Source: Acidobacteriota bacterium (GTDB taxonomy: Bacteria > Acidobacteriota > UBA6911). From it: 64,000 nucleotides of DNA. The stretch spans positions 6,814,785-6,878,784 of the forward strand of contig OY761556.1 in assembly GCA_963664705.1 (NCBI GenBank), given 5' to 3'. A program made the position numbers and the translations under genes. Numbering within the stretch: the first letter of the stretch is position 1; the number at the start of each line of letters is the position of its first letter. The notes under the pieces were generated by a model. It saw only the letters and a program-made list of their open reading frames with translations, did no database searches and was not told the DNA's origin. Shown here piece by piece: positions 1 to 64,000 of this stretch.

Positions 1-664
1 GAAGCGCGTGCCGGTGCGCAAGCCGCAGGTGCCGGTTATTCCATTACCCCGGCAGCGAAAACTGGAGCCGCTGCCCGAGCCAGCTCCCCGGCCGGCCCCT
101 CAGCCATCCTCCAAACCGGCGGATGTGCAGGAAATCAGGAATCTGATCGATAGCGCCGTATCCAAGCAGGCTCCCACGGCTCCTGCCCGACCTGAGCTTG
201 TTTCGGTTATAGCAAGCGGACCCGCACCGGCGTCAGCGCCGGCGTTGGAACCCTCGGAAGGGAAGCTGATTTTCCTCTCACGGACCCTTGCGGGGCTGGT
301 GGATTTGATCGTGGTGGTGCTCTGCACGGGCGGATTCATTATCGCGGCCGATTATTTTTCCGGGATTATCGAGCTGGATCACCTGAGCCTGGCGCTGTTT
401 GCTGTCGTATTCCTCATGGTATTTTTTGTGTATTCGCTTTTCTTTCTTTCGGCCACAAACCAGACAATCGGCATGATGATTACCGATCTTCGGGTGGTTG
501 CAGGCAGTGAAACGCGTCCGTCGATCCGGCAACTCCTGGGCCGGTGCAGTGCTTTCCTCCTTTCTCTTCTTTGTGCCGGGATTGGGCTTTTCCTGGGACT
601 TTTTGACCGAGACAGCCTGTGTTTTCACGACCGTGTTTCGGGCACACATGTTGTGAGGATCTGA
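1..664 (+). CDS. RDD-family integral membrane protein with a Pro/Ala-rich N-terminal region; the 5' end may lie outside the window
   Basis: ORF 8..664, and the frame stays open to the window edge. C-terminal half has about 3 hydrophobic helices (LAGLVDLIVVVLCTGGFII, LALFAVVFLMVFFVYSLFFL, AFLLSLLCAGIGLFLGLF) and R/D-containing loops typical of RDD proteins. Confidence 0.55.
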   Translation, partial: KRVPVRKPQVPVIPLPRQRKLEPLPEPAPRPAPQPSSKPADVQEIRNLIDSAVSKQAPTAPARPELVSVIASGPAPASAPALEPSEGKLIFLSRTLAGLVDLIVVVLCTGGFIIAADYFSGIIELDHLSLALFAVVFLMVFFVYSLFFLSATNQTIGMMITDLRVVAGSETRPSIRQLLGRCSAFLLSLLCAGIGLFLGLFDRDSLCFHDRVSGTHVVRI

Positions 665-688
665 CCACCCTGCAGGCAAGACACACCG

Positions 689-1072
689 AGAGCGCCGCCG
701 TCCCGGCGAATGCCGCATGATATTTGCGCTAGGCCCTGCGACGCAACTGAAGCGACAGGCCCAGAGGGCCGAGAGATCGTAGCCGGGGGTGAAGCGCAGC
801 GAACCCCCGGTAGCGATAAGGGGGAGAGAGAGCCCCGGCCAGGGGCGAAAGATCAGCATTCTGCCGCCCCGTCAGGGCTTGATACAGGACTAATTCAATC
901 CGGGGGTTCGCAAAAAGCGCTCACCCCCGGCTGCGTTCTGGCCGCCCCGCTGGGGCTGGGAAGCCTCGTGCTTCCGGCTTCCTTGGGCAAATAATATGCG
1001 GCATTGGCCGTCCCGGCGGCAAAAGGCATAGCCGCTTGCATGGCGCCGATGCCGCCGGGACGGCCGCGCTCC
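689..1072. repeat. MITE-like GC-rich hairpin-module repeat, copy A (near complete, with terminal inverted repeats)
   Basis: Left end AGCGCCGCCGTCCCGGCGAATGCCGCATGATATTTGC (691-727) is inverted relative to the right end GGGCAAATAATATGCGGCATTGGCCGTCCCGGCGGC (985-1020). Internal modules GTAGCCGGGGGTGAAGCGCAGCGAACCCCCGG, GGCCCAGAGGGCCGAGAG and GGGGCGAAAGA...CTGCCGCCCCGTCAGGGCTTG recur at the other loci listed below. Confidence 0.7.
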
Positions 1073-1083
1073 CAATGTCTGAA

Positions 1084-2355
1084 TCAGAATCCCTTTACCT
1101 GGGGGGCGTAGGACGCCGGCAGGCCAAGGACAAATCGCACATTGGCACCCTCATGGCGGATCGCTTCAATGGCATTGTCGTGTTGCAGCGAAAACCCCGC
1201 GGGAGTTTCCTCGGATTTGGGAATATTCGGATATTTCAGCTGCAGCCAGACCTGCATGGCCTGGTAAAACTCTGCCGCTTCCTCGGGGTTGTCCCATACT
1301 GTATTCACCAGTACGGCATTCTTACCTTCTCCATTTTCGAGCAGCACAACCTGATCTCCGCCCCAGCCCGCGGCCGACCTTCGGGATCGCTCTTCGGACA
1401 GGTGCAGATTCAAAATGAGATTGAGCGAAAACTCGCCCAGCACGTTTTTGTAGGCGACTTTCCAGTCGCTGCCGAGCCTCGGTACGAGTGCTTCCGCGTC
1501 CACCTGCTTGGGTTCATCTTTGGAAACAAAATATTTCTCGGGGTGCAGGATTTGTTCAGTGGATGACGGCAGGTCCTTGTAAATCCCGTTAATAAATTCC
1601 CAGGAGCCATTGCGCGCCCAGGCTTTCTGCATAAAAGCGGCGCCATAGGCGTAGGGGAAGAACATTGATTCCTGCAGGAAAGGCGGGGCGGATTTAAATA
1701 CGGGGAACTGGGATTGCATGCCGGCCAGGAGGGTTCGCATGGCCAAGGCCAAGTCCGGCAATTGGGCGAAGGTCCTCTTAGCCGGCTCCAGTGTGTAGTT
1801 GAGCATCACGACCGTAGCATCGCCTTCCAGCAAGGCCTGGTGCGCCATGGATCTGTCGCCATTGTCAATCTTGCGGTCTTCCTTGAGAACCTTGGCTACC
1901 TCGAAGTACTGGTCTTGCAGTGCATGGTCCAGTTCATGCACCATGACGGGCTTCTGTTCCGCGGCTGAAAGCCAGGATGCGATAAAAAAGGTCTTCTTGT
2001 CCGCGTCGTAGAAGCCCGCGATCTGTTCCGAATACAGCTTCAAGACGAAACCTTTGTAATCGATGGTGGCCGGGATGGCTCCAAGGATTCGAAGCAGGGT
2101 GCCCTCCTTCTGCAACTCGCTTTCGTTGTAATTCTCCCGAACCTGCTCATTTAGGTATTGAGAGATCTCTTCCCGATTCTTGACGCCGCGTTCAATAGGA
2201 GCTTTCGGTTGCAGTCCGCGAATGCGCGCGGTGACCTGTACCATCTCGTCCGCCGTCTTAAGAAGGTCAGCCGGACTGATTTCCTGGACCAGGGCTAAAG
2301 CACTCCCGCTCAGCCCGATGATTATCGCCAAATACAGAGCCCATCGAATGCGCAT
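1084..2355 (-). CDS. secreted zinc metallopeptidase-like protein (HExxH)
   Basis: 423-aa ORF with N-terminal signal-like MRIRWALYLAIIIGLSGSALA and an HExxH motif (VMVHELDHALQDQ). No closer family assignment is possible by eye. Confidence 0.55.
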   Translation of the reverse strand: MRIRWALYLAIIIGLSGSALALVQEISPADLLKTADEMVQVTARIRGLQPKAPIERGVKNREEISQYLNEQVRENYNESELQKEGTLLRILGAIPATIDYKGFVLKLYSEQIAGFYDADKKTFFIASWLSAAEQKPVMVHELDHALQDQYFEVAKVLKEDRKIDNGDRSMAHQALLEGDATVVMLNYTLEPAKRTFAQLPDLALAMRTLLAGMQSQFPVFKSAPPFLQESMFFPYAYGAAFMQKAWARNGSWEFINGIYKDLPSSTEQILHPEKYFVSKDEPKQVDAEALVPRLGSDWKVAYKNVLGEFSLNLILNLHLSEERSRRSAAGWGGDQVVLLENGEGKNAVLVNTVWDNPEEAAEFYQAMQVWLQLKYPNIPKSEETPAGFSLQHDNAIEAIRHEGANVRFVLGLPASYAPQVKGF

Positions 2356-2521
2356 GTCGATCTCCCATCGATCAAGTTAAACGTCCGCATGATAATAGTC
2401 GAACCATCCGTTAATTGTCAGCATTTCAAAAACTGTTGCCTGGCCAGGAAACCGGGAGAACCGGCTTTTCGCGGGGTGGCAACCTCGAAAGATTGAAGCG
2501 ATTGATTTTCCAGGTCGGCCG

Positions 2522-2890
2522 ATGCTACAGTTAACCCATATGAATCCGCTTATCCCGTTGTGCGTCATGGCAGTTTTGGTCGGCTCTGTCGCCGTGATGT
2601 TTATTCTTGCGTCCATCTTCCTGGGCCCAAAGAAAAGACATCCGGTTAAAGACACGCCATTTGAGTGCGGCTTTCCGTCCGATGGATACAAGGGATCCAT
2701 GCCGGTGCGGTTCTACATCATCGCGATGCTTTTCATCATATTTGACGTAGAACTGGCGTTTTTGTTCCCATGGGCTGTCGTTTTCCGCTCTCTCGGGCTG
2801 TTTGGATTATTGGAAATGTTCATCTTCTTTATCGTCGTGGGCGTTGGCTTCGTCTACGCATGGAAGATCGGTGCACTGGAATGGGAATAG
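2522..2890 (+). CDS. nuoA: NADH-quinone oxidoreductase subunit A
   Basis: 122 aa with three TM helices and the conserved NuoA core ...PFECGF...RFYIIAMLFIIFDVELAFLFPWAV... Confidence 0.9.
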   Translation: MLQLTHMNPLIPLCVMAVLVGSVAVMFILASIFLGPKKRHPVKDTPFECGFPSDGYKGSMPVRFYIIAMLFIIFDVELAFLFPWAVVFRSLGLFGLLEMFIFFIVVGVGFVYAWKIGALEWE

Positions 2891-3387
2891 AAAATACCGC
2901 TGGCGATACTCCCGATTTCTGCCTCCGGCTTTTACAGGAAAATCTTCCGGATGCAGTCCTGGAGACGATGTTGCCTCAAGGGGATCCTACGGCAGTCATT
3001 CGTCCGGATTCTCTGTTGAAGGTCGTGGAATTCCTTAAAACCGATTCGCGGCTTTTATTCAACGTCCTGATCGACATCACGGCTGTTGACTACCTGGAAC
3101 GGAATCCCCGGTTCGATGTCGTTTACCAGTTCCTTTCGCTCCCCTTCAACCGCCGCGTGCGATTGAAGATTGCGGTGGGCGGGCCTCAACCGGTGCTGGA
3201 TTCCATAACCGCGCTATGGGGCGCCGCCAACTGGCTGGAACGTGAGGTCTGGGACATGTTTGGCATCCGGTTTGCCGGCCATCCGGACTTGAAGCGCATT
3301 CTCATGTATGAAGAGTTCGAGGGGCATCCCTTACGCAAAGATTATCCCATCAACCAACGGCAACCGCGAATTGGGCCGAAAGTCTGA
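2881..3387 (+). CDS. nuoC: NADH-quinone oxidoreductase subunit C (30-kDa subunit)
   Basis: Start chosen at ATG 2881, which overlaps the nuoA stop; the ORF-track start at 2770 lies inside nuoA. Conserved NuoC C-terminus: PRFDVVYQFLS...ANWLEREVWDMFGIRFAGHPDLKRILMYEEFEGHPLRKDYP. Confidence 0.88.
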   Translation: MGIENTAGDTPDFCLRLLQENLPDAVLETMLPQGDPTAVIRPDSLLKVVEFLKTDSRLLFNVLIDITAVDYLERNPRFDVVYQFLSLPFNRRVRLKIAVGGPQPVLDSITALWGAANWLEREVWDMFGIRFAGHPDLKRILMYEEFEGHPLRKDYPINQRQPRIGPKV

Positions 3388-3388
3388 G

Positions 3389-4996
3389 GTGACCGTGGCC
3401 GAAACTGTAGAGCTTACCATCGACGATCAGAAGGTTCAGGTGCCGAAAGGAACGCTGATTATTGAAGCGGCCAAAACGATCGGAATCCGGATCCCGCATT
3501 ATTGCTACCACCCGGGGCTTTCGGTTGTGGGCAGTTGCCGCATGTGCCTGGTCGAAATCGAGAAGAACCCCAAACCGCAGCCGTCGTGTGCAACGCCCGT
3601 GGCGCCGGGAATGGTTGTCCGGACCAAGACGCCGGAAACACTAAAAAATCGGCGCTATGTGCTGGAGTTTCTGCTCTCGAACCACCCGCTGGACTGTCCT
3701 GTGTGCGATCAGGCCGGCGAATGCGAACTTCAGAATTACTATATGGAGCATGGGCTGTACGATGCGCGGTTTGACGAAAATAAGACCAAGCGCAAGAAAG
3801 CCCGCCCCATCGGCCCCTATGTGATGCTGGACCAGGAGCGATGCGTCCTGTGCACCCGATGCGTCCGGTTTACACGAGAGATAACCAAGACGGGAGAATT
3901 GGGCGTTATCGACCGCGGGCATCGAAGCGAAATCGATGTGCTGCCCGGGTTTGAGCTGAACAATCCCTATTCCGCCAACGTGATCGATATATGCCCGGTG
4001 GGAGCTCTGACCTGCCGCGACTTCAGGTTCAAATGCAGAGTCTGGTTTCTGGGGAGCGCTCCCTCTATTTGCCCCGGCTGCAGCCGCGGCTGCAATATCG
4101 ACATCCACTTCAATGAGCGCTTCAACCCGCGCTATCACGACCAGAGAGTTCACCGCCTGAAGCCCCGGTTCAACCAAGAGGTCAACCAGTACTGGATCTG
4201 TGATGCCGGTCGCTACTCCTATCATTCCATTGATGCCGCAAACCGCCTTCGCGCACCTCGCGTCAAACAGGGAGATCAGTTTGTGGAAATCTCATGGACG
4301 GAGGCGATTAAAACCGCTGCCGACGCAATAAGACAGGCCGGATCCAAAAACATTGCATTGCTGGTTTCTCCTCAATTGAGCAATGAAGAATTGTTCCGCA
4401 TCCGACAGCTCTTCAAGGACGGTCTTGGCATCGAGACGATTGAAAGCCAGGTTCCCAATAAAGAGCCGGTCTATTCGGACGATTTCCTGATTACGGCAGA
4501 CAAGAATCCGAATTCCCGCGGCGCGGCGGTTCTTTTCGGCGCAGGGTCGGGCGTGGACCGGCTCCTTCAGCAATGCGCCGCCGGCCAGTTCCAGGTGCTT
4601 TTTGTTTTTCAGCACGACCTTATGGTCGGATACGATTCGGCTCGCGTGCGCGAAGCGCTGAGCAAAGTGAACTGCGTGATTTTTCAGGGTTCGTGGGATC
4701 AGCCGACCGCACAGCTTGCGAGCCTGCAACTCCCTTCGGCCGTTTATGCCGAAAAGGAGGGGACTTTTACTAACGTACAGGGAAGGGTGCAGCGGTTCCG
4801 TCCCGCCGTTCCTCCAATGGGCGAGTCTTTGCCGGATCTGGAAATTGTGGCAAAGCTGGCTGCCGAGCTCGGGATTCCTCTGTCAGGTGCGTCAGCGGAA
4901 GAGGTGTTCCTGGAAATCGGAAAAACGTACAGCGCCTTTGCTGGCATGACATGGCAGACGGTGGGCGCAAGTGGTCAGTTGTTGCAGGTCCTTTAA
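3389..4996 (+). CDS. nuoG: NADH-quinone oxidoreductase subunit G-like Fe-S protein (short, about 535 aa)
   Basis: GTG 3389 lies 1 nt after the nuoC stop. It has the 2Fe-2S ferredoxin motif CYHPGLSVVGSCRMCLVE, the His/Cys cluster HPLDCPVCDQAGECELQ, the 4Fe-4S motifs CVLCTRCVRF...CPVGAL, and then a truncated molybdopterin-oxidoreductase-like region. Confidence 0.85.
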   Translation: MTVAETVELTIDDQKVQVPKGTLIIEAAKTIGIRIPHYCYHPGLSVVGSCRMCLVEIEKNPKPQPSCATPVAPGMVVRTKTPETLKNRRYVLEFLLSNHPLDCPVCDQAGECELQNYYMEHGLYDARFDENKTKRKKARPIGPYVMLDQERCVLCTRCVRFTREITKTGELGVIDRGHRSEIDVLPGFELNNPYSANVIDICPVGALTCRDFRFKCRVWFLGSAPSICPGCSRGCNIDIHFNERFNPRYHDQRVHRLKPRFNQEVNQYWICDAGRYSYHSIDAANRLRAPRVKQGDQFVEISWTEAIKTAADAIRQAGSKNIALLVSPQLSNEELFRIRQLFKDGLGIETIESQVPNKEPVYSDDFLITADKNPNSRGAAVLFGAGSGVDRLLQQCAAGQFQVLFVFQHDLMVGYDSARVREALSKVNCVIFQGSWDQPTAQLASLQLPSAVYAEKEGTFTNVQGRVQRFRPAVPPMGESLPDLEIVAKLAAELGIPLSGASAEEVFLEIGKTYSAFAGMTWQTVGASGQLLQVL

Positions 4997-5041
4997 GTCG
5001 TGGAGCCGTAGCGGTTCTCACGAGGTGCCGGGGATAACGAT

Positions 5042-6127
5042 ATGTGGCTTGATGTGCTCATTGCGTTGATCAAAGCGCTCTTCTTCCTGTCCTGTGTGCT
5101 GACGCTGACCTCACTGCTGACATGGATGGAACGAAAGCAGTCTGCCGTCATGCAGGACCGGCTTGGTGCCAACCGCGCCAGGATACTGGGCATTCAAGGA
5201 TTCGGGTTGCCGCATATCGTGTCGGATGCCCTGAAGATGTTTTTTAAGGAAGACTATGTGCCGCCCGGCGGGGATCGGATTCTTCACACCGCCGCCCCGA
5301 TGGTTGCGCTTTTCTTCGCCCTCATGACTTTTGCCGCGATACCCTTCGGCGATACCCTTCAGATTGCCGGCCACCGAATTGATTTGCAGGTCCTTCCCTT
5401 GAATGTCGGCCTCCTGTTTGTTTTTGCCATGATGTCGCTCGGCATATACGGTACCTTCCTGGCCGGCTTCGCCTCGGACAATAAATATGCATTTCTCGGA
5501 GGACTGCGCGCTTCCAGCCAGATGATCAGCTACGAGATCACCATGGGAGCCACGCTGGTCGGACTCCTCATGATTTTTGGAAGTCTTGACCTGGCGGAAT
5601 TGAATCGGGCGCAAGGCGGCCTGCTCTGGGGCTGGCTTCCGAAATGGGGGATATTCCTGCAACCGGTCGGGTTCCTGCTGTTCGTCGCCGCCGGAATGGC
5701 CGAAACAAAGCGTATCCCTTTTGATCTGCCGGAAGGAGAATCGGAAATCATCGGGTATTTCGTCGAATACAGCAGTATGAAGTTCGGCGCGTTTTTCATG
5801 GCGGACTTTATCGAGACGATTCTCATTGCGGCGATGATCACCACGCTGTTTTTTGGCGGCTGGCAGATTCCCTATCTGCAGCCGGACGGTTTTCACCTGC
5901 CCTGGGGCTCATTCCACGCACTCCCGCATCTCCTGGTTGCGTTGCTTCAGATGGCAGCCTTTGGCCTCAAGGTTTTCTTCTTCTGCTGGTTCCTGCTGCT
6001 GATCCGGTGGACACTTCCGCGCTTCCGCTATGATCAGCTGATGCGGCTGGGATGGAAGTTCATGCTGCCGATTTCGGTTCTGAATATCTTCGTTACTGCC
6101 GTGATCCTTGTATTGATGAAGAAGTGA
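5042..6127 (+). CDS. nuoH: NADH-quinone oxidoreductase subunit H
   Basis: 361-aa polytopic membrane protein with NuoH/ND1 signatures (LLTWMERKQSAVMQDRLGANRA, MAETKRIPFDLPEGESEIIGYFVEYS). Confidence 0.9.
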   Translation: MWLDVLIALIKALFFLSCVLTLTSLLTWMERKQSAVMQDRLGANRARILGIQGFGLPHIVSDALKMFFKEDYVPPGGDRILHTAAPMVALFFALMTFAAIPFGDTLQIAGHRIDLQVLPLNVGLLFVFAMMSLGIYGTFLAGFASDNKYAFLGGLRASSQMISYEITMGATLVGLLMIFGSLDLAELNRAQGGLLWGWLPKWGIFLQPVGFLLFVAAGMAETKRIPFDLPEGESEIIGYFVEYSSMKFGAFFMADFIETILIAAMITTLFFGGWQIPYLQPDGFHLPWGSFHALPHLLVALLQMAAFGLKVFFFCWFLLLIRWTLPRFRYDQLMRLGWKFMLPISVLNIFVTAVILVLMKK

Positions 6128-6130
6128 TTT

Positions 6131-6164
6131 CGGATTCCAGATTTTAGATTCCGGATTCCAGATG
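6131..6164. repeat. degenerate 7-bp tandem array (GATTCCA-like), the left arm of an inverted pair
   Basis: cgGATTCCAGATTTTAGATTCCGGATTCCAGATGG begins 4 nt after the nuoH stop. Its reverse complement is repeated at 8106-8147. Confidence 0.75.
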
Positions 6165-6291
6165 GCATCTGACCTTGGGCCGGAGACCCGATAGGGAATA
6201 GACAGGGGCGAGCGCAGCGAATCCCCGGCCATTTTCTGGCGCGCCTATGATTGTGCAACATGGCCTGTTCAGGTAAAAAGGAAAAGAAAAA

Positions 6292-6364
6292 CTTGGAGTT
6301 TGGGTGTGGAAACCCGGAAGGAGCCCGGAGGGCGACCGAAGGGTTTCTACTCCCAAACTCCAAG
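6292..6364 (+). other. 73-nt extended hairpin in the 5' non-coding leader of the element
   Basis: CTTGGAGTTTGGG (6292-6304) pairs perfectly with CCCAAACTCCAAG (6352-6364). An inner stem GTGGAAACCC/GGGTTTCTAC has one G-U pair, and the apical part contains a GCCC-GGA-GGGC mini-hairpin. Confidence 0.7.
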
Positions 6365-6409
6365 CGCGGATGCACTCGGATAGCACAGTCCTACATATTG
6401 AAGGCGCCC

Positions 6410-7228
6410 ATGATCAATAACACCAACCTTTCTCACTGGAACAGACTCCAAGCGAAGAGCCTTGACGCTCAATTTGTTAATGAGATGATTACCGGCCTTA
6501 ACTGCTCTCCTTTCGAGGCGGAAGCTATTGTAGAGAAAGTTCATGAGGTTTACGTGCCGCTGTTTCAGACGGCGCAGGGACTTAAGCCGGGTCAGATTCA
6601 AGTGGCCGTGATCGATGCTTCGGTAGCGCCTAATGTGCCACTGGCAAAAGCCAAGCAGAGACTGGTAACCCTGACCCTTCATGCAGGTACCGAAGATATC
6701 GAGACTCGAAAAAGGGGATCCGTACCAGCTCTTCGTCAGAAACGATTGTGCCGCATGTGCCAAGAAGCATTTCAGCAAGGGGGATTGTTGACCTTGGAGG
6801 ATTTGGCCAATCTGTTCAATTGCGGCGTCCGCACTCTGGTGAACGACCTGGCGGCCTTGCGCAAACAGAGCATTGTGCCTCCTCTGCGCTCTACGACCAA
6901 GGATATGGGCCGCGCCATCACCCATCGCCAACTGATTATCACGCTCTGGATGCAAGGGCTTGAGTACTCCGAAATCGCCCGTAAGACCAATCACACCATC
7001 GACTCCGTAGCCAACTACGTGGATAAGTTTAAACGCTGTGCAGCCCTGTTTGTTTCTGGATTTGACGTGGATACAGTTGCTCTGATGGTAAAGCTTTCAA
7101 CGCCTCTGACCAAGGAATTTCAGCGTATCCACTCCGCTTGCCACGGGACTCCTCACCGTCTTCGGGAATTGGAAGATTTCCTCAAAAAAAACCGCATACC
7201 AAGCCTGCGCGGGAGGAAACGGTCATGA
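6410..7228 (+). CDS. element ORF-A: double helix-turn-helix protein, possibly DUF1670-like (from memory, unverified)
   Basis: ATG 6410 is preferred over the TTG 6251 start in the ORF track. HTH-like segments are LLTLEDLANLFNCGVRTLVNDLAALRKQ and GLEYSEIARKTNHTIDSVANYVDKFKR. It is a paralog of ORF-B. Confidence 0.7.
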   Translation: MINNTNLSHWNRLQAKSLDAQFVNEMITGLNCSPFEAEAIVEKVHEVYVPLFQTAQGLKPGQIQVAVIDASVAPNVPLAKAKQRLVTLTLHAGTEDIETRKRGSVPALRQKRLCRMCQEAFQQGGLLTLEDLANLFNCGVRTLVNDLAALRKQSIVPPLRSTTKDMGRAITHRQLIITLWMQGLEYSEIARKTNHTIDSVANYVDKFKRCAALFVSGFDVDTVALMVKLSTPLTKEFQRIHSACHGTPHRLRELEDFLKKNRIPSLRGRKRS

Positions 7229-8010
7229 TTGCCCAATCTGAGGCTCAAAAACAATTCGGCTCTGCGCGGAAGCGCTTCCTGCAGTCTTCTATTGAAAATT
7301 TTCTGGACCAGGAGTTCCCTCGCACCTTCGGACCAGTAATTCGCGAGAAAATGGCAGAAAAGATTGTGGCGCTTGTCGACCAACAACTACCTCCCAAGGA
7401 TCATCTGCGCCCTGGACAGTGTGTTTGGAATGCCGTATCCATTGCGACCCGGCCTGACAGCCCCAACTGTCGTCTTGTCCCCATAGTCTTGACGCTTGTG
7501 GATTCTTCGGATGCCGAGCAACTGGCTCGCGGAACACCCATGTCCAGAATCGCCCAAACGTCCATCGCTCGGATTTGCCGTGAAGCCTTTGAACAAGGAG
7601 CCTTGCTCTCGATGCGCGATATTGGCCTCTTAGTCTGGCGAGATAACGCCCACATCTCGCAGGTCCGGAAAAAGTGGGAGGCTGAACAGCAAACATCGTT
7701 GCCTCATGTCGGAACTATTCAAGATTTCGGCTCATGCATCACTCATAAGTCGGTCATTGTGCGCAAGGTTGTTTATGAAGGGAAAGATCCCCGTCGTGCT
7801 GCAGATGAAACCAAGCACTCGCAGAGAGCCGTCGATCGTTACCTAAAAGACTTTCATCGAGTAAGAACGTGCTTCGAACATATCCAAGATGTTGAATTCG
7901 TTATCAAAACAACAGGTCTATCCAGGCAGCTGGTAAACCAATATGTCAGAATCATCATGGAAAATGAGAAAACGTTTCCTAAAGAGAACTTGACAGGCAA
8001 GATTGCTTAA
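7225..8010 (+). CDS. element ORF-B: paralogous double helix-turn-helix protein
   Basis: GGAGG lies 7 nt upstream of ATG 7225, and an ATGA start/stop overlap with ORF-A suggests translational coupling. It aligns with ORF-A: RPGQ.., CREAFEQGALLSMRDIGLL vs CQEAFQQGGLLTLEDLANL; ITHKSVIV vs ITHRQLII; HSQRAVDRYLKDFHR vs HTIDSVANYVDKFKR. Confidence 0.72.
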   Translation: MIAQSEAQKQFGSARKRFLQSSIENFLDQEFPRTFGPVIREKMAEKIVALVDQQLPPKDHLRPGQCVWNAVSIATRPDSPNCRLVPIVLTLVDSSDAEQLARGTPMSRIAQTSIARICREAFEQGALLSMRDIGLLVWRDNAHISQVRKKWEAEQQTSLPHVGTIQDFGSCITHKSVIVRKVVYEGKDPRRAADETKHSQRAVDRYLKDFHRVRTCFEHIQDVEFVIKTTGLSRQLVNQYVRIIMENEKTFPKENLTGKIA

Positions 8011-8105
8011 ACTTCGGCGCTTTGCTCGCCGTTGGTTTGACTGGTTTGGGAAAAATACAATGCCAATTCCGGCAATGCCGGTAAATAGCGGATCCAGTCG
8101 TGGCA

Positions 8106-8147
8106 CATCCGAAAATCCGGAATCTGGAATCTGGAATCTGGAATTTT
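8106..8147. repeat. 7-bp tandem array (TGGAATC x3-4), the right arm inverted relative to 6131-6164
   Basis: catccgaaaatccGGAATCTGGAATCTGGAATCTGGAATttt abuts the stop codon (8146-8148) of the minus-strand acyl-ligase gene. Confidence 0.75.
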
Positions 8148-10860
8148 ACCTGACCATTTTTTCAATGGCTTCCCTGAGTCGCAGCGTATCCTGCAGATAG
8201 GGATCTGCCGCATCATCCGTCGATGGATGGATCGGTGGGCCGAAGGTAATCCTTACTTTGTGCGGCCGTATCCGCGCGCTGTCTCGCGGCCAGACATAAT
8301 GGGTGCCCTGGATCGCTGTTGGCACAAGAGGGACTGACAGTTCTCTCGACAGTATGGCCGCGCCCTTTTTGAATTCCTGCAAAGTTTCATCGTATGACCG
8401 CCCGCCTTCGGGGAAAATGCAGAGAATGCGTCCGCTTCTCAATCCATAGGCTCCTGCTTTCATGGCGCGCAGCAGATGCGCGTCCGGATCCACAGGAATG
8501 ATATTGGTGATGCGGGCCACCAGTTTCATAAGCCGGCTGGTGAACATGGCGCTATAGCCGACGAAAAACATGCTTCGAAACACCCGGAACGGGAGGACGG
8601 AGATCAATACGAATGCATCGAGGTAGCTTTGGTGATTAGGGCAAACCAGGTAAGGGCCTTTCGGCGGCAGTTGCGAAAGCCCGCGCACCTCGAGTCTCAG
8701 AAAGGTCTTGAACAGGAGGAAATAGAATAATCGTGCCAGCAGGTATTTGAACAGCGATACGAGCAGGCCGGAGGGCTGGAACGGTGCGGTCTCTGATTTG
8801 CCGAGCGAATCTTCGGACAGGATCTTTTTCCAGCTCTGTCGATCCTGGGATCCGCCGGGCGCGATGACGCCGGCCTGGCGTTCGAGTTTTGTGATCAAAT
8901 CCCTTATCGTGAGGATGTCTGCGCCAAAATCGTCCGACAGCTGAAAATTGAGTGTCTGCTCGAGACTGGCGAGGAGTTCCACTTTCTCCATGGAGTCAAA
9001 CCCCAGATCCAGTTCCAGGTTCATGTTCGGCTCGATCTGCACATCGCGATGATAGGTCTCGCGAATGCACTGAATGACTTCCTGTCCGACTGCGGAAGTC
9101 ATCCGTTCCATGTCCTGCCGGCTGGCTGATGTCGGGGGCGGGGCGATTCCCGAGGATGAAAGCTGACCACTCTCCACCAGTTTTTTCAGTTCGAGCCGTT
9201 TGATTTTTCGGGTCGTGGTGCGCAGCAGAGGATCGCTTTGAACCTGGTAGCTCATGAGGCGTTTGTATTTCGGGAGCTGATTCGACAGTCCCGCGATCTC
9301 GTCGCGAATTGCTTCCCGTGTATTGGCAATTTTCCTGGATTTCAAATAATCAAAATTGGGGACGACGATGGCGTGAAGCCGCTCTCCGCGCTCCTGGGCG
9401 CTGGATACGCCGATTACCGCAATCTCCTGAATGCAGGGGGATTGCGTATAATGCGCCTCGAGTTCGTCCGGGTAGATGTTTTTTCCGTTGGGGAGTACGA
9501 TCACTTCCTTTTTTCGGCCAGTGACGAAAATATTTCCCTTTGCGTCGATGCGTCCCAGGTCGCCAGAGTGAAACCATCCATCCTTCATTGCTTCGTTGGT
9601 AGCCGCCTGGTTTTTGTAATACCCTCGCATGACCATCGGACCGCGTATCACAATTTCGCCAGTCCCGGTTTCGTCGGGTGAGATGATTTTTACTTCGGTC
9701 CCGGGCAGTGCCGGCCCCACCGATCCCACCATGTTATTTTCCACTCGCGTGACGGCGCATGCCCCGGTGGTTTCGGTCAATCCGTAGCCCTGAAGAATTG
9801 TGAAGCCCATGTCATGGAAGTCCTGGGCAACCCGTGGGTCGAATGCGGACCCGCCGCTGACGAAAAGGCGGAGCCTGGGGCCGAAGCTGTGGTGGATTTT
9901 GGCAAACAGGAGCCGGCCCAGGTTGATTCGGAGAAAGCGCATGCTGAATCTGTTCAGGCGCAGCATGCCTTTGTAGAGTTTGCGAACCCGTGGAGGCTGT
10001 TTCGCAAGCTCCTCTTCAATCCTGTTGTGAAACAGGTAGAAGAATTGCGGGACGGTGGCCAGAATGCTGATGCCGGCTTCCTCGAGCGCCTGGAGAATCT
10101 CGGAACGCTTCAGCGTGTCCGCGAAAACAACCTGTCCGCCGTGGTAGAGCGGTACCAGCACGTTGATCACCGAGGCCAGTACGTGTTGAAGCGGGAGCAG
10201 GCAAAGCAGCGCATCGTGTTGATCCACGCGGATGGCCCGGAAGATGGACTGCAGTTCTCCCATGATGTTGGACTGCGTCAGCATCACGCCCTTCGGATTT
10301 CCGGTTGTTCCGGAGGTGTAAATAATGGTGACCGTGTCTGCGGGCTGGACTTCCGGGAGCGCGGGAGGGGCGTTGAGCCCGGATGCCCAGTCGATGAGTC
10401 CGGCGAGTTCTGATCGAGCGTCCCGGTCTCCGGCTACGGGATCAAAGGAAATAACGCGTCGCGGAGGACGGGAATCCTTCAGCGCTTCATGGAGCTTGGC
10501 CGCAAGGGATCCGCTGACAAAGACGACATGCGTTTCCGAATCATCCAGCAGACGCCTCCACTCCGCCGGGGAGATCTGGGTGTCAAGCGGAACGGCCACC
10601 ATGCCCGACAGATAGATTCCGAGGTAGGCAATTACCCATTCCGGGCGATTTTCGGACTGGATGGCCACGCGACTGCCGAGTTTCAGATCCAGTGCCAGCA
10701 ATCCCTGTGCGACCGACAGGGCTTGCCGGTGTGCTTCCTTGTAGGAGACCGTCGGATAGCCTTGTGGAGTTTTCAGCCGGAAGGCAATTCGGTCCGGAAA
10801 CTGCAGGACGATTTTCTCAAATTGCTCGTTAAAGGTTCGTGGAGCGTCTTGTGCCTTCAA
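8146..10860 (-). CDS. tri-domain fusion: AMP-dependent acyl-CoA/ACP synthetase, then a phosphopantetheine-binding carrier domain, then a PlsC-type 1-acylglycerol-3-phosphate acyltransferase
   Basis: 904 aa. AMP-binding motif IIYTSGTTGNPKGVML; carrier-domain serine motif LDLGFDSMEKVELLASLE; acyltransferase H(x)4D motif CPNHQSYLDAFV plus FPEGGRS. Confidence 0.85.
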   Translation of the reverse strand: MKAQDAPRTFNEQFEKIVLQFPDRIAFRLKTPQGYPTVSYKEAHRQALSVAQGLLALDLKLGSRVAIQSENRPEWVIAYLGIYLSGMVAVPLDTQISPAEWRRLLDDSETHVVFVSGSLAAKLHEALKDSRPPRRVISFDPVAGDRDARSELAGLIDWASGLNAPPALPEVQPADTVTIIYTSGTTGNPKGVMLTQSNIMGELQSIFRAIRVDQHDALLCLLPLQHVLASVINVLVPLYHGGQVVFADTLKRSEILQALEEAGISILATVPQFFYLFHNRIEEELAKQPPRVRKLYKGMLRLNRFSMRFLRINLGRLLFAKIHHSFGPRLRLFVSGGSAFDPRVAQDFHDMGFTILQGYGLTETTGACAVTRVENNMVGSVGPALPGTEVKIISPDETGTGEIVIRGPMVMRGYYKNQAATNEAMKDGWFHSGDLGRIDAKGNIFVTGRKKEVIVLPNGKNIYPDELEAHYTQSPCIQEIAVIGVSSAQERGERLHAIVVPNFDYLKSRKIANTREAIRDEIAGLSNQLPKYKRLMSYQVQSDPLLRTTTRKIKRLELKKLVESGQLSSSGIAPPPTSASRQDMERMTSAVGQEVIQCIRETYHRDVQIEPNMNLELDLGFDSMEKVELLASLEQTLNFQLSDDFGADILTIRDLITKLERQAGVIAPGGSQDRQSWKKILSEDSLGKSETAPFQPSGLLVSLFKYLLARLFYFLLFKTFLRLEVRGLSQLPPKGPYLVCPNHQSYLDAFVLISVLPFRVFRSMFFVGYSAMFTSRLMKLVARITNIIPVDPDAHLLRAMKAGAYGLRSGRILCIFPEGGRSYDETLQEFKKGAAILSRELSVPLVPTAIQGTHYVWPRDSARIRPHKVRITFGPPIHPSTDDAADPYLQDTLRLREAIEKMVR

Positions 10861-10910
10861 TTGAACTCACATTTTCTGCGGAAACCTGCCACGACTCTTG
10901 TGAATTGCCG

Positions 10911-11390
10911 CTACTCGTCGAGTTCCCGCAGTTCCTTTTCGATGATGTCATCATAGCGGGACTCCGGCCCTGGCAACGGCGCGGGGGCCGCCGGCGCGGG
11001 CGCCGGGGATTTTAATTTCTTCAAAAGCAGAAAGAGGATCCACAATCCTATCGGCAGTGCCGCCCAGGGAAGAAGGTAGACAAGCGTGTTGAAACCCTTG
11101 GCTCTCGGCGTTGCGAGGATGCGTTCGCCGTAGCGCGCCACGAAGACATTCAGAATTTCATCGCGGCTCTTACCGGAGGCGACCATGCTGGCCACTTCAG
11201 TGCGAATCTGCTGGGCAACTTCCGAATCGTGCTCCGAGACGGGCTGGGACCAGCAGCACGGGGCGATCAGTTGATCTTCGATGGCTCGTACCTCATCGAC
11301 AGCCTTTGCCATGCACGGAGCCAGGGCCAGCGCGAACATGGCCAAACCCCAAAATGTGACGATTCTTGGTAGACTGGTCTGATACTTCAT
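10911..11390 (-). CDS. CcmH/CycL-like cytochrome c maturation protein (membrane-anchored)
   Basis: 159 aa with a signal/anchor, a Cys pair in LIAPCCWSQPVSEHDSEVAQQIR, then ...GKSRDEILNVFVARYGERILATP and a TM helix. This resembles the CcmH layout, but the canonical CxxC is replaced by CC. Confidence 0.5.
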   Translation of the reverse strand: MKYQTSLPRIVTFWGLAMFALALAPCMAKAVDEVRAIEDQLIAPCCWSQPVSEHDSEVAQQIRTEVASMVASGKSRDEILNVFVARYGERILATPRAKGFNTLVYLLPWAALPIGLWILFLLLKKLKSPAPAPAAPAPLPGPESRYDDIIEKELRELDE

Positions 11391-11399
11391 TGCAACGTG

Positions 11400-11909
11400 T
11401 TACTCCTTTTTCGTGAAACGCCACCTGCAATAGCCATCCCCGACCGCATCGGGCGGACAAGCGAGGCATTCGGTTTCGATCGCCGGATCGATTGTTCTCG
11501 CGAATCCGGGAAAATGGATGATGGCAACCTGTTTGCAGGGGAAGTCCTGCAGTCCTTTGCGGCGCCGGGCGAGCTGAACCCTGCATTCAACCATGTGCAG
11601 TTCCAGCGTATCCTTGGCCGTCCAGACAACGGACTGTTTGTTGGCGAGGGCATACATCCTCAATTTCAGCGCTGATTCCAGAGCGGTAAGCCCGCCATTA
11701 TCCGGCAATCCGAATGCTTCCTTGATGCGGGATGCCTCGATGGGAGCAAAGCGCTCCCAGGCCGCGGCATCCAGCTGCATAGCCGTTTCAAGATCATACT
11801 TTTCTTCTGCCGCCAGGAACCAGCAACCATCATGGGCCGACCAGTTTTTAGCGTACACTTCCAACAGCTTCAGGAGTTCCTGGCGCGACAGGTCCGAAAT
11901 TTCCAGCAT
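11400..11909 (-). CDS. hypothetical cytosolic protein with a Cys-rich C-terminus (possibly DUF6125-like; unverified)
   Basis: 169-aa ORF that is co-oriented with and 9 nt upstream of the CcmH-like gene. Motifs WSAHDGCWFLAAEE and CLACPPDAVGDGYCRW. Confidence 0.5.
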   Translation of the reverse strand: MLEISDLSRQELLKLLEVYAKNWSAHDGCWFLAAEEKYDLETAMQLDAAAWERFAPIEASRIKEAFGLPDNGGLTALESALKLRMYALANKQSVVWTAKDTLELHMVECRVQLARRRKGLQDFPCKQVAIIHFPGFARTIDPAIETECLACPPDAVGDGYCRWRFTKKE

Positions 11910-12134
11910 GTATATAACCTCACCTCTACGAGTTTACCTTGAAAAGCGGGGGGAGTCACCCCTCTGCTGCAGACCGCAGCGCCAGTGTCCCGGCTGATTG
12001 CCGCATGGGTCGGGAGAAACGATCGGACCCTTTAGGCCGGTTGACGTACTCGCGCCACAAGCCTCGAACAAAAACGATGCGCCATCCGGCGCTCCCGGCA
12101 GACGTTCAGCCTCATCCGTGTAAAGCCCCTGCGT

Positions 12135-14720
12135 CTAGCTGATGGGCCAGAGTTCATCCGGAGTTCTCAGGCGCGGTACATTGGTGGCTGCGTCCGGAGA
12201 TGAAGGCTGGCCCGGGCGCGACGTCCAGACATCGGGCGTCTTGGGCAGGACCGGTTTTGCCTGGATAGCCTCTTTCGCTTCCTTTGGATTTGACCCGCCT
12301 CCCGAACCGGCGCTGCCGCCGCTATTGATATATACCATCGTGCCCGATATGGAGACGCCGGCGGAGCCGATGTCCACGAAGTTGCCGCCCACTTTAAGAC
12401 TGATCTGAGCCCCGGCCTCCAGAATGATTTTTGTGCCGGCCTTCAGGTGAATATCTCCCGCAGACAGTGCATGACTTCCGGTGACGCTTTCCTGCTGATT
12501 GCCTTTGATGATCAGGTTCTGGTCGAGCTTGATTCTCTCATAGCGGTCTCCTTCAACGACATGGTGGCAGTCTCCCCCCACCGTTTCCCGCTTATCGCCT
12601 GTGATTGATAAATCCAGGCTTCCTGGCCCAGGATCGTAGGGATCGGCGCCGCGAACATAATTCTGCCGGCTGCCTCCGATCAGGAGTTCCATTTTTCCGG
12701 CGACATGCTCAAAGTGATCCCGCAGAGTAACGGCATGCTTGTCTCTGCAGACTGCTTCGAACTGGTCGCCCTGCATCACCTTCTTGTCCGGATCGATCAT
12801 TCCCACCACGATGTGGCGCTCGTTGCCGATCCATTCCTTGTCGTCATGCCGGATCAGGCTGTCTCTATCGCGTTGGGCGTGCCAGAAGATCTGCTCTTTG
12901 TCCTTCCGGTCGTTGAAGCGGAGTTCGTTGAATCCCTCGCCATTCTGGGTGCTGCACGTCTTGATACCGCTCACAGTCGGGTCATGAGGCAGTTCATTAT
13001 CCGGCCCATCGCCGATATAGGGCGGCATTTGTTCGTAGTTGTACACGCTCCCGATAATGATCGGGCGATCAGGGTCGCCTTCCAGGAACGCAACCACGAC
13101 CTCTTGTCCAATGCGGGGCCAGAAGTAGGCTCCCCAGCGCTTGCCGGCCCATATTTGCGCCACGCGGATCCAGCAGCTTGCATTTTCCGGATGCGGGAGC
13201 GCGTCGCGGTCCCAGTGAAACTGCACTCTCACGCGACCGTATTTATCCACCCAGATTTCTTCTTTTTGTTTGCCGACAACGGTTGCGGTCTGGAGTCCAT
13301 GAATCACCGCCCTGGCGGTCTTGCGCGGCGGGCGATAGGTCCAGCTTGCCGGGATGCAGGTGAATTTGTTTTTATACGGGCCGCCCTTCTGGGCGACCGC
13401 TTCGTTTTCTTCGCTGGATCGATAGTTGGCGGCTTGAACGATGGAATGCTCTACGGAAGTCAGGATGTAGCGCCCATTTGTCGGCTTGTGCTTGTGTTCG
13501 GTCATATCGAAATAGAATCCGGCGGAAAACGCTCCTTCCCGGGAGATACCGCTAATGATCCAATGCGGCGTTTCTTCACTCTCCATATACACGCGAACCT
13601 GCTTCTTGCCTTCCTGTTCAACCTGGTCGAGCCTTGCGGCGGGCTTGTTGCAGAATTTTGCATAGTCGCCGGGGTAGTCGTAAATCTCCAACTTGTCTTT
13701 GTCGCCTACCGTAACGCGCGTCAGTTCGGAGACCTCCAGGGTTTTGCGGGGCATTTCAAAATGTCGATCGCGCAGAGTGACGCGGCCGGGCCGGATTTGC
13801 TGCAGCACCTGAAATACCTTGACGCCGTGTTGTTCAGGCATCTTACGCTGAATGGCTTTGATAAGCTGGGTAATGATGGTTTCCAGAATAAACTGTACGC
13901 CGCCAAAGAGCCCCGTCGTGAGTGTTTTCAGTACGCCATCCTTCAGTGTGGACAGGACGTCCGTCTCCGCTTGCTTGACCGTGCTTTTGCCTTCGTTCTG
14001 GAGCAGGCCGAGCCCCTTGGTGGCGGCCTTGATAACGAGGCTGTCCTCCGGCGGCTGCCATTGTTCTCCTTCGTCTCCGAAGAATGGAGCTTTGCTGTCG
14101 ATCGGGCAGGGAGCGTGAGCCGCGGCGGCGTCGCCGAAAATCAACGTATGCTTGCCCTGTTCATGTTTGAAATAATAAAAGATGCCTTCCTCTTCCATAA
14201 GGCGGGAGACGAAGGCAAGGTCTGTTTCGCGGTATTGGACGCAATAATCGCGGGTGCGGTACTGGCCGGCGCTGGTCTTATCGTGATAGGCGACAAATCC
14301 CGGGTATTCGCTTTTCCAGAAATCGAATATACGTTTGATGATGTCGACCGCTGTCAGATCCTGAAAGATGCGGCAATTGGCGCGGTGGGACAGCAGGGCC
14401 AGCCAGGGAACCAATTCGAGGCTGTAAAAAGCGTTGTCGCTCTCATGTTTTGTTTTGCCGAAACGATCGACGATGCCGTGGAAGTATCGAATATTGCGCT
14501 TTCCCTGGTCGCTGTCATCATACAGCTCCAGTCCGACCGTGACCCCTTTGCCGATGATGTTGTTCGGGTCGATCGCCTTATTTTCGGATCGCGCATCGAT
14601 TTGAAATCGGTAGATATCCGAAATGGTTTCCACCCCGGTGAACTCGTTGATCAGCAGCACGTTTTCGCCCAGGGGCGTTTCAAGTTCGAGAATTCGGTCC
14701 TTTTGCTTTGTGTCGTACAT
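12135..14720 (-). CDS. vgrG: type VI secretion system spike protein VgrG
   Basis: 861 aa. N-terminus MYDTKQKDRILELETPLGENVLL..F.G.E.IS..Y.F is typical of Vgr proteins. It has a gp27-like then gp5-like region, a C-terminal beta-helix-like repeat region (LIIKGNQQESVTGSHALSAGDIHLKAGTKIILEAGAQISLKVGGNFVDI), and then a Gly/Ser linker and a Pro-rich tail. Confidence 0.88.
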   Translation of the reverse strand: MYDTKQKDRILELETPLGENVLLINEFTGVETISDIYRFQIDARSENKAIDPNNIIGKGVTVGLELYDDSDQGKRNIRYFHGIVDRFGKTKHESDNAFYSLELVPWLALLSHRANCRIFQDLTAVDIIKRIFDFWKSEYPGFVAYHDKTSAGQYRTRDYCVQYRETDLAFVSRLMEEEGIFYYFKHEQGKHTLIFGDAAAAHAPCPIDSKAPFFGDEGEQWQPPEDSLVIKAATKGLGLLQNEGKSTVKQAETDVLSTLKDGVLKTLTTGLFGGVQFILETIITQLIKAIQRKMPEQHGVKVFQVLQQIRPGRVTLRDRHFEMPRKTLEVSELTRVTVGDKDKLEIYDYPGDYAKFCNKPAARLDQVEQEGKKQVRVYMESEETPHWIISGISREGAFSAGFYFDMTEHKHKPTNGRYILTSVEHSIVQAANYRSSEENEAVAQKGGPYKNKFTCIPASWTYRPPRKTARAVIHGLQTATVVGKQKEEIWVDKYGRVRVQFHWDRDALPHPENASCWIRVAQIWAGKRWGAYFWPRIGQEVVVAFLEGDPDRPIIIGSVYNYEQMPPYIGDGPDNELPHDPTVSGIKTCSTQNGEGFNELRFNDRKDKEQIFWHAQRDRDSLIRHDDKEWIGNERHIVVGMIDPDKKVMQGDQFEAVCRDKHAVTLRDHFEHVAGKMELLIGGSRQNYVRGADPYDPGPGSLDLSITGDKRETVGGDCHHVVEGDRYERIKLDQNLIIKGNQQESVTGSHALSAGDIHLKAGTKIILEAGAQISLKVGGNFVDIGSAGVSISGTMVYINSGGSAGSGGGSNPKEAKEAIQAKPVLPKTPDVWTSRPGQPSSPDAATNVPRLRTPDELWPIS

Positions 14721-15056
14721 GCGCGCCGCCTTTCCACCATATAGGACTGGGATGCCGACGATTAAGACACGGACCGGTCTTCCGCATCAAGCATAAATTG
14801 GACCTTCATCCCGCTCGAATGAAAATGGTGTGCAAACCGAATCATGCCTGGTCGTTTGGATAAGGAGATCATTCTCCTCCTGGTCATTTCCTACTCCTTG
14901 TTTTATTGATTTGGCCTGTTGGAGTTTTTCTAAAATCAAAATTGTTAACTGGTTCGTATAGAAAGTGGGTTTTCGGTGAAGCGTTGGCTGTTTTATGAAG
15001 AGAAGTTGACGAACATCCTTTTGGGATCGTAGATGACCGATAAGCGGAGATCGAGA

Positions 15057-15317
15057 ATGAAACGCAACCACATCGCCCCTCTGTTGCTTCTTTTGATTGC
15101 CGTACTGTTAGCCTCCAGCATCGTTATTTCTCTTTTACGACCGGTTGGAGCACGCGCCGAAACATATCAGTACAAAGTGGAGCCGATGATCGCTCCTTCC
15201 TCCGCAAGCGAGATGGAACTCCAAATAAGGAAACATGCCGAGAAGGGATGGGAGCTTCTGGCGGTCCATTCGCCTGCCAGTCACGGAGGGCAAATTTATA
15301 TGATTTTCAAGAAATAG
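15057..15317 (+). CDS. small membrane-anchored protein (DUF4177-like C-terminus)
   Basis: ATG 15057 has GGAG upstream. It has one TM helix (IAPLLLLLIAVLLASSIVISLL) followed by YQYKVE...EKGWELLAV....G.IYMIFKK. Confidence 0.45.
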   Translation: MKRNHIAPLLLLLIAVLLASSIVISLLRPVGARAETYQYKVEPMIAPSSASEMELQIRKHAEKGWELLAVHSPASHGGQIYMIFKK

Positions 15318-15428
15318 CTCGGGCTGTCCGGTAGACAAAACGAAACGGCTGCTGGTTTTGGAGGGTAGTTCATCTATGCCGATTTGCCTTTCCAGGACAC
15401 CGTTTCAGGGGAGCTTCGTGGAAATGCT

Positions 15429-16760
15429 TCACCTGTCCACAGAAGGCCCCCACGCCGGAGCGCTATTCTTTCCTCGATTGGTGATCATGCGAATCTCAGG
15501 GGAATCCGCTCCAACCTGCATGATGTAGATCTGGCTGCTGCCGGTTCGATCTGATTCGAAAGCGATATGACGGCTATCCGGAGCCCACGAGGGATTCACA
15601 TTATTTCCGGACAAGCTGGTTAACTGACTGATTCTGCCGCTGCTCACCTCCGCGAGGTAGATGTCAAACAGTCCTGTTCTTCGAGGTTTCCAGTGAAACG
15701 CGACCCACTTGCCGTCCGGAGCCCACGATGGTGAATCGGCTTCGCCACGCTCCTTCAACAAACGCCTGACATTTGTGCCATCGGCATCGCATATGTAGAG
15801 CTGGAGAGAATCGTCTTCACGTTTGGAAGCAAATGCAATCTGTCTGCCTGAAGGAGCCCAGGTTGGAGATGTGTCATCCGCGGGATTGTTTGTGATATTT
15901 GTTTGGTCTGATCCATCCAATTTCGAAACATAGATGTCCAAACCATGCTGCGGAGTTCTCAGTGCGAACGCAATGCGGGTTCCATCGGGTGAAAAAGACG
16001 GCGTTGATGCGGTGCTATTGAAAGTTGGAAATGGAAGGCGAGCCCCGTCTACAAAGGAATAAATATTAAGCTCCCATGGATGAGAACGATCGCTTATGAA
16101 TGCAATTTTCGAATTGTCCCAAGACCAGGCCGGGAACAAGTTCATCGCGCCATTGTTGATGAACGCCCTGGGGCCATGCCCATCATAATCCATTGTGTGA
16201 ATTTCCTTTTGGGCGCCGTGCTGAGACGTGAATGCTATTTTGGTCGATGCAATGCCACGGGAGGCTCCTGCGGTGAGAATGAAAACCAACTCGTCTGCCC
16301 AGCGGTGCGCAACAGCGCGAATGTCTCCGGATATTTCACGCTCGAATCCCAAAGCATGCCGCTTCATATCCACAAGCTGAAAATGGACCGATACAGTTTC
16401 CTTATTTATCTGCTTGAGGGTTCCCGCGCTGAGATAGCTGACCTTCAAATCGCGCCACGCATCGTAGCCCACATCTCGCCAATTTCCGATGATTTGTGGC
16501 GGATAAAAGCTCCTGCCCGGAAGCGCGAAATATCCTGAAAACTTGAGGTCGTCCCATAGCACCTGATTCAGCATTTCCGAGAGCGCTGCGGACTCCGTCG
16601 TTGGCGGAAGGCTCACAATATCGGGCAGTGCAAGCACAATATCTTCTTGCGGAGTAGGTCGGATGAGCACACGCGACTCTTGACCGGGCACTATGGATAC
16701 AATGCATAGCGTTAGCAGGGAGAGGCAGGTCAGTAATCTAATCAGCATGTGGTTTCTCAC
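15429..16760 (-). CDS. TolB-like periplasmic beta-propeller protein
   Basis: 443 aa with a signal peptide and repeated WD40-like/TolB motifs PSFSPDGTRIAF, PTWAPSGRQIAF, PSWAPDGKWVAF, PSWAPDSRHIAF. Confidence 0.8.
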   Translation of the reverse strand: MRNHMLIRLLTCLSLLTLCIVSIVPGQESRVLIRPTPQEDIVLALPDIVSLPPTTESAALSEMLNQVLWDDLKFSGYFALPGRSFYPPQIIGNWRDVGYDAWRDLKVSYLSAGTLKQINKETVSVHFQLVDMKRHALGFEREISGDIRAVAHRWADELVFILTAGASRGIASTKIAFTSQHGAQKEIHTMDYDGHGPRAFINNGAMNLFPAWSWDNSKIAFISDRSHPWELNIYSFVDGARLPFPTFNSTASTPSFSPDGTRIAFALRTPQHGLDIYVSKLDGSDQTNITNNPADDTSPTWAPSGRQIAFASKREDDSLQLYICDADGTNVRRLLKERGEADSPSWAPDGKWVAFHWKPRRTGLFDIYLAEVSSGRISQLTSLSGNNVNPSWAPDSRHIAFESDRTGSSQIYIMQVGADSPEIRMITNRGKNSAPAWGPSVDR

Positions 16761-16850
16761 GAGCAGGAGCCGGATTTATTCGCGCATTATATCCTCAACA
16801 GAAAACGACAGAGCTTGCTGGCGCACAAAGCAAGTTGCTGCCGGGGCCCT

Positions 16851-17366
16851 TCAGCGCATCAGGTCGAGGGGTTGGGGAAGCGTGGCCAGGAGTTCAAGCG
16901 AGAAATCCGCGTCGATGTGGAAGAAGACCATGCGTGTAAGCCTGTCGGATCTATTCTCCCAGGCATGATTGGTTCCACGCTGAACAACCAGGTCCCCCTG
17001 CTTGAGGACAACTTCGCTGTCCTCAAGAATGAGGACGATTTCGCCCTCAATGACCACGGCATAATCGAGCGTCTTGGTACGATGCATCGCCGTACGTTTG
17101 CCGCCGTCCTTGGCAGGGTAAACATCCAGGATCCGAATAAGGTGCCCCGTGGCCGGCATGATTGTGAATGCTTTTTCGGTCGGCTCAAGGTCCGGCACAG
17201 ACGTGAGCATTGGAACCGGATTGGAGTCTCCCCACATTTCAAAGAAATCGGTGCCGATCGCCGAAACTTTCATCTCATGGTTTTGCGGAGGCAGGCCATC
17301 GGATATGACAATTGACTTTCCATTTTCGTCATGACCCGTTACCACTCGTCTGGGGAAAACTTTCAT
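16851..17366 (-). CDS. cupin-domain protein
   Basis: Start trimmed to ATG 17366, which has AAGGAG upstream. Beta-barrel cupin-like core: MHRTKTLDYAVVIEGEIVLILEDSEVVLKQGDLVVQRGTNHAWEN. Confidence 0.65.
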   Translation of the reverse strand: MKVFPRRVVTGHDENGKSIVISDGLPPQNHEMKVSAIGTDFFEMWGDSNPVPMLTSVPDLEPTEKAFTIMPATGHLIRILDVYPAKDGGKRTAMHRTKTLDYAVVIEGEIVLILEDSEVVLKQGDLVVQRGTNHAWENRSDRLTRMVFFHIDADFSLELLATLPQPLDLMR

Positions 17367-17469
17367 CGAAATCTCCTTTTTGATTTTGTTTCTTTGGCAG
17401 CTAATGCCTTGCCTGGGATTCCGCCAACGCATTTGTTGGGACTGAGCCTTGGATAGCGAAGGTCAAACT

Positions 17470-18051
17470 CTATTCGGGACGCGGAGAGAGGTTTCGACTT
17501 CGCATTTCCTCGGAATAGGCGCGCTTCATGCGCGCTACCCGGTCAAGCAACCCGGCGCAGAAGACTCTCGGGTCGAGAACTTTTAACGCTTCATTCGACA
17601 AAATCGCCAGTTGGGCTCGCCATTCGGATTCGTATTCCTCGTTGACAACATCCCGGTCGAGGATGGCGGCAGCGTGCGGCCCATACATTGTAGGGACCAT
17701 TACTCCCACGAGTTCCTTCCCCGATTCCTCGTCTTCCGTCGTCTTCATTTCATTGGGAATACCGAAGACTTCCAGTGCGGCCCGCGATTTTGCGATCTTT
17801 TCCGCAGCCCCGCCTCCGGGTACGTCCACGAACGAGCAAATACAAATGCCTCCGTTCGACCAGTCCGGCTTTACATCGTAATCCGCTATGGGTCCAGCCG
17901 CGGGGGATGGCTCGTGCAATCCTCGATCGGCTACTTCGGTATCGTAGGCCCCCTGCGCTGCCCTGGTCAGCTCATCGCGATCAATAGCGAGCAGTTCATC
18001 GTCAGATAAAGAAGCGTAATGGCGCTTTAGTTCGCGGAAACTGATCTCCAT
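17470..18051 (-). CDS. hypothetical protein
   Basis: Start trimmed to ATG 18051, which has GGAGG upstream. 193 aa beginning MEISFRELKRHYASLSDDELLAI; no recognisable catalytic motif. Confidence 0.45.
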   Translation of the reverse strand: MEISFRELKRHYASLSDDELLAIDRDELTRAAQGAYDTEVADRGLHEPSPAAGPIADYDVKPDWSNGGICICSFVDVPGGGAAEKIAKSRAALEVFGIPNEMKTTEDEESGKELVGVMVPTMYGPHAAAILDRDVVNEEYESEWRAQLAILSNEALKVLDPRVFCAGLLDRVARMKRAYSEEMRSRNLSPRPE

Positions 18052-18298
18052 AGATCCTCCAGAAAGGCAAAACGGATTTGCGGATTCCAAACCAGTGGAA
18101 TTCGCGAAATTCGTGGCGCTTTGTGATTCCAATACTCTTCTGGAGTGACAGCCTAATACAAAACGGGTGCAAAAATGCAGAAATTTGCAGGAAGCTCTCG
18201 CTTCAAAATGATAGGGGGGCGATGTTCGGAAAAGGGCCGTCATGGATCGGGGCATTTGCCCGGAGCCATGACGGTCCTTGGTTGTATTGCAGATTTCC

Positions 18299-19393
18299 CT
18301 AACTTACCTTCTCCAGGACATAGTAGTGCGGCGGCAGATGAAAATAGATGGTGTCTCCCGACTTCCATTCGAAGAAGAGATATTTTGTGCCTTTCAATTC
18401 TCTGAGTATGTATTTACAGGCCGTATGGTCTCCGCCTTTATTCAATACGACCCCTTTGGTCCACGACAGCCACCGCCTCGGAGCATCGACATTTCGCCTC
18501 CCTTCGGGGTTGTCTAAGACCATTTTCATCTTTCCGGCATCCAGGAAGGTCATTTCTTCCAGAAATAAAGGGACGCTCATTGCGCGTTTGCCGGGAATAA
18601 ACTGTTCGGGACTTTTTACAAAATCCACAGATTTCCATCTGCCAATGAGATCCGGATCATTTTCGAACGGCAGGTTAATATTGTCGACTGTCCGGTTCTT
18701 CTCGAGAATGGTTACCGGCACGGCTATCAAAAGGGTCAACGCCAGGAGTGTGCAGAATGCGACGCAGTACAAACGTCGGTTCGACGATTCCGCCGTGACA
18801 GCGTCTTCCTTAGGCAACTTCGTCCTGGCATAGATTCTCAGAGTTGAACTGAAGACGATATTGTAAAGAAGCACTGCCATCAGGATAACTGCTATCTTGG
18901 CAAATTCGTTGAAATAGCCTGCAAATAGGACAAAAAGCAGACCGCTTACGATTAAGGAAAATACCAGGGTCCAATTGGCAACCCTTTGAAATTTCCTCCT
19001 CATGGAAGGAGTTTTGCGGCACACGGCAATGCTCAGAAAAATGGAAGCAGTGAAGGCAATAATTGAGATGGATCCCATGAAAGCCATGAACATGACCGGG
19101 CTCGAGCTCAAAATTCCAATCAATATCCCCGCGGCCAGCGCAATGGCGGCCAGAATGATCGTTTTTTCAAGAATGTTTTTCTTTATTCGATGAATCAATT
19201 GAACGGGTACGGTGTCAATCGGGCTTTCTCCTTTTCCGGAATTCGCGAATACCAGATTATTCTTCAGTCCGGCCAGGGTTTGTCTGCAGTCCTCGCAGTT
19301 TTCAATATGTTTTGCGACCAGGTCATTGCTGGGCTCGCTCGTTAATTGCTCGATGTACATCGGGATTAAATCCTTGATAACACGGCAGTCCAT
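18299..19393 (-). CDS. anti-sigma factor (zf-HC2) with a multi-TM region and an extracytoplasmic C-terminal domain
   Basis: Its start overlaps the sigma-factor stop by 1 nt (TAATG). N-terminal zinc-finger motif H-x3-C-x2-C (KHIENCEDCRQ), about 5 hydrophobic helices, and then a domain of about 150 aa. Confidence 0.75.
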   Translation of the reverse strand: MDCRVIKDLIPMYIEQLTSEPSNDLVAKHIENCEDCRQTLAGLKNNLVFANSGKGESPIDTVPVQLIHRIKKNILEKTIILAAIALAAGILIGILSSSPVMFMAFMGSISIIAFTASIFLSIAVCRKTPSMRRKFQRVANWTLVFSLIVSGLLFVLFAGYFNEFAKIAVILMAVLLYNIVFSSTLRIYARTKLPKEDAVTAESSNRRLYCVAFCTLLALTLLIAVPVTILEKNRTVDNINLPFENDPDLIGRWKSVDFVKSPEQFIPGKRAMSVPLFLEEMTFLDAGKMKMVLDNPEGRRNVDAPRRWLSWTKGVVLNKGGDHTACKYILRELKGTKYLFFEWKSGDTIYFHLPPHYYVLEKVS

Positions 19394-19896
19394 TATGGCA
19401 CCTCACTAAGATCGTCGGATAAGAAGGCCCGTAATTGCAGTTTTGCGCGATAAAAGGTGGTTCTTGCCCATCCTTCGCTTCGGCTGAACAGTTCTCCCAC
19501 TTCCTTGAAACTCAACTCATTGAAAACGTGCAAATAGATAATTTCCCTGGATGGCGTGCTTAATTTGCTGAGGGCCGCTGCCAAATTCGAATTTTGCTCC
19601 GCCTCAAGAATGGCTGCTTCCAATAGCTCCGGCGACGCCACATTTTCAAGGTCATCAAGAGAGGTCATCCGTCCCTTGCGGGATTTGGATACGTGTTTGA
19701 GATAAACGTTTTTTGCAATTTGGTACAACCACGTGGAGACCTTTGAATTCCCTTTGAACCGGAAAATGGAGTCGATCGCCTGATAGAAGGTTTCCTGCAG
19801 GAGTTCTTCCGCCAACTGTCTGTCTCCGCTCAGACAGACCAGATATCGAAACAGCCGTTTGGCATATTGACGGTACAGCTCCTCGAAATCCTCCAA
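19393..19896 (-). CDS. ECF-type RNA polymerase sigma-70 factor
   Basis: 167 aa with region 2 (LAEELLQETFYQAIDSIFRFKGNSKVSTWLYQIAKNVYL) and a region 4 HTH (REIIYLHVFNELSFKEVGELFSRSEGWARTTFYRAKLQL). Confidence 0.88.
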   Translation of the reverse strand: MEDFEELYRQYAKRLFRYLVCLSGDRQLAEELLQETFYQAIDSIFRFKGNSKVSTWLYQIAKNVYLKHVSKSRKGRMTSLDDLENVASPELLEAAILEAEQNSNLAAALSKLSTPSREIIYLHVFNELSFKEVGELFSRSEGWARTTFYRAKLQLRAFLSDDLSEVP

Positions 19897-20040
19897 ACAA
19901 TCACCCCCTGTCCGTTACATGAGTACTCGGCAAGGCTATTTCGTTACAAAAAAAGTAATGCGGCGCGATCGGTATCTTTAGCCTTTGTTGACATTACTAT
20001 GGGGACGAAACTATAGTCGAATTTTTGACTGGAAGCCCTG

Positions 20041-21429
20041 ATGAAAAAATCCAAAATGTTCGGTTTGTGTCTCGCGGTACTGGTAGGTGTTGCCATCTTG
20101 CTTTTGCCTGCTCCCTCCGGAATGTCCGACCCGGCAAAATCAATGCTGGCTGTTGCCGCCTTTACCATCATGCTCTGGTTGTTTCAGGTAATGAACAACG
20201 CGGTGGCTTCCATCCTGATGATGGGGTTTATGGTTTTGTTGGGCGCCAAACCGCAGCTCGTATTAAGCGGATTTGCCAGCCCCTCATTCTGGATCCTTCT
20301 GTGCGTGCTTTACTATGGATGCGCCATGGACCGAACCGGTCTGGCACATCGGCTGTCTTATTATGTCTTATCACTTTTTCCCGGGACGTACACCGGAATA
20401 CTCTCTGCCTTCTTTGTGATCGGCCTGGTGCTGGCATTCGGAATCCCGTCCATGACGGTACGTACCGCCATCATGGTGCCGATCGCCTGGGCACTGGTGC
20501 AATCGCTGGATATTCCGGCGCGCAGCCGGGGATCCGCCCTGATCATGCTGACTTCCATTGAAATGGCGGTCTTGCCAGGATGCGCTATTCTCTATGGTTC
20601 GCTGTTTGGTCCTGTGGTGGATTCCGTATTCCAGGCGAAGCATCTTCCTTTGAGCTGGCTTGGATATGCAAAGGTTTTGACAGTTCCTACTCTCATTCTT
20701 TGTGTATTTGTCCTGATCATCAACCCGCTCATAATGCGGCCTGAAAAGAGGCTTCAATCATCGCCAGCCTTTGCCAAAGAAAGGCTGAAGGCGCTTGGCT
20801 CCATCAAACGCGAAGAGCTTATCACGATGGCCATTGTTGCTGTCTCCATTGCCTATTGGGCGACGGATCGAATCCATCACATGCCCAGCTTCCTGATAGG
20901 CATGTTTGGCCTGGCGGTATTTGCCCTGACCGGAATCATTAAGGATCCGGATATAGGTGGGGGCGTTTCCTGGACGCTGCTCATTTTTATCGGCGGCGTT
21001 TTTGGCCTGGCGAATATCATCCAGGATTACAAAATTACCGAATGGCTCTCTGCGACTTTTCTGCCGATAGCGCAAAAACTGGCGTTCAGCCCCATCTTGC
21101 TGTTTATCGTAATGGCTTTGGCCTTTTTTCTGATGCGGTTTCTGGATCCGACCGGATTCATCGCAATTCCCGTGCTCTTTCTGCCGGTGTCGGACATGAT
21201 GATGGCTGCAGGAATACCACCGCTTGTCCTAACCGCGCCGCTGATTCTTTCGATAGGCCCCTTCTGGCTTTCGCACCAGAATTTTTGGATAGCCATGGGG
21301 GAGGGGATGACGTCCAATCAGGCCTTCAGCGCCGGACAGCGCGTCAGCCTCGCCAACGTGTATGGTCTTACCGTTTTGATCTCGATCGTTGTGAGTGTCG
21401 GCTATTGGAAGCTGATCGGCCTTCTGTAG
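20041..21429 (+). CDS. DASS/SLC13-type anion (di/tricarboxylate or sulfate) permease
   Basis: 462-aa polytopic membrane protein whose N-terminal pattern ...LLLPAP.GMS..A..MLAV.AF...LW and overall repeat layout are typical of the ArsB/NhaD-DASS superfamily. Confidence 0.65.
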   Translation: MKKSKMFGLCLAVLVGVAILLLPAPSGMSDPAKSMLAVAAFTIMLWLFQVMNNAVASILMMGFMVLLGAKPQLVLSGFASPSFWILLCVLYYGCAMDRTGLAHRLSYYVLSLFPGTYTGILSAFFVIGLVLAFGIPSMTVRTAIMVPIAWALVQSLDIPARSRGSALIMLTSIEMAVLPGCAILYGSLFGPVVDSVFQAKHLPLSWLGYAKVLTVPTLILCVFVLIINPLIMRPEKRLQSSPAFAKERLKALGSIKREELITMAIVAVSIAYWATDRIHHMPSFLIGMFGLAVFALTGIIKDPDIGGGVSWTLLIFIGGVFGLANIIQDYKITEWLSATFLPIAQKLAFSPILLFIVMALAFFLMRFLDPTGFIAIPVLFLPVSDMMMAAGIPPLVLTAPLILSIGPFWLSHQNFWIAMGEGMTSNQAFSAGQRVSLANVYGLTVLISIVVSVGYWKLIGLL

Positions 21430-21675
21430 GGAGTGCGCGGATCAAAGGTCAAGATGCACGGCGGCGCTAACGCGCATGTATTCTTCCTGAAGTTTATCCC
21501 GCAATGAACAATTCTTGTTTGGAGCGAGCAATACTTTCGCCCCTGTCTATTTCCTAACGGGCCTCCGGCCCTTTTAAATCGAAGCCAATTTAGACCGGCC
21601 TGACGTTCATAGCTCCAGAAGCCATTCTGCGTCGATTGACGCTTCCACAAAAAATGTGTTCAATACCTAGCCGTG

Positions 21676-21693
21676 CTATGTAATAATACATAG
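21676..21693. promoter_or_regulatory. candidate PadR operator palindrome
   Basis: Perfect 7-4-7 inverted repeat CTATGTA-ATAA-TACATAG about 30 nt upstream of the padR-like start. It contains an ATGT...ACAT core, and a further half-site CTATGTAAC follows at 21699-21707. Confidence 0.5.
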
Positions 21694-21724
21694 CGCATCT
21701 ATGTAACAATTCTGGAGGCTAGTC

Positions 21725-22063
21725 ATGATCTCGAAAGAACTGGTGGCCGCTTCAGCAAAGCCCTTGATCCTCTCAATCCTGGCTGGAGGTGAGAGCTATG
21801 GATATGAGCTCATACAGCGCGTGCGACTTCTTTCGGACGGAGAGGTGAATTGGAAGGATGGGATGCTCTATCCGGTCCTTCACCGTCTGGAAAACCAGGG
21901 ATTAATCCGTTCGGAATGGCGTTGCAGCGAGTCCGAGCGCAAACGCAAATACTATTTGATTACGCAGAAGGGCAAAAAGGTTCTTAAGGCGGAAAAGGCT
22001 CAATGGGAACGCGTCAATTCCACTCTGAATAAATCCTGGGAGGTGAAATTATGCCAATCGTAG
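21725..22063 (+). CDS. PadR-family transcriptional regulator
   Basis: 112 aa; winged-HTH signature LILSILAGGESYGYELIQRV...DGMLYPVLHRLENQGLIRSEW......RKYYLITQKG; GGAGG RBS. Confidence 0.9.
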   Translation: MISKELVAASAKPLILSILAGGESYGYELIQRVRLLSDGEVNWKDGMLYPVLHRLENQGLIRSEWRCSESERKRKYYLITQKGKKVLKAEKAQWERVNSTLNKSWEVKLCQS

Positions 22064-22773
22064 ACAAGCGCATTCAGGAATGGCGTTGGAGCTTGCAGCA
22101 GAGGGATGTATTTAAGCCTGAAGATCTGGACGAGCTGGAAAGCCACCTCAAGGATGAAATCGGTTTGCTGCAAAAGGCCGGATTAACGGAGGAGGAATCC
22201 TTTTGGGTAGCAGCCCGGAGAGTGGGGGAAGGGAAAGAGCTGGTCGAGGAATACCGGAAAATTAATCCGGGCATGATTTGGAAGCAGCGGATTTTCTGGA
22301 TGCTGGGTGGATATTTTCTGATCAATCTCTTCCTTTTGCTGAATGATATTGCTCAGACCGCTTATCTATTCCTGGTCCCCTGGGGTACCGTGCAATCGTT
22401 CTTTTGGGGGGCTGACCTGCGAATTCCCGTGATTCCCTGCATCCTGGGAATTCTGTTTTTCGGGATTGTTTATTTTTGGCTTACGAGAAGGCGTTCTCAA
22501 TTCAGCCACGGGTTGCAACCTATCCATGTAAACCGCAGGTGGAAAGCAATTGGCATAGTCATGCTTGTGGCTGCCCTTTCCGCCTCGATGGTTGCCTGCT
22601 GGGTTTGGTTGACATTATTCATCCGAACGATCTCTCCCCAATTGCTTGCTCAAATCAGCGCAACCAATAGCCTTTTTGCTCTGATTTTCAAGCTGCTGAT
22701 TGCCATGATTTTTGTACGCCTGGCAATAGGGTTTCTGCTACAAGGGGAAAAGGGAGAGACTGAATCGGAATAG
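22051..22773 (+). CDS. PadR-associated membrane protein
   Basis: Overlaps the padR stop by 13 nt. It has an N-terminal soluble helical segment (ELESHLKDEIGLLQKAGLTEEESFWVAARRVGE) and then about 5 TM helices. Confidence 0.6.
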   Translation: MPIVDKRIQEWRWSLQQRDVFKPEDLDELESHLKDEIGLLQKAGLTEEESFWVAARRVGEGKELVEEYRKINPGMIWKQRIFWMLGGYFLINLFLLLNDIAQTAYLFLVPWGTVQSFFWGADLRIPVIPCILGILFFGIVYFWLTRRRSQFSHGLQPIHVNRRWKAIGIVMLVAALSASMVACWVWLTLFIRTISPQLLAQISATNSLFALIFKLLIAMIFVRLAIGFLLQGEKGETESE

Positions 22774-22832
22774 GGAATAATGTTTTTGGGATGTAATGAA
22801 AGCTTCTCCGCAGCCAAGTTGCTGAGCCCCAC

Positions 22833-23205
22833 TGGGAGCACCGGCGCTCCAGGCTAATGTTGCATATTATTTGCCCGAGGAAGCTGGAAGCGCGATGCAT
22901 CTCAGCCCCAGCGGGGCGGTCAGAAAGTAGCCGGGGGTGAAGCGCAGCGAACCCCCGGCCAGCATGAAATTTAAAGGAGCCCCGGAGGGGGCGAAAGATA
23001 TTTCCGTTCATCCACATGATCTAAAGCTGAACATTGGAGAGGGGCTCACCGTTTCTGGCGCCCTGCCAGGGCTCTTTCTCGCGCTTATCTTTACCGGGGG
23101 TTCGCTGCGCTTCGCCCCCGGCTACGATCTTTCGGCCCTCCAGGCCTGGACAAAACCGAAGTTTGAGTTTTGAGACAGCCTCGCCGGCTCTCCCAGTGAA
23201 GAGCT
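22833..23205. repeat. MITE-like hairpin-module repeat, copy B
   Basis: Contains the TIR-like AATGTTGCATATTATTTGCCC, GTAGCCGGGGGTGAAGCGCAGCGAACCCCCGG and its inverse ACCGGGGGTTCGCTGCGCTTCGCCCCCGGCTAC, and GGGGGCGAAAGATATTTCCG. Confidence 0.7.
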
Positions 23206-23224
23206 TCGTCGCTTAACTCCGGAT

Positions 23225-23908
23225 CTATTCTTTACCGGGCAGCTTTAAGGCATCGAATTTTCGTTCGATCCGATCCAGGCGATCTCGATATTCTGCGGTA
23301 TCGTTGAAATAGGCTGCATTCCACCGCATCATTTGAATCGAAGAGTCCGGGACATAGTTGTCCGGCAAACAGCGTTCCAGCAGGGCTTCAGCAAGATAGT
23401 ATTCCCGCAAGGTGTCGTGGATATTCACAATTTCCTCAGCTACATTGATATTCGGAAATAATACATAGCCATCCGCATCCGCGTGAGGATGATCCGGGAC
23501 GTAGCGTTTGACTGGAGGTGCATTGTCGCTCACAACGGAGGCGTTCCCATTTTTGTCAATCAGGATATCTTTTTTTCGATAGGGCGCTACACCGGCGGGC
23601 CATGAGTTCCTGGCATTGACCACATTTCCCACGATCAGTTCCATCCGCATCTTCATAATATTAAGAAACTTGATAACCAGGGGGACGGTTTCCGGCGTGC
23701 CATGCACATATATGCGCAACAATCCGTTCGAATCTGTTTCCAGTTTTGCGCCGCGGCTTCGAAGAAACTCCAAAAACAAGGTATCCTTTACCTGACTTTC
23801 AATCATTGTGTAGTATCTGGAACGATCGCGTCCAAAAACATAATCCTGCCCTTGAAGAGCCAAAAACAGGAACATAAGCGACGTCAGCCAAAGCATAGTT
23901 CTCTTCAT
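23225..23908 (-). CDS. secreted hypothetical protein
   Basis: 227-aa ORF with signal peptide MKRTMLWLTSLMFLFLALQG; no recognisable domain. Confidence 0.5.
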   Translation of the reverse strand: MKRTMLWLTSLMFLFLALQGQDYVFGRDRSRYYTMIESQVKDTLFLEFLRSRGAKLETDSNGLLRIYVHGTPETVPLVIKFLNIMKMRMELIVGNVVNARNSWPAGVAPYRKKDILIDKNGNASVVSDNAPPVKRYVPDHPHADADGYVLFPNINVAEEIVNIHDTLREYYLAEALLERCLPDNYVPDSSIQMMRWNAAYFNDTAEYRDRLDRIERKFDALKLPGKE

Positions 23909-24125
23909 AGTCCCTCAATTGGTTTTATTGGCCCCCCCTAAAAGCGTGTGCCATCTGTCCGATGTGCAATCGCTGTGCCAGGGAGTAAGGGCAATTGTGC
24001 GACTAGATAAATTAAGTGATTTCAACCAGATACGGACCAAAAGGGCCCGCCTTCCGCTCTTGGCCCGGATAAACAACAGTCAATGTGTTGACAGTCAGGC
24101 GGCAAGCGTTTTGAAGTTTTTATAT

Positions 24126-24320
24126 TTGAACCGCGAAGACCGCGAAGATTTTTGGGCTCATTTTGCTGCTGGGCAATGAGATAGTGTGATGGATAGGAAA
24201 GAGGTTGCGAATCATATTGTCGATTCAGCGGTGGCAATCCATACAGCGAGAGAATTGCAGGAGTCCGTTTATCAGCGGCGCCTATTATATGAAGCAGCAA
24301 GGATGGAATCCAGCGTATGA
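24126..24320 (+). pseudogene. possible degraded GxxExxY-family (PD-(D/E)XK-like) gene remnant
   Basis: The reading LNREDREDF...(stop)...DRKEVANHIVDSAVAIH..RELQESVYQRRLLYE resembles the N-terminus of GxxExxY proteins (IV.AAIEVHRELGPGLLESVYE), but it is interrupted by a stop, carries a deletion and is truncated. Confidence 0.3.
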
Positions 24321-24661
24321 TCTGGCGAAAACGATAACCATAAAACCTGCAAAAATATTTTCCTTGCGGTCTTCGAGGTCTTTGCGGTTAATGGGGTTAC
24401 TATTTCGGTCAAGCCAGGTAAAAGCTATTTTTTGCTTTTTCCCCAGCGCGCTATGGCTGCCTTTAGGGTTATTGCTCTCCCTCTTCTTTGCAGGAGCTTC
24501 TCGTTTCCTTTTTTCCAGCCTTTAAGATCGGTAAGCCTGCCTACCACCAGATTCCTGGAATGGTTCCCGGCTGAGGAAGTCGGCGGCTCATCCAAATCGT
24601 CTTCGCGTCTTTCCATTTTCTTGCCGTTTGAGAGAGATGCGCCTGGCTTGGCTATCCCTAT

Positions 24662-24991
24662 CTATTGTGATGGCTCGCGTCCGAGTCCGAAAATGGTTTG
24701 CGCGGCTGCCGGCTGCTTCCTGTAAAGCAATGCAGCCAGGAACGATCCAAATGTAAAACCAATCGCCATCCTGATGAGGATCTCGCACAGCATCGATATC
24801 GCATCGGTGCTCGATCGCCAGAAACTCGAAGTGCCGACCAGATTGACCGCGCTAATGGCCAGGCAAAGCCCCACACAAATCGAACTGATCCAGATCTTCC
24901 TGGATCCGCGCCCGTGAGCACCGGCAACAGCCGGGATGTAACACGCGAGAAGACCAAGCACAAAGCCGAATGCTTTCATGAATCCTGCCAT
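24662..24991 (-). CDS. small integral membrane protein
   Basis: 109-aa ORF with 3 hydrophobic helices; no motif recognised. Confidence 0.4.
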   Translation of the reverse strand: MAGFMKAFGFVLGLLACYIPAVAGAHGRGSRKIWISSICVGLCLAISAVNLVGTSSFWRSSTDAISMLCEILIRMAIGFTFGSFLAALLYRKQPAAAQTIFGLGREPSQ

Positions 24992-25267
24992 GAGCCCTCC
25001 GTGAGCATGCTGGTGTGAATAAACCTTATCGTTTTAATATGGCAAATTGTTATAATATATATTGCAAAAGGTTATAGGTGTCAACTGAAATATGCTTTCT
25101 GGAGTTCATGATCGGCAGGATAGGTTTGCGGAATCCTCCGGCCTCCCAGACTCAATGGCCAAACAGCCGGTTTTCCCTTGACAGGGTAGAGCCTCCGGTT
25201 GCCTTATAATGCCAGTCCCAAAAATCTCAACCGAATGTTTTCTTATCCAATATGAAAGGGTATCGGA

Positions 25268-26314
25268 ATGAAATTCAGACAATTGAGCATTACACTCATA
25301 CTGCTTGCATCCCTTATCCTGCTGGGAGCCTGTGGTCCTCAGGCGAAACAGGAATCTGCGCCGAACGCTCCGGCAAAGCCGGCCATTACCCTGGATCGAC
25401 AGGCCCTTGTCGACATGATGGGCAAATATCTGGCTGCATTGGTGAAACATGACCCCGCGGCCGTGCCATTTGCGGAGAAGGTGAAGTTTACGGAGAACAC
25501 CGCGGAGATACCTGTAGGCAAAGGGCTGTGGGTCACCACAACCAGCGGTCCCCTGGAGTTCCAGATCTATGCCGCCGATCCTGTCGCGCAACAGGTGGCC
25601 GGCCTGGTAATGATGAAGGAAGTCAACAAGGACATCCTGTTGGGCGTGCGGCTTAAATTGGTGGACGGCAAGATTACCGAAGCCGAACACCATGCAATTC
25701 GTGATCTGGGCACGAGTCCCATGGGTGCCAGTGCCCTGAAAAACCTGAAGACCGCACGGCCCGGTCTGATTGAGGATGTGCCGGCGGCGGAACGGAGCCC
25801 TCGCGATCTGCTGATCAAGAACGGGCTTGCCTATTATGATGCGCTCACCGGAGAAGACGGCAAGCTGGTACCTTTTGCGGATGAATGTGAGCGTCACGAG
25901 AACGGCGCTTTGACCGCAGGCGGAAAACCTGAGGCCAGTTCAGCGACTGCCCCGGCCGATCCCCAATTTGCGGAAATGATGAAGGCTATGGCGGCAGCAG
26001 GCCCGGTTCCCAATACCTGTGAAGCACAAATGAGCACCGGCCAGTTTTCCTACATTACGGAAATCCGGAACCGCCGCGTGCTGATCGGCGATGAACAGAA
26101 GGGCCTCGCCGTTGGATTTTCAATGTTCTATCACGACAGCTCTCTGAAGGAGTACAAGTACAAAGGCTCCAAAGGGGAGAAGATGCTTCCTTCCTGGCAG
26201 GGAACCTTTAACATGGCCGGCATGCACGTCTTCAAGATCAAAAACGGTAAGATGTACGATATCGAAGCAACCGGCATCGTTCTGCCCTACGGCAACAAAT
26301 CCGGGTGGGAATAG
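25268..26314 (+). CDS. lipoprotein, member 1 of a three-member paralog family in this window
   Basis: Lipobox LILLGAC. It shares the core L..Y..A.V..D...(F/L)....(F/R).TEN......G.GLW.T.......Y..D and the C-terminal half with 32323-33231 and 45067-46044. Confidence 0.7.
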   Translation: MKFRQLSITLILLASLILLGACGPQAKQESAPNAPAKPAITLDRQALVDMMGKYLAALVKHDPAAVPFAEKVKFTENTAEIPVGKGLWVTTTSGPLEFQIYAADPVAQQVAGLVMMKEVNKDILLGVRLKLVDGKITEAEHHAIRDLGTSPMGASALKNLKTARPGLIEDVPAAERSPRDLLIKNGLAYYDALTGEDGKLVPFADECERHENGALTAGGKPEASSATAPADPQFAEMMKAMAAAGPVPNTCEAQMSTGQFSYITEIRNRRVLIGDEQKGLAVGFSMFYHDSSLKEYKYKGSKGEKMLPSWQGTFNMAGMHVFKIKNGKMYDIEATGIVLPYGNKSGWE

Positions 26315-26494
26315 ATCGTCGCATTTGGCCGCCGTCAGCGGGCTAATGACGGATTGCTTTTCTGCGGACAACGATAAAGGGCGGCGGTTGGCCCGGTTGC
26401 AATGGGCCGGCCGCAGGCAAGGCCAGGCGGCCTTGCCTGCGGCCGCAATTCCATCCTTCATCAGATAGACTGCTGTCGACGCGGAGGTTCGCTC

Positions 26495-28072
26495 ATGATT
26501 GCCAATACGGTTGGCCTGTCCGCAGGATTCAATCTGGGTTGTATCTTTATCTTTCTCCTCTTCTCTTTGGTATCGGGATTGCCGGATTCTGTTTCTGCCC
26601 AGGTCAGCGCGGAAAAGGAAACGGCTGCCGCCCTTGCCAGGATTGAGAAGCTCAACCCTCTTCTCCATGCCGTAATCGCAGTAGACCCGGAAGCACTGGA
26701 ACAGGCCCGCGCGCTGGACCGGGCCAGCAAAGTACCTGGGCCCTTGTTCGGTGTTACCATTTTAGTTAAGGACAACATCGAGACGAAGGGCAAGCTGCCT
26801 ACTACCGCAGGGAGCCTCGCGCTGCAGCACAATGTCACTGGACGTGATGCGCCAGTCGTAGGACGCCTGCGCTCGGCGGATGCCATTATTTTGGGGAAGA
26901 CCAACCTTTCTGAATGGGCGAATATTCGGTCGAATGCATCGATTTCAGGTTGGAGTGCAGTGGGAGGGCAGACACGCAATCCACATGCCCTCGATCGCAA
27001 TCCCTGTGGCTCTTCGTCCGGCTCGGCGGTGGCTGTCGCATCTGGAATGGTCGCGGCGGCTATTGGCACGGAAACGGATGGATCGATCACCTGTCCGGCG
27101 GCCATCAATGGAATCGTCGGATTGAAGCCTACGGTTGGCCTTGTCAGCCGCTCGCATATTGTTCCGATCAGCCACAGCCAGGACACCGCGGGCCCCATGA
27201 CCAAGGATGTCAGGACGGCGGCTCGTGTGCTTGCGGCGATGGCTGGAGGCGACTCGGATGATGCTGCAACAAAGGATGCGGATGTCCGCAAGGAAAACTA
27301 TGTCGCGGCGCTGGATGTGGATGCGCCAAAGGGTAAGCGGATTGGAGTGCTTCGCTTTGCGGCTGGTTGGTCGGCGCCGGTGGACGTGTTGTTCGAGAAG
27401 GCCCTGGAAGTTTTGAAAGCCAAGGGCGCTACGCTTGTGGACATTAAGGAATTTGGAGATCGGCAGCGCATCATGGATGAGGAGCTTAAGGTGCTCCTTA
27501 CCGAGTTCAAGGCGGATCTGAACTCCTATTTGGCCACAACTCCGCCTGCGGTAAAGGCGCGGACTCTGGCTCAAATCATTGCCTTCAACAGAGAAAATGC
27601 ACACGCGGAAATGACTCTCTTCGGGCAGGAAATGTTTGAGCAGGCGGATGCGACGAAGGGGCTCAATGACCCGAATTATAAAGCGGCGCGTGCCCTGTCC
27701 TACCAGCTTGCGGGTCCCGGCGGCATCGATCGCATGCTTGCGGCCAATGATGTCGTTGCATTGGTTTTTCCCACGATGCCTCCGGCATGGAAGATCGATG
27801 CGGCAAATGGCGACAATGTACCCAATGCTCCGATAGCAGGCTATCTCGCGGCTGTTGCCGGCTATCCGCATCTGACCGTGCCGATGGGTGAGGTCAGGCA
27901 CCTGCCCGTTGGGCTCTCGTTTGTTGGCCCGGCTTGGAGCGAGGCACGCCTTTTGGGACTGGGCTATGCCTACGAACAGGCGGCCAGGATTAGTTTGATC
28001 CCGACCTTCATGCCGTCGATTGAAGATTCCTCCGAGATTTCAAAGCATCTCCAGCCGGCGGCAAAGCACTGA
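26495..28072 (+). CDS. exported amidase (amidase-signature family)
   Basis: ATG 26495 has GGAGG upstream. It has a signal peptide and the AS signature ...GKTNLSEWAN...NPCGSSSGSAVAVASGMVAAAIGTETDGSI. Confidence 0.85.
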   Translation: MIANTVGLSAGFNLGCIFIFLLFSLVSGLPDSVSAQVSAEKETAAALARIEKLNPLLHAVIAVDPEALEQARALDRASKVPGPLFGVTILVKDNIETKGKLPTTAGSLALQHNVTGRDAPVVGRLRSADAIILGKTNLSEWANIRSNASISGWSAVGGQTRNPHALDRNPCGSSSGSAVAVASGMVAAAIGTETDGSITCPAAINGIVGLKPTVGLVSRSHIVPISHSQDTAGPMTKDVRTAARVLAAMAGGDSDDAATKDADVRKENYVAALDVDAPKGKRIGVLRFAAGWSAPVDVLFEKALEVLKAKGATLVDIKEFGDRQRIMDEELKVLLTEFKADLNSYLATTPPAVKARTLAQIIAFNRENAHAEMTLFGQEMFEQADATKGLNDPNYKAARALSYQLAGPGGIDRMLAANDVVALVFPTMPPAWKIDAANGDNVPNAPIAGYLAAVAGYPHLTVPMGEVRHLPVGLSFVGPAWSEARLLGLGYAYEQAARISLIPTFMPSIEDSSEISKHLQPAAKH

Positions 28073-28177
28073 TAGAAGCGGCTATTCGGGCCAACGCCGC
28101 CAATTATTTGCGGAATTGGCCCTAGGGAAGCGGCTAAGCTCTTGCCGGCGAGACGGCGCTCCCGGTGCGCTCCGGCT

Positions 28178-28513
28178 TCAGTCTGCGGCATTCGCCGGAA
28201 CGCTCATTTCCTCTTTCAACTCGTAATGCTGCGATCGCAGGTCAAAATGGGACAGCAATGCTCTCGCTTTTTCCGGTACGACTGCAGCTTCGTAATCCGC
28301 GCCGGCAAACGCCTGAATTGCATCGAGTGAGTCAAAATACATGATGGTTATGAATTCCACCTCGTCGCCAATGGGGCGACGCAGCAGTTGTATGTTTTTA
28401 AAGCCTCGGATTTGTCGATTGTTAATGCCGACAAAAATTTCCGCCTTGAGTAACCGCTCATATCCATCTGCATTGTCGAAGCTGGTCCATCCGTGCCAGA
28501 TCCGCACTATCAT
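28178..28513 (-). CDS. ABM/dimeric alpha-beta-barrel family protein
   Basis: Trimmed to ATG 28513, which has AGGAG upstream; the long form would overlap the methyltransferase gene. 111 aa, MIVRIWHGWTSFDNADGYERLL... Confidence 0.55.
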   Translation of the reverse strand: MIVRIWHGWTSFDNADGYERLLKAEIFVGINNRQIRGFKNIQLLRRPIGDEVEFITIMYFDSLDAIQAFAGADYEAAVVPEKARALLSHFDLRSQHYELKEEMSVPANAAD

Positions 28514-28670
28514 ACCGGTATACTCCTTTCTCATCTTTCCGCTGCTCGTTATTGAGTGGTGAATGGAGGACACTCTATGCCGGGGAACTATCGTCCGGCA
28601 AGGAGAACCTGCCGGATGGAAGCTGCACGGGCATTGCCTCAGCGGTTTCGGATTGGGATGCAGCCCGCGT

Positions 28671-29531
28671 TCATGAGATGACGTTTGTCCCCATTGGACC
28701 AAAGCCGCGTGTTGCTTGAATTTGCAGCATCTCCGGCGAGTACTGGCCGTCCGGGCCATGAATAATCAAGGCCGGTTCCTCAACGGAGGGTCCGGAGCCA
28801 TGAAGGCTGGCGCAATAGAGTGAAAACAGGGGTGGTTTTGATCGCGTAGGAACGACGTCCCGATAGGAATCGATATGAAATCCTTCCCGAGTCACGAGGT
28901 CGAGCCCGCGTTGCTTTTGGCGATGCGGAAAACAGTAAATGAAAAGGCCATCGTCTTGCAGGCACCGCCTGACTGTCCGCGCATAGTCTCCCACATGCCC
29001 CCGCAGCTCAAATCGCGCACAGGCCTTTTGAGTATCTTCGGGAAGTTGACCGGCGTGACGAGGAAAATAGGGAGGACTTCCGGTGACAAGATGGAAGAGC
29101 GTATCGGCGGCGAACTCGCGCAAATCGCCATGAATTGCAGTTGCACGGGAAGTCAGACGGTTGCATTCAAGATTCGCCTGCAGCAATGCATAACTGGCAT
29201 CGTAGGCTTCAATGCATGTCAGCGTCGCCTGCTCGGAAAGGCCCCACAGGACGATCATTCCCACCGTGCCGACGCCGGATCCCAGGTCGAGATAGCGCGT
29301 GGCGCCGGGACATTTTTGCAGCGCGTACCAAGCGGTCAGCGCATCGTCGATGGAGTGACGATGTCCGCGCAGCCGCTGAAATATGCGCAGGGGCCCGGTC
29401 AGTCCGCTGATGGTCAGCGGTTCCCCCAGGTGTTTTTCCAGGGCGGCTTGTTGCGCGAGAAAGGTCTGCTGAATTGCCGTGACATCGGCAGTCGGCAAGG
29501 TTTTCGATTCGGCAATCCGGCTCATCTGCAT
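28671..29531 (-). CDS. class I SAM-dependent methyltransferase with an (S/N/D)PPY motif (N6-adenine/amino-MTase type)
   Basis: Motif I YLDLGSGVGTVGMIV and motif IV LVTGSPPYF. Confidence 0.75.
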   Translation of the reverse strand: MQMSRIAESKTLPTADVTAIQQTFLAQQAALEKHLGEPLTISGLTGPLRIFQRLRGHRHSIDDALTAWYALQKCPGATRYLDLGSGVGTVGMIVLWGLSEQATLTCIEAYDASYALLQANLECNRLTSRATAIHGDLREFAADTLFHLVTGSPPYFPRHAGQLPEDTQKACARFELRGHVGDYARTVRRCLQDDGLFIYCFPHRQKQRGLDLVTREGFHIDSYRDVVPTRSKPPLFSLYCASLHGSGPSVEEPALIIHGPDGQYSPEMLQIQATRGFGPMGTNVIS

Positions 29532-29941
29532 TTTGAGGTGTCCTGCAGACCTTGTATCGCTTTTGGAAGTCCGAAGGATTTTTCGAGGCTGCGATAGACA
29601 TGGCCTGCATCAATCAACTTCTTACGACCTGCACAGTTCATTAACGATGGATGTTCATTTTAGGTGCGTAAATTGCCAAAACCCAGAAATCCAGCCGCCA
29701 GTATAGCAAAATGAGGGGGCGCTCTGTGCAAGGCTATTTGACTGGCTGGAGGGTTCTGATGTCGCAATGAGAGCAATCTTCCTGTTGCCAGGGCATTGTT
29801 TTGGTGTATTGACAGCCCGGATGATGTAGCGATATTTATAAGGACGGGTTGCGAACCTGTCACTCATGGGATAGGGAAGTCCATGCAGGCTCACAGCGAA
29901 TCGTTGGCAAAGCATCGAACCAAACAACATGAGGTATCGTT

Positions 29942-30313
29942 ATGATCCCGGAAAAACTGCTGGAAATCATGAAACAGGATGGTGTTGTTGCTATCGCGAC
30001 CTTAGGAGAGGATGGTCCGCATCTGGTCAACACCTGGAATAGCTACATCCGAATATCGACGGATGGGCGATTGTTTATTCCCGCAGGCTACATGCATAAA
30101 ACAGAGGCTAACATTGCCTATAATCCCAATTTGCTGATTACCATGGGAAGCAGCAAGGTCAAGGGCTTGCATGGGGCAGGCGCCGGCTTTTTGATCAAAG
30201 GCAAAGGGAGCTTCATTACCTCCGGACCTGATTTCGATTTCATGAAAGAAAAATTCAATTGGCTGCGAGCCACCCTGGCCGTGACTATCGATTCCGCCAC
30301 TCAGACCTGGTGA
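29942..30313 (+). CDS. pyridoxamine 5'-phosphate oxidase-like FMN-binding split-barrel protein
   Basis: 123 aa; ...QDGVVAIATLGEDGPHLVNTW...RLFIPAGYMHKTEANIAYNPNLLITMGS is typical of small PNPOx-like proteins. Confidence 0.65.
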   Translation: MIPEKLLEIMKQDGVVAIATLGEDGPHLVNTWNSYIRISTDGRLFIPAGYMHKTEANIAYNPNLLITMGSSKVKGLHGAGAGFLIKGKGSFITSGPDFDFMKEKFNWLRATLAVTIDSATQTW

Positions 30314-30330
30314 GAGATGTCGTGATCACT

Positions 30331-30990
30331 CTATTTGATGATCAGGCCCAGCAGTCGTGCCAAATCTATCGCTTGCGCTGCATTGACAATGGCTCCTCGT
30401 AGATCCTCCGGCCGGACGGAAGCACCCTCGATCTCGGCTCCCCGCAGGTCCGTTCCTTTGAGTTTGGCTCGACTAAGGTCCGCACGACGAAGCATGGCGT
30501 TCGTGAACAATGCGCCCTCAAGATCGGCTCCGCGGAGATCGGCGTCCCCCAGGTTGCACGATTTGAATTCAGAATTGCGGACTTGCCCATCGATGAATTG
30601 TGCATAACGCAAATCGCTGTTTTCCACCAATACGTCTTCCCAGCGACATTCAATGGCTCTCATCCCTGTCATACGGCAGTCGATGAGTTCAACTCGAGCC
30701 GCTTCAAAGCCCTGCAAAATGGAATTGGATAGATCGCACTTAACCAGCCGGACATCATGCAGCCGGGATTTGATAATCCGGCAGTTTGCGAAGGAGACAT
30801 GCTCGAAAACCGAACTCAAGGCTATCAAAGAGGGGATTTTTCTGCCGGAACAGTCCAACTCCTGAAGGAGGCATTCCTCAATCAGTTCGCCGGCAAACAG
30901 CCTTTCGGTCTCGACGGTCGCCAAATCATCTCTCTCGGGGATGTTCTTGGGTGCGGTCCGGTGAAACGATTCCTCTTTTCGATGTTTCAT
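30331..30990 (-). CDS. pentapeptide-repeat protein
   Basis: Consecutive A(D/N)LxX pentads: CNLGDADLRGADLEGALFTNAMLRRADLSRAKLKGTDLRGAEIEGA. Confidence 0.85.
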   Translation of the reverse strand: MKHRKEESFHRTAPKNIPERDDLATVETERLFAGELIEECLLQELDCSGRKIPSLIALSSVFEHVSFANCRIIKSRLHDVRLVKCDLSNSILQGFEAARVELIDCRMTGMRAIECRWEDVLVENSDLRYAQFIDGQVRNSEFKSCNLGDADLRGADLEGALFTNAMLRRADLSRAKLKGTDLRGAEIEGASVRPEDLRGAIVNAAQAIDLARLLGLIIK

Positions 30991-31098
30991 AAAACTCGAT
31001 TATATTCTGGAATTTTGCAATTTACCTATCGTGTTTATCGGAGGCAGGACGATTGATCGCCGCCGTTGCCGAACAGGAAGAGACCGCATTGAGCCCGC

Positions 31099-31653
31099 TT
31101 AGTCATAAGGGTTGAGCAACTGTTCGATCGACACCGGCTTTTGATTCTGGCGCATCCCCTCCTCGATCATCTTTCGGGTTGCGTCGTCCAGATTGAAGAA
31201 GTTGACCAGCTGCAGTGTCAGATCAACCGGTTCAATCTCAGCGCCGGCGCATTGGATCTCCCATTTGGAGACCACCAGGGTTACTCCCGCTTTTTGCGCC
31301 ACCGGTGAAAGTTTGTCCTTCAAAGCCTCCAGGACATTCGGGATCGAGAGGTTTCCGAAAACCTGCTGGTGCATGAGATTTTGGAAGGCCGGTCCCATGG
31401 CTTCGAGGGCTTTCAGCTTTTTTTCATCATTGGCCTCGCGGGCCTTCTGCTGTTCGAGATTCAGATTTCCCATGAAATCCCGGACCTTTTTCATGTTGTC
31501 CGCCCGGTAGTATGCCAGCGCGACGAATCGTGAATCGTAGGTTCCGATGCGAATCTTGGATTGAGCCTCCGCCGCATTCACTCTCTTCTCCGATATTGCG
31601 GCGAACATTAAACCAATCATCAGCATTGCCACGAGCTGCCTGTTTCTTTTCAT
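31099..31653 (-). CDS. secreted hypothetical protein
   Basis: 184 aa with signal peptide MKRNRQLVAMLMIGLMFAAISEKRVNA; no domain recognised. Confidence 0.5.
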   Translation of the reverse strand: MKRNRQLVAMLMIGLMFAAISEKRVNAAEAQSKIRIGTYDSRFVALAYYRADNMKKVRDFMGNLNLEQQKAREANDEKKLKALEAMGPAFQNLMHQQVFGNLSIPNVLEALKDKLSPVAQKAGVTLVVSKWEIQCAGAEIEPVDLTLQLVNFFNLDDATRKMIEEGMRQNQKPVSIEQLLNPYD

Positions 31654-32322
31654 CCGGTTTCTCCTTTTCGCGTTTCATTCCCAGCCGCCAACCTGGCCAG
31701 GGAATGTCTGCAGCACAATAAGCCCTCGGGCCTTTCTATCGCCTGCCCGCCCCCACCAAATTAGCAAGATATGTGCCAACGCGCTTTTTGTTGAGAACAA
31801 TGAGGTTGGCCCGATTTGGTCGCGGGGCTTTGGTGACGCCTGTGCAATATGTGTCCGGGCCTGTGCATTTAGTGTACATGCTGCTTTGGAATTCCTCGAT
31901 CCGCAGGAACGCCGGGAGTCCTATGCAGCACATATAAAGATAATACCAATTGGCAAAGGTCCGTTGGGTGGCTAAAGGGCAAAGCCCCGCCTATTTTTGT
32001 TGTCATTTGACCGTCCTCTGCCAATTACATTTGTCACCCCAGGGCTTGCAACAAGCGCAACCGTTCCTGGCGAGGCTCGTGTACCGATCCGCAGAGAGAT
32101 ATATGTGAAGATAGGCTGCATTGATAAGAATTTCCTATCGAATAGATGGATGGAGCACTCTGCAAGCTCGGCATATCATGGATCGTGAGTAACCATGCAA
32201 ATGGCGCTCCTAAAAGCTGGTTATGGAAATCAGATAAACAGAGGCATTATCTCTTCTCTGTTTCACATACTTGCAACGCCTTGTTGCGTGAGTGCCTTCG
32301 ATATGAGTTTTGGTTCCGGTCT

Positions 32323-33231
32323 TTACTTTGGGAGAGGATCAGATGATGGCCAAAACCGCGCGGTTGATATCGGCAGGGGATGAAAGAAAGCGTTAATGGA
32401 ATGAATCTGTCCCCCCCATACTTTAAAAGCTTCATAGGTTACAAGTGAATTTCCTTGCCCGTAGGCGTCACCAGTGTGCCCAAAGTTCATCCACAAAAGT
32501 ACTACTCCGTTTTGTTCATCCACGGATGCAACGCTGGCAATAATGCCCGGATGCAGAGTGATTCTCTGGGAATACATGCCGCAATCGGGACGGCCGCATC
32601 CCACGCCCGCTGTAATCACGCCGTTTTCAACGCGATAGATTTCCGGAGCAAAGGGAGTTCCGGCATCTGAGAAATTACCGATGCGCAGGCCTTCGGTATA
32701 GGTCAGCGCAGTTTTGATCATCGATTCTCTTGACTGTCTTTTGGCAGGAGGCACGGGATCATTCATTCCCATGATAGGTTTTCCCAACTCCCTCGGGGGG
32801 AATTTTGAGTCGGGCGTGATTCGCTGAACCAATGTCTCAATGCCGGCGATCCTCTTTCCTTTGAGATAAAGCAGCACAGAATAAAGAACCTGGTTTTTGT
32901 CTTCGTAGACTAATATGTGCGTGGCAGCGATCTGCCTTTTTGCATCCAAATAATCCTGCCGGAATTGCCCTTTTGCAGTCACTGTTTTCCAAAGACCCTC
33001 ACCCAAATCAATTTCCTTTCCATCCTCGGTAAAGCGAAATTTGTCGGTCAATAGGAACTTTGAATGATCGTGTGCCACAAGCGCATCAATATACAGTGTT
33101 ATCATGCCAGTCATACAGGTGCGATTGCAGGATTCCACCGCGGCCGATGTCTGCGACACGCCTGCCGGAATTGCTATAACGAACATGGCAGCAACGATTA
33201 TTGATATAGAAAAATTACGTCGACGAATCAT
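32323..33231 (-). CDS. secreted protein, member 2 of the paralog family
   Basis: Start trimmed to ATG 33231. It has a signal peptide, and SCNRTCMTGMITLYIDALVAHD...FRFTEDGKEIDLGEGLWKTV aligns with the other two members. Confidence 0.65.
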   Translation of the reverse strand: MIRRRNFSISIIVAAMFVIAIPAGVSQTSAAVESCNRTCMTGMITLYIDALVAHDHSKFLLTDKFRFTEDGKEIDLGEGLWKTVTAKGQFRQDYLDAKRQIAATHILVYEDKNQVLYSVLLYLKGKRIAGIETLVQRITPDSKFPPRELGKPIMGMNDPVPPAKRQSRESMIKTALTYTEGLRIGNFSDAGTPFAPEIYRVENGVITAGVGCGRPDCGMYSQRITLHPGIIASVASVDEQNGVVLLWMNFGHTGDAYGQGNSLVTYEAFKVWGGQIHSINAFFHPLPISTARFWPSSDPLPK

Positions 33232-34030
33232 AGTCCTCTTTATCATGGGTGTTATGCAAAGAAAACAGCAAGCGATGGCTCCGCAAATCCCCAGGCGCCT
33301 GGGGATTTGCAAATGCATACGCCGGAATGAGCAGATGCCAGATATCCGCGATACTGTGCCCTGTGAAACCGTCAGTATGGTCAAACATTAGGCGCAACTC
33401 GCAAGCCATAATATCACTCTTAGTTATTTTCCCCGCCAGCCAGATTCCAACACAGGCTTCGAGCCTGATTATCAGGTGCATAGCCGGCAAAATACACAAT
33501 CGACCGCGGACTGCTAAGGACCGAGGCGCGGCGCCAGGCCTCGATCTGAATAGATCGGAGAGCCCTGCATATTATTTGGATAATAATTTCATAGCAATTT
33601 CATCGGCCGTCGCTGAGAAAGAATGTCTAATTGCCCCCTATTCAATGTCAATTCTCTGGGTCTCAATTTCTATTCGCAAGCAGAGATTTGAACAAAAGCG
33701 TTATCACAAACCGCTGTTTGATTTTGCTGTGGGGGATTGCATGTACCTAAAGTAACGATTGAGTTTCTGCCATCATGCGCAGAGATGATATCACGCCAAC
33801 AAGGCTAATCGACTATAGCGGAGACCCCAGCTGATGTCTCCCCAAGTACGAATCCTGGACAATTGTTGTCGAGCAAACGCTGGATGAGCACTCCAGGATT
33901 TGGCGTCCGATGCATTGGCTGTTGATGGAGGAGCAGATACGAACGAGTTCGCCTGCTTCGGCGGTTGCCTGCATGGTTTATTCGTCTTTGGATCAGGTAT
34001 GGATGTTTCTAATCGAGGTCGATAAAGCGT

Positions 34031-37000
34031 ATGCCCAAAAAAGTAGTTTTATACAAATGGTTTGCTTTGGTCGCTGTGCTCCTGCCATGCTTTTTGGTTT
34101 CCGTGCAGGCTTTTGGCCAGACCCTCAGTTCTCTGAGTGGAACCGTTCAGGATGCCACTAAGGGGGTGTTGCCAGGTGCAACAGTGACAGCTACGAATAC
34201 GGCAACCGGCGTTGCCACAACGACAATAACGAACAATGCTGGAGTCTATAATATGCCGGCGCTTCAGCCGGGAACATATCGGGTATCTGCCCAAATGAAC
34301 GGCTTCCAGACCAACATCGTAACTGGCGTCAAGCTGGACGTCGCCAGCCAGGTGCGTTTCAACTTTGAGCTTGCGATTGCCGGAGTATCATCACAGGTCG
34401 AAATTTCTACGAGCGCTGATAACCTCCTTCTTGAATCGAGCTCTACAACCGGGGCCGTTTTGACGCAGGATAATGTTGCGAAATTGCCTCTGCTCGGCAA
34501 TAACATTATGGAACTATCCAACATCATGGGCGGAGTGGTCAGACAGGAAGATTCAATTTTCTATAATGATCAACAAAGTTTTGCCGGGGTTAAAGGCGGG
34601 AATATCAATATCCAACGCGATGGTGTTACCGTCAGTGATGCACGTTATTCCTCGGGCATCGTGTCGCCAAGCCGGCTTAATCCGGAAATGGTCAGCGAGT
34701 TTAAAATGGTCCTGACGCCGGTGGATGCCGAGATGGGGCGCGGAGCCGGTCAGGTTCAAGTCCTAACAAAATCAGGAACGAATACTTTTCACGGATCCGG
34801 TGTATGGAGCAACCTGAATACAGGCATCGATGCTAATGAATGGGATAATAACAGGACTGGCACCGGAATAGACTATAGCAATGTTAACGAGTACACCATC
34901 ACCGTCGGCGGACCACTCATCAAAAACAAAACTTTCTTCTTCGGCAGCTGGAATCAAAACATCGTGAGGATGAGGTCGACAGTGCGAACGCCCGTACTCA
35001 CCAATTGTGCGCGGAAAGGAATCTTCCGATATTTTGACGGATGGATCGGTGCGAATACGCAGACGAGTATATCTCGTACAGCAAACGCACAGACACGGCC
35101 TGTGACCGATAGCCAGGGGAATCCGCTGGTCCCGACGGATAATGTGAACGGCACCCCCTATTCGGGAGTTGGCACGGTCCCCAGCTACCAGGGGTTGAAT
35201 TATTTTAGCGTACTGGGCCAGCTTACCCCCTCTGCCAGGCAGCAGGTTCTCGCGGACCCGGTTAATTGTTCGGCCTACGCGCCAAATGGACTTTCCTATG
35301 ATGCAAGTCTGGCAACCCAGCAAGGCTTCAATGGCATTGTTGCAGGATCAAGCTGGGATACTCATCGGTTGGGATATGATTCCTCGGGCTATATTTCGCG
35401 ATTCTCTGCATTGATGCCCGTGGCGAATGACTTCTATGGAGGTGGTTCTGCCAGCTGGGGCGATGGCCTAAATGTTGCGGACCACAAGTGGACGCGCACG
35501 ACGCCTGGCAAGGATACTGTGTATGGAACGGGCTACGATAATCAACGGCGATCGCTCAATTTCAAGATTGACCACAACATTAGTTCAAATCACAAACTTA
35601 GCGGGGCGTATTCCTATGAGGCTGATGATGCGACTGCTGCAGATCAAACCTGGCCCATGCCCAACGGTTTTCCCGGATCCACTCTCCGGAATCCACAAAC
35701 TTTTTCTTTAAACTATACAGCCACGCTGCGACCGACTCTCCTCAATGAATTTCGTTTTGGACTTGCCTATAACTGGATGCACAGCGAAGATCCCATGACA
35801 GGGATCTATGGCACGCAGATGAAGGAACTATTGCAAAAGCTGCTTCCAACAAGCGACTGGCCGGATTGGAAGAGTATGCCTGTGGTTGTGGGGCCTGGTG
35901 CCTACAGGACCCTTTTCTCGCCGGACACCTACATCGCCCAAACGCCATCGGAGACGGCAGTCATTGCAACCCCTATTGCCGCTAGTAATCCCTATGGCAG
36001 CCGCAACTGGTATCAGATTACCTGGGGCGGAGAGGACAAACGCTGGACTTGGGGCGATACAATGACATGGGTGAAGGGCTCTCATTCTTTCCGGTTTGGC
36101 GGTGAATACCGCTGGACACGGATAGGACAGCAGGGCAATGGAACTCAAGGCGCCACCTGGCGATCAAGTGGTACGACACCGTTTGTACTAGGTGGAGATG
36201 GAGGCATCGACACGGCCGCGGCTGCTGGTTTTCAAAACATATCCGGGCTGGTGGGCACGACAAAACAGGGGCTGAATCCCACAGGGAGCTATCAGCAGGC
36301 ATACAACCTTCTGAGCTATTTGTCCGGTTCAGTCGGAGAATTGCGCCAATGGTATTTTGTAAACTCGGCCAAAAATCTGTCCTGGAATGATCCCGCGAAG
36401 GGAGAGCTGAATCAAGATCTTCCTATTCTTCAAAGGGAATTCAGCTTCTTCTTTAAGGATGATTGGAAGATTGCCAACAATCTGACCCTGAATCTGGGCA
36501 TCCGATATGATTACTACGGAGTCCCGTGGGTGGATAGAGGAATGACTGTGGGATTGGAGGGAGGCAGCCAAAGCCTTTTTGGAGGTTCTCAAGGAGGCTT
36601 TAGCAACTGGCTTCAAAACAATGCCTCCTATGATGCCTCCAAGGAAACGGTTCTGCAGTTTATCGGGCCGGATTCACCGCATCCCGATCAAAGCGCCTAC
36701 AACAAAGATTTAAATAACTTTGGTCCAGCGATAGGTTTTGCCTGGCAACTTCCGTGGCTTGGAAAAGGGAAAACCACAGTGCGAGGAGGCTATCAGGCTA
36801 GCTTCGTTCCCGTTGCCGCAGGAGCCTCGTTTGCCGGTATTATCGGCGGCGCGACCGGAACCGTGTATCAAGCCATTTATCATGGGGATGCCAACGTCAG
36901 GGATGGGTACATGGATATGTCCATGGTCCGAGATATGATTCCCATTACGAAGGTTCCCGCAATCCAAGCACAAAATATCCAGCCGTTGCAGAAACGAACA

Positions 37001-38398
37001 CCGTCTTCCCGAGTCGGGTCAGTGGCTCTTTCTGTTTTCGATCCCAACGTCCGGAGCCCGTACATCCAGAGCCTGACGCTGGCAGTTACTCGCAACATAG
37101 GATCCTTCCTTACTGCGGATGTCCGCTATATAGGAACGCTGAGCCGGAAACAGCTGGGGGGCACAAATCTAAATTCCGTCAATTTTGTTAACAACGGATT
37201 GCGGGATGCTTTTGACTTGGCGCGAGCCGGACTGGAATCCCCGTTGCTGGATAAGCTAATTCTACCCAAAACGCTCACGGCCACGGGTATGACCGGAGCC
37301 AGCCAATTGCGCGCTTCCACCACGACCCTGAGGGCGCTGGCAATAGGCGATTACGCTTCATTGGCATCCGCTCTGGCGGCGACCAACGGTGTCCTCAAGC
37401 TGCCCTCCACTGTGAGCGGTGGTGTTCTCCGAAACAGTGGGACGCCAGAAAATTTCATTCTGACAAACCCCCAATATTCTTCCGCCAACTGGAATGCCAA
37501 TCTCGACAATTCAAACTACCACTCAATGCAGACGCAGATTACTCTGCGGCCGACCCATGGGCTCAGTTTCCAGGCCTCATATACCTGGAGCAAAAACCTT
37601 GGATATATGGGAACTGTAACGGACCCGCTCAATCGTGCCCTGGATTATGGAATCCTCAGCACCAACCGTCCGCACAACTTCTCAACGTACGGCCAATACA
37701 CTCTGCCGTTCGGTCCGAATGGATATCTATTCCGTAATTCTACCGGGCTGAAACAGAAGTTCGTGGAGGGCTGGAATTTGAGCTGGATTTCCTACCTATA
37801 CAGTGGAGTGCCTTCTTCCATTACAACAACCAACTCCATGTGGGCTAACGGGCAACCGGATCTTGTCCGGGCAGAACTGTTTTCCCGTGATAGCGGTCAT
37901 GTGGTATGGCCTGACGGCGCCCGGTATGGTCAATATTATGCGCGCCAAGATGGAACGCCGCTGTACACACGAGTCGCAGATCCTCAGTGTGATTCGGTGG
38001 CTTCCAGTCTGAAGGCCACTTGCCAGACAAGCCTATATGCTCTCGCCTATGTAAATCCAGATGGATCAACCGGGCCGGTTGTCTTCCAGCATCCGCAGCC
38101 GGGCGTCCGGGGTAACTTTGCGGCCAACCAGCTCCAAGCGCAGGGTAGATGGGGGATGGATATGTCTGCCAGCAAAAGTGTTCAATTCATGGAAGGCAAG
38201 AGCTTTACCCTGCGTTTCGATATCAAGAATGTGTTCAATCACGCAACCCCTTCAAATGGCAACACCACGTATAACTCACGAGATTATAACGTGAGTGGGC
38301 CTTCACTGGGGAATACCAGCAATACCAGCCCGTTCGGAAGCCTTTATTACAAGACCGGGCATAGAGTCTTCTCTGCGAAACTCCAAGTGAATTTCTAA
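34031..38398 (+). CDS. giant TonB-dependent outer-membrane receptor with an N-terminal carboxypeptidase-regulatory-like domain
   Basis: 1455 aa with a signal peptide, a CarboxypepD_reg-like beta-sandwich (LSGTVQDATKGVLPGATVTATNTATG..TTITNNAGVYNMPALQPGTYRV), a plug region, and a long beta-barrel ending in an aromatic residue (LQVNF). Confidence 0.85.
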   Translation: MPKKVVLYKWFALVAVLLPCFLVSVQAFGQTLSSLSGTVQDATKGVLPGATVTATNTATGVATTTITNNAGVYNMPALQPGTYRVSAQMNGFQTNIVTGVKLDVASQVRFNFELAIAGVSSQVEISTSADNLLLESSSTTGAVLTQDNVAKLPLLGNNIMELSNIMGGVVRQEDSIFYNDQQSFAGVKGGNINIQRDGVTVSDARYSSGIVSPSRLNPEMVSEFKMVLTPVDAEMGRGAGQVQVLTKSGTNTFHGSGVWSNLNTGIDANEWDNNRTGTGIDYSNVNEYTITVGGPLIKNKTFFFGSWNQNIVRMRSTVRTPVLTNCARKGIFRYFDGWIGANTQTSISRTANAQTRPVTDSQGNPLVPTDNVNGTPYSGVGTVPSYQGLNYFSVLGQLTPSARQQVLADPVNCSAYAPNGLSYDASLATQQGFNGIVAGSSWDTHRLGYDSSGYISRFSALMPVANDFYGGGSASWGDGLNVADHKWTRTTPGKDTVYGTGYDNQRRSLNFKIDHNISSNHKLSGAYSYEADDATAADQTWPMPNGFPGSTLRNPQTFSLNYTATLRPTLLNEFRFGLAYNWMHSEDPMTGIYGTQMKELLQKLLPTSDWPDWKSMPVVVGPGAYRTLFSPDTYIAQTPSETAVIATPIAASNPYGSRNWYQITWGGEDKRWTWGDTMTWVKGSHSFRFGGEYRWTRIGQQGNGTQGATWRSSGTTPFVLGGDGGIDTAAAAGFQNISGLVGTTKQGLNPTGSYQQAYNLLSYLSGSVGELRQWYFVNSAKNLSWNDPAKGELNQDLPILQREFSFFFKDDWKIANNLTLNLGIRYDYYGVPWVDRGMTVGLEGGSQSLFGGSQGGFSNWLQNNASYDASKETVLQFIGPDSPHPDQSAYNKDLNNFGPAIGFAWQLPWLGKGKTTVRGGYQASFVPVAAGASFAGIIGGATGTVYQAIYHGDANVRDGYMDMSMVRDMIPITKVPAIQAQNIQPLQKRTPSSRVGSVALSVFDPNVRSPYIQSLTLAVTRNIGSFLTADVRYIGTLSRKQLGGTNLNSVNFVNNGLRDAFDLARAGLESPLLDKLILPKTLTATGMTGASQLRASTTTLRALAIGDYASLASALAATNGVLKLPSTVSGGVLRNSGTPENFILTNPQYSSANWNANLDNSNYHSMQTQITLRPTHGLSFQASYTWSKNLGYMGTVTDPLNRALDYGILSTNRPHNFSTYGQYTLPFGPNGYLFRNSTGLKQKFVEGWNLSWISYLYSGVPSSITTTNSMWANGQPDLVRAELFSRDSGHVVWPDGARYGQYYARQDGTPLYTRVADPQCDSVASSLKATCQTSLYALAYVNPDGSTGPVVFQHPQPGVRGNFAANQLQAQGRWGMDMSASKSVQFMEGKSFTLRFDIKNVFNHATPSNGNTTYNSRDYNVSGPSLGNTSNTSPFGSLYYKTGHRVFSAKLQVNF

Positions 38399-38490
38399 GG
38401 GGTAGGTTATTTCCTCCAATCGCGGGAATTGTGACAAAGATGTCATGGTTCCCGCGAATCCTTAACAGACTGTGTGGGTAAGAGGTAGAT

Positions 38491-40263
38491 ATGAAATTTC
38501 GGGCATTATTTATGCCATCAATAATTCTTTTAACATCATTCATCTCATCCATGGGAATGGCAGCCGATGAAGGGAAAATTGTGGTTATGAATCCCCGAGG
38601 GATCATGCCGGAGATCCGGAAGATACCCATGGCTCCGCGATTCGACACGCTGGACGGAAAAACGGTTTACATGGTCGATACCAAATATCCGAATACCAAG
38701 CCGTTTGTCCAAGAACTATTCGCTGGGTTGCAGGCAAAATATCCCAAGACAACATGGATATTGCGCGACAAACTCGGAAGCTACATGGATGACGATCCCA
38801 ATTTATGGAAGGAAATCAAATCAAAGAACGCCGGGGCTGTGGTTCTCCTGGGCCATTGAAGCAGCTGTTCGCCGTCGGTCGTCGGCCATGCAATTACTCT
38901 GGAAAGAATGGGTGTGCCCACCGTCCCAATGGTCACGCAGCGATTTAAGGAACTCGTCACGTCGATTTCCTACAAGAAGGGGATTCCCAATATGCGGCTC
39001 ACGTATACCCCCCATCCCATCACCGATAGACCAGCGGATGTCTGTCGCAAATATGTGGCGGGGAGCGATCCGCTGAGCGGAAAACCTATGCTGGAGCAGA
39101 TATACAGCTCGTTAACCGCTCCCCTCTCGCAGGAAGATAGAAAAGCAGGTTTTCTAAAGAGGGATACCCGCGTACGGTTGCTTCCCCCGGATAATCCCAA
39201 AAGACTCATGGATTATTTCCACGAACAGGGTTTCACGGACGGAAACCCTGTTGTTCTTCCGACGGAAGAGCTGGTTACGGAAATGCTGAAAGCAACAAGT
39301 CACAAGGGTGATGAGTGGGTCGGCAGCATGCGGGCTGCTCCTCCGCATGAAGCCTGGTATTACACGGTTGAAATGGTTGCAATCAATGCGGTCATGGCCG
39401 GTGCTAAGCCTGAGTATTTCCCAACGCTTCTCGCGCTTGCATCCAAAGGAACCACTTCATTATTCAGTTCCACTTCCTCCTTTGCCAGGATGGTTGTACT
39501 GAACGGTCCTGCGGCAAAGGAAGTTGAAATGAACACAGGAATCGGAGCCCTTGGACCGCTGAGCCGCGCCAATTCTACGATCGGAAGATGTTGGACCCTG
39601 ATATCCAAAAATCTCGGTGCATCGGGGAAACCTGGAGAGACCTACCTGGGCAGCATGGGAAATCCCATCAACTACAACAATCTCTGTTTTGCGGAGAACG
39701 AAGAGGGATTGCCCGCTGGATGGAACCCGTTGCACGTGCAAAAAGGATTTAAGAAAAGCGATAGCGTTGTCAGCATTTTCAGTGGCTGGTCGATGAGCAA
39801 CATTGCAACGTACATGTCCATACCGATGCACGAACTTGTCCGTGGATGGCTGGAGCATTTCTTCTCATTCGGCCTGAATAACGCAACGCTGATATTAGAT
39901 CCGATTGTTGCAGCTGACATCGCTGCCAAAGGATATGGATCGAAAGAGGCTTTTGCAAAATACCTGGCTGAAAACACCGGAACTCCGGACTGGGTGTACT
40001 GGGGGAATCATCCCAAAGAACTCCAGCAAGCCAAGGAAGGCGTTGAGCCCTATGCCGCATGGCTGAGCAAGGGACCGGGCAATACTATTCCAGTCTCACG
40101 CTATAGAGCTCCCACGGGCTCATTGGGCTTTATTTCATCTAAAGGCGACTATAATTCGCGCACTTCGATTGAAGTTGTTGTAACCGGCGGAGGGACGAAC
40201 ACTTTCTGGGCTGGAGGCGATTTCAGTTATGTGGGGAGCGCGTCCGTGGATTACTGGAGATAG
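38491..40263 (+). CDS. exported U-x-x-C protein, a predicted selenoprotein (TGA 38857-38859 read as Sec); it merges ORFs 38491-38859 and 38908-40263
   Basis: The two ORFs are in the same frame with a single TGA between them. The read-through peptide is LLGH-U-SSC-SPSVVGHAITLERMGVPTVPMVTQRF. The segment between the TGA and the downstream ATG is conserved with the paralog at 54038-55843. N-terminal signal peptide. Confidence 0.7.
38871..38886 (+). other. SECIS-like hairpin 11 nt downstream of the UGA
   Basis: GCCGTC-GGTC-GTCGGC (5 Watson-Crick pairs plus one T:T mismatch, GGUC loop) starts exactly 11 nt after TGA 38857-38859. Confidence 0.5.
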
Positions 40264-40276
40264 GAGGCGGGAAAGC

Positions 40277-40846
40277 ATGAAATGCAGATTAACCCTTTTG
40301 GCAGCGTTCATGATGGCAGCGATTGCCTCATATGCACAGCAAATGGGAATTATAGAAAATAATTCCCCGTCGAATCCTGCAGCTGTCAACACGGCAGTTC
40401 GATCAATGGTCGAGCTTGGGTCGTCATATGCCAACATTTATGACATAACGATTGCAGTGATGGAGACTGTTCGTGGAAATGCTGCCATGGAACGCCTGAA
40501 GGCAGCCGATCCTAATGTCAAAACGCCTGCTGCTGGGTTCGAGTATGTGCTGGCACGCGTTAAGTTCGAGTTTAAGGGCAGGTATGTAAACGACAACCTG
40601 GCGTTTGATTTGGGAGATGAACCACTTCAATGGGTTGCGCTATCCGGAACAGACCTGACGGAATATGACAGAGTATCGATCTCCATCCCCAAACCTGCAC
40701 TGACGGGGAGAATCAAGCCTGGAAGTTATATGGAAGGCTGGGTTGGGTTTGCTGTCTCGCAGCAGGATAACAAACCGGTGATGGTGTTTGATCCGGATGC
40801 GGGCGGCGCCACAGGGCGCGGACGGACATTATTCTTTAGGCTGTAG
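40277..40846 (+). CDS. secreted beta-sandwich-like protein (DUF4352-like; unverified)
   Basis: AGGAGG lies upstream of ATG 40277. It has signal peptide MKCRLTLLAAFMMAAIASYAQ and begins 14 nt after the U-x-x-C protein gene. Confidence 0.55.
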   Translation: MKCRLTLLAAFMMAAIASYAQQMGIIENNSPSNPAAVNTAVRSMVELGSSYANIYDITIAVMETVRGNAAMERLKAADPNVKTPAAGFEYVLARVKFEFKGRYVNDNLAFDLGDEPLQWVALSGTDLTEYDRVSISIPKPALTGRIKPGSYMEGWVGFAVSQQDNKPVMVFDPDAGGATGRGRTLFFRL

Positions 40847-40863
40847 TAATCCCCAAAAAACTT

Positions 40864-40901
40864 GTGAAATCCGCGGCAACCGTTTTCCCCGCGGGTTTCA
40901 C
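40864..40901. terminator. candidate bidirectional terminator hairpin between convergent genes
   Basis: GTGAAATCCGCGG-(11 nt)-CCGCGGGTTTCAC has 12 of 13 positions complementary. It lies between the stop at 40846 (+) and the stop at 40951 (-). Confidence 0.5.
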
Positions 40902-40950
40902 GAGTTCTTCCGCCTTTTCGCCTATCAATTTCCAATTGAAGGTAGGTCTG

Positions 40951-43908
40951 CTACCTTAGTTTTTGAAGAAGAATATGAGCTTCTCGGAAATCAGCGGTCT
41001 CATGTCCTTCTTTGAACCACGAATATATTTGTTTGAGGCGTCTGTGGGCTTCTTTGGACCGGCCCAATTTCTGAAGGCATTTTGCAAGGCTGATGGTGGC
41101 GCGAAGCTCTAGGCTTTTGGTCCCCTGCTTCCGGGCAATAAGAATTGCGGTTTCCAAATAATACGTCATTTCTGCGAGTTGCAGATCTTTCGAATCCTGA
41201 GTCTTCTCCAGGGACATTTTCTGGAGAAGGCACTCTCCGTGGAGTCGATGCAGTTCGGCATCCATATGGTTTATTCCAGTACTGCCGGCCACATCGAGTG
41301 CCTCGCCCACCGCCTTCAGTCCTTCATCAATCTGGCCGCCATTTAGCAAAAGATCGGAATACAGAGTTAGCACCAGGGGTTTCAACCCGGACGCGCCATA
41401 GGATCGAATCACCTCCAGGGCGCAGCGTATCTGCTCAAACCCGTTCTCTGTCTGCCCTTTTTTGGCCAGCGCCCACCCATAAAGGCTGCGAATATGTGCC
41501 AGCCATGGCTCTCCAAAATTGTGTTCTACCGCAAGGTCGAATGCAGTTTTGGCATGCTCAAATGTCTTTTGGATATCCCTTCGTTCCAGATGGACTCTGG
41601 CTTTGAGCAGTCGGGCAAAGAGGCTGTTTTTCAAATCCTCAGCCTCACAGTCACGCAGAAGTATCTTCTCAAGACTGGCCAGGGCTCTATCTGGATAGCC
41701 GATATACCATAGAGCCAGCGCGGCCAGGGAATGGCTATATGCATTATTGCTTCTTCTGAAGTGTTTGAGTGCAGGTGCAAATTCACCATGATCCATGAGG
41801 AGCCATCCAAGAGCATAATGGGCATGATCAAGCATGGCAGGATTGCGGTCCATTTCAGCTACATGCATCATCCGTTCCGCAAAATCCAGGGCTGCCGCGT
41901 ATTCGGCATGAATCCAATGATAGCTCCACAATCCATATAGAGCCCGGTACAATATCGATCTTTTGGCGGATTGTTTCCGTGCACTCAGTTTCCGAAAGAG
42001 AAACCTTGCCGTACTGAACGCCAGCTTGGCCTCTTTATCGCCCATTCCGCGAGACAAAATTACAGCGTTGCCCAGGCAATTTTGCAATTGCACTTCGAGC
42101 TCGATACGGTCGGCGCTCTCGGGCATATTCGAGATCAACTGTAACCCCTGGCCAGCCAGTTCCAGAGCATCGTGGCCGGCATATCTGGAGATGGCCTTTT
42201 CTGCAGCGTTCAGATAATACTGCACTGCCTTCGACGGATTTCCTCCGCGATCCATGTGCATCGCCAGCAGGGAGGCCAAATCATCCTGATCGCTTTTTGT
42301 TCTTCGAAGGTATTCGGCTATCTTCCGGTGGTACTGCACCCGGACTTTTTCGGACAGAAGCTGGTAGAATGTCTGCTGATATAAAGAATGGACGAATTTA
42401 TAGCTGATAGTCCTTGCGCCGCCATAGATCGCAACCTGGATGAACTGGTTTTGTCCCGCAAGTGATTGAAAGGCCGCCGCCACAACTCCCGGTTTGCCTC
42501 CGATAATCGAGGCAACCCCCGTAGCGGAGAATTCCACCCCTTCAACGCTTGCAGCCTTCAAAAGTTCTTGTTCTTCAACGGTACATCTTAGGAGTTGTCT
42601 CTCAATGATCTGCTGAATGGTCGGAGGCACAAGCTTCGCGGCTGTCTTGAGATTATCCTCCAATACCCAACGACTATTGCGGAGCACCAAAATGTTTTGA
42701 GCCATCAGCTGGCTCAAAACATTTATCATAAAAAGCGGATTGCCGCTTGTCCTCTCGCGTATCCATGCGGCAAAGTGATTTGGTAATTTGTGGCTCGGAT
42801 AGCAAGACCGCAAGTATTCCGCTACCTCTGATTCATCAAGCGGAGGTATCGGCAGATCTTTGCAAAGTTGTCGCGCCTGCAATTCCTCCTTCATGCTTTT
42901 TAGGCGATCGTTGGAAGAAGTTTCCTGCGGGCGACAGGTGGCAATCAGCAGAAGTTTGGATAGGCCCTTTCTTTGCGTCCAATAGGATATGAACTCGAGA
43001 GTGGAGTAATCGCTCCAATGTAAATCCTCCAGAATCAATATCATGGGTTTTTCGCAAGTCAGGACTTCAAGTGCCTCGGCTATTTCCCTCATCATGTGTT
43101 CTTGGTTGGAACCAGTGGCAGACCAGGAAGTCGGCTTTTTTGCGGCTTGCGTCAACTTAGGCATCAGGGGCAACCAGAGTGGGGCGTGACGCCTTAAAAC
43201 ACTGGCAGTGCGATTCCTGTTGCCACTGCCGCTGATCCCGATGATAGCTTCTATAAGGGGCATATAGGATTCATTCGGTCCATGCGATATAACGCATTGT
43301 CCCCGGGCAATCAGGCCGTTCTGATACTTTTCGTTGGATTTGTCTTTCAAACTCTCTATGAATGCATCGACCAGCCGGGTTTTTCCGACACCCTCATTTC
43401 CAGAGATAAAGATTGTCTGCCGAGTACCGGCGGCTGCTTCCTTAAGTCCATTCTGTAACTGTGCCAGTTCAGTGGCCCTTCCTACCAGCTGTTGGTTGAG
43501 AACACCAGGCTTTCTGGCAGACGTTTCTATTAAAGCTTTAGGGCCGAATTCCTCAAAATACTGCTCATCGGTTTCCGCAATAAAACAAAACCCACGGCAG
43601 CTAACGGTCTCGATGAACTTGGGATATTTCGCACTGTCGTTGAGAGCTTGTCTTATCTCGGCTACACAATGATTCAAGGCTTCTTCACCAACATGGCTGC
43701 CCTTCCAAATCTCGCTAAGTAATTCGCGTTTTGTCATCAATCGCTTTGGCTGCTTGGCAAGCATCAGAAGAAGGGCATAGGTTTTTGGACGCAAGCGGAT
43801 TCTCTCAGGTCCTTTCCAGAGTAGCTCGCTCTCCACATCCAGAGAAAATTCTCCAAAACAAATATGGCGATGGGTGGTCACAGATTTTCCTAGGTTGTCC
43901 AAGTGCAC
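40951..43908 (-). CDS. large transcriptional regulator: OmpR/CadC-type winged-helix DNA-binding domain, P-loop ATPase and TPR repeats
   Basis: 985 aa. N-terminal trans_reg_C-like region (FGEFSLDVESELLWKG..RIRLRPKTYALLLMLAKQPKRLMTKRELLSEIW), Walker A FISGNEGVGKTRLV, Walker B ILILEDLHWSD, and a C-terminal half of about 450 aa of TPR-like helices. Confidence 0.8.
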   Translation of the reverse strand: MHLDNLGKSVTTHRHICFGEFSLDVESELLWKGPERIRLRPKTYALLLMLAKQPKRLMTKRELLSEIWKGSHVGEEALNHCVAEIRQALNDSAKYPKFIETVSCRGFCFIAETDEQYFEEFGPKALIETSARKPGVLNQQLVGRATELAQLQNGLKEAAAGTRQTIFISGNEGVGKTRLVDAFIESLKDKSNEKYQNGLIARGQCVISHGPNESYMPLIEAIIGISGSGNRNRTASVLRRHAPLWLPLMPKLTQAAKKPTSWSATGSNQEHMMREIAEALEVLTCEKPMILILEDLHWSDYSTLEFISYWTQRKGLSKLLLIATCRPQETSSNDRLKSMKEELQARQLCKDLPIPPLDESEVAEYLRSCYPSHKLPNHFAAWIRERTSGNPLFMINVLSQLMAQNILVLRNSRWVLEDNLKTAAKLVPPTIQQIIERQLLRCTVEEQELLKAASVEGVEFSATGVASIIGGKPGVVAAAFQSLAGQNQFIQVAIYGGARTISYKFVHSLYQQTFYQLLSEKVRVQYHRKIAEYLRRTKSDQDDLASLLAMHMDRGGNPSKAVQYYLNAAEKAISRYAGHDALELAGQGLQLISNMPESADRIELEVQLQNCLGNAVILSRGMGDKEAKLAFSTARFLFRKLSARKQSAKRSILYRALYGLWSYHWIHAEYAAALDFAERMMHVAEMDRNPAMLDHAHYALGWLLMDHGEFAPALKHFRRSNNAYSHSLAALALWYIGYPDRALASLEKILLRDCEAEDLKNSLFARLLKARVHLERRDIQKTFEHAKTAFDLAVEHNFGEPWLAHIRSLYGWALAKKGQTENGFEQIRCALEVIRSYGASGLKPLVLTLYSDLLLNGGQIDEGLKAVGEALDVAGSTGINHMDAELHRLHGECLLQKMSLEKTQDSKDLQLAEMTYYLETAILIARKQGTKSLELRATISLAKCLQKLGRSKEAHRRLKQIYSWFKEGHETADFREAHILLQKLR

Positions 43909-44260
43909 TGAGAATGCTGGGCAGAAAGGCCCATGACTCGGTTGTCGCTAAAACCCTTATTATCCCGTATTATTCCTTTATCAGCAATAACCTACAATAT
44001 TTGTTGATGCGCGGAACAGGAATAGACCAATTGATATAGGCTAACAGTTTCTTGCGGTTTCGTTCACATCACATTTCTTTTAGTTGCCAAAAAGCGTATC
44101 TTCCCTCCGGAATATGCAATAGCCATGGCTGGTAAGCGACGCTGGCCCGAGTACGGTACCCGGAATTGCTATTTGATGCATCTTAGAGGCGATTCTTGGT
44201 TTCGGGAAAATCTGGGGTAAGTAAGAAATTGATGTATAAGTGTTCATTTACTAAAAAGAG

Positions 44261-44347
44261 CGGAGGAAGTAGGATTCGAACCCACGAGGGGGTTACCCCC
44301 CTAACGGTTTTCAAGACCGCCGCCATCGACCACTCGGCCATTCCTCC
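44261..44347 (-). tRNA. tRNA-Ser (anticodon UGA)
   Basis: The reverse complement GGAGGAATGGCCGAGTGGTCGATGGCGGCGGTCTTGAAAACCGTTAGGGGGGTAACCCCCTCGTGGGTTCGAATCCTACTTCCTCCG has a 7-bp acceptor stem (GGAGGAA/TTCCTCC), anticodon loop CTTGAAA, a long variable arm, and a GGTTCGAATCC T-arm. CCA is not encoded. Confidence 0.9.
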
Positions 44348-44443
44348 GCAGTCTTAAATCGTGGGGAAAATTATACTTTCACTGCTGCATTTTGCAAGAT
44401 GAAACGCCGGTTGAGAACTCGGAAAGAATCGGATGCCCCCGAT

Positions 44444-44941
44444 TTACCGGGCCCGATAGACCAATTCGCTGCGAGGAGATGGATGATGAGCGAGCGATAT
44501 TGCCGCCGCCGCCCCTCCGAATACGGCGCCCATCACCGCCCCTACCTGAGCGCGTTCTCCGGCCGGCATGCTGTTCTGGTCCGCGATGGTGGCTGCGGAC
44601 GCATATCCCAGGCCAAACCCGATTCCGAAGAGAATGCCGCCCGCAATCCCGGCCACTTTAGCCTTCGAGCCCGGCCTCATCCATTGGACCCGCGCAACCA
44701 GATCCTTGAGATAGGTTCGTTCCGTGCCATCTTCCTGCAACAGGATCGAGTCTTCCGTCAGGCGCACGAATTCGCCGCTGATGGTGCCTCCGCGCTTCAA
44801 TTCAACCGTGATATCCGCCCGGGCGGGCAGGGACTGAACCTTATTCCAATTGCCGCCGGGCGGTTGAATCTCAACACTGCCAGCCCAGGCATTGGAGAGC
44901 ATTACAAATACTAACAATATAGATGTGAGTGATTTTCGCAT
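44444..44941 (-). CDS. secreted protein with a C-terminal glycine-zipper membrane segment
   Basis: 165 aa with signal peptide MRKSLTSILLVFVMLSNAWA and the Gly-zipper VAGIAGGILFGIGFGLGYA...AVMGAVFGGAAAA. Confidence 0.55.
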   Translation of the reverse strand: MRKSLTSILLVFVMLSNAWAGSVEIQPPGGNWNKVQSLPARADITVELKRGGTISGEFVRLTEDSILLQEDGTERTYLKDLVARVQWMRPGSKAKVAGIAGGILFGIGFGLGYASAATIADQNSMPAGERAQVGAVMGAVFGGAAAAISLAHHPSPRSELVYRAR

Positions 44942-45066
44942 TTTGATCTCCCGGATTTTTGAAGCTTTTTCCTGCGATCAATAGGTAATGCGAAAAACAG
45001 CGAAAAAACGGATCAGCCCGCCGCCGTGCTGCCCTCTGCTTCCTGCCACATCAGGCCTGGCAAACC

Positions 45067-46044
45067 CTATTTGGGAGCAGGGGGTAAGGGCCAGTTGCCG
45101 TCATAGGGTGGCCAATTGGGCACCAGCGCATCATCCTCCGGATAAAACATTGATGAGTAGACAGACCGAATCTTGCCCTGTTCAATCACGAACCACTCGC
45201 TGAATACGTTGCGGCGCATTGCAACGCCAGGTTTGCGGAGAAATACTCCCAATCCCAGCACGACGCCGGCCTCTTCATCGACAATGGGGAAGCGCCGGGC
45301 TACCACGGCAAAAATATTCCGCATGGCGGCTTCGTTCATACAGTCCGTCTGGCCTTTAAAAACCCCCACTGAATCCTGCGGCGTATCTTTCGCAACCTCG
45401 CGCTGCGTGGTGGAAAAGCCGTTCTCCAAGCGCACACACCCGGGGTGTGCCATCATGACTTTGCCGTTCTTTGCTGACAGCGAGTCGAAATAGCTGTTTG
45501 TGATGGCGATCAGATCATTGCGTGAGACCGAATCTGTCTTGGGCCGGACATTCTCCGGCGGCGGATTCTTCGTCAATTGTTCCGGGTCCCAGAACGAAGC
45601 ATTGGTTTGCGGGCCCGCGCCGACGCCCATGCCCGGGTCCCCCTTTCGTGACAGGTACCACTCGGCCTCCGATACCTTGCGATTTTCTATCTTCAGCCGC
45701 AAAGTCACGATAGCCGCTTCGCCCGATTTCTCCACGAGCGTTCCGAAGTAACCGGCGTTGCCTGTCACCGTGTCGAGGTATCGCCGCTGCACCTTGCCCA
45801 ACGCTTTTGCCGTTTTCCAGATCCCCTGTCCCGGGCGGCTTACCACCGAGTTTTCGGTTTGCCGATAACCGGGAGCCAATGGCACCGCCCCATGGTTGTT
45901 CTGTACCACCGCATTCAGATATTGATCGAGCAACCCCTTCAGACATGCCCGATCACAATTCTGGGCGAACGCGTTCGACATTCCCAGGCCAACGATGAGT
46001 GCCAATAAACAGCTTACTGAACGGATTTGCCTTGCCCGCGCCAT
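45067..46044 (-). CDS. secreted protein, member 3 of the paralog family
   Basis: The start is probably ATG 46044 (the ORF track extends to 46134). It has a signal peptide, and NCDRACLKGLLDQYLNAVVQNN...YRQTENSVVSRPGQGIWKTA aligns with members 1 and 2. Confidence 0.65.
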   Translation of the reverse strand: MARARQIRSVSCLLALIVGLGMSNAFAQNCDRACLKGLLDQYLNAVVQNNHGAVPLAPGYRQTENSVVSRPGQGIWKTAKALGKVQRRYLDTVTGNAGYFGTLVEKSGEAAIVTLRLKIENRKVSEAEWYLSRKGDPGMGVGAGPQTNASFWDPEQLTKNPPPENVRPKTDSVSRNDLIAITNSYFDSLSAKNGKVMMAHPGCVRLENGFSTTQREVAKDTPQDSVGVFKGQTDCMNEAAMRNIFAVVARRFPIVDEEAGVVLGLGVFLRKPGVAMRRNVFSEWFVIEQGKIRSVYSSMFYPEDDALVPNWPPYDGNWPLPPAPK

Positions 46045-46389
46045 GTTTGCCGCGCCGGCAGGTTGTCTTCCGATGAATCCGGCTGCAGTGTCTTTTGCCA
46101 TCCCATGGCTCTTTAATCGAAAATCTCTTTTCATAGGTTTTTTCCGATCCGTTTGAGGGCCGATCCGGAAACCATTCCCTGCCCGGCCGCCGGTGCAATT
46201 CGATTGGACAGCGCTCTGAAAATAGCTCCATTGTAATGAAATTGCCTATCGTCCGGAAGTAAAGATGCGGACCGAAAACCTCCCCTCCGACCCGGTCCCA
46301 TTTGATAGCGGGCCGACATAAACGCATTGTGTCGTGACCGGATTTATCCAATAATCGGCTGGTAAAACGAGACCATCCTGGGAGGACTT

Positions 46390-47751
46390 ATGAATACATG
46401 CCTGCGCCGTAGAGATTTGTTGATGGGATTCGCCGCCATGATCCCGCTGCGTTCACTGCTGGCCGATACGTGGCCTCAGTTTCGGGGCGCGGAGGCTCGG
46501 GGCATAGGCCCGGACGATCCACGACTTCCGGAAATATGGAGCAGCAGCGAAAACGTCCTTTGGTGCGCGGACGTTCCTGGAACCGGATGGGCTTCGCCTG
46601 CTGTCTGGAACAACAGCATCTTCATCCACACGAACGTGAGTGCCGCGGGTGAGCGCGGTGCTCAAAAGGGTATGTCCGGTGGACGCGTGCAATATTTTCC
46701 TCCGACCGAAGAGCACCGCACAATGGCGCTCTGTCTTGACTTCAAAACCGGCAAGACCCGGTGGGCGACCGAGCTTCATCGAGGTGTGCCGCTAAGCTCA
46801 CGCCACCCCAAGAACAGCTATGCCTCGGAAACGCCGGTTACGGACGGCCAACGCGTCATCTTTCATATTGGCGATCTGGCGACCTATTGTCTCGATATGA
46901 AGGGAAAAATTCTGTGGACGAAGGAGTGGCCATTACAGGCTACGCGATACGGATACGGCACCGCTTCCTCGCCGATACTCTATGGAGATCGATTGTACCT
47001 TCTGAAGGATAACGAGGTGGAGTCGTATCTTTTTGCTCTGGATAAGAGCACGGGACGCGAAATCTGGAAGGTCCGGCGCGAAGAGCCGAGTACATGGTCG
47101 ACTCCTTATATATGGCGGAACAAACTCCGGACCGAGATTGTCACCTCGGGATCCAAAAAAATCCGCTCCTATGACCTGAACGGGAAGCCGCTTTGGGAAA
47201 TAACCAGGCTGGCAACTCTTGCCGTGCCGTCTCCCTATTCGGATGGCGACCTGCTTTATGTCACCTCCGGGTATCCTACCGATCCGACCAGTCCGATCTA
47301 CGCCATACGTCCCGGTGCGAGCGGCGATATTACGCCCAAGAACGGGGAGACGAGCAATGAGTACATCGTATGGAGCGTGTTGCAGGGAGGCCCCATCGAT
47401 CCTTCATCCATTGTCTACAAAGGCAAGTATTACAGCCTGACCGATGCCGGATTCCTGATCTGCCTCGATGCAAAAACAGGGAAGGAATTTTATGGGAAGC
47501 AGCGGCTCGATCCGGCCAGCGGAACCTTCACAACCTCTCCATGGGCATACAATGATCGCATCTTCTGTCTGAGCGAAGATGGAGACACCTATGTGGTGCA
47601 GGCCGGCCCGGAATTCAAGCTGCTGCGCAAGAACAGCCTCGGCGAAGCGTGCATGGCATCGCCGGCTATTGCGAATGGAAGCCTGATTCTGAGGACGTAC
47701 ACAAAGCTTTATCGCATCGAAACAAAGGGAAAGGCCGGGAAGAAAGGATAA
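46390..47751 (+). CDS. PQQ-like/BamB-like beta-propeller repeat protein with a Tat-type signal
   Basis: 453 aa. It has a twin-arginine motif (CLRRRDLLMGFAAM), the motif WPQFRG typical of this family, and repeated propeller blades. Confidence 0.7.
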   Translation: MNTCLRRRDLLMGFAAMIPLRSLLADTWPQFRGAEARGIGPDDPRLPEIWSSSENVLWCADVPGTGWASPAVWNNSIFIHTNVSAAGERGAQKGMSGGRVQYFPPTEEHRTMALCLDFKTGKTRWATELHRGVPLSSRHPKNSYASETPVTDGQRVIFHIGDLATYCLDMKGKILWTKEWPLQATRYGYGTASSPILYGDRLYLLKDNEVESYLFALDKSTGREIWKVRREEPSTWSTPYIWRNKLRTEIVTSGSKKIRSYDLNGKPLWEITRLATLAVPSPYSDGDLLYVTSGYPTDPTSPIYAIRPGASGDITPKNGETSNEYIVWSVLQGGPIDPSSIVYKGKYYSLTDAGFLICLDAKTGKEFYGKQRLDPASGTFTTSPWAYNDRIFCLSEDGDTYVVQAGPEFKLLRKNSLGEACMASPAIANGSLILRTYTKLYRIETKGKAGKKG

Positions 47752-47767
47752 CCTCAACCATCGCGCC

Positions 47768-48066
47768 ACTGGGAGCGAAAGATATTTCCGCTCCTCCCCA
47801 TGACCTAAAGTTGAACATTGGAGAGGGGTTCACCGTTTCTATCGCCCCGCCAGGGCTCTTTCCCGCGCTTATCTCTACCGGGGGTTCGCTTCGCTTCACC
47901 CCCGGCTACTTTCTGACCGCCCCTTCGGGGCTGATTTGATGGAGATTCCAAGTTCCTCGGGCAAATAGTATGCGGCATCAGCCGGGACGGCGGTGCTCCC
48001 AGCGCTCTCGTCAAGCCACAGGTTTTTCCACTCGGCTTTGCTGGTGGAGAAGCTCACTCCCGGCTG
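47768..48066. repeat. MITE-like hairpin-module repeat, copy C (left flank of element copy 2)
   Basis: Contains GGGAGCGAAAGATATTTCCG, ACCGGGGGTTCGCTTCGCTTCACCCCCGGCTAC and the TIR-like CGGGCAAATAGTATGCGGCATCAGCCGGGACGGCGG. Confidence 0.7.
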
Positions 48067-48244
48067 TTTTCTGGCGCGCCTATGATTGTGCAACATGGCC
48101 TGTTCAGGTAAAAAGGAAAAGAAAAACTTGGAGTTTGGGTGTGGAAACCCGGAAGGAGCCCGGAGGGCGACCGAAGGGTTTCTACTCCCAAACTCCAAGC
48201 GCGGATGCACTCGGATAGCACAGTCCTACATATTGAAGGCGCCC

Positions 48245-49063
48245 ATGATCAATAACACCAACCTTTCTCACTGGAACAGACTCCAAGCGAAGAGCCTTGA
48301 CGCTCAATTTGTTAATGAGATGATTACCGGCCTTAACTGCTCTCCTTTCGAGGCGGAAGCTATTGTAGAGAAAGTTCATGAGGTTTACGTGCCGCTGTTT
48401 CAGACGGCGCAGGGACTTAAGCCGGGTCAGATTCAAGTGGCCGTGATCGATGCTTCGGTAGCGCCTAATGTGCCACTGGCAAAAGCCAAGCAGAGACTGG
48501 TAACCCTGACCCTTCATGCAGGTACCGAAGATATCGAGACTCGAAAAAGGGGATCCGTACCAGCTCTTCGTCAGAAACGATTGTGCCGCATGTGCCAAGA
48601 AGCATTTCAGCAAGGGGGATTGTTGACCTTGGAGGATTTGGCCAATCTGTTCAATTGCGGCGTCCGCACTCTGGTGAACGACCTGGCGGCCTTGCGCAAA
48701 CAGAGCATTGTGCCTCCTCTGCGCTCTACGACCAAGGATATGGGCCGCGCCATCACCCATCGCCAACTGATTATCACGCTCTGGATGCAAGGGCTTGAGT
48801 ACTCCGAAATCGCCCGTAAGACCAATCACACCATCGACTCCGTAGCCAACTACGTGGATAAGTTTAAACGCTGTGCAGCCCTGTTTGTTTCTGGATTTGA
48901 CGTGGATACAGTTGCTCTGATGGTAAAGCTTTCAACGCCTCTGACCAAGGAATTTCAGCGTATCCACTCCGCTTGCCACGGGACTCCTCACCGTCTTCGG
49001 GAATTGGAAGATTTCCTCAAAAAAAACCGCATACCAAGCCTGCGCGGGAGGAAACGGTCATGA
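48245..49063 (+). CDS. element ORF-A (copy 2)
   Basis: Translation is identical to 6410-7228. Confidence 0.7.
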   Translation: MINNTNLSHWNRLQAKSLDAQFVNEMITGLNCSPFEAEAIVEKVHEVYVPLFQTAQGLKPGQIQVAVIDASVAPNVPLAKAKQRLVTLTLHAGTEDIETRKRGSVPALRQKRLCRMCQEAFQQGGLLTLEDLANLFNCGVRTLVNDLAALRKQSIVPPLRSTTKDMGRAITHRQLIITLWMQGLEYSEIARKTNHTIDSVANYVDKFKRCAALFVSGFDVDTVALMVKLSTPLTKEFQRIHSACHGTPHRLRELEDFLKKNRIPSLRGRKRS

Positions 49064-49845
49064 TTGCCCAATCTGAGGCTCAAAAACAATTCGGCTCTGC
49101 GCGGAAGCGCTTCCTGCAGTCTTCTATTGAAAATTTTCTGGACCAGGAGTTCCCTCGCACCTTCGGACCAGTAATTCGCGAGAAAATGGCAGAAAAGATT
49201 GTGGCGCTTGTCGACCAACAACTACCTCCCAAGGATCATCTGCGCCCTGGACAGTGTGTTTGGAATGCCGTATCCATTGCGACCCGGCCTGACAGCCCCA
49301 ACTGTCGTCTTGTCCCCATAGTCTTGACGCTTGTGGATTCTTCGGATGCCGAGCAACTGGCTCGCGGAACACCCATGTCCAGAATCGCCCAAACGTCCAT
49401 CGCTCGGATTTGCCGTGAAGCCTTTGAACAAGGAGCCTTGCTCTCGATGCGCGATATTGGCCTCTTAGTCTGGCGAGATAACGCCCACATCTCGCAGGTC
49501 CGGAAAAAGTGGGAGGCTGAACAGCAAACATCGTTGCCTCATGTCGGAACTATTCAAGATTTCGGCTCATGCATCACTCATAAGTCGGTCATTGTGCGCA
49601 AGGTTGTTTATGAAGGGAAAGATCCCCGTCGTGCTGCAGATGAAACCAAGCACTCGCAGAGAGCCGTCGATCGTTACCTAAAAGACTTTCATCGAGTAAG
49701 AACGTGCTTCGAACATATCCAAGATGTTGAATTCGTTATCAAAACAACAGGTCTATCCAGGCAGCTGGTAAACCAATATGTCAGAATCATCATGGAAAAT
49801 GAGAAAACGTTTCCTAAAGAGAACTTGACAGGCAAGATTGCTTAA
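49060..49845 (+). CDS. element ORF-B (copy 2)
   Basis: Translation is identical to 7225-8010. Confidence 0.72.
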   Translation: MIAQSEAQKQFGSARKRFLQSSIENFLDQEFPRTFGPVIREKMAEKIVALVDQQLPPKDHLRPGQCVWNAVSIATRPDSPNCRLVPIVLTLVDSSDAEQLARGTPMSRIAQTSIARICREAFEQGALLSMRDIGLLVWRDNAHISQVRKKWEAEQQTSLPHVGTIQDFGSCITHKSVIVRKVVYEGKDPRRAADETKHSQRAVDRYLKDFHRVRTCFEHIQDVEFVIKTTGLSRQLVNQYVRIIMENEKTFPKENLTGKIA

Positions 49846-49857
49846 ACTCCGGCGCTT

Positions 49858-50028
49858 AGTGCAGATGGAACAAAGATCCAGCGCCGGAGGCGCGAAAGAT
49901 AGTAGCCCCGGGCGAGCTTGCGAGCCCGGGGTTAAATTAGGGGTTCAAAGAGCCCTGCAAGGGCGAAAGAACGGCCATGGCAAAAAGGTAAATGGCCTTG
50001 GGAGCGACGACGGCGCCCCCAGTGGTGC
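49858..50028. repeat. MITE-like hairpin-module repeat, copy D (right flank of element copy 2)
   Basis: GGAACAAAGATCCAGCGCCGGAGGCGCGAAAGATAGTAGCC...AGCCCTGCAAGGGCGAAAGAACGG is colinear with 59280-59400. Confidence 0.7.
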
Positions 50029-50033
50029 GGGTT

Positions 50034-50537
50034 TCACGACAGGTGGTGTGCAACGCGCGCCATCATCAGCGTGTCCATGTAGCGCCCCTCTCGAAACGCA
50101 CTGCATATCTGTGTGCCTTCCACGCGAAAACCAAATTTCTTATACAACCGGATTGCCGGCTCATTATCGGGATACACCTCGAGTTCAAGCCGCGAGAGAT
50201 TCAGCCACATGTCCGCCAGATCCACGACGGCCTGCATCATTTGCGTGCCGATTCCCTTGTGCTGCCAGTCATCGCGCACGATCATCCCGAGATGCCCCAC
50301 GTGTCGCCGGCGCGGTCGAGTCGGAAAGGTCATCAGCGAAATCTCACCGATGACCTCGCGCTCCGCGCATGCGACCAGGCTGTACAAACCCTCCTGGGGA
50401 TCCGCCAGCTTTCTGCGCCATTGCTCGACGGAAGGGTAGGGGGTCTGGAGCGTGCCCCAGATTACCCTGGGGTAAGTGAGAATATTGGCGATCGCCTCGT
50501 AATCACCGGGTTCTGCCCGTCGAATAGTTATGACCAT
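50034..50537 (-). CDS. GNAT-family N-acetyltransferase
   Basis: Trimmed to ATG 50537, which has AAGGAG upstream. 167 aa with acetyl-CoA motif WQHKGIGTQMM and NEPAIRLYKKFGF. Confidence 0.85.
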   Translation of the reverse strand: MVITIRRAEPGDYEAIANILTYPRVIWGTLQTPYPSVEQWRRKLADPQEGLYSLVACAEREVIGEISLMTFPTRPRRRHVGHLGMIVRDDWQHKGIGTQMMQAVVDLADMWLNLSRLELEVYPDNEPAIRLYKKFGFRVEGTQICSAFREGRYMDTLMMARVAHHLS

Positions 50538-50634
50538 GGCTTTCTCCTTTTCTCCAGTACAATCCTGCTTCTGATTCAACTGCGCACCCGATTCGGCGGA
50601 TGCGAACCGTTGCCCGGTTTTTCCGGAGTACCTT

Positions 50635-51480
50635 TCAGGCCTCCGATACGGGCCGTGCGGTGAGGTTTTTCCACCACTTGCGCAGATCCTCGAGTGCCGC
50701 ATCGAACACCGGTTTCTGCATGGCGGTTCGTTCAAAAAATGCCGCTGCATCTGAGATGGTGGTTCCCATCATTCCAGGGAGAGAGACGAACTCGTGTATC
50801 AAGCCCGAATAGAGCCGAAGATCGGCGACTCCTCCGGCCTCGCGGATGGCGCGATAGAGACTGGTAGAGAGTTCCGGCGGCGTCATGATGTCCTCGTCTC
50901 CGCAGAAGATGATGGTCGGCGGGTAGCGGGCGGCGTGGGTGATCGGGCTGATGGCAGCCAGCATGGCGGGATCCAAAACTCCCAGCATCGCGCCGACCTG
51001 GGGCTCGATGCGCGTGGGCGGGAAAAAGACCGCGACTCCGGCGACCGCTTCGGACTGATCGGGATAAGGCTCTTCTGCACGCGCTGGGCCCGCAAATCCG
51101 CTTGCTGCGATCAGTGCCAGGTGTGCTCCCGCCGAATAGCCGGTCAGAAAAATCCGATCGGGCAGGATTCCCAGCGATTCTGCCTTTGCGCGAACAGCCC
51201 GGATCGAAGTCCGGGTGTCGCTGAGTGGTGCCGGCCAGGGCGCCTCGCCAAGCAGTCGGTATTCCGGCGCGATTGCCACGTAGCCGAGTTTGGCGAAGGC
51301 TGTGCCGGCGGCGGTCATGGCTGCACGGTCGCCCACACGCCAGCCGCCGCCGTGGTATAGCAGTACCGCGGGAGCTTTGCCCATGCCGGCGGCAGGACGG
51401 AAGATGTTCCATCGCAGCGGACGCGCATTTCCTGCATAGATTGCATCAAGTTCGACGATAACACCGGCGTTCTCGGCCAT
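50635..51480 (-). CDS. alpha/beta-hydrolase esterase/lipase (HSL-like)
   Basis: Trimmed to ATG 51480, which has AGGAG upstream. Oxyanion motif LLYHGGGW and nucleophile elbow GYSAGAH. Confidence 0.8.
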   Translation of the reverse strand: MAENAGVIVELDAIYAGNARPLRWNIFRPAAGMGKAPAVLLYHGGGWRVGDRAAMTAAGTAFAKLGYVAIAPEYRLLGEAPWPAPLSDTRTSIRAVRAKAESLGILPDRIFLTGYSAGAHLALIAASGFAGPARAEEPYPDQSEAVAGVAVFFPPTRIEPQVGAMLGVLDPAMLAAISPITHAARYPPTIIFCGDEDIMTPPELSTSLYRAIREAGGVADLRLYSGLIHEFVSLPGMMGTTISDAAAFFERTAMQKPVFDAALEDLRKWWKNLTARPVSEA

Positions 51481-51580
51481 GGTAAATCTCCTGTTCAGGG
51501 TGGAATGATCCGGAAGACCCAATGATGTTAACCCGAATTTGACGACTGAAGGAATTTGAATCTGTGTTTTTGCGAACAGC

Positions 51581-52066
51581 TCACGGACTGCGTCGGATTC
51601 CACGAGCTGCTTTCAGCCGGGGAATCCATCGATTCACTTGTGTGCGGTATTGCATCCAGTCATTGCTGAATTTTCGGGACAGCGTCGGCTCCTCATACAG
51701 GATGATGCGCAGATGGAAGCAGACGGCGAGAAAGCAGACATATGTCGCCAGGACAGGGGATCCGGAGATAAGGCTCCAGCCCGCTACGCATCCCAGGACC
51801 CCCACGTACATGGGATTCCGCATAAACCGATAGAGTCCAACGATCACCAGTTTCTTCGGAGGATCCCACGGGGCCAGGGTGCCTTTGCCGACAACATAAA
51901 AATCACGAACGCACCAAAGCAGGAGAGAAAGGCCAATGAAAAATACCGGCCAGCCGAGAATCGTCCCGCGGATCCGCCAGCGGTCTATCCCGAGCAGCAG
52001 CCAGGGACAGAAACCGCCAACGACAGCCGGCAAGGCCATGAATGCCAGGAGAGCGCGAAAAAGCAT
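51581..52066 (-). CDS. isoprenylcysteine carboxyl methyltransferase (ICMT)/phospholipid methyltransferase-family membrane protein
   Basis: 161 aa with 4 TM helices and the conserved segment LVIVGLYRFMRNPMYVGVL...EEP.L...F...W..Y...V.RWIP. Confidence 0.75.
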   Translation of the reverse strand: MLFRALLAFMALPAVVGGFCPWLLLGIDRWRIRGTILGWPVFFIGLSLLLWCVRDFYVVGKGTLAPWDPPKKLVIVGLYRFMRNPMYVGVLGCVAGWSLISGSPVLATYVCFLAVCFHLRIILYEEPTLSRKFSNDWMQYRTQVNRWIPRLKAARGIRRSP

Positions 52067-52251
52067 GAATTATTTTACTTTCTTGCGATAGGGTTTTCGA
52101 GAGAGATTCCTGAAGACGGAGGGTGGATGCACTATGCTACTATCCTATCTATCACGTGATTACCACTGGATGATTGGGATTCCCAAGGGCCATCGATTTC
52201 GGGAATTGGCATAAGCCGCCTGGCAAATTCTCTGATGTGAGAGCGACTGAA

Positions 52252-53946
52252 ATGATCCGGAACTTGTGTGTTCTCGTTTTGATCGGAGCTATGCTTCACC
52301 CCTTGTTTCGAGTTATGGCGAAGGATGCAGGTTTTGACCGGACAATCCGGGGTATCGTTCGCGATGATGAAGGGATTGTTCCAGACGCGGTGGTCAGAGT
52401 TCAGACCACTGTGCATAGCGCGGTAACCGGTGCAGGCGGAGAGTTCGAGTTGACTGTGCCCGAATCCCTTGGCAACTCGGTCAAACTTACGGCATGGGCT
52501 AAAGGGTACTTCATCAGCGGCCCGGTAAAGGCATCGCCTGGAGCGAAAGATGTAACGATTGCGCTGCACCGGCATAGCCAATGGGATAATCGCGAATATG
52601 CCTGGACGCCCGCCTCCCGGTCGACGGGATCCGGTGAAAATCAGGGGTGTTCCGAGTGCCATCTTCGCGGCAACGCCGCGGGTTCCGCTCTTCCGGTGGA
52701 CGAGTGGCTCCAGGACGCTCACGCTCAATCTGCGGTTAACCCGCGTTTTCTTTCGATGCATTCCGGGACAGATGTGTCCGGTCGCCGGAGCCCGTCAACA
52801 CGGTTCAGGCGCAACAATGAATCCAAATTGGTTCCGCTTCCTCCAAATCCTGAAGCGCCCTATTACGGGCCGGGATATCGACTCGATAATCCAGACCACA
52901 CAGGGGATTGTGCGGCCTGCCATGTCCCTGCGGCGGCAGTCAATGAGCCCTATAACACCGATCCTCTTTCGGCCCGGGGCGTGGGAGCGGAGGGGGTCAC
53001 CTGCGATTTCTGCCACAAAATCTGGGATGTCCGCCTTGACTCTCGCACCGGGCTGCCTGTTCCGGAAAAGGCCGGAGTGCAGTCCTTCGAGTTTCGGCGG
53101 CCTTTCAGCGGGCATCAGTTTTTCGCCGGTCCGCTGGACGATATTGCTCCCGGCGAAGACACATATTCCAAAATCCAGAAAAGCAGCCAGTTCTGCGCCC
53201 CGTGTCATTTCGGAGTATTTGAGGATACGGTTGTTTACGATTCCTTCGGGGAGTGGCTGCGGAGCCCTTACAGCCGAAAGGAAACCGGGAAAACCTGCCA
53301 GGACTGCCATATGCCAATCTCGGGGGCGGAGTTCTTTGCTCACCCTGAAAAAGGCGGATTGAAACGAGACCCGAATACCATCGTGAGCCATCGGATGCCT
53401 GGAGCCAGGGACGTCGATCTGCTCCAGAATGCTGTGTCGCTAACCCTTGAGGCGGAAAAAGTGTCCGAAGGGATTCGCGTTCGAGCGAGAGTTGTAAACG
53501 ATCGCACGGGGCACCATGTCCCTACGGACTCTCCGTTACGACATTTGATCCTGCTGGTTCGAGCCTATGGTTATGATGCCGCTCCGCTATCGCTGCAGCA
53601 TGGACCGGTTCTTCCGGAGTGGTGTGGTTCCGGGAAACCATCGGACGGCTATTATGCCGGGCTCCCGGGCAAGGTGTTTGCGAAGGTGCTTGAAGAGAAA
53701 TGGACGGGCGTCTCTCCGACAGCCGCATATTGGAATCCCACCCGCATCGTGATGGATACCCGGCTCGCCGCATTCCAGTCCGATGTCAGTGAATATCTGT
53801 TTGCCGCTCCTGAGGCCGGGAATGTGCGAATCGAGGCGGTGCTTCTTTATCGAAGGGCGTACAAGAATCTCATGAATCTCAAGGGCTGGACCGACCCGGA
53901 TATCCTGATGGAATCGTCAACCGCTTTGGTCGTGCAGGGTCGCTGA
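52252..53946 (+). CDS. exported pentaheme c-type cytochrome with an N-terminal CarboxypepD_reg-like domain
   Basis: Start at ATG 52252 followed by a signal peptide. It has five CxxCH motifs (CSECH, CAACH, CDFCH, CAPCH, CQDCH) and an N-terminal beta-sandwich-like IRGIVRDDEGIVPDAVVRVQ...TGAGGEFELTVPE. Confidence 0.8.
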   Translation: MIRNLCVLVLIGAMLHPLFRVMAKDAGFDRTIRGIVRDDEGIVPDAVVRVQTTVHSAVTGAGGEFELTVPESLGNSVKLTAWAKGYFISGPVKASPGAKDVTIALHRHSQWDNREYAWTPASRSTGSGENQGCSECHLRGNAAGSALPVDEWLQDAHAQSAVNPRFLSMHSGTDVSGRRSPSTRFRRNNESKLVPLPPNPEAPYYGPGYRLDNPDHTGDCAACHVPAAAVNEPYNTDPLSARGVGAEGVTCDFCHKIWDVRLDSRTGLPVPEKAGVQSFEFRRPFSGHQFFAGPLDDIAPGEDTYSKIQKSSQFCAPCHFGVFEDTVVYDSFGEWLRSPYSRKETGKTCQDCHMPISGAEFFAHPEKGGLKRDPNTIVSHRMPGARDVDLLQNAVSLTLEAEKVSEGIRVRARVVNDRTGHHVPTDSPLRHLILLVRAYGYDAAPLSLQHGPVLPEWCGSGKPSDGYYAGLPGKVFAKVLEEKWTGVSPTAAYWNPTRIVMDTRLAAFQSDVSEYLFAAPEAGNVRIEAVLLYRRAYKNLMNLKGWTDPDILMESSTALVVQGR

Positions 53947-54037
53947 ATTTGCCGCGCCATTCGTGGTAAGGGCTGCCAAATCACCACGAATGGCATGCGA
54001 CAAAAAATCATCAACACTAATACGTTTTAAAAACAGG

Positions 54038-55843
54038 TCAGACCGTCTTCTTCTGCTGCCCGAGAATGCACAATCCATCCTCACATTCATGATAGGCGGG
54101 CATGCGGAGAGGTTTTTTATCCAGTTTGATTCCGGCCTTGGGTATCCACTTATCCACGGATGCGGTCTTGTAATAGACATAGTCGGTTGCGTGGAAGATT
54201 GGATTGGTCTCGCCTCCTACCACCACAAAATTGATCCCCTCCGGTTTCAGGAAAGGGGAATTGGATTTTTCAGCCAGATGCTTGCTCAGCTTGTCCGGGT
54301 CATCCCAGCCTTCGGCTTTCAAGGCCTTGACCGCGAGCGGGTCCACCACGAAAGTGTAGGTGCCCATCGATTCAAAGGCCTTCATGCGCTGAAGCATTCC
54401 CGCGGTAGTGCCGATCCCCAGGGTCACCACGTTCCAGCCGCGGAAAATGCTGACAGTGCTTTCCGATGCTTTGAATCCCTTGCGTACGTGAAATGGCTTC
54501 CAGGGGCTCTTTCCTTCATTTTCGGCGCAGCACTGGTTGGTAAAGCTCAGACCATTGCCGATCGTCGCCATGAAGGTATCGCCGGCGCGGGCATCTCCAA
54601 AATTGATGCTCATGAGCGTCCAGGTTCTGCCAATGACCGAATTGGCATAATTGAACGGGCCCATAGCGCCTACGCCGCTGTTCATGCCGATGGTTTTGGA
54701 CGCCGGACCGTTGACTACTACCATGCTGCCGTAGGATCCGGTGGAACTCGGCATTGCGGGGTGCTGAGTCGAGGCGATTGCCAGAATGACCGGCAGATGC
54801 TCCGGCCTGGCACCGGCCATGACCGCGTTGATGGCAACCTTTTCAACCGTATATTCCTTCATTTCCTCGTGAGTGGTGACGGACATCATCCCGACTACTT
54901 CCTGCGGGTCATGATCCGTGCCCGCTAGCATTTCGGCGACTCTTTCCTCGGTCGGGAGCACGATCGGCAGACCGTCAGTCCAGCCGTTTCTCAGGAACAG
55001 GTGCTGAAGGTTCTCCTCGGTGTCCGCTTCCAGCACGCGCGGCCGTCGGGGCTTCTTGGGAATCTCCGGATTCTTTTCTGCCTCGGTCAGCGGTTTTGTC
55101 AGCGCATCGATTATTTCAGTGGTTAACTTCACACCGGTGACAGGATCGTCGCCCTGTACGTATTGGCGCAGCGTTTCTCTTGAAACCCACGCGACCGGAT
55201 ATGGGGGGAAGGCCCAGCGCAGATTCATGCCGTGAGAGTTGCCGTCGCGGATGACATAATCCGCAAACCGCGCGGTGACGATGGGCGCCGTGGGAAGACC
55301 ATACTCTCCTTCGATGGTTCGCGAAAATTCGGCGAGACTCGCCGAACAGCCGTCTCAGCCACCAACGCCGAAGATCACGCCATCCGCTTTTTTCTTGAGC
55401 ACTGCCCAAAGGTCCGGGCTGTCGGAGAATGGAGTGCCCCCTTTGGTGACCAGCACTGTCTTGACGGCGGGCATGTTTTTGGTGAACCACGTCTGCAATT
55501 CCTCGAGAAACTCTTTGGCTCCTGCGAACCCTGTATCCACCAGGTAGATGGTTTTATTGTCCAGGCTTGCCAGCCGTGGCGCCATTCGCAGTGCAACCAG
55601 TTCGTCCCGGGTAATGGTGGGATGCGTGTCCGGGTTGAAAATGGCCATCATATGGGAATCCGGAGCCCCGCGTCGGCCGAATTTCCCGGACGGCTGCCCC
55701 CGGGGATCAAGCACCGTTACCTTTTTTGCTTCGGAATTGGCTGATCCGGACAGGTACCTGCAACCGCTGCAAGAGGCCAGAATGATCGTGCCGACAAAAA
55801 GCAAACTCCAATACCGGCTGACGCTGTATTGTGATGAACTCAT
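54038..55843 (-). CDS. lipoprotein-type U-x-x-C protein, a predicted selenoprotein (TGA 55357-55355 read as Sec); it merges ORFs 55355-55948 and 54038-55228
   Basis: The two ORFs are in the same frame. The read-through peptide is IFGVGG-U-DGC-SASLAEFSRTIEGEYGLPTAPIVTARF. It is a paralog of 38491-40263 along its whole length (for example EYTVEKVAINAVMAGARPEHLPVILAIAS vs YYTVEMVAINAVMAGAKPEYFPTLLALAS). The start is probably ATG 55843, followed by lipobox ILASC. Confidence 0.7.
55328..55346 (-). other. SECIS-like hairpin downstream of the UGA
   Basis: On the minus strand, TTCGGCGA-GTC-TCGCCGAA forms an 8-bp perfect stem. The extended stem begins 8 nt after the TGA, and the GGCGA/TCGCC core begins 11 nt after it. 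Confidence 0.5.
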
Positions 55844-55971
55844 GTTTTTCCTCTGCCTGACGCCCATGAAAATAGCGTCAATAGATCTTGGACTTCTTGG
55901 ATATACCGCATGGATACTGATGGCGCGAGTGTAGCATCGAAGGACCATTCGCGGGTAAGCATTTTACTGCA

Positions 55972-56210
55972 GAGCGCCGCCGTCCCGGCTAATGCTGCAT
56001 GATAATTGTTCTGAGCTCTGCGATGCCAGCGAGGCAACAGGCCCGGAGGGCCGAAAGCGAGTAGCCAGGGGTGAAGCGCAGCGAACCCCTGGGAAGATAA
56101 GTGCGAAAAAGAGCCCTGAAAGGGCGAAAGATCGGAATTCTGCCGCCCCTTCAGGGCTTGTTACTGATTTAATCCAATCCAGGGGTTCGCTACTCTCACC
56201 CCTGGCTGAT
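55972..56210. repeat. MITE-like hairpin-module repeat, copy E (left flank of the IS110-type element)
   Basis: Colinear with copy A: GAGCGCCGCCGTCCCGGCTAATGCTGCATGATAATTG..., GGCCCGGAGGGCCGAAAGCGAGTAGCCAGGGGTGAAGCGCAGCGAACCCCTGG, AGCCCTGAAAGGGCGAAAGA...CTGCCGCCCCTTCAGGGCTTG. Confidence 0.75.
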
Positions 56211-57742
56211 ATGGAGTGATCGGTCAAGTACAATCAATCCGTTCCTTGTTCGTTCATTTTGGTTTTCTTCGGTTCATAAATAAATCAGCCAGTAAAAAGA
56301 ACAGGGGATCGAGTTGGCAACAGCGACGATAATCAATCTGATATTCGCGGGTCGATAAGCACGCATGACAACTGATTCATCGGGAGCGGCCTCACTCTAC
56401 TTCCGTGGATTCTGGTTTCCCATACCAACATAGCCAGGTCGAGGTTTCTCCTTTCGAAGCCTGGAACTCGATCTCCTGTTCCGTTCACTAACCGAATGTT
56501 TCCGTTATTAATCCATTGAAGAACAAAATAGCTGCAAGAGCTGGTGCCTTATGTCATGCAACACGACCGATAGCCCAGATAAATCCTGCCAATTCTCGAC
56601 TTACCGCAACCGCGATCTTTTGTCTTTCTTTCCCTCGGTTGAGCATGCGTCGGAATTTTTGATTCAATCGCTTATCGCAACGTTGTGCAATCTCGATAAC
56701 TTCTGCCGGCAAACACTCTCGTCGTTTCTTGAGAGTTTTGCCAGCTACTGAAGAATGACGGTAGTGCCAGGCGCTTTCGATCAGCACCCTACGTAGGTGG
56801 CTGTTTCCCGTTTTGGTTATCCTTCCCCGTCTTTCAAGTTCACCTGAGCTGCTTTCCGAAGGCACCACCCCAATAGCGGCCATAAACGAAGGCGCATCAA
56901 CGAACCGTCTTAAATCGAGCGCTTCTGCGATAATCGTCATCGCCGTCAGAACCTGAACACCTTTTAGCGCCATCAAATAGCTGACTCGCTTTTGATAGTT
57001 CGGCTGTTTTGCAACTTCCTCGATTTTTTCCTGGAATTTTTTCAACCGCTCCGTCTGTTGCTCAAGCGCCTGTCGATATTCCTCCAGTACTGTTTGATCC
57101 CCATCATCCTCAAACACAAGGCTCTTAATCCATTTTAGGTGCCCAAGCGACCAGTTCTTGCCCTGCGGATATTTCAATCCACGTCGCATCAGAAACCGTG
57201 CTAATCGATGCCGTGCTCGCTGCTGGTCTTCCAATGCGTCTTCTCGCGCGCGCACTAGATCTCGCAGACTTTCCTGTTCTTTTTGCGGGATCACAATACA
57301 TGTTAGTTCTCCCGCTCGGTACAATTTGCCCAGGGCTTTCGCATCCAGCTTATCCGTTTTTACTTTTTTCCCCGCTCGTCTCGGGGTCAACGAAGGGGCC
57401 GCAACCTCACAAGAAATCCCATGTTTGGCCAAATAGCGCTGCAAATAGTATCCATTAACGCCCGCTTCGTAGACGCACCGTACATCATCTTCAAATGCCC
57501 TTAGCTTTTTCGCTAATCGCCCCAGCCCCGTACTGTCGTTTGATACAACAAGTTCTTCTCGTGGGTTACTTTCCTGCCCGCGAAAAACTGCGACGTTTAT
57601 CTTTTTTGCTGAATCATCCATCCCTACCCAAGTGATACAATCTGCCATGATCGGTCTCCTCATGTTTTATGGCTCTGCAGCTTTGTCACCACGACTTCAG
57701 CTGTAACCCACGATATTACATGCTAGAGACCGATCACTCCAT
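56211..57742 (-). mobile_element. IS110-family (IS1111-like) insertion sequence, about 1.53 kb
   Basis: Bounded by a 15-bp perfect inverted repeat, ATGGAGTGATCGGTC (56211-56225) and GACCGATCACTCCAT (57728-57742). It contains a single DEDD-type transposase gene and interrupts a MITE-like repeat. Confidence 0.8.
56554..57663 (-). CDS. IS110-family DEDD transposase/recombinase
   Basis: 369 aa. N-terminal RuvC-like region (WVGMDDSAKKINVAVF...VYEAGVNGY...VKTDKLDAKAL) and a C-terminal Transposase_20-type region (LKGVQVLTAMTIIAEA..RF...SFMAAIGVVPSESSSGE..RRGRITKTGNSHLRRVLIESAW). Confidence 0.9.
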   Translation of the reverse strand: MRRPIMADCITWVGMDDSAKKINVAVFRGQESNPREELVVSNDSTGLGRLAKKLRAFEDDVRCVYEAGVNGYYLQRYLAKHGISCEVAAPSLTPRRAGKKVKTDKLDAKALGKLYRAGELTCIVIPQKEQESLRDLVRAREDALEDQQRARHRLARFLMRRGLKYPQGKNWSLGHLKWIKSLVFEDDGDQTVLEEYRQALEQQTERLKKFQEKIEEVAKQPNYQKRVSYLMALKGVQVLTAMTIIAEALDLRRFVDAPSFMAAIGVVPSESSSGELERRGRITKTGNSHLRRVLIESAWHYRHSSVAGKTLKKRRECLPAEVIEIAQRCDKRLNQKFRRMLNRGKERQKIAVAVSRELAGFIWAIGRVA

Positions 57743-57845
57743 TATGTCTACTTGCTTTCGGCCCTCCGGGCCTGTTGCTCCACTCGCGTCGCAAGGCTCA
57801 GAACAATTCATTGGCGGCATTAACCGTCCCGGTGGGCACCCGCGA
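57743..57845. repeat. MITE-like hairpin-module repeat, copy F (right flank of the IS110-type element, inverted orientation)
   Basis: Its reverse complement reads ...CCGGGACGGTTAATGCCGCCAATGAATTGTTCTGAGCC...CAACAGGCCCGGAGGGCCGAAAGCAAGTAG, which matches the start of copies A and E. Confidence 0.7.
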
Positions 57846-57894
57846 CGTTGAGGCGGCTGCGCCTTGACGGCGAGACGCCGGCGGTCACGGTGCT

Positions 57895-59019
57895 CTAGCG
57901 TATGATCGCGCCGGATGAAACTACCTCGAAAGCATTGCCCGGAACCGCTTTGAGCTGGTTCAAATCAGTGTCATTCCAGCGCGGATCGGTTGCGCCGGTG
58001 AAGAACCAATCGGATCCATTGTCTGCGAGGATCAGTCCATATTTCTTCATCGCGACCAGGAGGACTTTTGCCGTCCCGGTGAATCCTGAAATATCGTAGC
58101 CGGCCTTCAGCCGAACTCTCAATCCCATGGGAGGTGCGTTCGGATCCGTGTTGCTGCTGGCATAGTGCGTGGCGGGGTGAATGAAAGCCTTCTGCGTGGA
58201 TTGCACGGTAAACCTTATGGCATGGTTGATCTGGCCGGCGACAGCTTCGTCATAGCGCACGAGTCCAGGCAATATCGGCAATCCGGCGGCATCTGCAGAG
58301 GTCCAGTAATCAGGGCGCAGCCCATTGGATTTCAGATCGAATACTGCGCCTGATCCACATTGCCATCCGGGAGACTGGTAATGCGAGTCATACATTTCAT
58401 AGAGAAGACAGGAATCCTTTTCCAGGACTAGCACGTGCCGGTCTCCGGTTGAGGAAGCTCCGCCCTCGATCGGGGCATCCGCGGGTATTGGGTAAGGACC
58501 GGGATCGCTTTCATCCGAGTAATCAAAGCTCACTGGCACTTTGGGTTGCGTTCCTGGCACCACGGTGAAAGGGATGCCGTAGGACGGATTGGAGCCGAAA
58601 TCGGGATGAAGGTATTTTGTGTTTCCGTTCATGTGTGCGATGTAGTTGGCGGAATTCGGGTCCAAAGGCGCATTGGAAATGTCCTGGTTCCAGGGATTGT
58701 CGGCAGGAAAAATCTGGCATCCGGAGATCATGGGGAGGCCGGGGCCATGGTCGGACAAAATGTAGTTTGTCAGCAACTGAAGGTCGATGACATTGACACT
58801 GCCATCTCCATTCAGGTCTCCCGTATTCGATGAGGATCCCGATAAAATTCTGTTTACCAGGTTCTGGATATCAAGGGCGTTGACGGCTCCGTCCCCATTG
58901 ATGTCATAGCCCTGTGCGGCGGCTCGGACCGGCAGTATCGCGAAAACATAGAATAGGCAAAGAGCGGCAGCCAGGGGCCACCGCGGCTGGGATCGCTGTT
59001 CATTGCTTTGGCAATTCAC
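57895..59019 (-). CDS. secreted protein with N-terminal dockerin-type repeats and an uncharacterised C-terminal domain
   Basis: It has a signal peptide and two EF-hand-like dockerin repeats, DINGDGAVNALDIQNLVNRIL and DLNGDGSVNVIDLQLLTNYIL. Confidence 0.7.
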   Translation of the reverse strand: MNCQSNEQRSQPRWPLAAALCLFYVFAILPVRAAAQGYDINGDGAVNALDIQNLVNRILSGSSSNTGDLNGDGSVNVIDLQLLTNYILSDHGPGLPMISGCQIFPADNPWNQDISNAPLDPNSANYIAHMNGNTKYLHPDFGSNPSYGIPFTVVPGTQPKVPVSFDYSDESDPGPYPIPADAPIEGGASSTGDRHVLVLEKDSCLLYEMYDSHYQSPGWQCGSGAVFDLKSNGLRPDYWTSADAAGLPILPGLVRYDEAVAGQINHAIRFTVQSTQKAFIHPATHYASSNTDPNAPPMGLRVRLKAGYDISGFTGTAKVLLVAMKKYGLILADNGSDWFFTGATDPRWNDTDLNQLKAVPGNAFEVVSSGAIIR

Positions 59020-59086
59020 ATTCGGGCTCCTGGAGTAGAGCGAACAGCTTACTACGGAGCCGAAAAGGGAAATGTGACTGAGCTCA

Positions 59087-59450
59087 CCTATGCGGCAACC
59101 AGAAGGGGCAAGTGAATTTGGGAGCGCTGCGCTGTGGAAGCGGCTGCGCTCTTGCCGGCGTCTTGCCCGCTTTTTTTTCGGCGTTTTTCTTTCGGTCCTT
59201 CAGGGCTCTTTGAGCTCCGAATGCAACCCCGGGCTCACAAGCTCGCCCAGGGCTGCTAGCTTTTGCGCCTTCGGCGCTTGGTTTAGGTGGAACAAAAATC
59301 CAGGCCCGGAGGGCCGAAAGCAAGTAGCCAGGGGTGAGCGGAGCGAACCCCTGGTAGAATAGTTGGAAAAACAGGAGCCCTGAAGGGGCGAAAGAACGGC
59401 AATTGCAAAAAAGTAAATTGCATTGTGCCAGACGGCTGCGCTCCCAGTGC
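59087..59450. repeat. MITE-like hairpin-module repeat, copy G (the uninterrupted 'empty-site' homolog of the copy-2 insertion locus)
   Basis: Contains the intact hairpin GCGCC-TTC-GGCGC (59265-59277), followed by GGAACAAAAATCCAGGCCCGGAGGGCCGAAAGCAAGTAGCCAGGGGTGAGCGGAGCGAACCCCTGG and AGCCCTGAAGGGGCGAAAGAACGG. Confidence 0.75.
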
Positions 59451-60284
59451 TTACTTCTTTCCTCGCTTCTTATACACGCCGAGCCCGGGCTTATAGGACT
59501 TTTCATCGAGGAATTGTTTGAATCCCTCTTCGCGGGCGTGACCTGCAAAGAACAGCATCTGTTCCTGTTTGGATACGAGATAATCCTCCGAGGTGTCCCA
59601 TGGAAGCCCTTGAATTCTCTTGAAGGCGTCCTTTGCTGCCTTCACCACGGCAGGATCTTTTGCCAGTAGAACGTCGCAAAGTTCGCGCGTTGCCTGGCGC
59701 AACTGGGCCAGCGGCACGGATTTGTTGACCAGGCCCATTTCAGCGGCTTGCTTTCCGTCGAAAAGTTCACCGGTCAGGATGTAGTAAAGACCGTCGCGGG
59801 TATTCATGGTTTCGGCGACTGCCCGGCTCACGTTGCCAGCCGGCAGGATTCCCCAGTTTATTTCCGAAAGCCCAAATTTGGCTTCGTCGGCGGCGATGGC
59901 AAGATCGCAGGAAACGACCGGCAGGAATGCTCCGCCAAAGCACCAACCATTTACCATCGCGATGGTAGCTTTCTCAAAATAGCGAAGCCGCCGCCATTGC
60001 CATTCCCAATTCATCCGGCGTGCCTTGATGGTTGCAATGCGCGGCTGGTTTTTCAGATCTCTGAAGTATTCCTTGATGTCCATGCCCGACGAGAAAGCGG
60101 TCCCTTCCCCGGTCAGTACCAAAACCCCGACATCGTCGCGTGCCTCAACTTCGTCCAGGATTTCGAGCATGCGCATGCTGGTGTCCGGGTTCATGGCATT
60201 TCGTTTTTCCGGCCTGTTGAGCGTGACCCACGCAACACCACTGTCATATTCAAGCTTTACCAAATTATTTATCTCTTTAGCCAT
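59451..60284 (-). CDS. crotonase-superfamily enzyme resembling hydroxycinnamoyl-CoA hydratase-lyase (HCHL/feruloyl-CoA hydratase-lyase)
   Basis: 277 aa. The similarity I recall to Pseudomonas HCHL extends end to end: VTLNRPEKRNAM, GMDIKEYFR, IAMVNGWCFGG, CDLAIAADEAKFGLSEINWGI, AAEMGLVNKSVPLAQLR, FLDEKSYKPGL. Confidence 0.75.
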   Translation of the reverse strand: MAKEINNLVKLEYDSGVAWVTLNRPEKRNAMNPDTSMRMLEILDEVEARDDVGVLVLTGEGTAFSSGMDIKEYFRDLKNQPRIATIKARRMNWEWQWRRLRYFEKATIAMVNGWCFGGAFLPVVSCDLAIAADEAKFGLSEINWGILPAGNVSRAVAETMNTRDGLYYILTGELFDGKQAAEMGLVNKSVPLAQLRQATRELCDVLLAKDPAVVKAAKDAFKRIQGLPWDTSEDYLVSKQEQMLFFAGHAREEGFKQFLDEKSYKPGLGVYKKRGKK

Positions 60285-60407
60285 AGTCGTTCAGTCTTTT
60301 CGGAAGGAATGTATTTGTGGAATTTGAGAAATACGCGGCGGATACATTGCTGAAGCCGGGGATTACCAGGCAATTTGCCCGGCACTCCCCGGCAATTGCA
60401 GTCTGGC

Positions 60408-62411
60408 TTAAGCCTTGCCCAGTTTTCCTTTGGCTGCCATTTTGTCGGCGACGCTCTTCAGGCCGAAATCCTCCAGGGTTTTTCGCGTGGGCCAACCATG
60501 TTCATTATCCCAGCCTTCCAGTGCGTAGAAGTGGTTTTTGAAGTCGTCCACGCCCTTCCGATCGAGATACATGTCGGGGGCGTTGTCGGATCGCCACTTG
60601 CCGTTTTCATAGATGGGCACGCCACCGTAGATCGCCATGCCTGACGCTCCCGGCTTGTACATATATGGGAAGAAATCTTCTGTCTGTCGGCTTCTTCCAT
60701 GCATCACGCGGATGGCTCGTTCCAGCGTCCAGATCTTCTGGCCCATCCGCATGGTATCGGCAAACGAATCATTCTTACCGGTGACGGCCTTGTAGTACTT
60801 CATTTCGATTTCCGGGCTGTCGCCGGTCAGTTCCGGGAGGAACATTTCGCAGAAGCCCATCGATTCGTTCCAGAACCCTGTAAAATGGCGGCTCCACGCC
60901 ACCTGCTTTGCCTTGTGAGGCGAATAGATGCCGGTTTTCCAGGCTTCATCGCCCTTCCACGCGTAGTTGAACATGAAGATATCGTCGGTGTAGGGAATGG
61001 TCTTCTTGGCGAGTTTCCCGAGCGATACCTCCAAGGTGGATCCATCGCGAGGAGTGCCTACGGGGGCCATGAACCCGTGCCATGTTTGATCTCCCGCTCC
61101 GAGGATGTAGCCATAGGCCCAGTCTACCCAAGGCATTGTCCAGTGGCTTGTCGCGCCCCAGGAGGGAAGACGGAGGGCGCAGCTTTCCTTGTCTATTTCC
61201 AGGCGTCCCCATTTCTCTGCCGCGCGGCAGCATCCTTCGGCCAGCGCATCGCCGATTCCTACGCGCCGTGCGATGGCATCCATCAGGGCCAGCCGGAAAC
61301 TCAACTGTCCCCATTGATCCATGGGCAGTGGCGCCGAGTCGATCTGCTTTCCGGGGCCCAGCACTCCCTGATCATAGAGGCATTGGAGATACCAGCCGAG
61401 GCCGGAATCCGTCGGCACCTGTCCATGGTAAATCGGGGGCACTCCGTCGACCTTCATTGTAAAGGCATGGAAATGAGCCGACCAACTGCTGAGGCCGTAT
61501 CGTATCAATGCTTCCGCGGCGTGATCCGAATCCTTGCCGCTGAGCCAACCCTGGCAGGCGCACATGGTCTCGCCCCCGTTGTAGTTGCTTCTGCGGCGAT
61601 CGCCGCGCAGGCAGGGTGAGCAGGAAGCCGCCCCCGGCTGGATTGCGGCGGGATTTGCCGTTTGCATCTGGTGCAGTCTCGCCTCCACAACCGCTTTCGG
61701 ATCGGAAACCTTTACACTGCCGGTCCCTGTGACGCTGATCGCCTTCAAATTCTTGGCCCCGAAAACCGCGCCAAAACCGCCGATGCGTGCACTGATGCCG
61801 CTGCCGGATATCAGCGCAGCGAGCCTGGATTTGGCTTCACCGATTGGGCCAATGCAAACGATCTGAGGGCGGCCTGTGGTGTAAGCGCTTTCGATCTGCT
61901 GCCATTCTTCACCGAAGCGGGTTCGCCCGCCGACCATCGATGTAATGCGGGCTTGGGTCTCATACGTGTCCAGACCCCATAGTTCTTTGGCGTCTTCGAT
62001 CTTTACCTGATCGTTGACAATATTGATCCACACCGGTTTTTCGGCTTTGCCTTCCACCACAACGCCGTCCCAGCCGGCCAGCTTCATTGTGGTTCCAAAG
62101 CGGCCGCCGAAATTGCCTCGCCAGAACTCGCTGGTAGGGAAAGTCTCGGGGGACATTCCGCAAACGCTGGTTCTTCCGGCTCCAGGGACACCGGTGCCGG
62201 CGAGAGGACTGACAATGAGAGGCAGGACATTGCGCGGGTCATAGGGATCCTTCAGATCCCATTCGCCCGGAGCCACCGCCAGATCCCAGAAGATGGCAGT
62301 CCCGATTCCATAGCCACCTCCAAATTCCTCGTACCTGGCTGTGTCCAGGGTGCTGATTTGCTTGGTTGTCAGATTGACTCTCAATATCTTTCCGATGTTT
62401 CCGTTTGGCAT
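60408..62411 (-). CDS. aldehyde:ferredoxin oxidoreductase (AOR) family tungsten/molybdopterin enzyme
   Basis: 667 aa with the AOR N-terminal domain signature GKILRVNLTTKQIS......Y.EFGGG.G....IFWD and a C-terminal AOR domain 2/3-like region. Confidence 0.8.
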   Translation of the reverse strand: MPNGNIGKILRVNLTTKQISTLDTARYEEFGGGYGIGTAIFWDLAVAPGEWDLKDPYDPRNVLPLIVSPLAGTGVPGAGRTSVCGMSPETFPTSEFWRGNFGGRFGTTMKLAGWDGVVVEGKAEKPVWINIVNDQVKIEDAKELWGLDTYETQARITSMVGGRTRFGEEWQQIESAYTTGRPQIVCIGPIGEAKSRLAALISGSGISARIGGFGAVFGAKNLKAISVTGTGSVKVSDPKAVVEARLHQMQTANPAAIQPGAASCSPCLRGDRRRSNYNGGETMCACQGWLSGKDSDHAAEALIRYGLSSWSAHFHAFTMKVDGVPPIYHGQVPTDSGLGWYLQCLYDQGVLGPGKQIDSAPLPMDQWGQLSFRLALMDAIARRVGIGDALAEGCCRAAEKWGRLEIDKESCALRLPSWGATSHWTMPWVDWAYGYILGAGDQTWHGFMAPVGTPRDGSTLEVSLGKLAKKTIPYTDDIFMFNYAWKGDEAWKTGIYSPHKAKQVAWSRHFTGFWNESMGFCEMFLPELTGDSPEIEMKYYKAVTGKNDSFADTMRMGQKIWTLERAIRVMHGRSRQTEDFFPYMYKPGASGMAIYGGVPIYENGKWRSDNAPDMYLDRKGVDDFKNHFYALEGWDNEHGWPTRKTLEDFGLKSVADKMAAKGKLGKA

Positions 62412-62586
62412 CGTCCCTCTCCTTCCCGATGCTTATCGATGGCTTTGCTGGTTTGTGGAGTTAGCGAAGGTGATTTTACTACAGATCGGCAAAAAAGCGG
62501 GAAATTTAGAAGCGGCTCGGGCTGACCGGGATTCCGCGGGATTTGCGAAATTCGCTGCGGAAGTACCACTCTTCATCCTCCGAATT

Positions 62587-63753
62587 TCACAAATCGGAAG
62601 AACGGTAAATATACTTCTTTGGAGCGGAGCCCTTTATCCTGCGCCAAAGCCGGGAAGGCCAGTCTGGATTCATGCAGGGACGCTCGACCGTCAGAAAGAA
62701 GATTGCAGAGGCAACGGCAATGACAGGAAAGCTGAACAGAAGCTCTGCGGTGAAGCTGCTCGAATAGCCGGAGACATTGACTGCCTTGCGAACGGCCCAG
62801 CCCGTTACCCAGATGATGCAGAAATGGACGAGGTAGATGGAATAACACATGCCCCCGATTGTGACGGGGAGCCGTCGGCTGAAAATCCAGTGGGAAACAC
62901 GTCCGCGAAAAGCCCCCATATACGCGCAAAAAATGATAAGCGGAAGTGCAATGGATTTCGGATTTGCCATTACTGTGATGACGAGCGCCGGCCATGCAAT
63001 CAGTGATGCCAGATCCCAGGCCATGGAATGAGGGGGGGCTTCATTCAGGTCGGCAACAAAGATGTCTGCCAAAAGAAATCCCGCCAGGAAGTAATTGAGA
63101 TGCCACAGCAGGCAATTGTGGCGGGCTACGAGCCCGGGAGAGGAAATGGCCGTGAGCAGTCCGGTTCCCAATATCGCTGCCGTCAGCAGACCGCGCCGCA
63201 GTTTCGGATTCGGAAGGGAGAAGACAATCGCCAGGAGTGGTGCGAGCAGATAGAACTGGACCTCGATTTCCAAAGACCATGCCACGCCGTTGATAACACT
63301 GGGTTCGCCATAGATCAGGTTATGTTGATAGAGGAGGCTGGCATATAGATTGTTTAGTTTGGCCAGGTGGCCACCTCCATAGGCCGCGAGGCCGGCAACA
63401 AACAGCACCACCATCGCCACCACATAGGGAGGTTCGATGCGGGTGAGACGCCGCATGTAATAGGCCTTGAGAGAGGGGCGAGGGGCACGGCCCAGTCTCC
63501 ATCTTGCGAAAGGGAGGGCAAGAAGAAATCCGCTCAGGACGAAGAAGAGCGGAACGCCAAAGGTTCCGGTCTCAAAAAGATTGGCGACCCGCCGTTCCAG
63601 TGGGCCCCATTCCACTCCCTCCATATGCCGCGAAACAGTGAAAATATGGATGTGGTAAATGACCACGGCGGCGATGGCAACAAAGCGGAGTCCATCCACC
63701 TCGGGGACAAACCGGCGGTTGGACGAGAGGATGCGGTTGAATGAAAAACGCAC
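62587..63753 (-). CDS. acyltransferase family 3 (membrane O-acyltransferase)
   Basis: 388 aa with about 10 TM helices and the N-terminal motif VDGLRFVAIAAVVIYHI. Confidence 0.85.
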   Translation of the reverse strand: MRFSFNRILSSNRRFVPEVDGLRFVAIAAVVIYHIHIFTVSRHMEGVEWGPLERRVANLFETGTFGVPLFFVLSGFLLALPFARWRLGRAPRPSLKAYYMRRLTRIEPPYVVAMVVLFVAGLAAYGGGHLAKLNNLYASLLYQHNLIYGEPSVINGVAWSLEIEVQFYLLAPLLAIVFSLPNPKLRRGLLTAAILGTGLLTAISSPGLVARHNCLLWHLNYFLAGFLLADIFVADLNEAPPHSMAWDLASLIAWPALVITVMANPKSIALPLIIFCAYMGAFRGRVSHWIFSRRLPVTIGGMCYSIYLVHFCIIWVTGWAVRKAVNVSGYSSSFTAELLFSFPVIAVASAIFFLTVERPCMNPDWPSRLWRRIKGSAPKKYIYRSSDL

Positions 63754-63783
63754 TCGGAGTGCTCCCGGTTTCGGTGGATTTCA

Positions 63784-64000
63784 CTAGCGCTGATTCCGCA
63801 TGCTCCAGAGGACTTCGCCAATCTTTCGATCCAGTATGTTCTGGCGGGTATCGTCGGGAGCATTTCCAGCCGGCGGAACGGTATAAAACCCGGTCAATGC
63901 ATTGGCATAATATTCCGGGCCCTTCGGGAATTTGACGGCCTGGCTGGTTTGAGGCATCAATGCATTCAGGTACCCTTCCACGAATCCAAGCCGCTTTTTG
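63784..64000 (-). CDS. hypothetical protein, C-terminal fragment (the gene continues beyond the window)
   Basis: The frame is open to the window edge. It ends 30 nt upstream of the acyltransferase gene on the same strand. Confidence 0.35.
   Translation of the reverse strand, partial: KKRLGFVEGYLNALMPQTSQAVKFPKGPEYYANALTGFYTVPPAGNAPDDTRQNILDRKIGEVLWSMRNQR

Follow-up and report, generated by a model that had tools for sequence, protein, structure and literature searches.

A probable insertion sequence with two DUF1670 genes lies inside small REP-like hairpins

To our knowledge, a few classes of enzyme account for the movement of all prokaryotic insertion sequences that are well understood. The 64-kb stretch of Acidobacteriota DNA analysed here (the window) carries two copies of an element, each lodged inside a short hairpin, for which an earlier note, made from the sequence itself, had named IS110/IS1111 and IS200/IS605 as the elements with comparable insertion behaviour while finding their enzymes missing. 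This locus thus raises the question of what the element is, what it recognises in its target and which protein could move it. Should the two DUF1670 proteins that it encodes prove to be a recombinase, the way they rearrange DNA would be chemically new and directed at a very small target defined by structure, which would be of interest for the study of mobile DNA and perhaps as a tool. In any case, the element provides DUF1670 with a testable function.

Two identical copies interrupt the same hairpin

The copies and their target sites are as follows.

6246-8012, plus strand: element copy 1, 1767 nt, flanked by nuoH-like and AMP-binding/acyltransferase genes
48081-49847, plus strand: element copy 2, 1767 nt, TATGATTG...GCTTAAAC, 100% identical to copy 1
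48076-48080, plus strand: 5' arm GCGCC of the hairpin interrupted by copy 2 (copy 1 equivalent, 6241-6245)
49848-49855, plus strand: loop and 3' arm (TCC-GGCGC) of the same hairpin (copy 1, 8013-8020, TTC-GGCGC)
59265-59277, plus strand: uninterrupted paralogous target hairpin GCGCC-TTC-GGCGC, folding with a 5-bp stem and a 3-nt loop; 3' stem-loop of an Acido-Lenti-1-like unit at 59227-59278

GC skew across the window is too flat to relate the strand of the copies to replication. The gapless identity of the two copies (100%) extends over 6232-8013 and 48067-49848, and relatives at 49-97% protein identity fix the ends of the element itself at TATGATTG...TTAAAC, in agreement with the mobile core that the earlier note had placed at 6246-8012. 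Chance would give 0.03 and 0.00 occurrences of the two end motifs in the window; each is found there exactly twice. Both copies split a hairpin GCGCC|T(T/C)C-GGCGC between its 5' arm and its loop: copy 1 lies between GCGCC (6241-6245) and TTCGGCGC (8013-8020), and copy 2 between GCGCC (48076-48080) and TCCGGCGC (49848-49855). As had been noted, the wider flanks of copy 1 differ from those of copy 2 around this common junction. The proposed empty site at 59265-59277 is also borne out, as the flanks of copy 2, joined after removal of the element, are colinear with 59240-59420 over about 190 nt.

The target is a 5-bp hairpin with variable arms

Relatives of the element were recovered at 94 loci from about 90 genome and metagenome contigs, representing 50 distinct insertion sites. 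The same insertion geometry, between 5' arm and loop as the earlier note had suggested from two copies, is seen in about 90% of these sites, and at all of them the element points the same way with respect to the loop, whose asymmetry lies in T at +1 and C at +3. A position weight matrix gives the target consensus CGCCCC|TNCRGGGC, with a 5-bp stem, a 3-nt loop and covarying arms. Watson-Crick pairs are formed in 37 of the 50 sites at -1/+4, 48 at -2/+5, 45 at -3/+6, 47 at -4/+7 and 46 at -5/+8, and a perfect stem of at least 5 bp with a 3-nt loop adjoins the junction in 34. From -6/+9 outward pairing is random, and the sequence past the 5-bp arms is unrelated between sites. The 5' arms themselves vary (GCGCC, GTCCC, CACCC, GCTCT, CCTCC and others), with compensating GC, TA and AT pair variants. 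By comparison, 203 matches to the left half-site occur in the window and only 10 (5%) are followed by the complementary arm, versus about 90% of the 50 insertion sites. These observations are consistent with recognition of hairpin shape, though a dimeric protein reading a duplex palindrome may be an alternative, because natural palindromes covary by themselves.

A proper hairpin is missing at about 10% of the sites (L003/L051, L006, L026, L027 and L071). Copies at unrelated, non-hairpin sites or with target-site duplications had been named as the observations that would speak against hairpin targeting; the few non-hairpin sites look like secondary rearrangements. The earlier statement that the insertion makes no target-site duplication holds for duplications of 2 nt or more, but one nucleotide is common to both junctions: the left flank and the element end in the same base in 48 of 48 cases (42 C/C, 5 T/T, 1 G/G and none mixed), and it is usually followed by T. 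These junctions show no duplication besides this one base shared by left flank and right tip, which may have arisen as a 1-bp duplication or have been inherited as part of a core. When placed on the tree, the shared base has switched at least 5 times, yet some clades are uniformly T.

Joining of the element ends builds a promoter

Across the family the element measures 1.70-1.93 kb. Its non-coding ends carry the following features in copy 2.

48084-48106, plus strand: left inverted repeat, element nt 4-26 (copy 1, 6249-6271)
49825-49847, plus strand: right inverted repeat, last 23 nt of the element, containing the -35 hexamer TTGACA at 49825-49830 (copy 1, 7990-8012)
48081-48086, plus strand: -10 hexamer TATGAT, which completes a promoter only once right and left ends are joined

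Subterminal hairpins of the IS200/IS605 type are absent from both ends, which are 23-bp inverted repeats of each other. The repeats are imperfect (15 of 23 positions match in the window copies, as read from the sequence), and the reverse-complemented left end matches the right-end pattern with at most 4 substitutions in 14 loci. When joined, the ends form a near-consensus sigma-70 promoter, TTGACA-N17-TATGAT. Its two hexamers and their 17-nt spacing are the best-conserved non-coding features of the family: among 51 distinct elements, 48 have TATGAT, 44 have TTGACA and 48 keep the 17-nt spacing. This spacing puts the junction exactly at TAAAC|TATGAT, and the joined ends are predicted to read ...TTGCTTAAAC|TATGATTG..., with a 17-nt spacer. 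No promoter-like site was found upstream of ORF1 in the integrated copy. Because the joined ends build a sigma-70 promoter, the element may pass through a circular intermediate or another state with abutted ends, promoter geometry being the one basis for this step; abutted right-end/left-end junctions, from circles or tandem copies, were not present in the 90 contigs.

Two DUF1670 paralogues are the only genes of the element

The coding features of copy 2, and those of a second mobile element in the window, are listed below.

48245-49063, plus strand: ORF1, 272 aa, DUF1670 (copy 1, 6410-7228); Pfam PF07900, E = 4e-40, 137.8 bits
49060-49845, plus strand: ORF2, 261 aa, DUF1670 paralogue (copy 1, 7225-8010); Pfam PF07900, E = 1e-43, 149.5 bits
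56206-57747: IS110-family element, ends ACATAATGG...CCATATCAG, core AG
56557-57663, minus strand: IS110-family transposase gene, PF01548 and PF02371; NF033542 at 6.8e-62

Both ORFs score above the PF07900 cut-off (gathering score, 25 bits), and ORF2 is 27% identical to ORF1. The start of ORF2 overlaps the stop of ORF1 (ATGA), an overlap kept in 45 of 51 elements, so the two are predicted to be translationally coupled. We found 878 homologues of ORF1 and 798 of ORF2. Relatives also have fused proteins with two and three DUF1670 units.

Neither protein resembles a known recombinase. Searches of Pfam, NCBIfam, PHROGs and PADLOC returned DUF1670 or weak helix-turn-helix matches only, PDB profile searches a helix-turn-helix repeat protein only, and no tyrosine, serine or DDE catalytic domain was found in ORF1 or ORF2 by Pfam, NCBIfam, PDB profiles or Foldseek. 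AlphaFold2 models are of moderate confidence (pLDDT 74 and 79, the latter for ORF1; pTM 0.39 and 0.50) and all helical but for one beta-hairpin, with ORF1 helix-turn-helix-like throughout. Foldseek recovered only helix-turn-helix proteins (best E 0.18 and 0.27 in PDB, and 0.003 in BFVD with TM < 0.3) and nothing at E = 0.001 or better in PDB and BFVD, where models of moderate confidence could miss a strongly diverged fold. The HUH/Y1 transposase TnpA (PF01797) has no Pfam or NCBIfam match in either protein, the models lack a HUH-type beta-sheet, and TnpB and omega RNA are absent from the element. PF01548, PF02371 and NF033542 likewise gave no match in ORF1 or ORF2, with the IS110-family gene of the window serving as positive control. 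The earlier note was thus correct that the enzymes of IS110/IS1111 and IS200/IS605 are absent from the element, but the window itself has a separate IS110-family transposase gene. In the literature searched, we found no mention of DUF1670, PF07900 or IPR012873.

Among the residues conserved across the DUF1670 family, several occupy positions that are ordinary for a helix-turn-helix, such as Y206 (invariant) and H198 (near-invariant), both in ORF2 numbering. A candidate H-x24-H-x8-Y "box II" of tyrosine recombinases was rejected, as this segment aligns to ordinary helix-turn-helix repeats and no integrase appeared in fold searches. A loop with the pattern LPxRGxxHDxGxxxTHK, conserved family-wide, lies outside the helix-turn-helix cores and could be an active site.

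Given these observations, we consider it likely that the element is an autonomous insertion sequence of an apparently undescribed family, with IS110/IS1111-like behaviour and unrelated proteins. That the DUF1670 proteins themselves break and join DNA has, in our estimate, an even chance of being correct. More tentatively, and with somewhat less confidence, we suggest that the pair is a new class of prokaryotic recombinase or transposase. It would bear no relation to DDE, DEDD, HUH, serine or tyrosine enzymes, would recognise a 5-bp/3-nt DNA hairpin by its shape and would swap one strand where the 5' arm meets the loop.

The main alternative is that the element is catalytically non-autonomous, with DUF1670 proteins that only bind DNA (for targeting, assembly or regulation) while a host or trans-acting enzyme cuts and joins. 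Candidate helpers are Xer-type or other recombinases, a topoisomerase, a hairpin nuclease such as SbcCD, a REP-associated HUH transposase, and the IS110-family recombinase 6.7 kb away. Such an arrangement has precedent, since integrative elements exist that use host XerCD with a small helix-turn-helix activator (XafT of TLC-phi), and it would fit two proteins that resemble helix-turn-helix stacks without a recognisable active site, as well as an IS110-family transposase in the same window that also targets Acido-Lenti-1 repeats, the family to which both window targets appear to belong (see below). However, very different hosts always show the same two genes only, the ends of the window's IS110 element are unrelated to those of the DUF1670 element, the leader described next has no guide-like covariation, and the LPxRGxxHDxGxxxTHK loop offers a potential active site within the DUF1670 proteins. 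We therefore regard a helper enzyme as unlikely.

A conserved leader hairpin shows no sign of guiding insertion

The element has a single strong hairpin, which begins 46 nt inside the left end and has no right-end counterpart.

48127-48199, plus strand: leader hairpin with a variable, compensating stem (copy 1, 6292-6364)
48151-48177, plus strand: invariant apical module, with mini-hairpin GCCC-GGA-GGGC at 48158-48168

In the alignment of the leader, 96.3% of cells are paired versus 71% in shuffles, and 232 cells show double changes versus 53 in shuffles, a value reached in 0 of 500 shuffles. Folding z-scores are -6.1 for the plus strand and -5.9 for the minus strand. Within the window, the covariance model of the leader finds the two copies only (79.8 bits); a 21.6-bit match at 984-1087 was discarded as an unrelated long hairpin. 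No Rfam family matches the leader.

The leader invites comparison with the bridge RNA of IS110/IS621, which would make it a guide that pairs with target and donor. It occupies the bridge-RNA position, after the junction promoter and before the putative recombinase genes, it is a long conserved structure, and its apical GCCC-GNA-GGGC is complementary to a generic target GCCC-TNC-GGGC. Yet the conserved part of the leader is invariant while targets vary, and the loop of the mini-hairpin does not follow the loop of the target. Mutual information between 18 flank positions and all left- and right-end columns, calculated over 48 sites, revealed covariation of the terminal base only; the next-best normalised value was 0.54, with no clean mapping, and no leader column covaries with the shared base as a guide nucleotide would. 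No complementarity of the invariant loop sequences to the donor junction was apparent by eye, and relatives that lack the apical module (L009 and L090) are also found in hairpins. In addition, mismatches of the G-U type in the stem (9) are no commoner than those of the A-C type (13), so that a plus-strand RNA is no better supported than a DNA hairpin. RNA-guided targeting is thus very improbable. The invariant tip resembles the target hairpin read on the opposite strand, and is probably a protein-binding site for regulation or assembly and not a guide.

Acido-Lenti-1 repeats as a probable landing site

Both window copies appear to interrupt the 3' stem-loop of a REP-like repeat, the Acido-Lenti-1 motif of Rfam (RF01687). 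One window instance scores above the RF01687 gathering score of 37 bits, and only one.

49880-49931, minus strand: Acido-Lenti-1 unit just downstream of copy 2, 44.8 bits, within the repeat cluster that was hit

Matches at 47878-47932 (32.8 bits) and at the empty site, 59227-59278 (30.5 bits), fall below the gathering score; both are full-length matches to the model. The two-hairpin Acido-Lenti-1 architecture is seen at both window targets and in many metagenomic copies, with the insertion on the 5' side of the 3' hairpin loop, and this stem-loop appears from such comparisons to be one favoured target. Upstream of copies 1 and 2, 14 nt are common to both (TTTTCTGGCGCGCC); they are best read as linker plus 5' arm of the Acido-Lenti-1 repeat, outside the element, and other insertions have a similar linker of different sequence. 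The repeats appear to serve two unrelated insertion sequences, the DUF1670 element and the IS110 element, as a landing pad.

The earlier note had labelled the short repeats MITEs, which are short non-autonomous elements with the terminal repeats of an autonomous relative. We reject this label: neither element end occurs outside the two full copies in the 64-kb window, where the short repeats are modular REP-like hairpins. The same result bears on the possibility that the element includes the hairpin arms, whether these are its terminal inverted repeats or an inverted duplication produced during insertion, and that the short repeats are internal-deletion derivatives of it. The flanking arms are indeed always complementary and covarying, as terminal repeats would be, and the window copies share the 14 nt mentioned above. 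However, the hairpin stands uninterrupted in a colinear paralogous repeat, the same hairpin is found in the independently defined RF01687 family (89 members; PMC2864571 supplement), element ends are confined to the two copies in the window, the promoter spacing sets the junction exactly at TAAAC|TATGAT, and sequences past the 5-bp arms are unrelated between sites. We give this possibility hardly any credence. The presence of only two window copies, both in clusters of the same repeats, might suggest that a repeat-rich intergenic region with a two-gene regulatory operon was copied by segmental duplication or by gene conversion. This is the least credible reading of all, and it is refuted by 50 distinct flanking contexts in other organisms with identical end points, the differing wider flanks of copies 1 and 2, and contigs that break at the element ends like collapsed repeats.

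Acido-Lenti-1 was proposed as a small RNA, whereas in the window it behaves as a multi-copy REP-like DNA repeat, which recasts a catalogued "small RNA" motif as a landing pad of transposons. If the reading of the DUF1670 proteins as a recombinase is true, a corollary would be that the Acido-Lenti-1 "RNA" is not in the first place a small-RNA gene but a REP-like landing site in DNA.

Comparison with known systems

The closest behavioural likeness is to IS110/IS1111 elements (IS621, ISPpu9, ISPpu10), which share fixed-orientation insertion into REP-like palindromic repeats, no duplication but a core of 1-2 nt common to the junctions (mostly C then T in the DUF1670 element, CT in IS621), inverted repeats that are not exactly terminal, a junction promoter and a long structured leader before the recombinase gene. 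IS110 elements rebuild a sigma-70 promoter across their joined circle ends (PMC11208160), and ISPpu10 needs a target DNA stem-loop as well (bioRxiv 10.64898/2026.03.19.712850). The IS110 element of the window also builds a promoter at its joined ends. In contrast to this group, the DUF1670 element has no DEDD/RuvC-like or Tnp domain, it encodes two helix-turn-helix-rich paralogues and not one recombinase, and its leader lacks covariation with the target; therefore its targeting does not appear to be RNA-programmed.

With IS200/IS605 elements (IS608) and RAYTs, the element shares strand- and orientation-specific, duplication-free insertion 3' of a short conserved sequence, and a need for DNA hairpins. 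A single-strand or top-strand-only reaction is also likely, because the left junction always retains the element's TAT and the right junction the target's loop. IS608, however, carries its hairpins subterminally and inserts at a bare tetranucleotide, whereas in the DUF1670 element the ends are ordinary inverted repeats and it is the target that forms the hairpin; a HUH/Y1 transposase is lacking. Integron attC x attI recombination by IntI and CTX-phi integration by XerCD also use a hairpin site with free arm sequence and fixed shape, exchange one strand with replication resolving the product, and leave no duplication. These reactions differ in being catalysed by tyrosine recombinases, none of which was detected by sequence or fold in ORF1 or ORF2, and in that their folded partner is the mobile DNA and not the chromosomal target.

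A working model follows for the DUF1670 element as an autonomous insertion sequence. Formation of a circle or of abutted ends would switch on ORF1 and ORF2 from the junction promoter, and a hetero-oligomer of both proteins would then bind the two inverted repeats and the target hairpin. The joined inverted repeats would present an arm-TAT-arm arrangement, the same layout as the target's arm-TNC-arm, and the top strands could be swapped at C|T in both partners, with the second strand handled by replication or by a second exchange. Recognition of the target would depend chiefly on shape (a hairpin that is extruded or single-stranded), with the bases C-2/G+5 and T+1 read in addition. Overall, such a reaction would be conservative and site-specific, IS110-like or integron-like, and not a staggered cut-and-paste.

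The family spans diverse hosts and environments

By bin label, the hosts include Acidobacteriota, Syntrophobacteraceae, Thiobacillaceae, Acidimicrobiia, termite-gut bacteria and a Methanomicrobiales-labelled bin, and across them the element holds the same two genes and nothing else. No homologues were found in either plasmid or phage collections. On long contigs the ORF pair stands alone among housekeeping genes. Contigs end within 130 nt of the element end in 21 of 60 cases on the left and 24 of 81 on the right, which is typical of collapsed repeats, and insertion of the element explains why repeats of the Acido-Lenti-1 type break metagenome assemblies. Soils, wetlands, sediments, digesters and termite guts all harbour the element in abundance.

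Target hairpin and empty site

Pairwise comparison within the window showed ungapped identity of the two element copies over 6232-8013 and 48067-49848, while relatives from other organisms set the true ends at TATGATTG...TTAAAC, which fixes the mobile core where the earlier note had placed it. The 14 nt common to the upstream sides of both copies belong to the target repeat and not to the element; other insertions carry a similar, non-identical linker. Both copies split a hairpin at the same point, with GCGCC in the left flank and T(T/C)C-GGCGC in the right, and the flanks of copy 2, once the element is deleted, are colinear over ~190 nt with 59240-59420, which contains the uninterrupted homologous site noted earlier.

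6246-8012, plus strand: element copy 1, 1767 nt, ends set from relatives
48081-49847, plus strand: element copy 2, 1767 nt, ends set from relatives
59265-59277, plus strand: intact target hairpin GCGCC-TTC-GGCGC, colinear with the joined flanks of copy 2

An Rfam search of the window identified the target repeat as the Acido-Lenti-1 motif (RF01687; gathering score 37 bits), in which a long 5' hairpin and a linker precede a 3' hairpin of 5 bp and a 3-nt loop. The element enters this 3' hairpin on the 5' side of its loop.

49880-49931, minus strand: Acido-Lenti-1 unit, 44.8 bits, above the gathering score
47878-47932, plus strand: Acido-Lenti-1 unit, 32.8 bits, below the gathering score, matching the full-length model
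59227-59278, plus strand: Acido-Lenti-1 unit with the empty site, 30.5 bits, below the gathering score, matching the full-length model

GC-rich hairpins of the target type number 16 per strand in the window, compared with ~4.5 over the two strands combined in shuffled sequence, and are grouped in modular intergenic clusters. Such REP-like clusters lie at 689-960, 22900-23150, 47771-47935, 49850-50025, 55971-56160 and 59175-59450; they include Acido-Lenti-1 units in both orientations, some with a common long hairpin, as well as a module, GAGCCCTGNAAGGGCGAAAGAACGG, similar to the invariant leader-hairpin tip of the element, and a further module, ATGCGGCATnAGCCGGGACGGCGG. Copy 1 is bracketed by GGATTCCAGATT / AATCTGGAATCC repeat runs in inverted orientation (6129-6166 and 8110-8150), so that the insertion site lies within a large potential palindrome. 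Similarity of NuoH, 83-85% identical to proteins of MAGs labelled Acidobacteria, marks the host as an acidobacterium.

Insertion sites in relatives

Homologues of the element's two genes in a large protein collection numbered 878 for ORF1 and 798 for ORF2, none carrying a functional name. The loci retrieved comprise 10 from genomes, 80 from metagenomes and 4 further contigs, and the complete elements among them span 1652-1928 nt with conserved ends. At 34 of 50 distinct insertion sites, a perfect stem of at least 5 bp encloses a 3-nt loop whose first base abuts the junction; the majority of the remaining sites deviate only by C·A at the loop-closing position, a closure also found in natural uninterrupted hairpins (e.g., 59377-59389, minus strand). 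The consensus of the distinct sites is C-G-C-C-C-C / T-N-C-R-G-G-G-C-T (slash, junction). The five arm pairs, -1/+4 to -5/+8, follow Watson-Crick rules in 37, 48, 45, 47 and 46 of the 50 sites, respectively; outward from -6/+9, pairing is random. Minority states of the arm pairs compensate, as in GCGTCCC/TACGGGACGC, CCCCACCC/TACGGGTGGGG, CTTCCCC/TTTGGGGAAG, CAGCTCT/TGCAGAGCTG and CCCCTCC/GTTGGAGGGG. Where the earlier note had asked about a GCGCC junction in every copy, the arm/loop boundary geometry holds at most sites but the arm sequence varies. Of the 203 matches to the left half-site in the window, a complementary arm follows only 10, and the second arm is therefore, by this comparison, a target requirement rather than a by-product. 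Orientation, which the earlier note had proposed to compare between copies, is constant relative to the asymmetric target loop. The same site rule holds for L009 (CGACCCC/TCTGGGGTCG), a relative of 49% identity whose genome is AT-rich.

About 5 of the 50 distinct sites are exceptional (loci L003/L051, L006, L026, L027 and L071). L071 takes its left flank from one hairpin type and its right flank from another, as expected from recombination between two copies. L003:2063-3787 and L051:1563-3287 are one variant found in two assemblies, in which, as in few other copies, the right flank (TTGGTATACC) completes no hairpin. One copy, in a 244-kb contig (L091:6760-6800 and L092:3940-3970), is 5 nt short at the tip of its right end, reading ...ATTGCC/TTCGGGGC versus ...ATTGCCTAAAC/TTCGGGGC in L093 and L094, and looks immobilised. 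In the 1928-nt elements L002 and L049, ~160 extra nt separate ORF2 from the right inverted repeat. The 1.9-kb contig of L002 (JALHCK010000053.1) consists entirely of one complete element and falls in a Methanomicrobiales archaeon bin, a sign of either an archaeal host or a mis-binned repeat contig.

Junctions and the shared base

The lack of target-site duplication claimed earlier stands for duplications of at least 2 nt, none of which occurs at the surveyed sites, but one base is common to the left flank and the right tip. The left flank and the element always end in the same base (42 C/C, 5 T/T, 1 G/G, none mixed), and no other position of the element covaries with the target. The state of this base switches at least 5 times on a neighbour-joining tree, yet there are also clades uniformly T, which points to either a 1-bp duplication or a 1-nt core required in both donor and target. 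T directly follows the right end in 67 of 75 sites, so most junctions read C-T on both sides, resembling the CT core of IS621. At the left junction the TAT is always that of the element; at the right, the loop is that of the target. No mixed products across the 3-nt spacer, as expected from staggered double-strand exchange, were seen at the surveyed sites, which would favour top-strand-only exchange or a single-strand route.

Element ends and leader hairpin

The terminal 23 nt at the right are an imperfect inverted repeat of element nt 4-26 (~80% matched in relatives), and the joined right and left ends would therefore read arm-TAT-arm, the same layout as the arm-TNC-arm target; in both, the cut would fall at C/T. 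The right end places TTGACA exactly 17 nt from the tip and the left end begins TATGAT (44 and 48 of 51 distinct elements, respectively, with the spacing in 48), so that joined ends would form an 11-of-12 sigma-70 promoter, whereas no promoter-like site was found upstream of ORF1 in the integrated copy. Such a predicted junction promoter is a classical signature of a circular intermediate, and a promoter rebuilt across joined ends is documented in IS110 elements (PMC11208160). In most relatives the left tip, TGATTGTGCAA, has a complement, TTGCACAATCA, immediately upstream of the ORF1 ribosome-binding site, a pairing that may silence read-through transcripts.

Between the left end and ORF1 lies a structured leader.

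48127-48199, plus strand: leader hairpin of copy 2, hypervariable stem that stays paired

In the stem, 96.3% of cells are paired (71% in shuffles, 33-50% with slid partners) and 232 are double changes (53 in shuffles), values reached by 0 of 500 shuffles. The almost invariant tip, (C/T)GGAAGGAGCCCGNAGGGCGAC(T/C)GGAAGG, includes a mini-hairpin, GCCC-GNA-GGGC, and on the opposite strand is similar to the target site (TCGCCC-TNC-GGGCTC). Both strands are strong folders as DNA (z-scores -6.1 and -5.9); G·U-type mismatches (9) are no commoner than A·C-type (13), which leaves both RNA and DNA forms as functional candidates. Rfam gave no match to the leader, and within the window its covariance model finds only the two copies. 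The tip is absent from L003/L051 (which have a TTCC loop instead), L009, L090, L047 and L058; at least L009 and L090 are still inserted in hairpins, so hairpin targeting does not depend on the tip. Bridge-RNA guidance, tested by covariation, is not supported, as only the terminal base tracks the target.

The DUF1670 proteins

48245-49063, plus strand: ORF1 of copy 2, 272 aa, DUF1670 (PF07900), E = 4e-40, weak helix-turn-helix hits
49060-49845, plus strand: ORF2 of copy 2, 261 aa, DUF1670 (PF07900), E = 1e-43, weak helix-turn-helix hits

The two proteins are paralogues (27% identity), their genes overlap as ATGA in 45 of 51 elements, and relatives include fused double proteins (~540 aa) and 930-950-aa proteins with three recognisable DUF1670 units; together these features point to a hetero-oligomer. 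The distant multi-unit relatives are P0292, P0295, P0312, P0307, P0338 and P0285, and one distant relative has a CHC2 DnaG-type zinc ribbon as a fusion partner.

NCBIfam, which names the in-window IS110 transposase (NF033542, 6.8e-62), returned nothing for either protein, nor did PHROGs or PADLOC, and PDB profile searches turned up no relative, the one resemblance being between residues 183-242 and tandem helix-turn-helix repeats. No homologues were found in plasmid and phage collections, none is named a transposase in the annotations and databases searched, and a literature search for DUF1670, PF07900 and IPR012873 gave no mention. The predicted structures (ORF1, pLDDT 79, pTM 0.50; ORF2, pLDDT 74, pTM 0.39) are helical with a single beta-hairpin, and their Foldseek matches are without exception helix-turn-helix proteins (best E against PDB 0.27 and 0.18, respectively; for ORF1, 0.003 against BFVD at TM below 0.3). 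Across 84 diverse DUF1670 proteins, H174 and Y206 (ORF2 numbering) are invariant and R116, Q124, P160, D167, G169, K175, H198 and Y240 at least 90% conserved. Y206 and H198 occupy ordinary helix-turn-helix core positions; the motif LPxRGxxHDxGxxxTHK, in a low-confidence loop separating two helix-turn-helix units, is the best active-site candidate. Sequence and fold searches found no DDE, DEDD, HUH, serine- or tyrosine-recombinase signature, bearing out the earlier note on the absence of IS110/IS1111 and IS200/IS605 enzymes, though a diverged catalytic fold is compatible with models of this quality.

Proposed mechanism

In the model with most support, a probably circular or end-joined donor is inserted conservatively and site-specifically at the 5' arm/loop boundary of a short hairpin. 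A hetero-oligomer of both DUF1670 proteins would bind the inverted repeats and the target and direct insertion, the target being recognised largely by shape plus C-2/G+5 and T+1; strand exchange would be single-stranded, and the junction promoter would limit expression to the excised form. We consider the chances evenly balanced that the DUF1670 proteins are themselves catalytic, in which case the enzyme class would be categorically new. The main rival, in which a host or helper enzyme performs the chemistry, seems unlikely. That the flanks belong to the element is refuted by the colinear intact site and by the end motifs, each of which occurs exactly twice in the window (~0 expected), in the two copies; that the element is not mobile is refuted by its many distinct insertion sites elsewhere with conserved ends.

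Relation to known systems

We classify the element as a site-specific hairpin-targeting insertion sequence with unrelated, so far unexplained protein machinery. IS110/IS1111 elements are functionally closest, sharing REP-like targets, fixed orientation, a short shared core, a junction promoter and a structured leader, and a member, ISPpu10, is reported to need a target stem-loop (bioRxiv 10.64898/2026.03.19.712850); however, neither of their defining features, a DEDD/Tnp recombinase and a guide RNA, was found in the element. The hairpin-dependent single-strand systems IS200/IS605, integron attC and CTX-phi are also similar, but the element carries the enzymes of none of them.

56206-57747, minus strand: IS110-family element, 1542 bp; ORF 56557-57663, PF01548 and PF02371, NF033542

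This element interrupts a further Acido-Lenti-1 unit at the point where the linker (...GCAAGTAG) meets the 5' hairpin (CCAGGGG...), and thus two unrelated insertion sequences use one repeat family. It has subterminal inverted repeats (ATGGAGTGATCGGTC and GACCGATCACTCCAT) and AG common to both junctions, and its joined ends give the promoter TTGACC-N17-CATAAT, the same design as TTGACA-N17-TATGAT.

Follow-up and report, generated by a model that had tools for sequence, protein, structure and literature searches.

The gene and its features

On the minus strand of the window (the entire stretch of DNA analysed, 64 kb) the ORFs 55948-55355 and 55228-54038 lie in a common frame, and by direct reading of the sequence the sole stop between them is the TGA at 55357-55355. 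The preliminary description had reported this arrangement together with the read-through peptide ...DGVIFGVGG-U-DGC-SASLAEFSRTIEGEYGLPTAPIVTARFADYV..., and both were confirmed. Positions 55843-54038 are interpreted here as one gene, which codes for a selenoprotein and contains a functional SECIS element, a reading to which we assign from sequence data a probability of about 0.9. The gene has the following features:

54038-55843, minus strand: complete coding sequence of the predicted selenoprotein, 601 codons, with ATG 55843-55841, the Sec-UGA as codon 163 and the terminal TGA 54040-54038
55849-55853, minus strand: Shine-Dalgarno-like GAGGA, 5 nt upstream of ATG 55843 (direct read)
55769-55843, minus strand: predicted lipoprotein signal peptide, residues 1-24, with lipobox L-A-S-C (residues 22-25, 55780-55769) and Cys25 as codon 55771-55769
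55154-55621, minus strand: UGSC-family domain (Pfam PF24696), residues 75-230, spanning the UGA
55355-55357, minus strand: in-frame UGA, read as selenocysteine (U163), TGA in 78/79 orthologous loci
55346-55357, minus strand: U-D-G-C redox motif (TGA GAC GGC TGT), with Cys166 as codon 55348-55346
55327-55347, minus strand: SECIS-type hairpin, 9-bp stem (one G.U and 8 Watson-Crick pairs) with apical triloop G-U-C (55338-55336)
55229-55354, minus strand: 126-nt stretch, translated, 'intergenic' under the split annotation
54041-55060, minus strand: C-terminal domain, residues 262-601, with conserved motifs such as GWTDGLP..PTEE, AVMAGA.PE, SST.S, VNGP and ENE
54068-54085, minus strand: C587-x4-C592 pair in the low-confidence, flexible C-terminal tail

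This gene, its paralog in the window and most database homologs among the matches listed are annotated as two truncated ORFs; the split of the homologs falls overwhelmingly at the UGA codon and leaves pieces of about 162 aa and 420 aa. Reading the UGA as selenocysteine (Sec) restores a large family of proteins of about 600 aa. TGA is the normal stop for 8 of the 19 Pfam-supported ORFs in the window, the terminator of this gene included, indicating that the code is not reassigned.

Conservation of the UGA codon and the hairpin

The ortholog set comprises 79 loci under four phylum-level labels (Acidobacteriota, Desulfobacterota, Dehalococcoidia and Firmicutes-labelled MAGs), which align across the UGA over residues 1-597. 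Each ortholog has exactly one in-frame stop and none has a frameshift; the aligned codon is TGC (Cys) in the single locus that does not carry TGA, and Cys166 is invariant (79/79). This natural Cys form (L020/P0001) has the motif CDGC and is encoded by one continuous ORF of 599 aa. CxxC forms also occur among more distant proteins, e.g. P0374, P0387 and P0435, and the metagenomic homolog P0114 has Arg at the UGA position, one base from TGA. In 16 of the 27 representatives of full-length non-Sec relatives neither Cys is present at the site, so that the core function of the family may not be redox chemistry.

For the 126-nt stretch the preliminary description had suggested a comparison of synonymous and non-synonymous changes, and had named frameshifts or multiple stops between the TGA and ATG 55228 as findings that would speak against read-through. 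Codons +10 to +42 after the UGA gave pS = 0.685 and pN = 0.170 in 71 orthologs, a coding-like ratio of 0.25, and no ortholog had such a lesion. By this comparison the stretch evolves as coding sequence under purifying selection at the protein level.

The hairpin behind the UGA reads TTCGGCGA (55346-55339)-GTC (55338-55336)-TCGCCGAA (55335-55328), with 8 perfect base pairs. As described before, the GGCGA core of the stem starts 11 nt past the A of the UGA; the G-U of the apical loop is located 16 nt past the UGA. The bacterial SECIS element is defined as a stem-loop immediately 3' of the UGA inside the coding sequence (PMC9312934). The hairpin shares this position and the loop G-U with the E. 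coli fdhF type and the bSECISearch consensus, but it is short (8-9 bp), has a triloop and no bulged U, and is a predicted SelB site. Its core spacing of 11 nt and the requirement for G and U in the loop are those of the minimal E. coli SECIS. An Rfam scan of the region yielded no family matching the hairpin, the sole match being a chance lncRNA (E = 8).

The local fold has a dG of -12.7 kcal/mol (z = -3.7), with 1 of 200 shuffles folding as well. In the 63-nt context z is only -0.58, so that single-sequence thermodynamics is not decisive; folding of the 63-nt and 113-nt contexts was not exceptional (z between -0.6 and +1.2), and only the local fold and the comparative data are informative for the hairpin. 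Perfect 8-bp hairpins with loops of 3-8 nt occur at 32 of 128,000 positions window-wide, with about 0.003 expected per 12-nt start range.

Across the orthologs 96.1% of the pair cells are paired, versus 27-45% in slid controls. Compensatory changes on both sides were found at 5 of the 9 pairs (G-C to A-U, C-G and U-A; A-U to G-C), some of which alter amino acids while pairing is kept (A to P/G in L061, S to G in L062), and none of 500 shuffles matched the observed values for pairing and covariation. The G and U of the loop are invariant in the 79 sequences, and the loop-forming Ser codon is AGT in 79/79 Sec forms and AGC only in the Cys form. The latter, the only one available as a natural control, has lost the closing pairs, while the lower 7 bp of its stem remain. 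Over the hairpin normalised synonymous entropy is 0.0-0.15, versus a gene mean of 0.81, and pS is 0.131 in the hairpin versus 0.685 just downstream. The collapse of synonymous variation is confined to codons +4 to +8, and the lowest of the 507 windows of the gene for such variation all lie over codons +1 to +9.

The TGA at this codon in all loci but one, covariation of the hairpin and suppression of synonymous change support the earlier proposal that the UGA of this UxxC protein is recoded as Sec and is served by a hairpin of its own behind it. At the level of sequence comparison these data demonstrate that the frame is translated as one, that the UGA is conserved at its specific site, that a Cys ortholog exists and that the hairpin is under selection as RNA. 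As a natural case of SECIS selection within coding sequence the locus is very clean, as is seen in the freeze of synonymous sites, in compensatory changes that override amino-acid identity and in the relaxation of the apical loop in one Cys form.

The first locus of the preliminary description, here called paralog 1, lies in the same window:

38491-40263, plus strand: paralog 1, 590 codons, with Sec-UGA 38857-38859, motif U-S-S-C, hairpin 38871-38886 and a Sec-type signal peptide

Paralog 1 shares 35% identity with the 54038-55843 gene over 600 aligned positions (E = 1e-100) and scores 97.7 bits against PF24696. Its stem-loop is weaker, with the core start again 11 nt after the UGA. All 74 metagenomic orthologs of paralog 1 have TGA at the site and conserve a GCCGGC-[GGUC/AGUU]-GUCGGC hairpin with GU in the loop, which bears out the earlier observation of a paralog with in-frame UGA, downstream Cys and a stem-loop at the same spacing. 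Extension by tblastn suggested another read-through where paralog 1 ends, which was rejected because the stop there is TAG; the next gene follows 14 nt on, with its own ribosome-binding site and signal peptide.

Family relationship and domain structure

Against PF24696 the protein scores 66.9 bits (threshold 25), which places it in the UGSC family. The NCBIfam equivalog NF041046 describes a standalone protein of about 147 aa with the motif U-G-S-C; here the score is 46.1 bits, under the curated cutoff of 125 bits. Judged by these profiles the protein is a divergent, fused relative of the UGSC family and not an NF041046 equivalog. The family has been known since 2007-2008 (Zhang and Gladyshev) and is presented as an established selenoprotein family with a UxxC motif (PMC2398784; PMC13188914); the account of the GOS data gives 255 Sec forms versus 21 Cys forms (PMC2398784). 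With the family as described (Zhang and Gladyshev 2007/2008; PF24696; NF041046) the protein has in common a UxxC motif with Sec in first place, Sec forms that far outnumber Cys forms, and routine misannotation of the gene. It differs in the motif, which is U-D-G-C and not U-G-S-C, in its length of 601 aa versus about 150 aa for the standalone protein, and in its predicted lipoprotein signal peptide.

The Sec-recoding reading of the preliminary description stands, while the locus is less novel than was thought there, since the family had already been described as UGSC selenoproteins (PF24696; PMC2398784). What the sequences point to, with high confidence, is a genuine Sec-recoding site in this already known family; the locus changes nothing in the known recoding mechanism.

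The structure model was made on the natural Cys homolog P0001 and not on the window's own sequence. In this AlphaFold model the motif is located at the N-terminus of a helix, after a beta-strand. A thioredoxin-like fold was suggested in the 2008 UGSC paper, whereas the N-domain here is predicted to be alternating beta-alpha and flavodoxin/Rossmann-like. A check for the thioredoxin fold returned the same position of the motif at the helix N-terminus and an alternating beta-alpha topology; the Foldseek matches of the N-domain, all at E > 1e-3, were flavodoxin/Rossmann-like domains, with no thioredoxin among them.

The C-terminal domain of about 340 residues had no Pfam or NCBIfam match, and a PDB sequence search with the family profile gave no match either (best E = 0.55, spurious). 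Its AF2 model has a pLDDT of 84.8 and a pTM of 0.87, with pLDDT <50 in the C-terminal tail. Foldseek searches of the PDB with the full model and the C-domain model found no match at E <= 1e-3; weak ones (TM <= 0.26; class I fumarate hydratase, Toblerone-fold hydrolases) were not interpreted. The C587-x4-C592 pair is nearly invariant in orthologs of the 54038-55843 gene and absent from paralog 1. The domain occurs in at least 5001 clusters of a 50%-identity library, and thousands of proteins carry it in fusion with UGSC domains. For GOS reads a 'UGSC/Unknown_1' fusion is reported (PMC2398784, Fig. S1A); it resembles the present protein, by description only, as a UGSC domain fused to a conserved domain with conserved Cys.

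PrdB and GrdB, selenoproteins of substrate reductases, likewise have a UxxC (listed for PrdB in PMC2398784), located in an alpha/beta domain whose working partner is a catalytic module. No sequence similarity to PrdB/GrdB was detected, and PF07355 was unmatched even at E <= 10. We take this resemblance to be an analogy.

Proposed decoding of the UGA, predicted localisation and possible function

Translation would start at ATG 55843, and the ribosome would pass the UGA 55357-55355 without terminating. The hairpin 55347-55327 with its invariant G-U apical loop would act as a bacterial SECIS, recruiting SelB and Sec-tRNA(Sec) for insertion of selenocysteine; that insertion is SelB-dependent we infer from the features of the hairpin. 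Translation would then proceed to TGA 54040-54038 and give a UGSC-family domain with a U163-D-G-C166 redox centre at a helix N-terminus, fused to the C-terminal domain and ending in the flexible C-x4-C tail.

According to public annotation the UGA is a true terminator that separates a 162-aa N-terminal lipoprotein from a second protein of 396 aa with its start at ATG 55228. Gene callers divide almost all homologs in this way and TGA is a normal stop in the genome, but the 42 codons from the UGA to ATG 55228 conserve the protein while their synonymous sites vary freely (pN/pS 0.25), a second stop or a frameshift occurs there in no ortholog, the Pfam UGSC domain extends across the UGA (residues 75-230) and the Cys ortholog is a continuous 599-aa ORF. 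Direct reading found no Shine-Dalgarno-like motif ahead of ATG 55228, which is thus without a ribosome-binding site, and the annotated downstream starts vary among orthologs; we regard two separate proteins as extremely improbable. A pseudogene, or a stop created by an assembly or sequencing error, might be suspected because a single in-frame stop resembles a nonsense mutation and because P0114 has Arg, one base from TGA, at the position. However, TGA stands at this one codon in 78 independent assemblies, drawn from several phyla, and in 74/74 orthologs of the paralog, with purifying selection on both sides of the UGA, and these conservation data effectively refute such an origin, the least probable of those weighed.

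Read-through could in principle proceed otherwise than by Sec, with a near-cognate tRNA (Trp, Cys or Arg) aided by the hairpin or with a reassigned UGA. Downstream structures can stimulate read-through generally, and no Sec machinery is visible within the 64-kb window, in which none of selA, selB, selC and selD was found and the only tRNA is tRNA-Ser(UGA). Against this, UGA terminates 8 of 19 well-supported ORFs, Cys is the only sense codon at the site among orthologs, the residue belongs to the UxxC of an established selenoprotein family, and the hairpin has the bacterial SECIS hallmarks, lying immediately 3' of the UGA with an invariant apical GU; decoding other than as Sec is accordingly very unlikely. 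To a similarly slight degree the hairpin may be no functional RNA element and be kept only through conservation of the peptide C-S-A-S-[LIV]-A-E or through codon bias, as the residues encoded by the stem are strongly conserved and constraint on the coding sequence makes pairing appear higher. Yet the synonymous sites of the stem are near frozen (0.0-0.15) versus an average of 0.81 for equally conserved residues elsewhere, compensatory double changes keep pairing even where amino acids change (L061, L062), Ser is always AGT in Sec forms and AGC only in the Cys form, and the paralog retains a stem with loop GU despite a different peptide.

The N-terminus of the predicted selenoprotein, MSSSQYSVSRYWSLLFVGTIILAS followed by C, fits the lipoprotein pattern on inspection (n-region positively charged, h-region hydrophobic, then a lipobox [LVI][ASTVI][GAS]C). 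For this organism, probably an acidobacterium, this suggests export and lipid anchoring at Cys25, and lipoprotein export is considered probable. In Acidobacteriota and Desulfobacterota orthologs a hydrophobic stretch with [GAS]-C after it is again found (e.g. ILASC, SFIGC, TFAGC), whereas Dehalococcoidia, Acidiferrales and Firmicutes-labelled orthologs are without any signal peptide. The lipobox after ATG 55843 noted earlier is present, and the extracytoplasmic location claimed with it is a prediction that holds for the former two groups and not for the latter three. Those Dehalococcoidia orthologs have 60-70% identity, and their missing signal peptide would sit oddly with an obligatory extracytoplasmic role. 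A Tat signal was considered, RR-x-[FY] being found in the n-region of several orthologs, and rejected, since the orthologs do not conserve the motif and in this protein the n-region holds only one Arg.

A selenenylsulfide redox role appears somewhat favoured, with a thiol/selenol oxidoreductase or reductase function that would be exerted jointly with the C-terminal domain. More speculatively, the C-terminal domain could be the catalytic module of a new enzyme class whose activity needs an intramolecular Sec-Cys redox centre in some lineages, and which would have been moved to the cell envelope as a Sec lipoprotein in Acidobacteriota and Desulfobacterota and be cytoplasmic, with adjacent short-chain dehydrogenases, in Dehalococcoidia. 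In some phyla the family members are predicted lipoproteins, in others cytoplasmic proteins encoded beside SDR genes. In Dehalococcoidia the gene neighbourhood comprises, besides the SDRs, a family III CoA-transferase, a possible lead to the substrate. The family that the locus marks is uncharacterised and very large, with at least 5001 clusters in the 50%-identity library. Due to this size, the occurrence of members with Sec, Cys or no redox residue and the varied localisation, the family is a reasonable target for functional work on selenium use in anaerobic sediment and soil bacteria.

Reading frame and decoding of the UGA

The gene and its paralog, here called paralog 1 (the first locus), comprise the following features:

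55948-55355 and 55228-54038, minus strand: ORF pair in a common frame, with TGA 55357-55355 as the sole intervening stop
55346-55328, minus strand: hairpin TTCGGCGA-GTC-TCGCCGAA, 9 bp with the flanking G.U pair (55347-55327)
38491-40263, plus strand: paralog 1, with TGA 38857-38859, motif U-S-S-C and a signal peptide

The preliminary description had reported same-frame ORFs split by one TGA, a hairpin whose GGCGA core begins 11 nt past the UGA, a lipobox after ATG 55843 and a paralog with an in-frame TGA; all four were found in the sequence. The read-through peptide is ...GVIFGVGG-U-DGC-SASLAEFSRTIEGEYGLPTAPIVTARF..., a GAGGA motif lies 5 nt upstream of ATG 55843, and the lipobox L-A-S-C occupies residues 22-25. 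TGA terminates 8 of the 19 Pfam-supported ORFs of the window, the end of this gene included; UGA therefore keeps its usual meaning here, and recoding is site-specific.

Orthologs were collected by scanning one genome per species and keeping translated matches that run across the stop. The resulting 79 loci are labelled Acidobacteriota, Desulfobacterota (including Desulfatiglans), Dehalococcoidia/Chloroflexota, Candidatus Acidiferrales and Firmicutes. The aligned codon is TGA in 78 and TGC in one (L020, Desulfobacteraceae), which corresponds to protein P0001, an unbroken ORF of 599 aa with the motif CDGC. Checked for frameshifts and multiple stops, every Sec-form ortholog contained exactly one in-frame stop between N-terminus and terminator. 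The synonymous/non-synonymous comparison proposed for the 126-nt stretch between the ORFs gave, over codons +10 to +42 (counted from the UGA), a mean pS of 0.685 and a mean pN of 0.170 against the window sequence (71 orthologs). The supposedly intergenic stretch is thus under purifying selection as protein, which is evidence for its translation. The Pfam UGSC domain (residues 75-230) also crosses the UGA. At the level of sequence comparison the gene has one translated frame, and its UGA is site-specific, conserved and exchangeable for Cys. A database protein from a 2-kb JGI metagenome contig (P0114), 85% identical to the N-terminal query, carries Arg (GGRDGC) at the Sec/Cys position. Arg codons such as CGA or AGA differ from TGA by one base, and the residue may reflect a sequencing error, natural variation or inactivation of this copy.

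The hairpin as a probable SECIS element

Folded alone, the hairpin reaches -12.7 kcal/mol (z = -3.7), while in contexts of 63-113 nt the z-scores are unremarkable. Of 128,000 window positions, 32 hold a perfect 8-bp hairpin, so about 0.003 would be expected in the relevant 12-nt range. The preliminary description's proposal of a Sec-recoding element is borne out by pairing, compensatory change, synonymous suppression and an invariant loop GU. In the covariation alignment A2 (79 Sec-form sequences, 9-bp helix) 96.1% of the helix cells are paired, versus 27-45% with the 3' partner slid by 1-3 columns, and none of 500 shuffles matched the observed pairing values. Five pairs changed on both sides: G-C to A-U (3 sequences), G-C to C-G (1), G-C to U-A (2), A-U to G-C (1) and U-A to C-G (5). 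Pairing is sometimes kept even though the protein sequence changes, as in L061 (Ala to Pro on one arm, Gly on the other) and L062 (Ser to Gly and Ile/Leu to Thr).

Normalised synonymous codon entropy at codons +4 to +8 is 0.09, 0.09, 0.00, 0.00 and 0.15, against a gene-wide mean of 0.81, and of 507 seven-codon windows the nine with the lowest values start at codons -2 to +6, on or beside the hairpin. In the hairpin codons pS falls to 0.131, roughly one fifth of the value in the flank. The apical loop G and U are invariant, and the Ser codon supplying both is AGT in 79 of 79 Sec forms. L020, the Cys form, is alone in using AGC for this Ser; its closing pair is also mismatched (C.A), and its fold keeps the lower 7 bp with the apical part opened into a 7-nt loop. 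Coming from a single Cys form, these changes are suggestive rather than conclusive. Sequence comparison shows selection at the RNA level for a hairpin with a GU loop, placed where bacterial SECIS elements canonically lie; no matching model was found in Rfam. SelB with Sec-tRNA(Sec) would bind the hairpin, and Sec163 would be inserted.

Paralog 1 shares 35% identity with the protein (E = 1e-100), and its best 120 database homologs are all fragments starting just past the UGA. The earlier claim that both paralogs have an in-frame UGA followed by a stem-loop held for paralog 1 in metagenome contigs (loci L080-L159). Each of the 74 orthologs that span the site has TGA, and the hairpin is conserved as GCCGGC-GGUC-GUCGGC or, through synonymous changes, with AGUU as the loop on an unchanged stem. 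GU never varies in the loop, and the stem core begins 11 nt past the UGA. The window copy has a U.U stem mismatch and folds weakly (z = -0.2). The Sec claim for paralog 1 is carried by comparative data, not by single-sequence folding; on these data its U-S-S-C motif is likewise a genuine Sec site.

Family identity, redox site and localisation

Residues 75-230 match Pfam PF24696 'UGSC family' (66.9 bits, cutoff 25) and NCBIfam NF041046 'UGSC family (seleno)protein' (46.1 bits, under the equivalog cutoff of 125). The UGSC-containing protein is an established selenoprotein family with a UxxC motif and no assigned function, among the most abundant in GOS metagenomes with 255 Sec versus 21 Cys forms (PMC2398784). 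It was seen earlier in Olavius symbionts and Hyphomonas (PMC1976440) and is included in current reviews (PMC9312934; PMC13188914). A 'UGSC/Unknown_1' fusion is also named in the 2008 paper (PMC2398784). The locus is a divergent, fused, predicted-lipoprotein member of this known family, with its SECIS at the textbook position, and its value lies mainly in annotation correction and as a pointer to a large uncharacterised family. Nearly all listed homologs of both paralogs (P0002-P0120, P0122-P0239, P0243-P0361) are annotated split, into one fragment of about 162 aa, cut off at the UGA, and another of about 420-455 aa that begins past it with assorted start codons. Such fragments are a systematic misannotation; a few are named 'Thiol-disulfide oxidoreductase protein'.

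For the C-terminal domain (about 340 residues) no Pfam or NCBIfam match and no PDB sequence relative was found. Its AlphaFold model, although confident (pLDDT 84.8, pTM 0.87), gave nothing at E <= 1e-3 in Foldseek against PDB. A profile search of 1.84 billion representatives found the domain in at least 5001 clusters, of which 981 are at E <= 1e-30. N-terminal PF24696 is present in 10 of 10 full-length non-Sec representatives scanned, and the fusion of UGSC and C-terminal domain is therefore the standard family architecture. At the Sec position, 27 full-length non-Sec representatives (P0363-P0493) have CxxC (7), one Cys (4) or neither Cys (16; e.g. MDTL, TVTS, SSST). The redox pair is thus a lineage-specific feature of the broader family, and, given the 16 of 27, the core family function probably does not depend on it.

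The structure model built for the Cys homolog (pLDDT 76) has U/C-x-x-C at a helix N-terminus after a beta-strand in an alternating beta-alpha domain; Foldseek matches of this domain are weak, to flavodoxin/Rossmann-like folds, none to thioredoxin. A selenenylsulfide cycle of U163 and C166 would support the C-terminal domain, and the flexible C587-x4-C592 tail may take part.

The extracytoplasmic location claimed earlier is a prediction that applies to part of the family. A signal peptide with a [GAS]-Cys lipobox recurs in Acidobacteriota and Desulfobacterota orthologs, whereas those labelled Dehalococcoidia, Acidiferrales and Firmicutes start at M-K-x-x-K-I-T-V-L-D-P-R-G-Q-P, with an upstream stop leaving no space for a signal peptide. 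Export is therefore lineage-specific, and is predicted for the protein studied; the preprotein would be exported, by a predicted Sec or Tat route, and lipidated at Cys25. Orthologs L004, L005, L008, L010, L011, L013 and L028 carry a twin-arginine-like R-R-x-[FYH]-[LWA] just ahead of the hydrophobic core, where the studied protein has a single Arg (S-R-Y-W).

Genomic neighbourhood

The following features of the window were noted:

12135-14720, minus strand: VgrG-type protein (T6SS or phage baseplate)
52174-53946, plus strand: secreted multihaem c-type cytochrome with a CarboxypepD_reg domain
53955-53994: perfect 12-bp inverted repeat GCCATTCGTGGT ... ACCACGAATGGC, 16-nt loop
55977-56067 and 57745-57835: inverted arms flanking the IS110 gene, 91 nt each, 78% complementary
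56554-57663, minus strand: IS110-family transposase gene (PF01548, PF02371)
60408-62411, minus strand: aldehyde:ferredoxin oxidoreductase

The selenoprotein gene stands alone, convergent with the cytochrome gene and just downstream of the IS110-family element. The 12-bp inverted repeat sits in the 91-nt gap between the cytochrome stop (53946) and the selenoprotein stop (54038) and could be a bidirectional terminator. About 130 nt lie between the end of the IS110 element and the selenoprotein start codon downstream of it, so the element may affect the promoter of this gene. Ahead of paralog 1 lies a TonB-dependent-type outer-membrane barrel gene (34031-38398). No selA, selB, selD or tRNA-Sec was found within the 64-kb window.

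Immediately after the selenoprotein gene, 37 Dehalococcoidia-type loci have one or two SDR genes (PF00106). In five of them (L054, L065, L066, L070, L075) these are followed, some 3.7 kb past the main match, by a second UGSC-fusion selenoprotein paralog with a TGA, the motif U-[I/P]-G-C and its own hairpin. A family III CoA-transferase and an acetyl-CoA synthetase-like gene lie nearby in some of these loci, and this context may offer a lead to the substrate.

A stretch of 1.8 kb is directly duplicated (6224-8022 and 48059-49857, 99.8% identity), with a pair of overlapping DUF1670 (PF07900) ORFs in each copy; the window therefore probably contains two copies of a mobile element.
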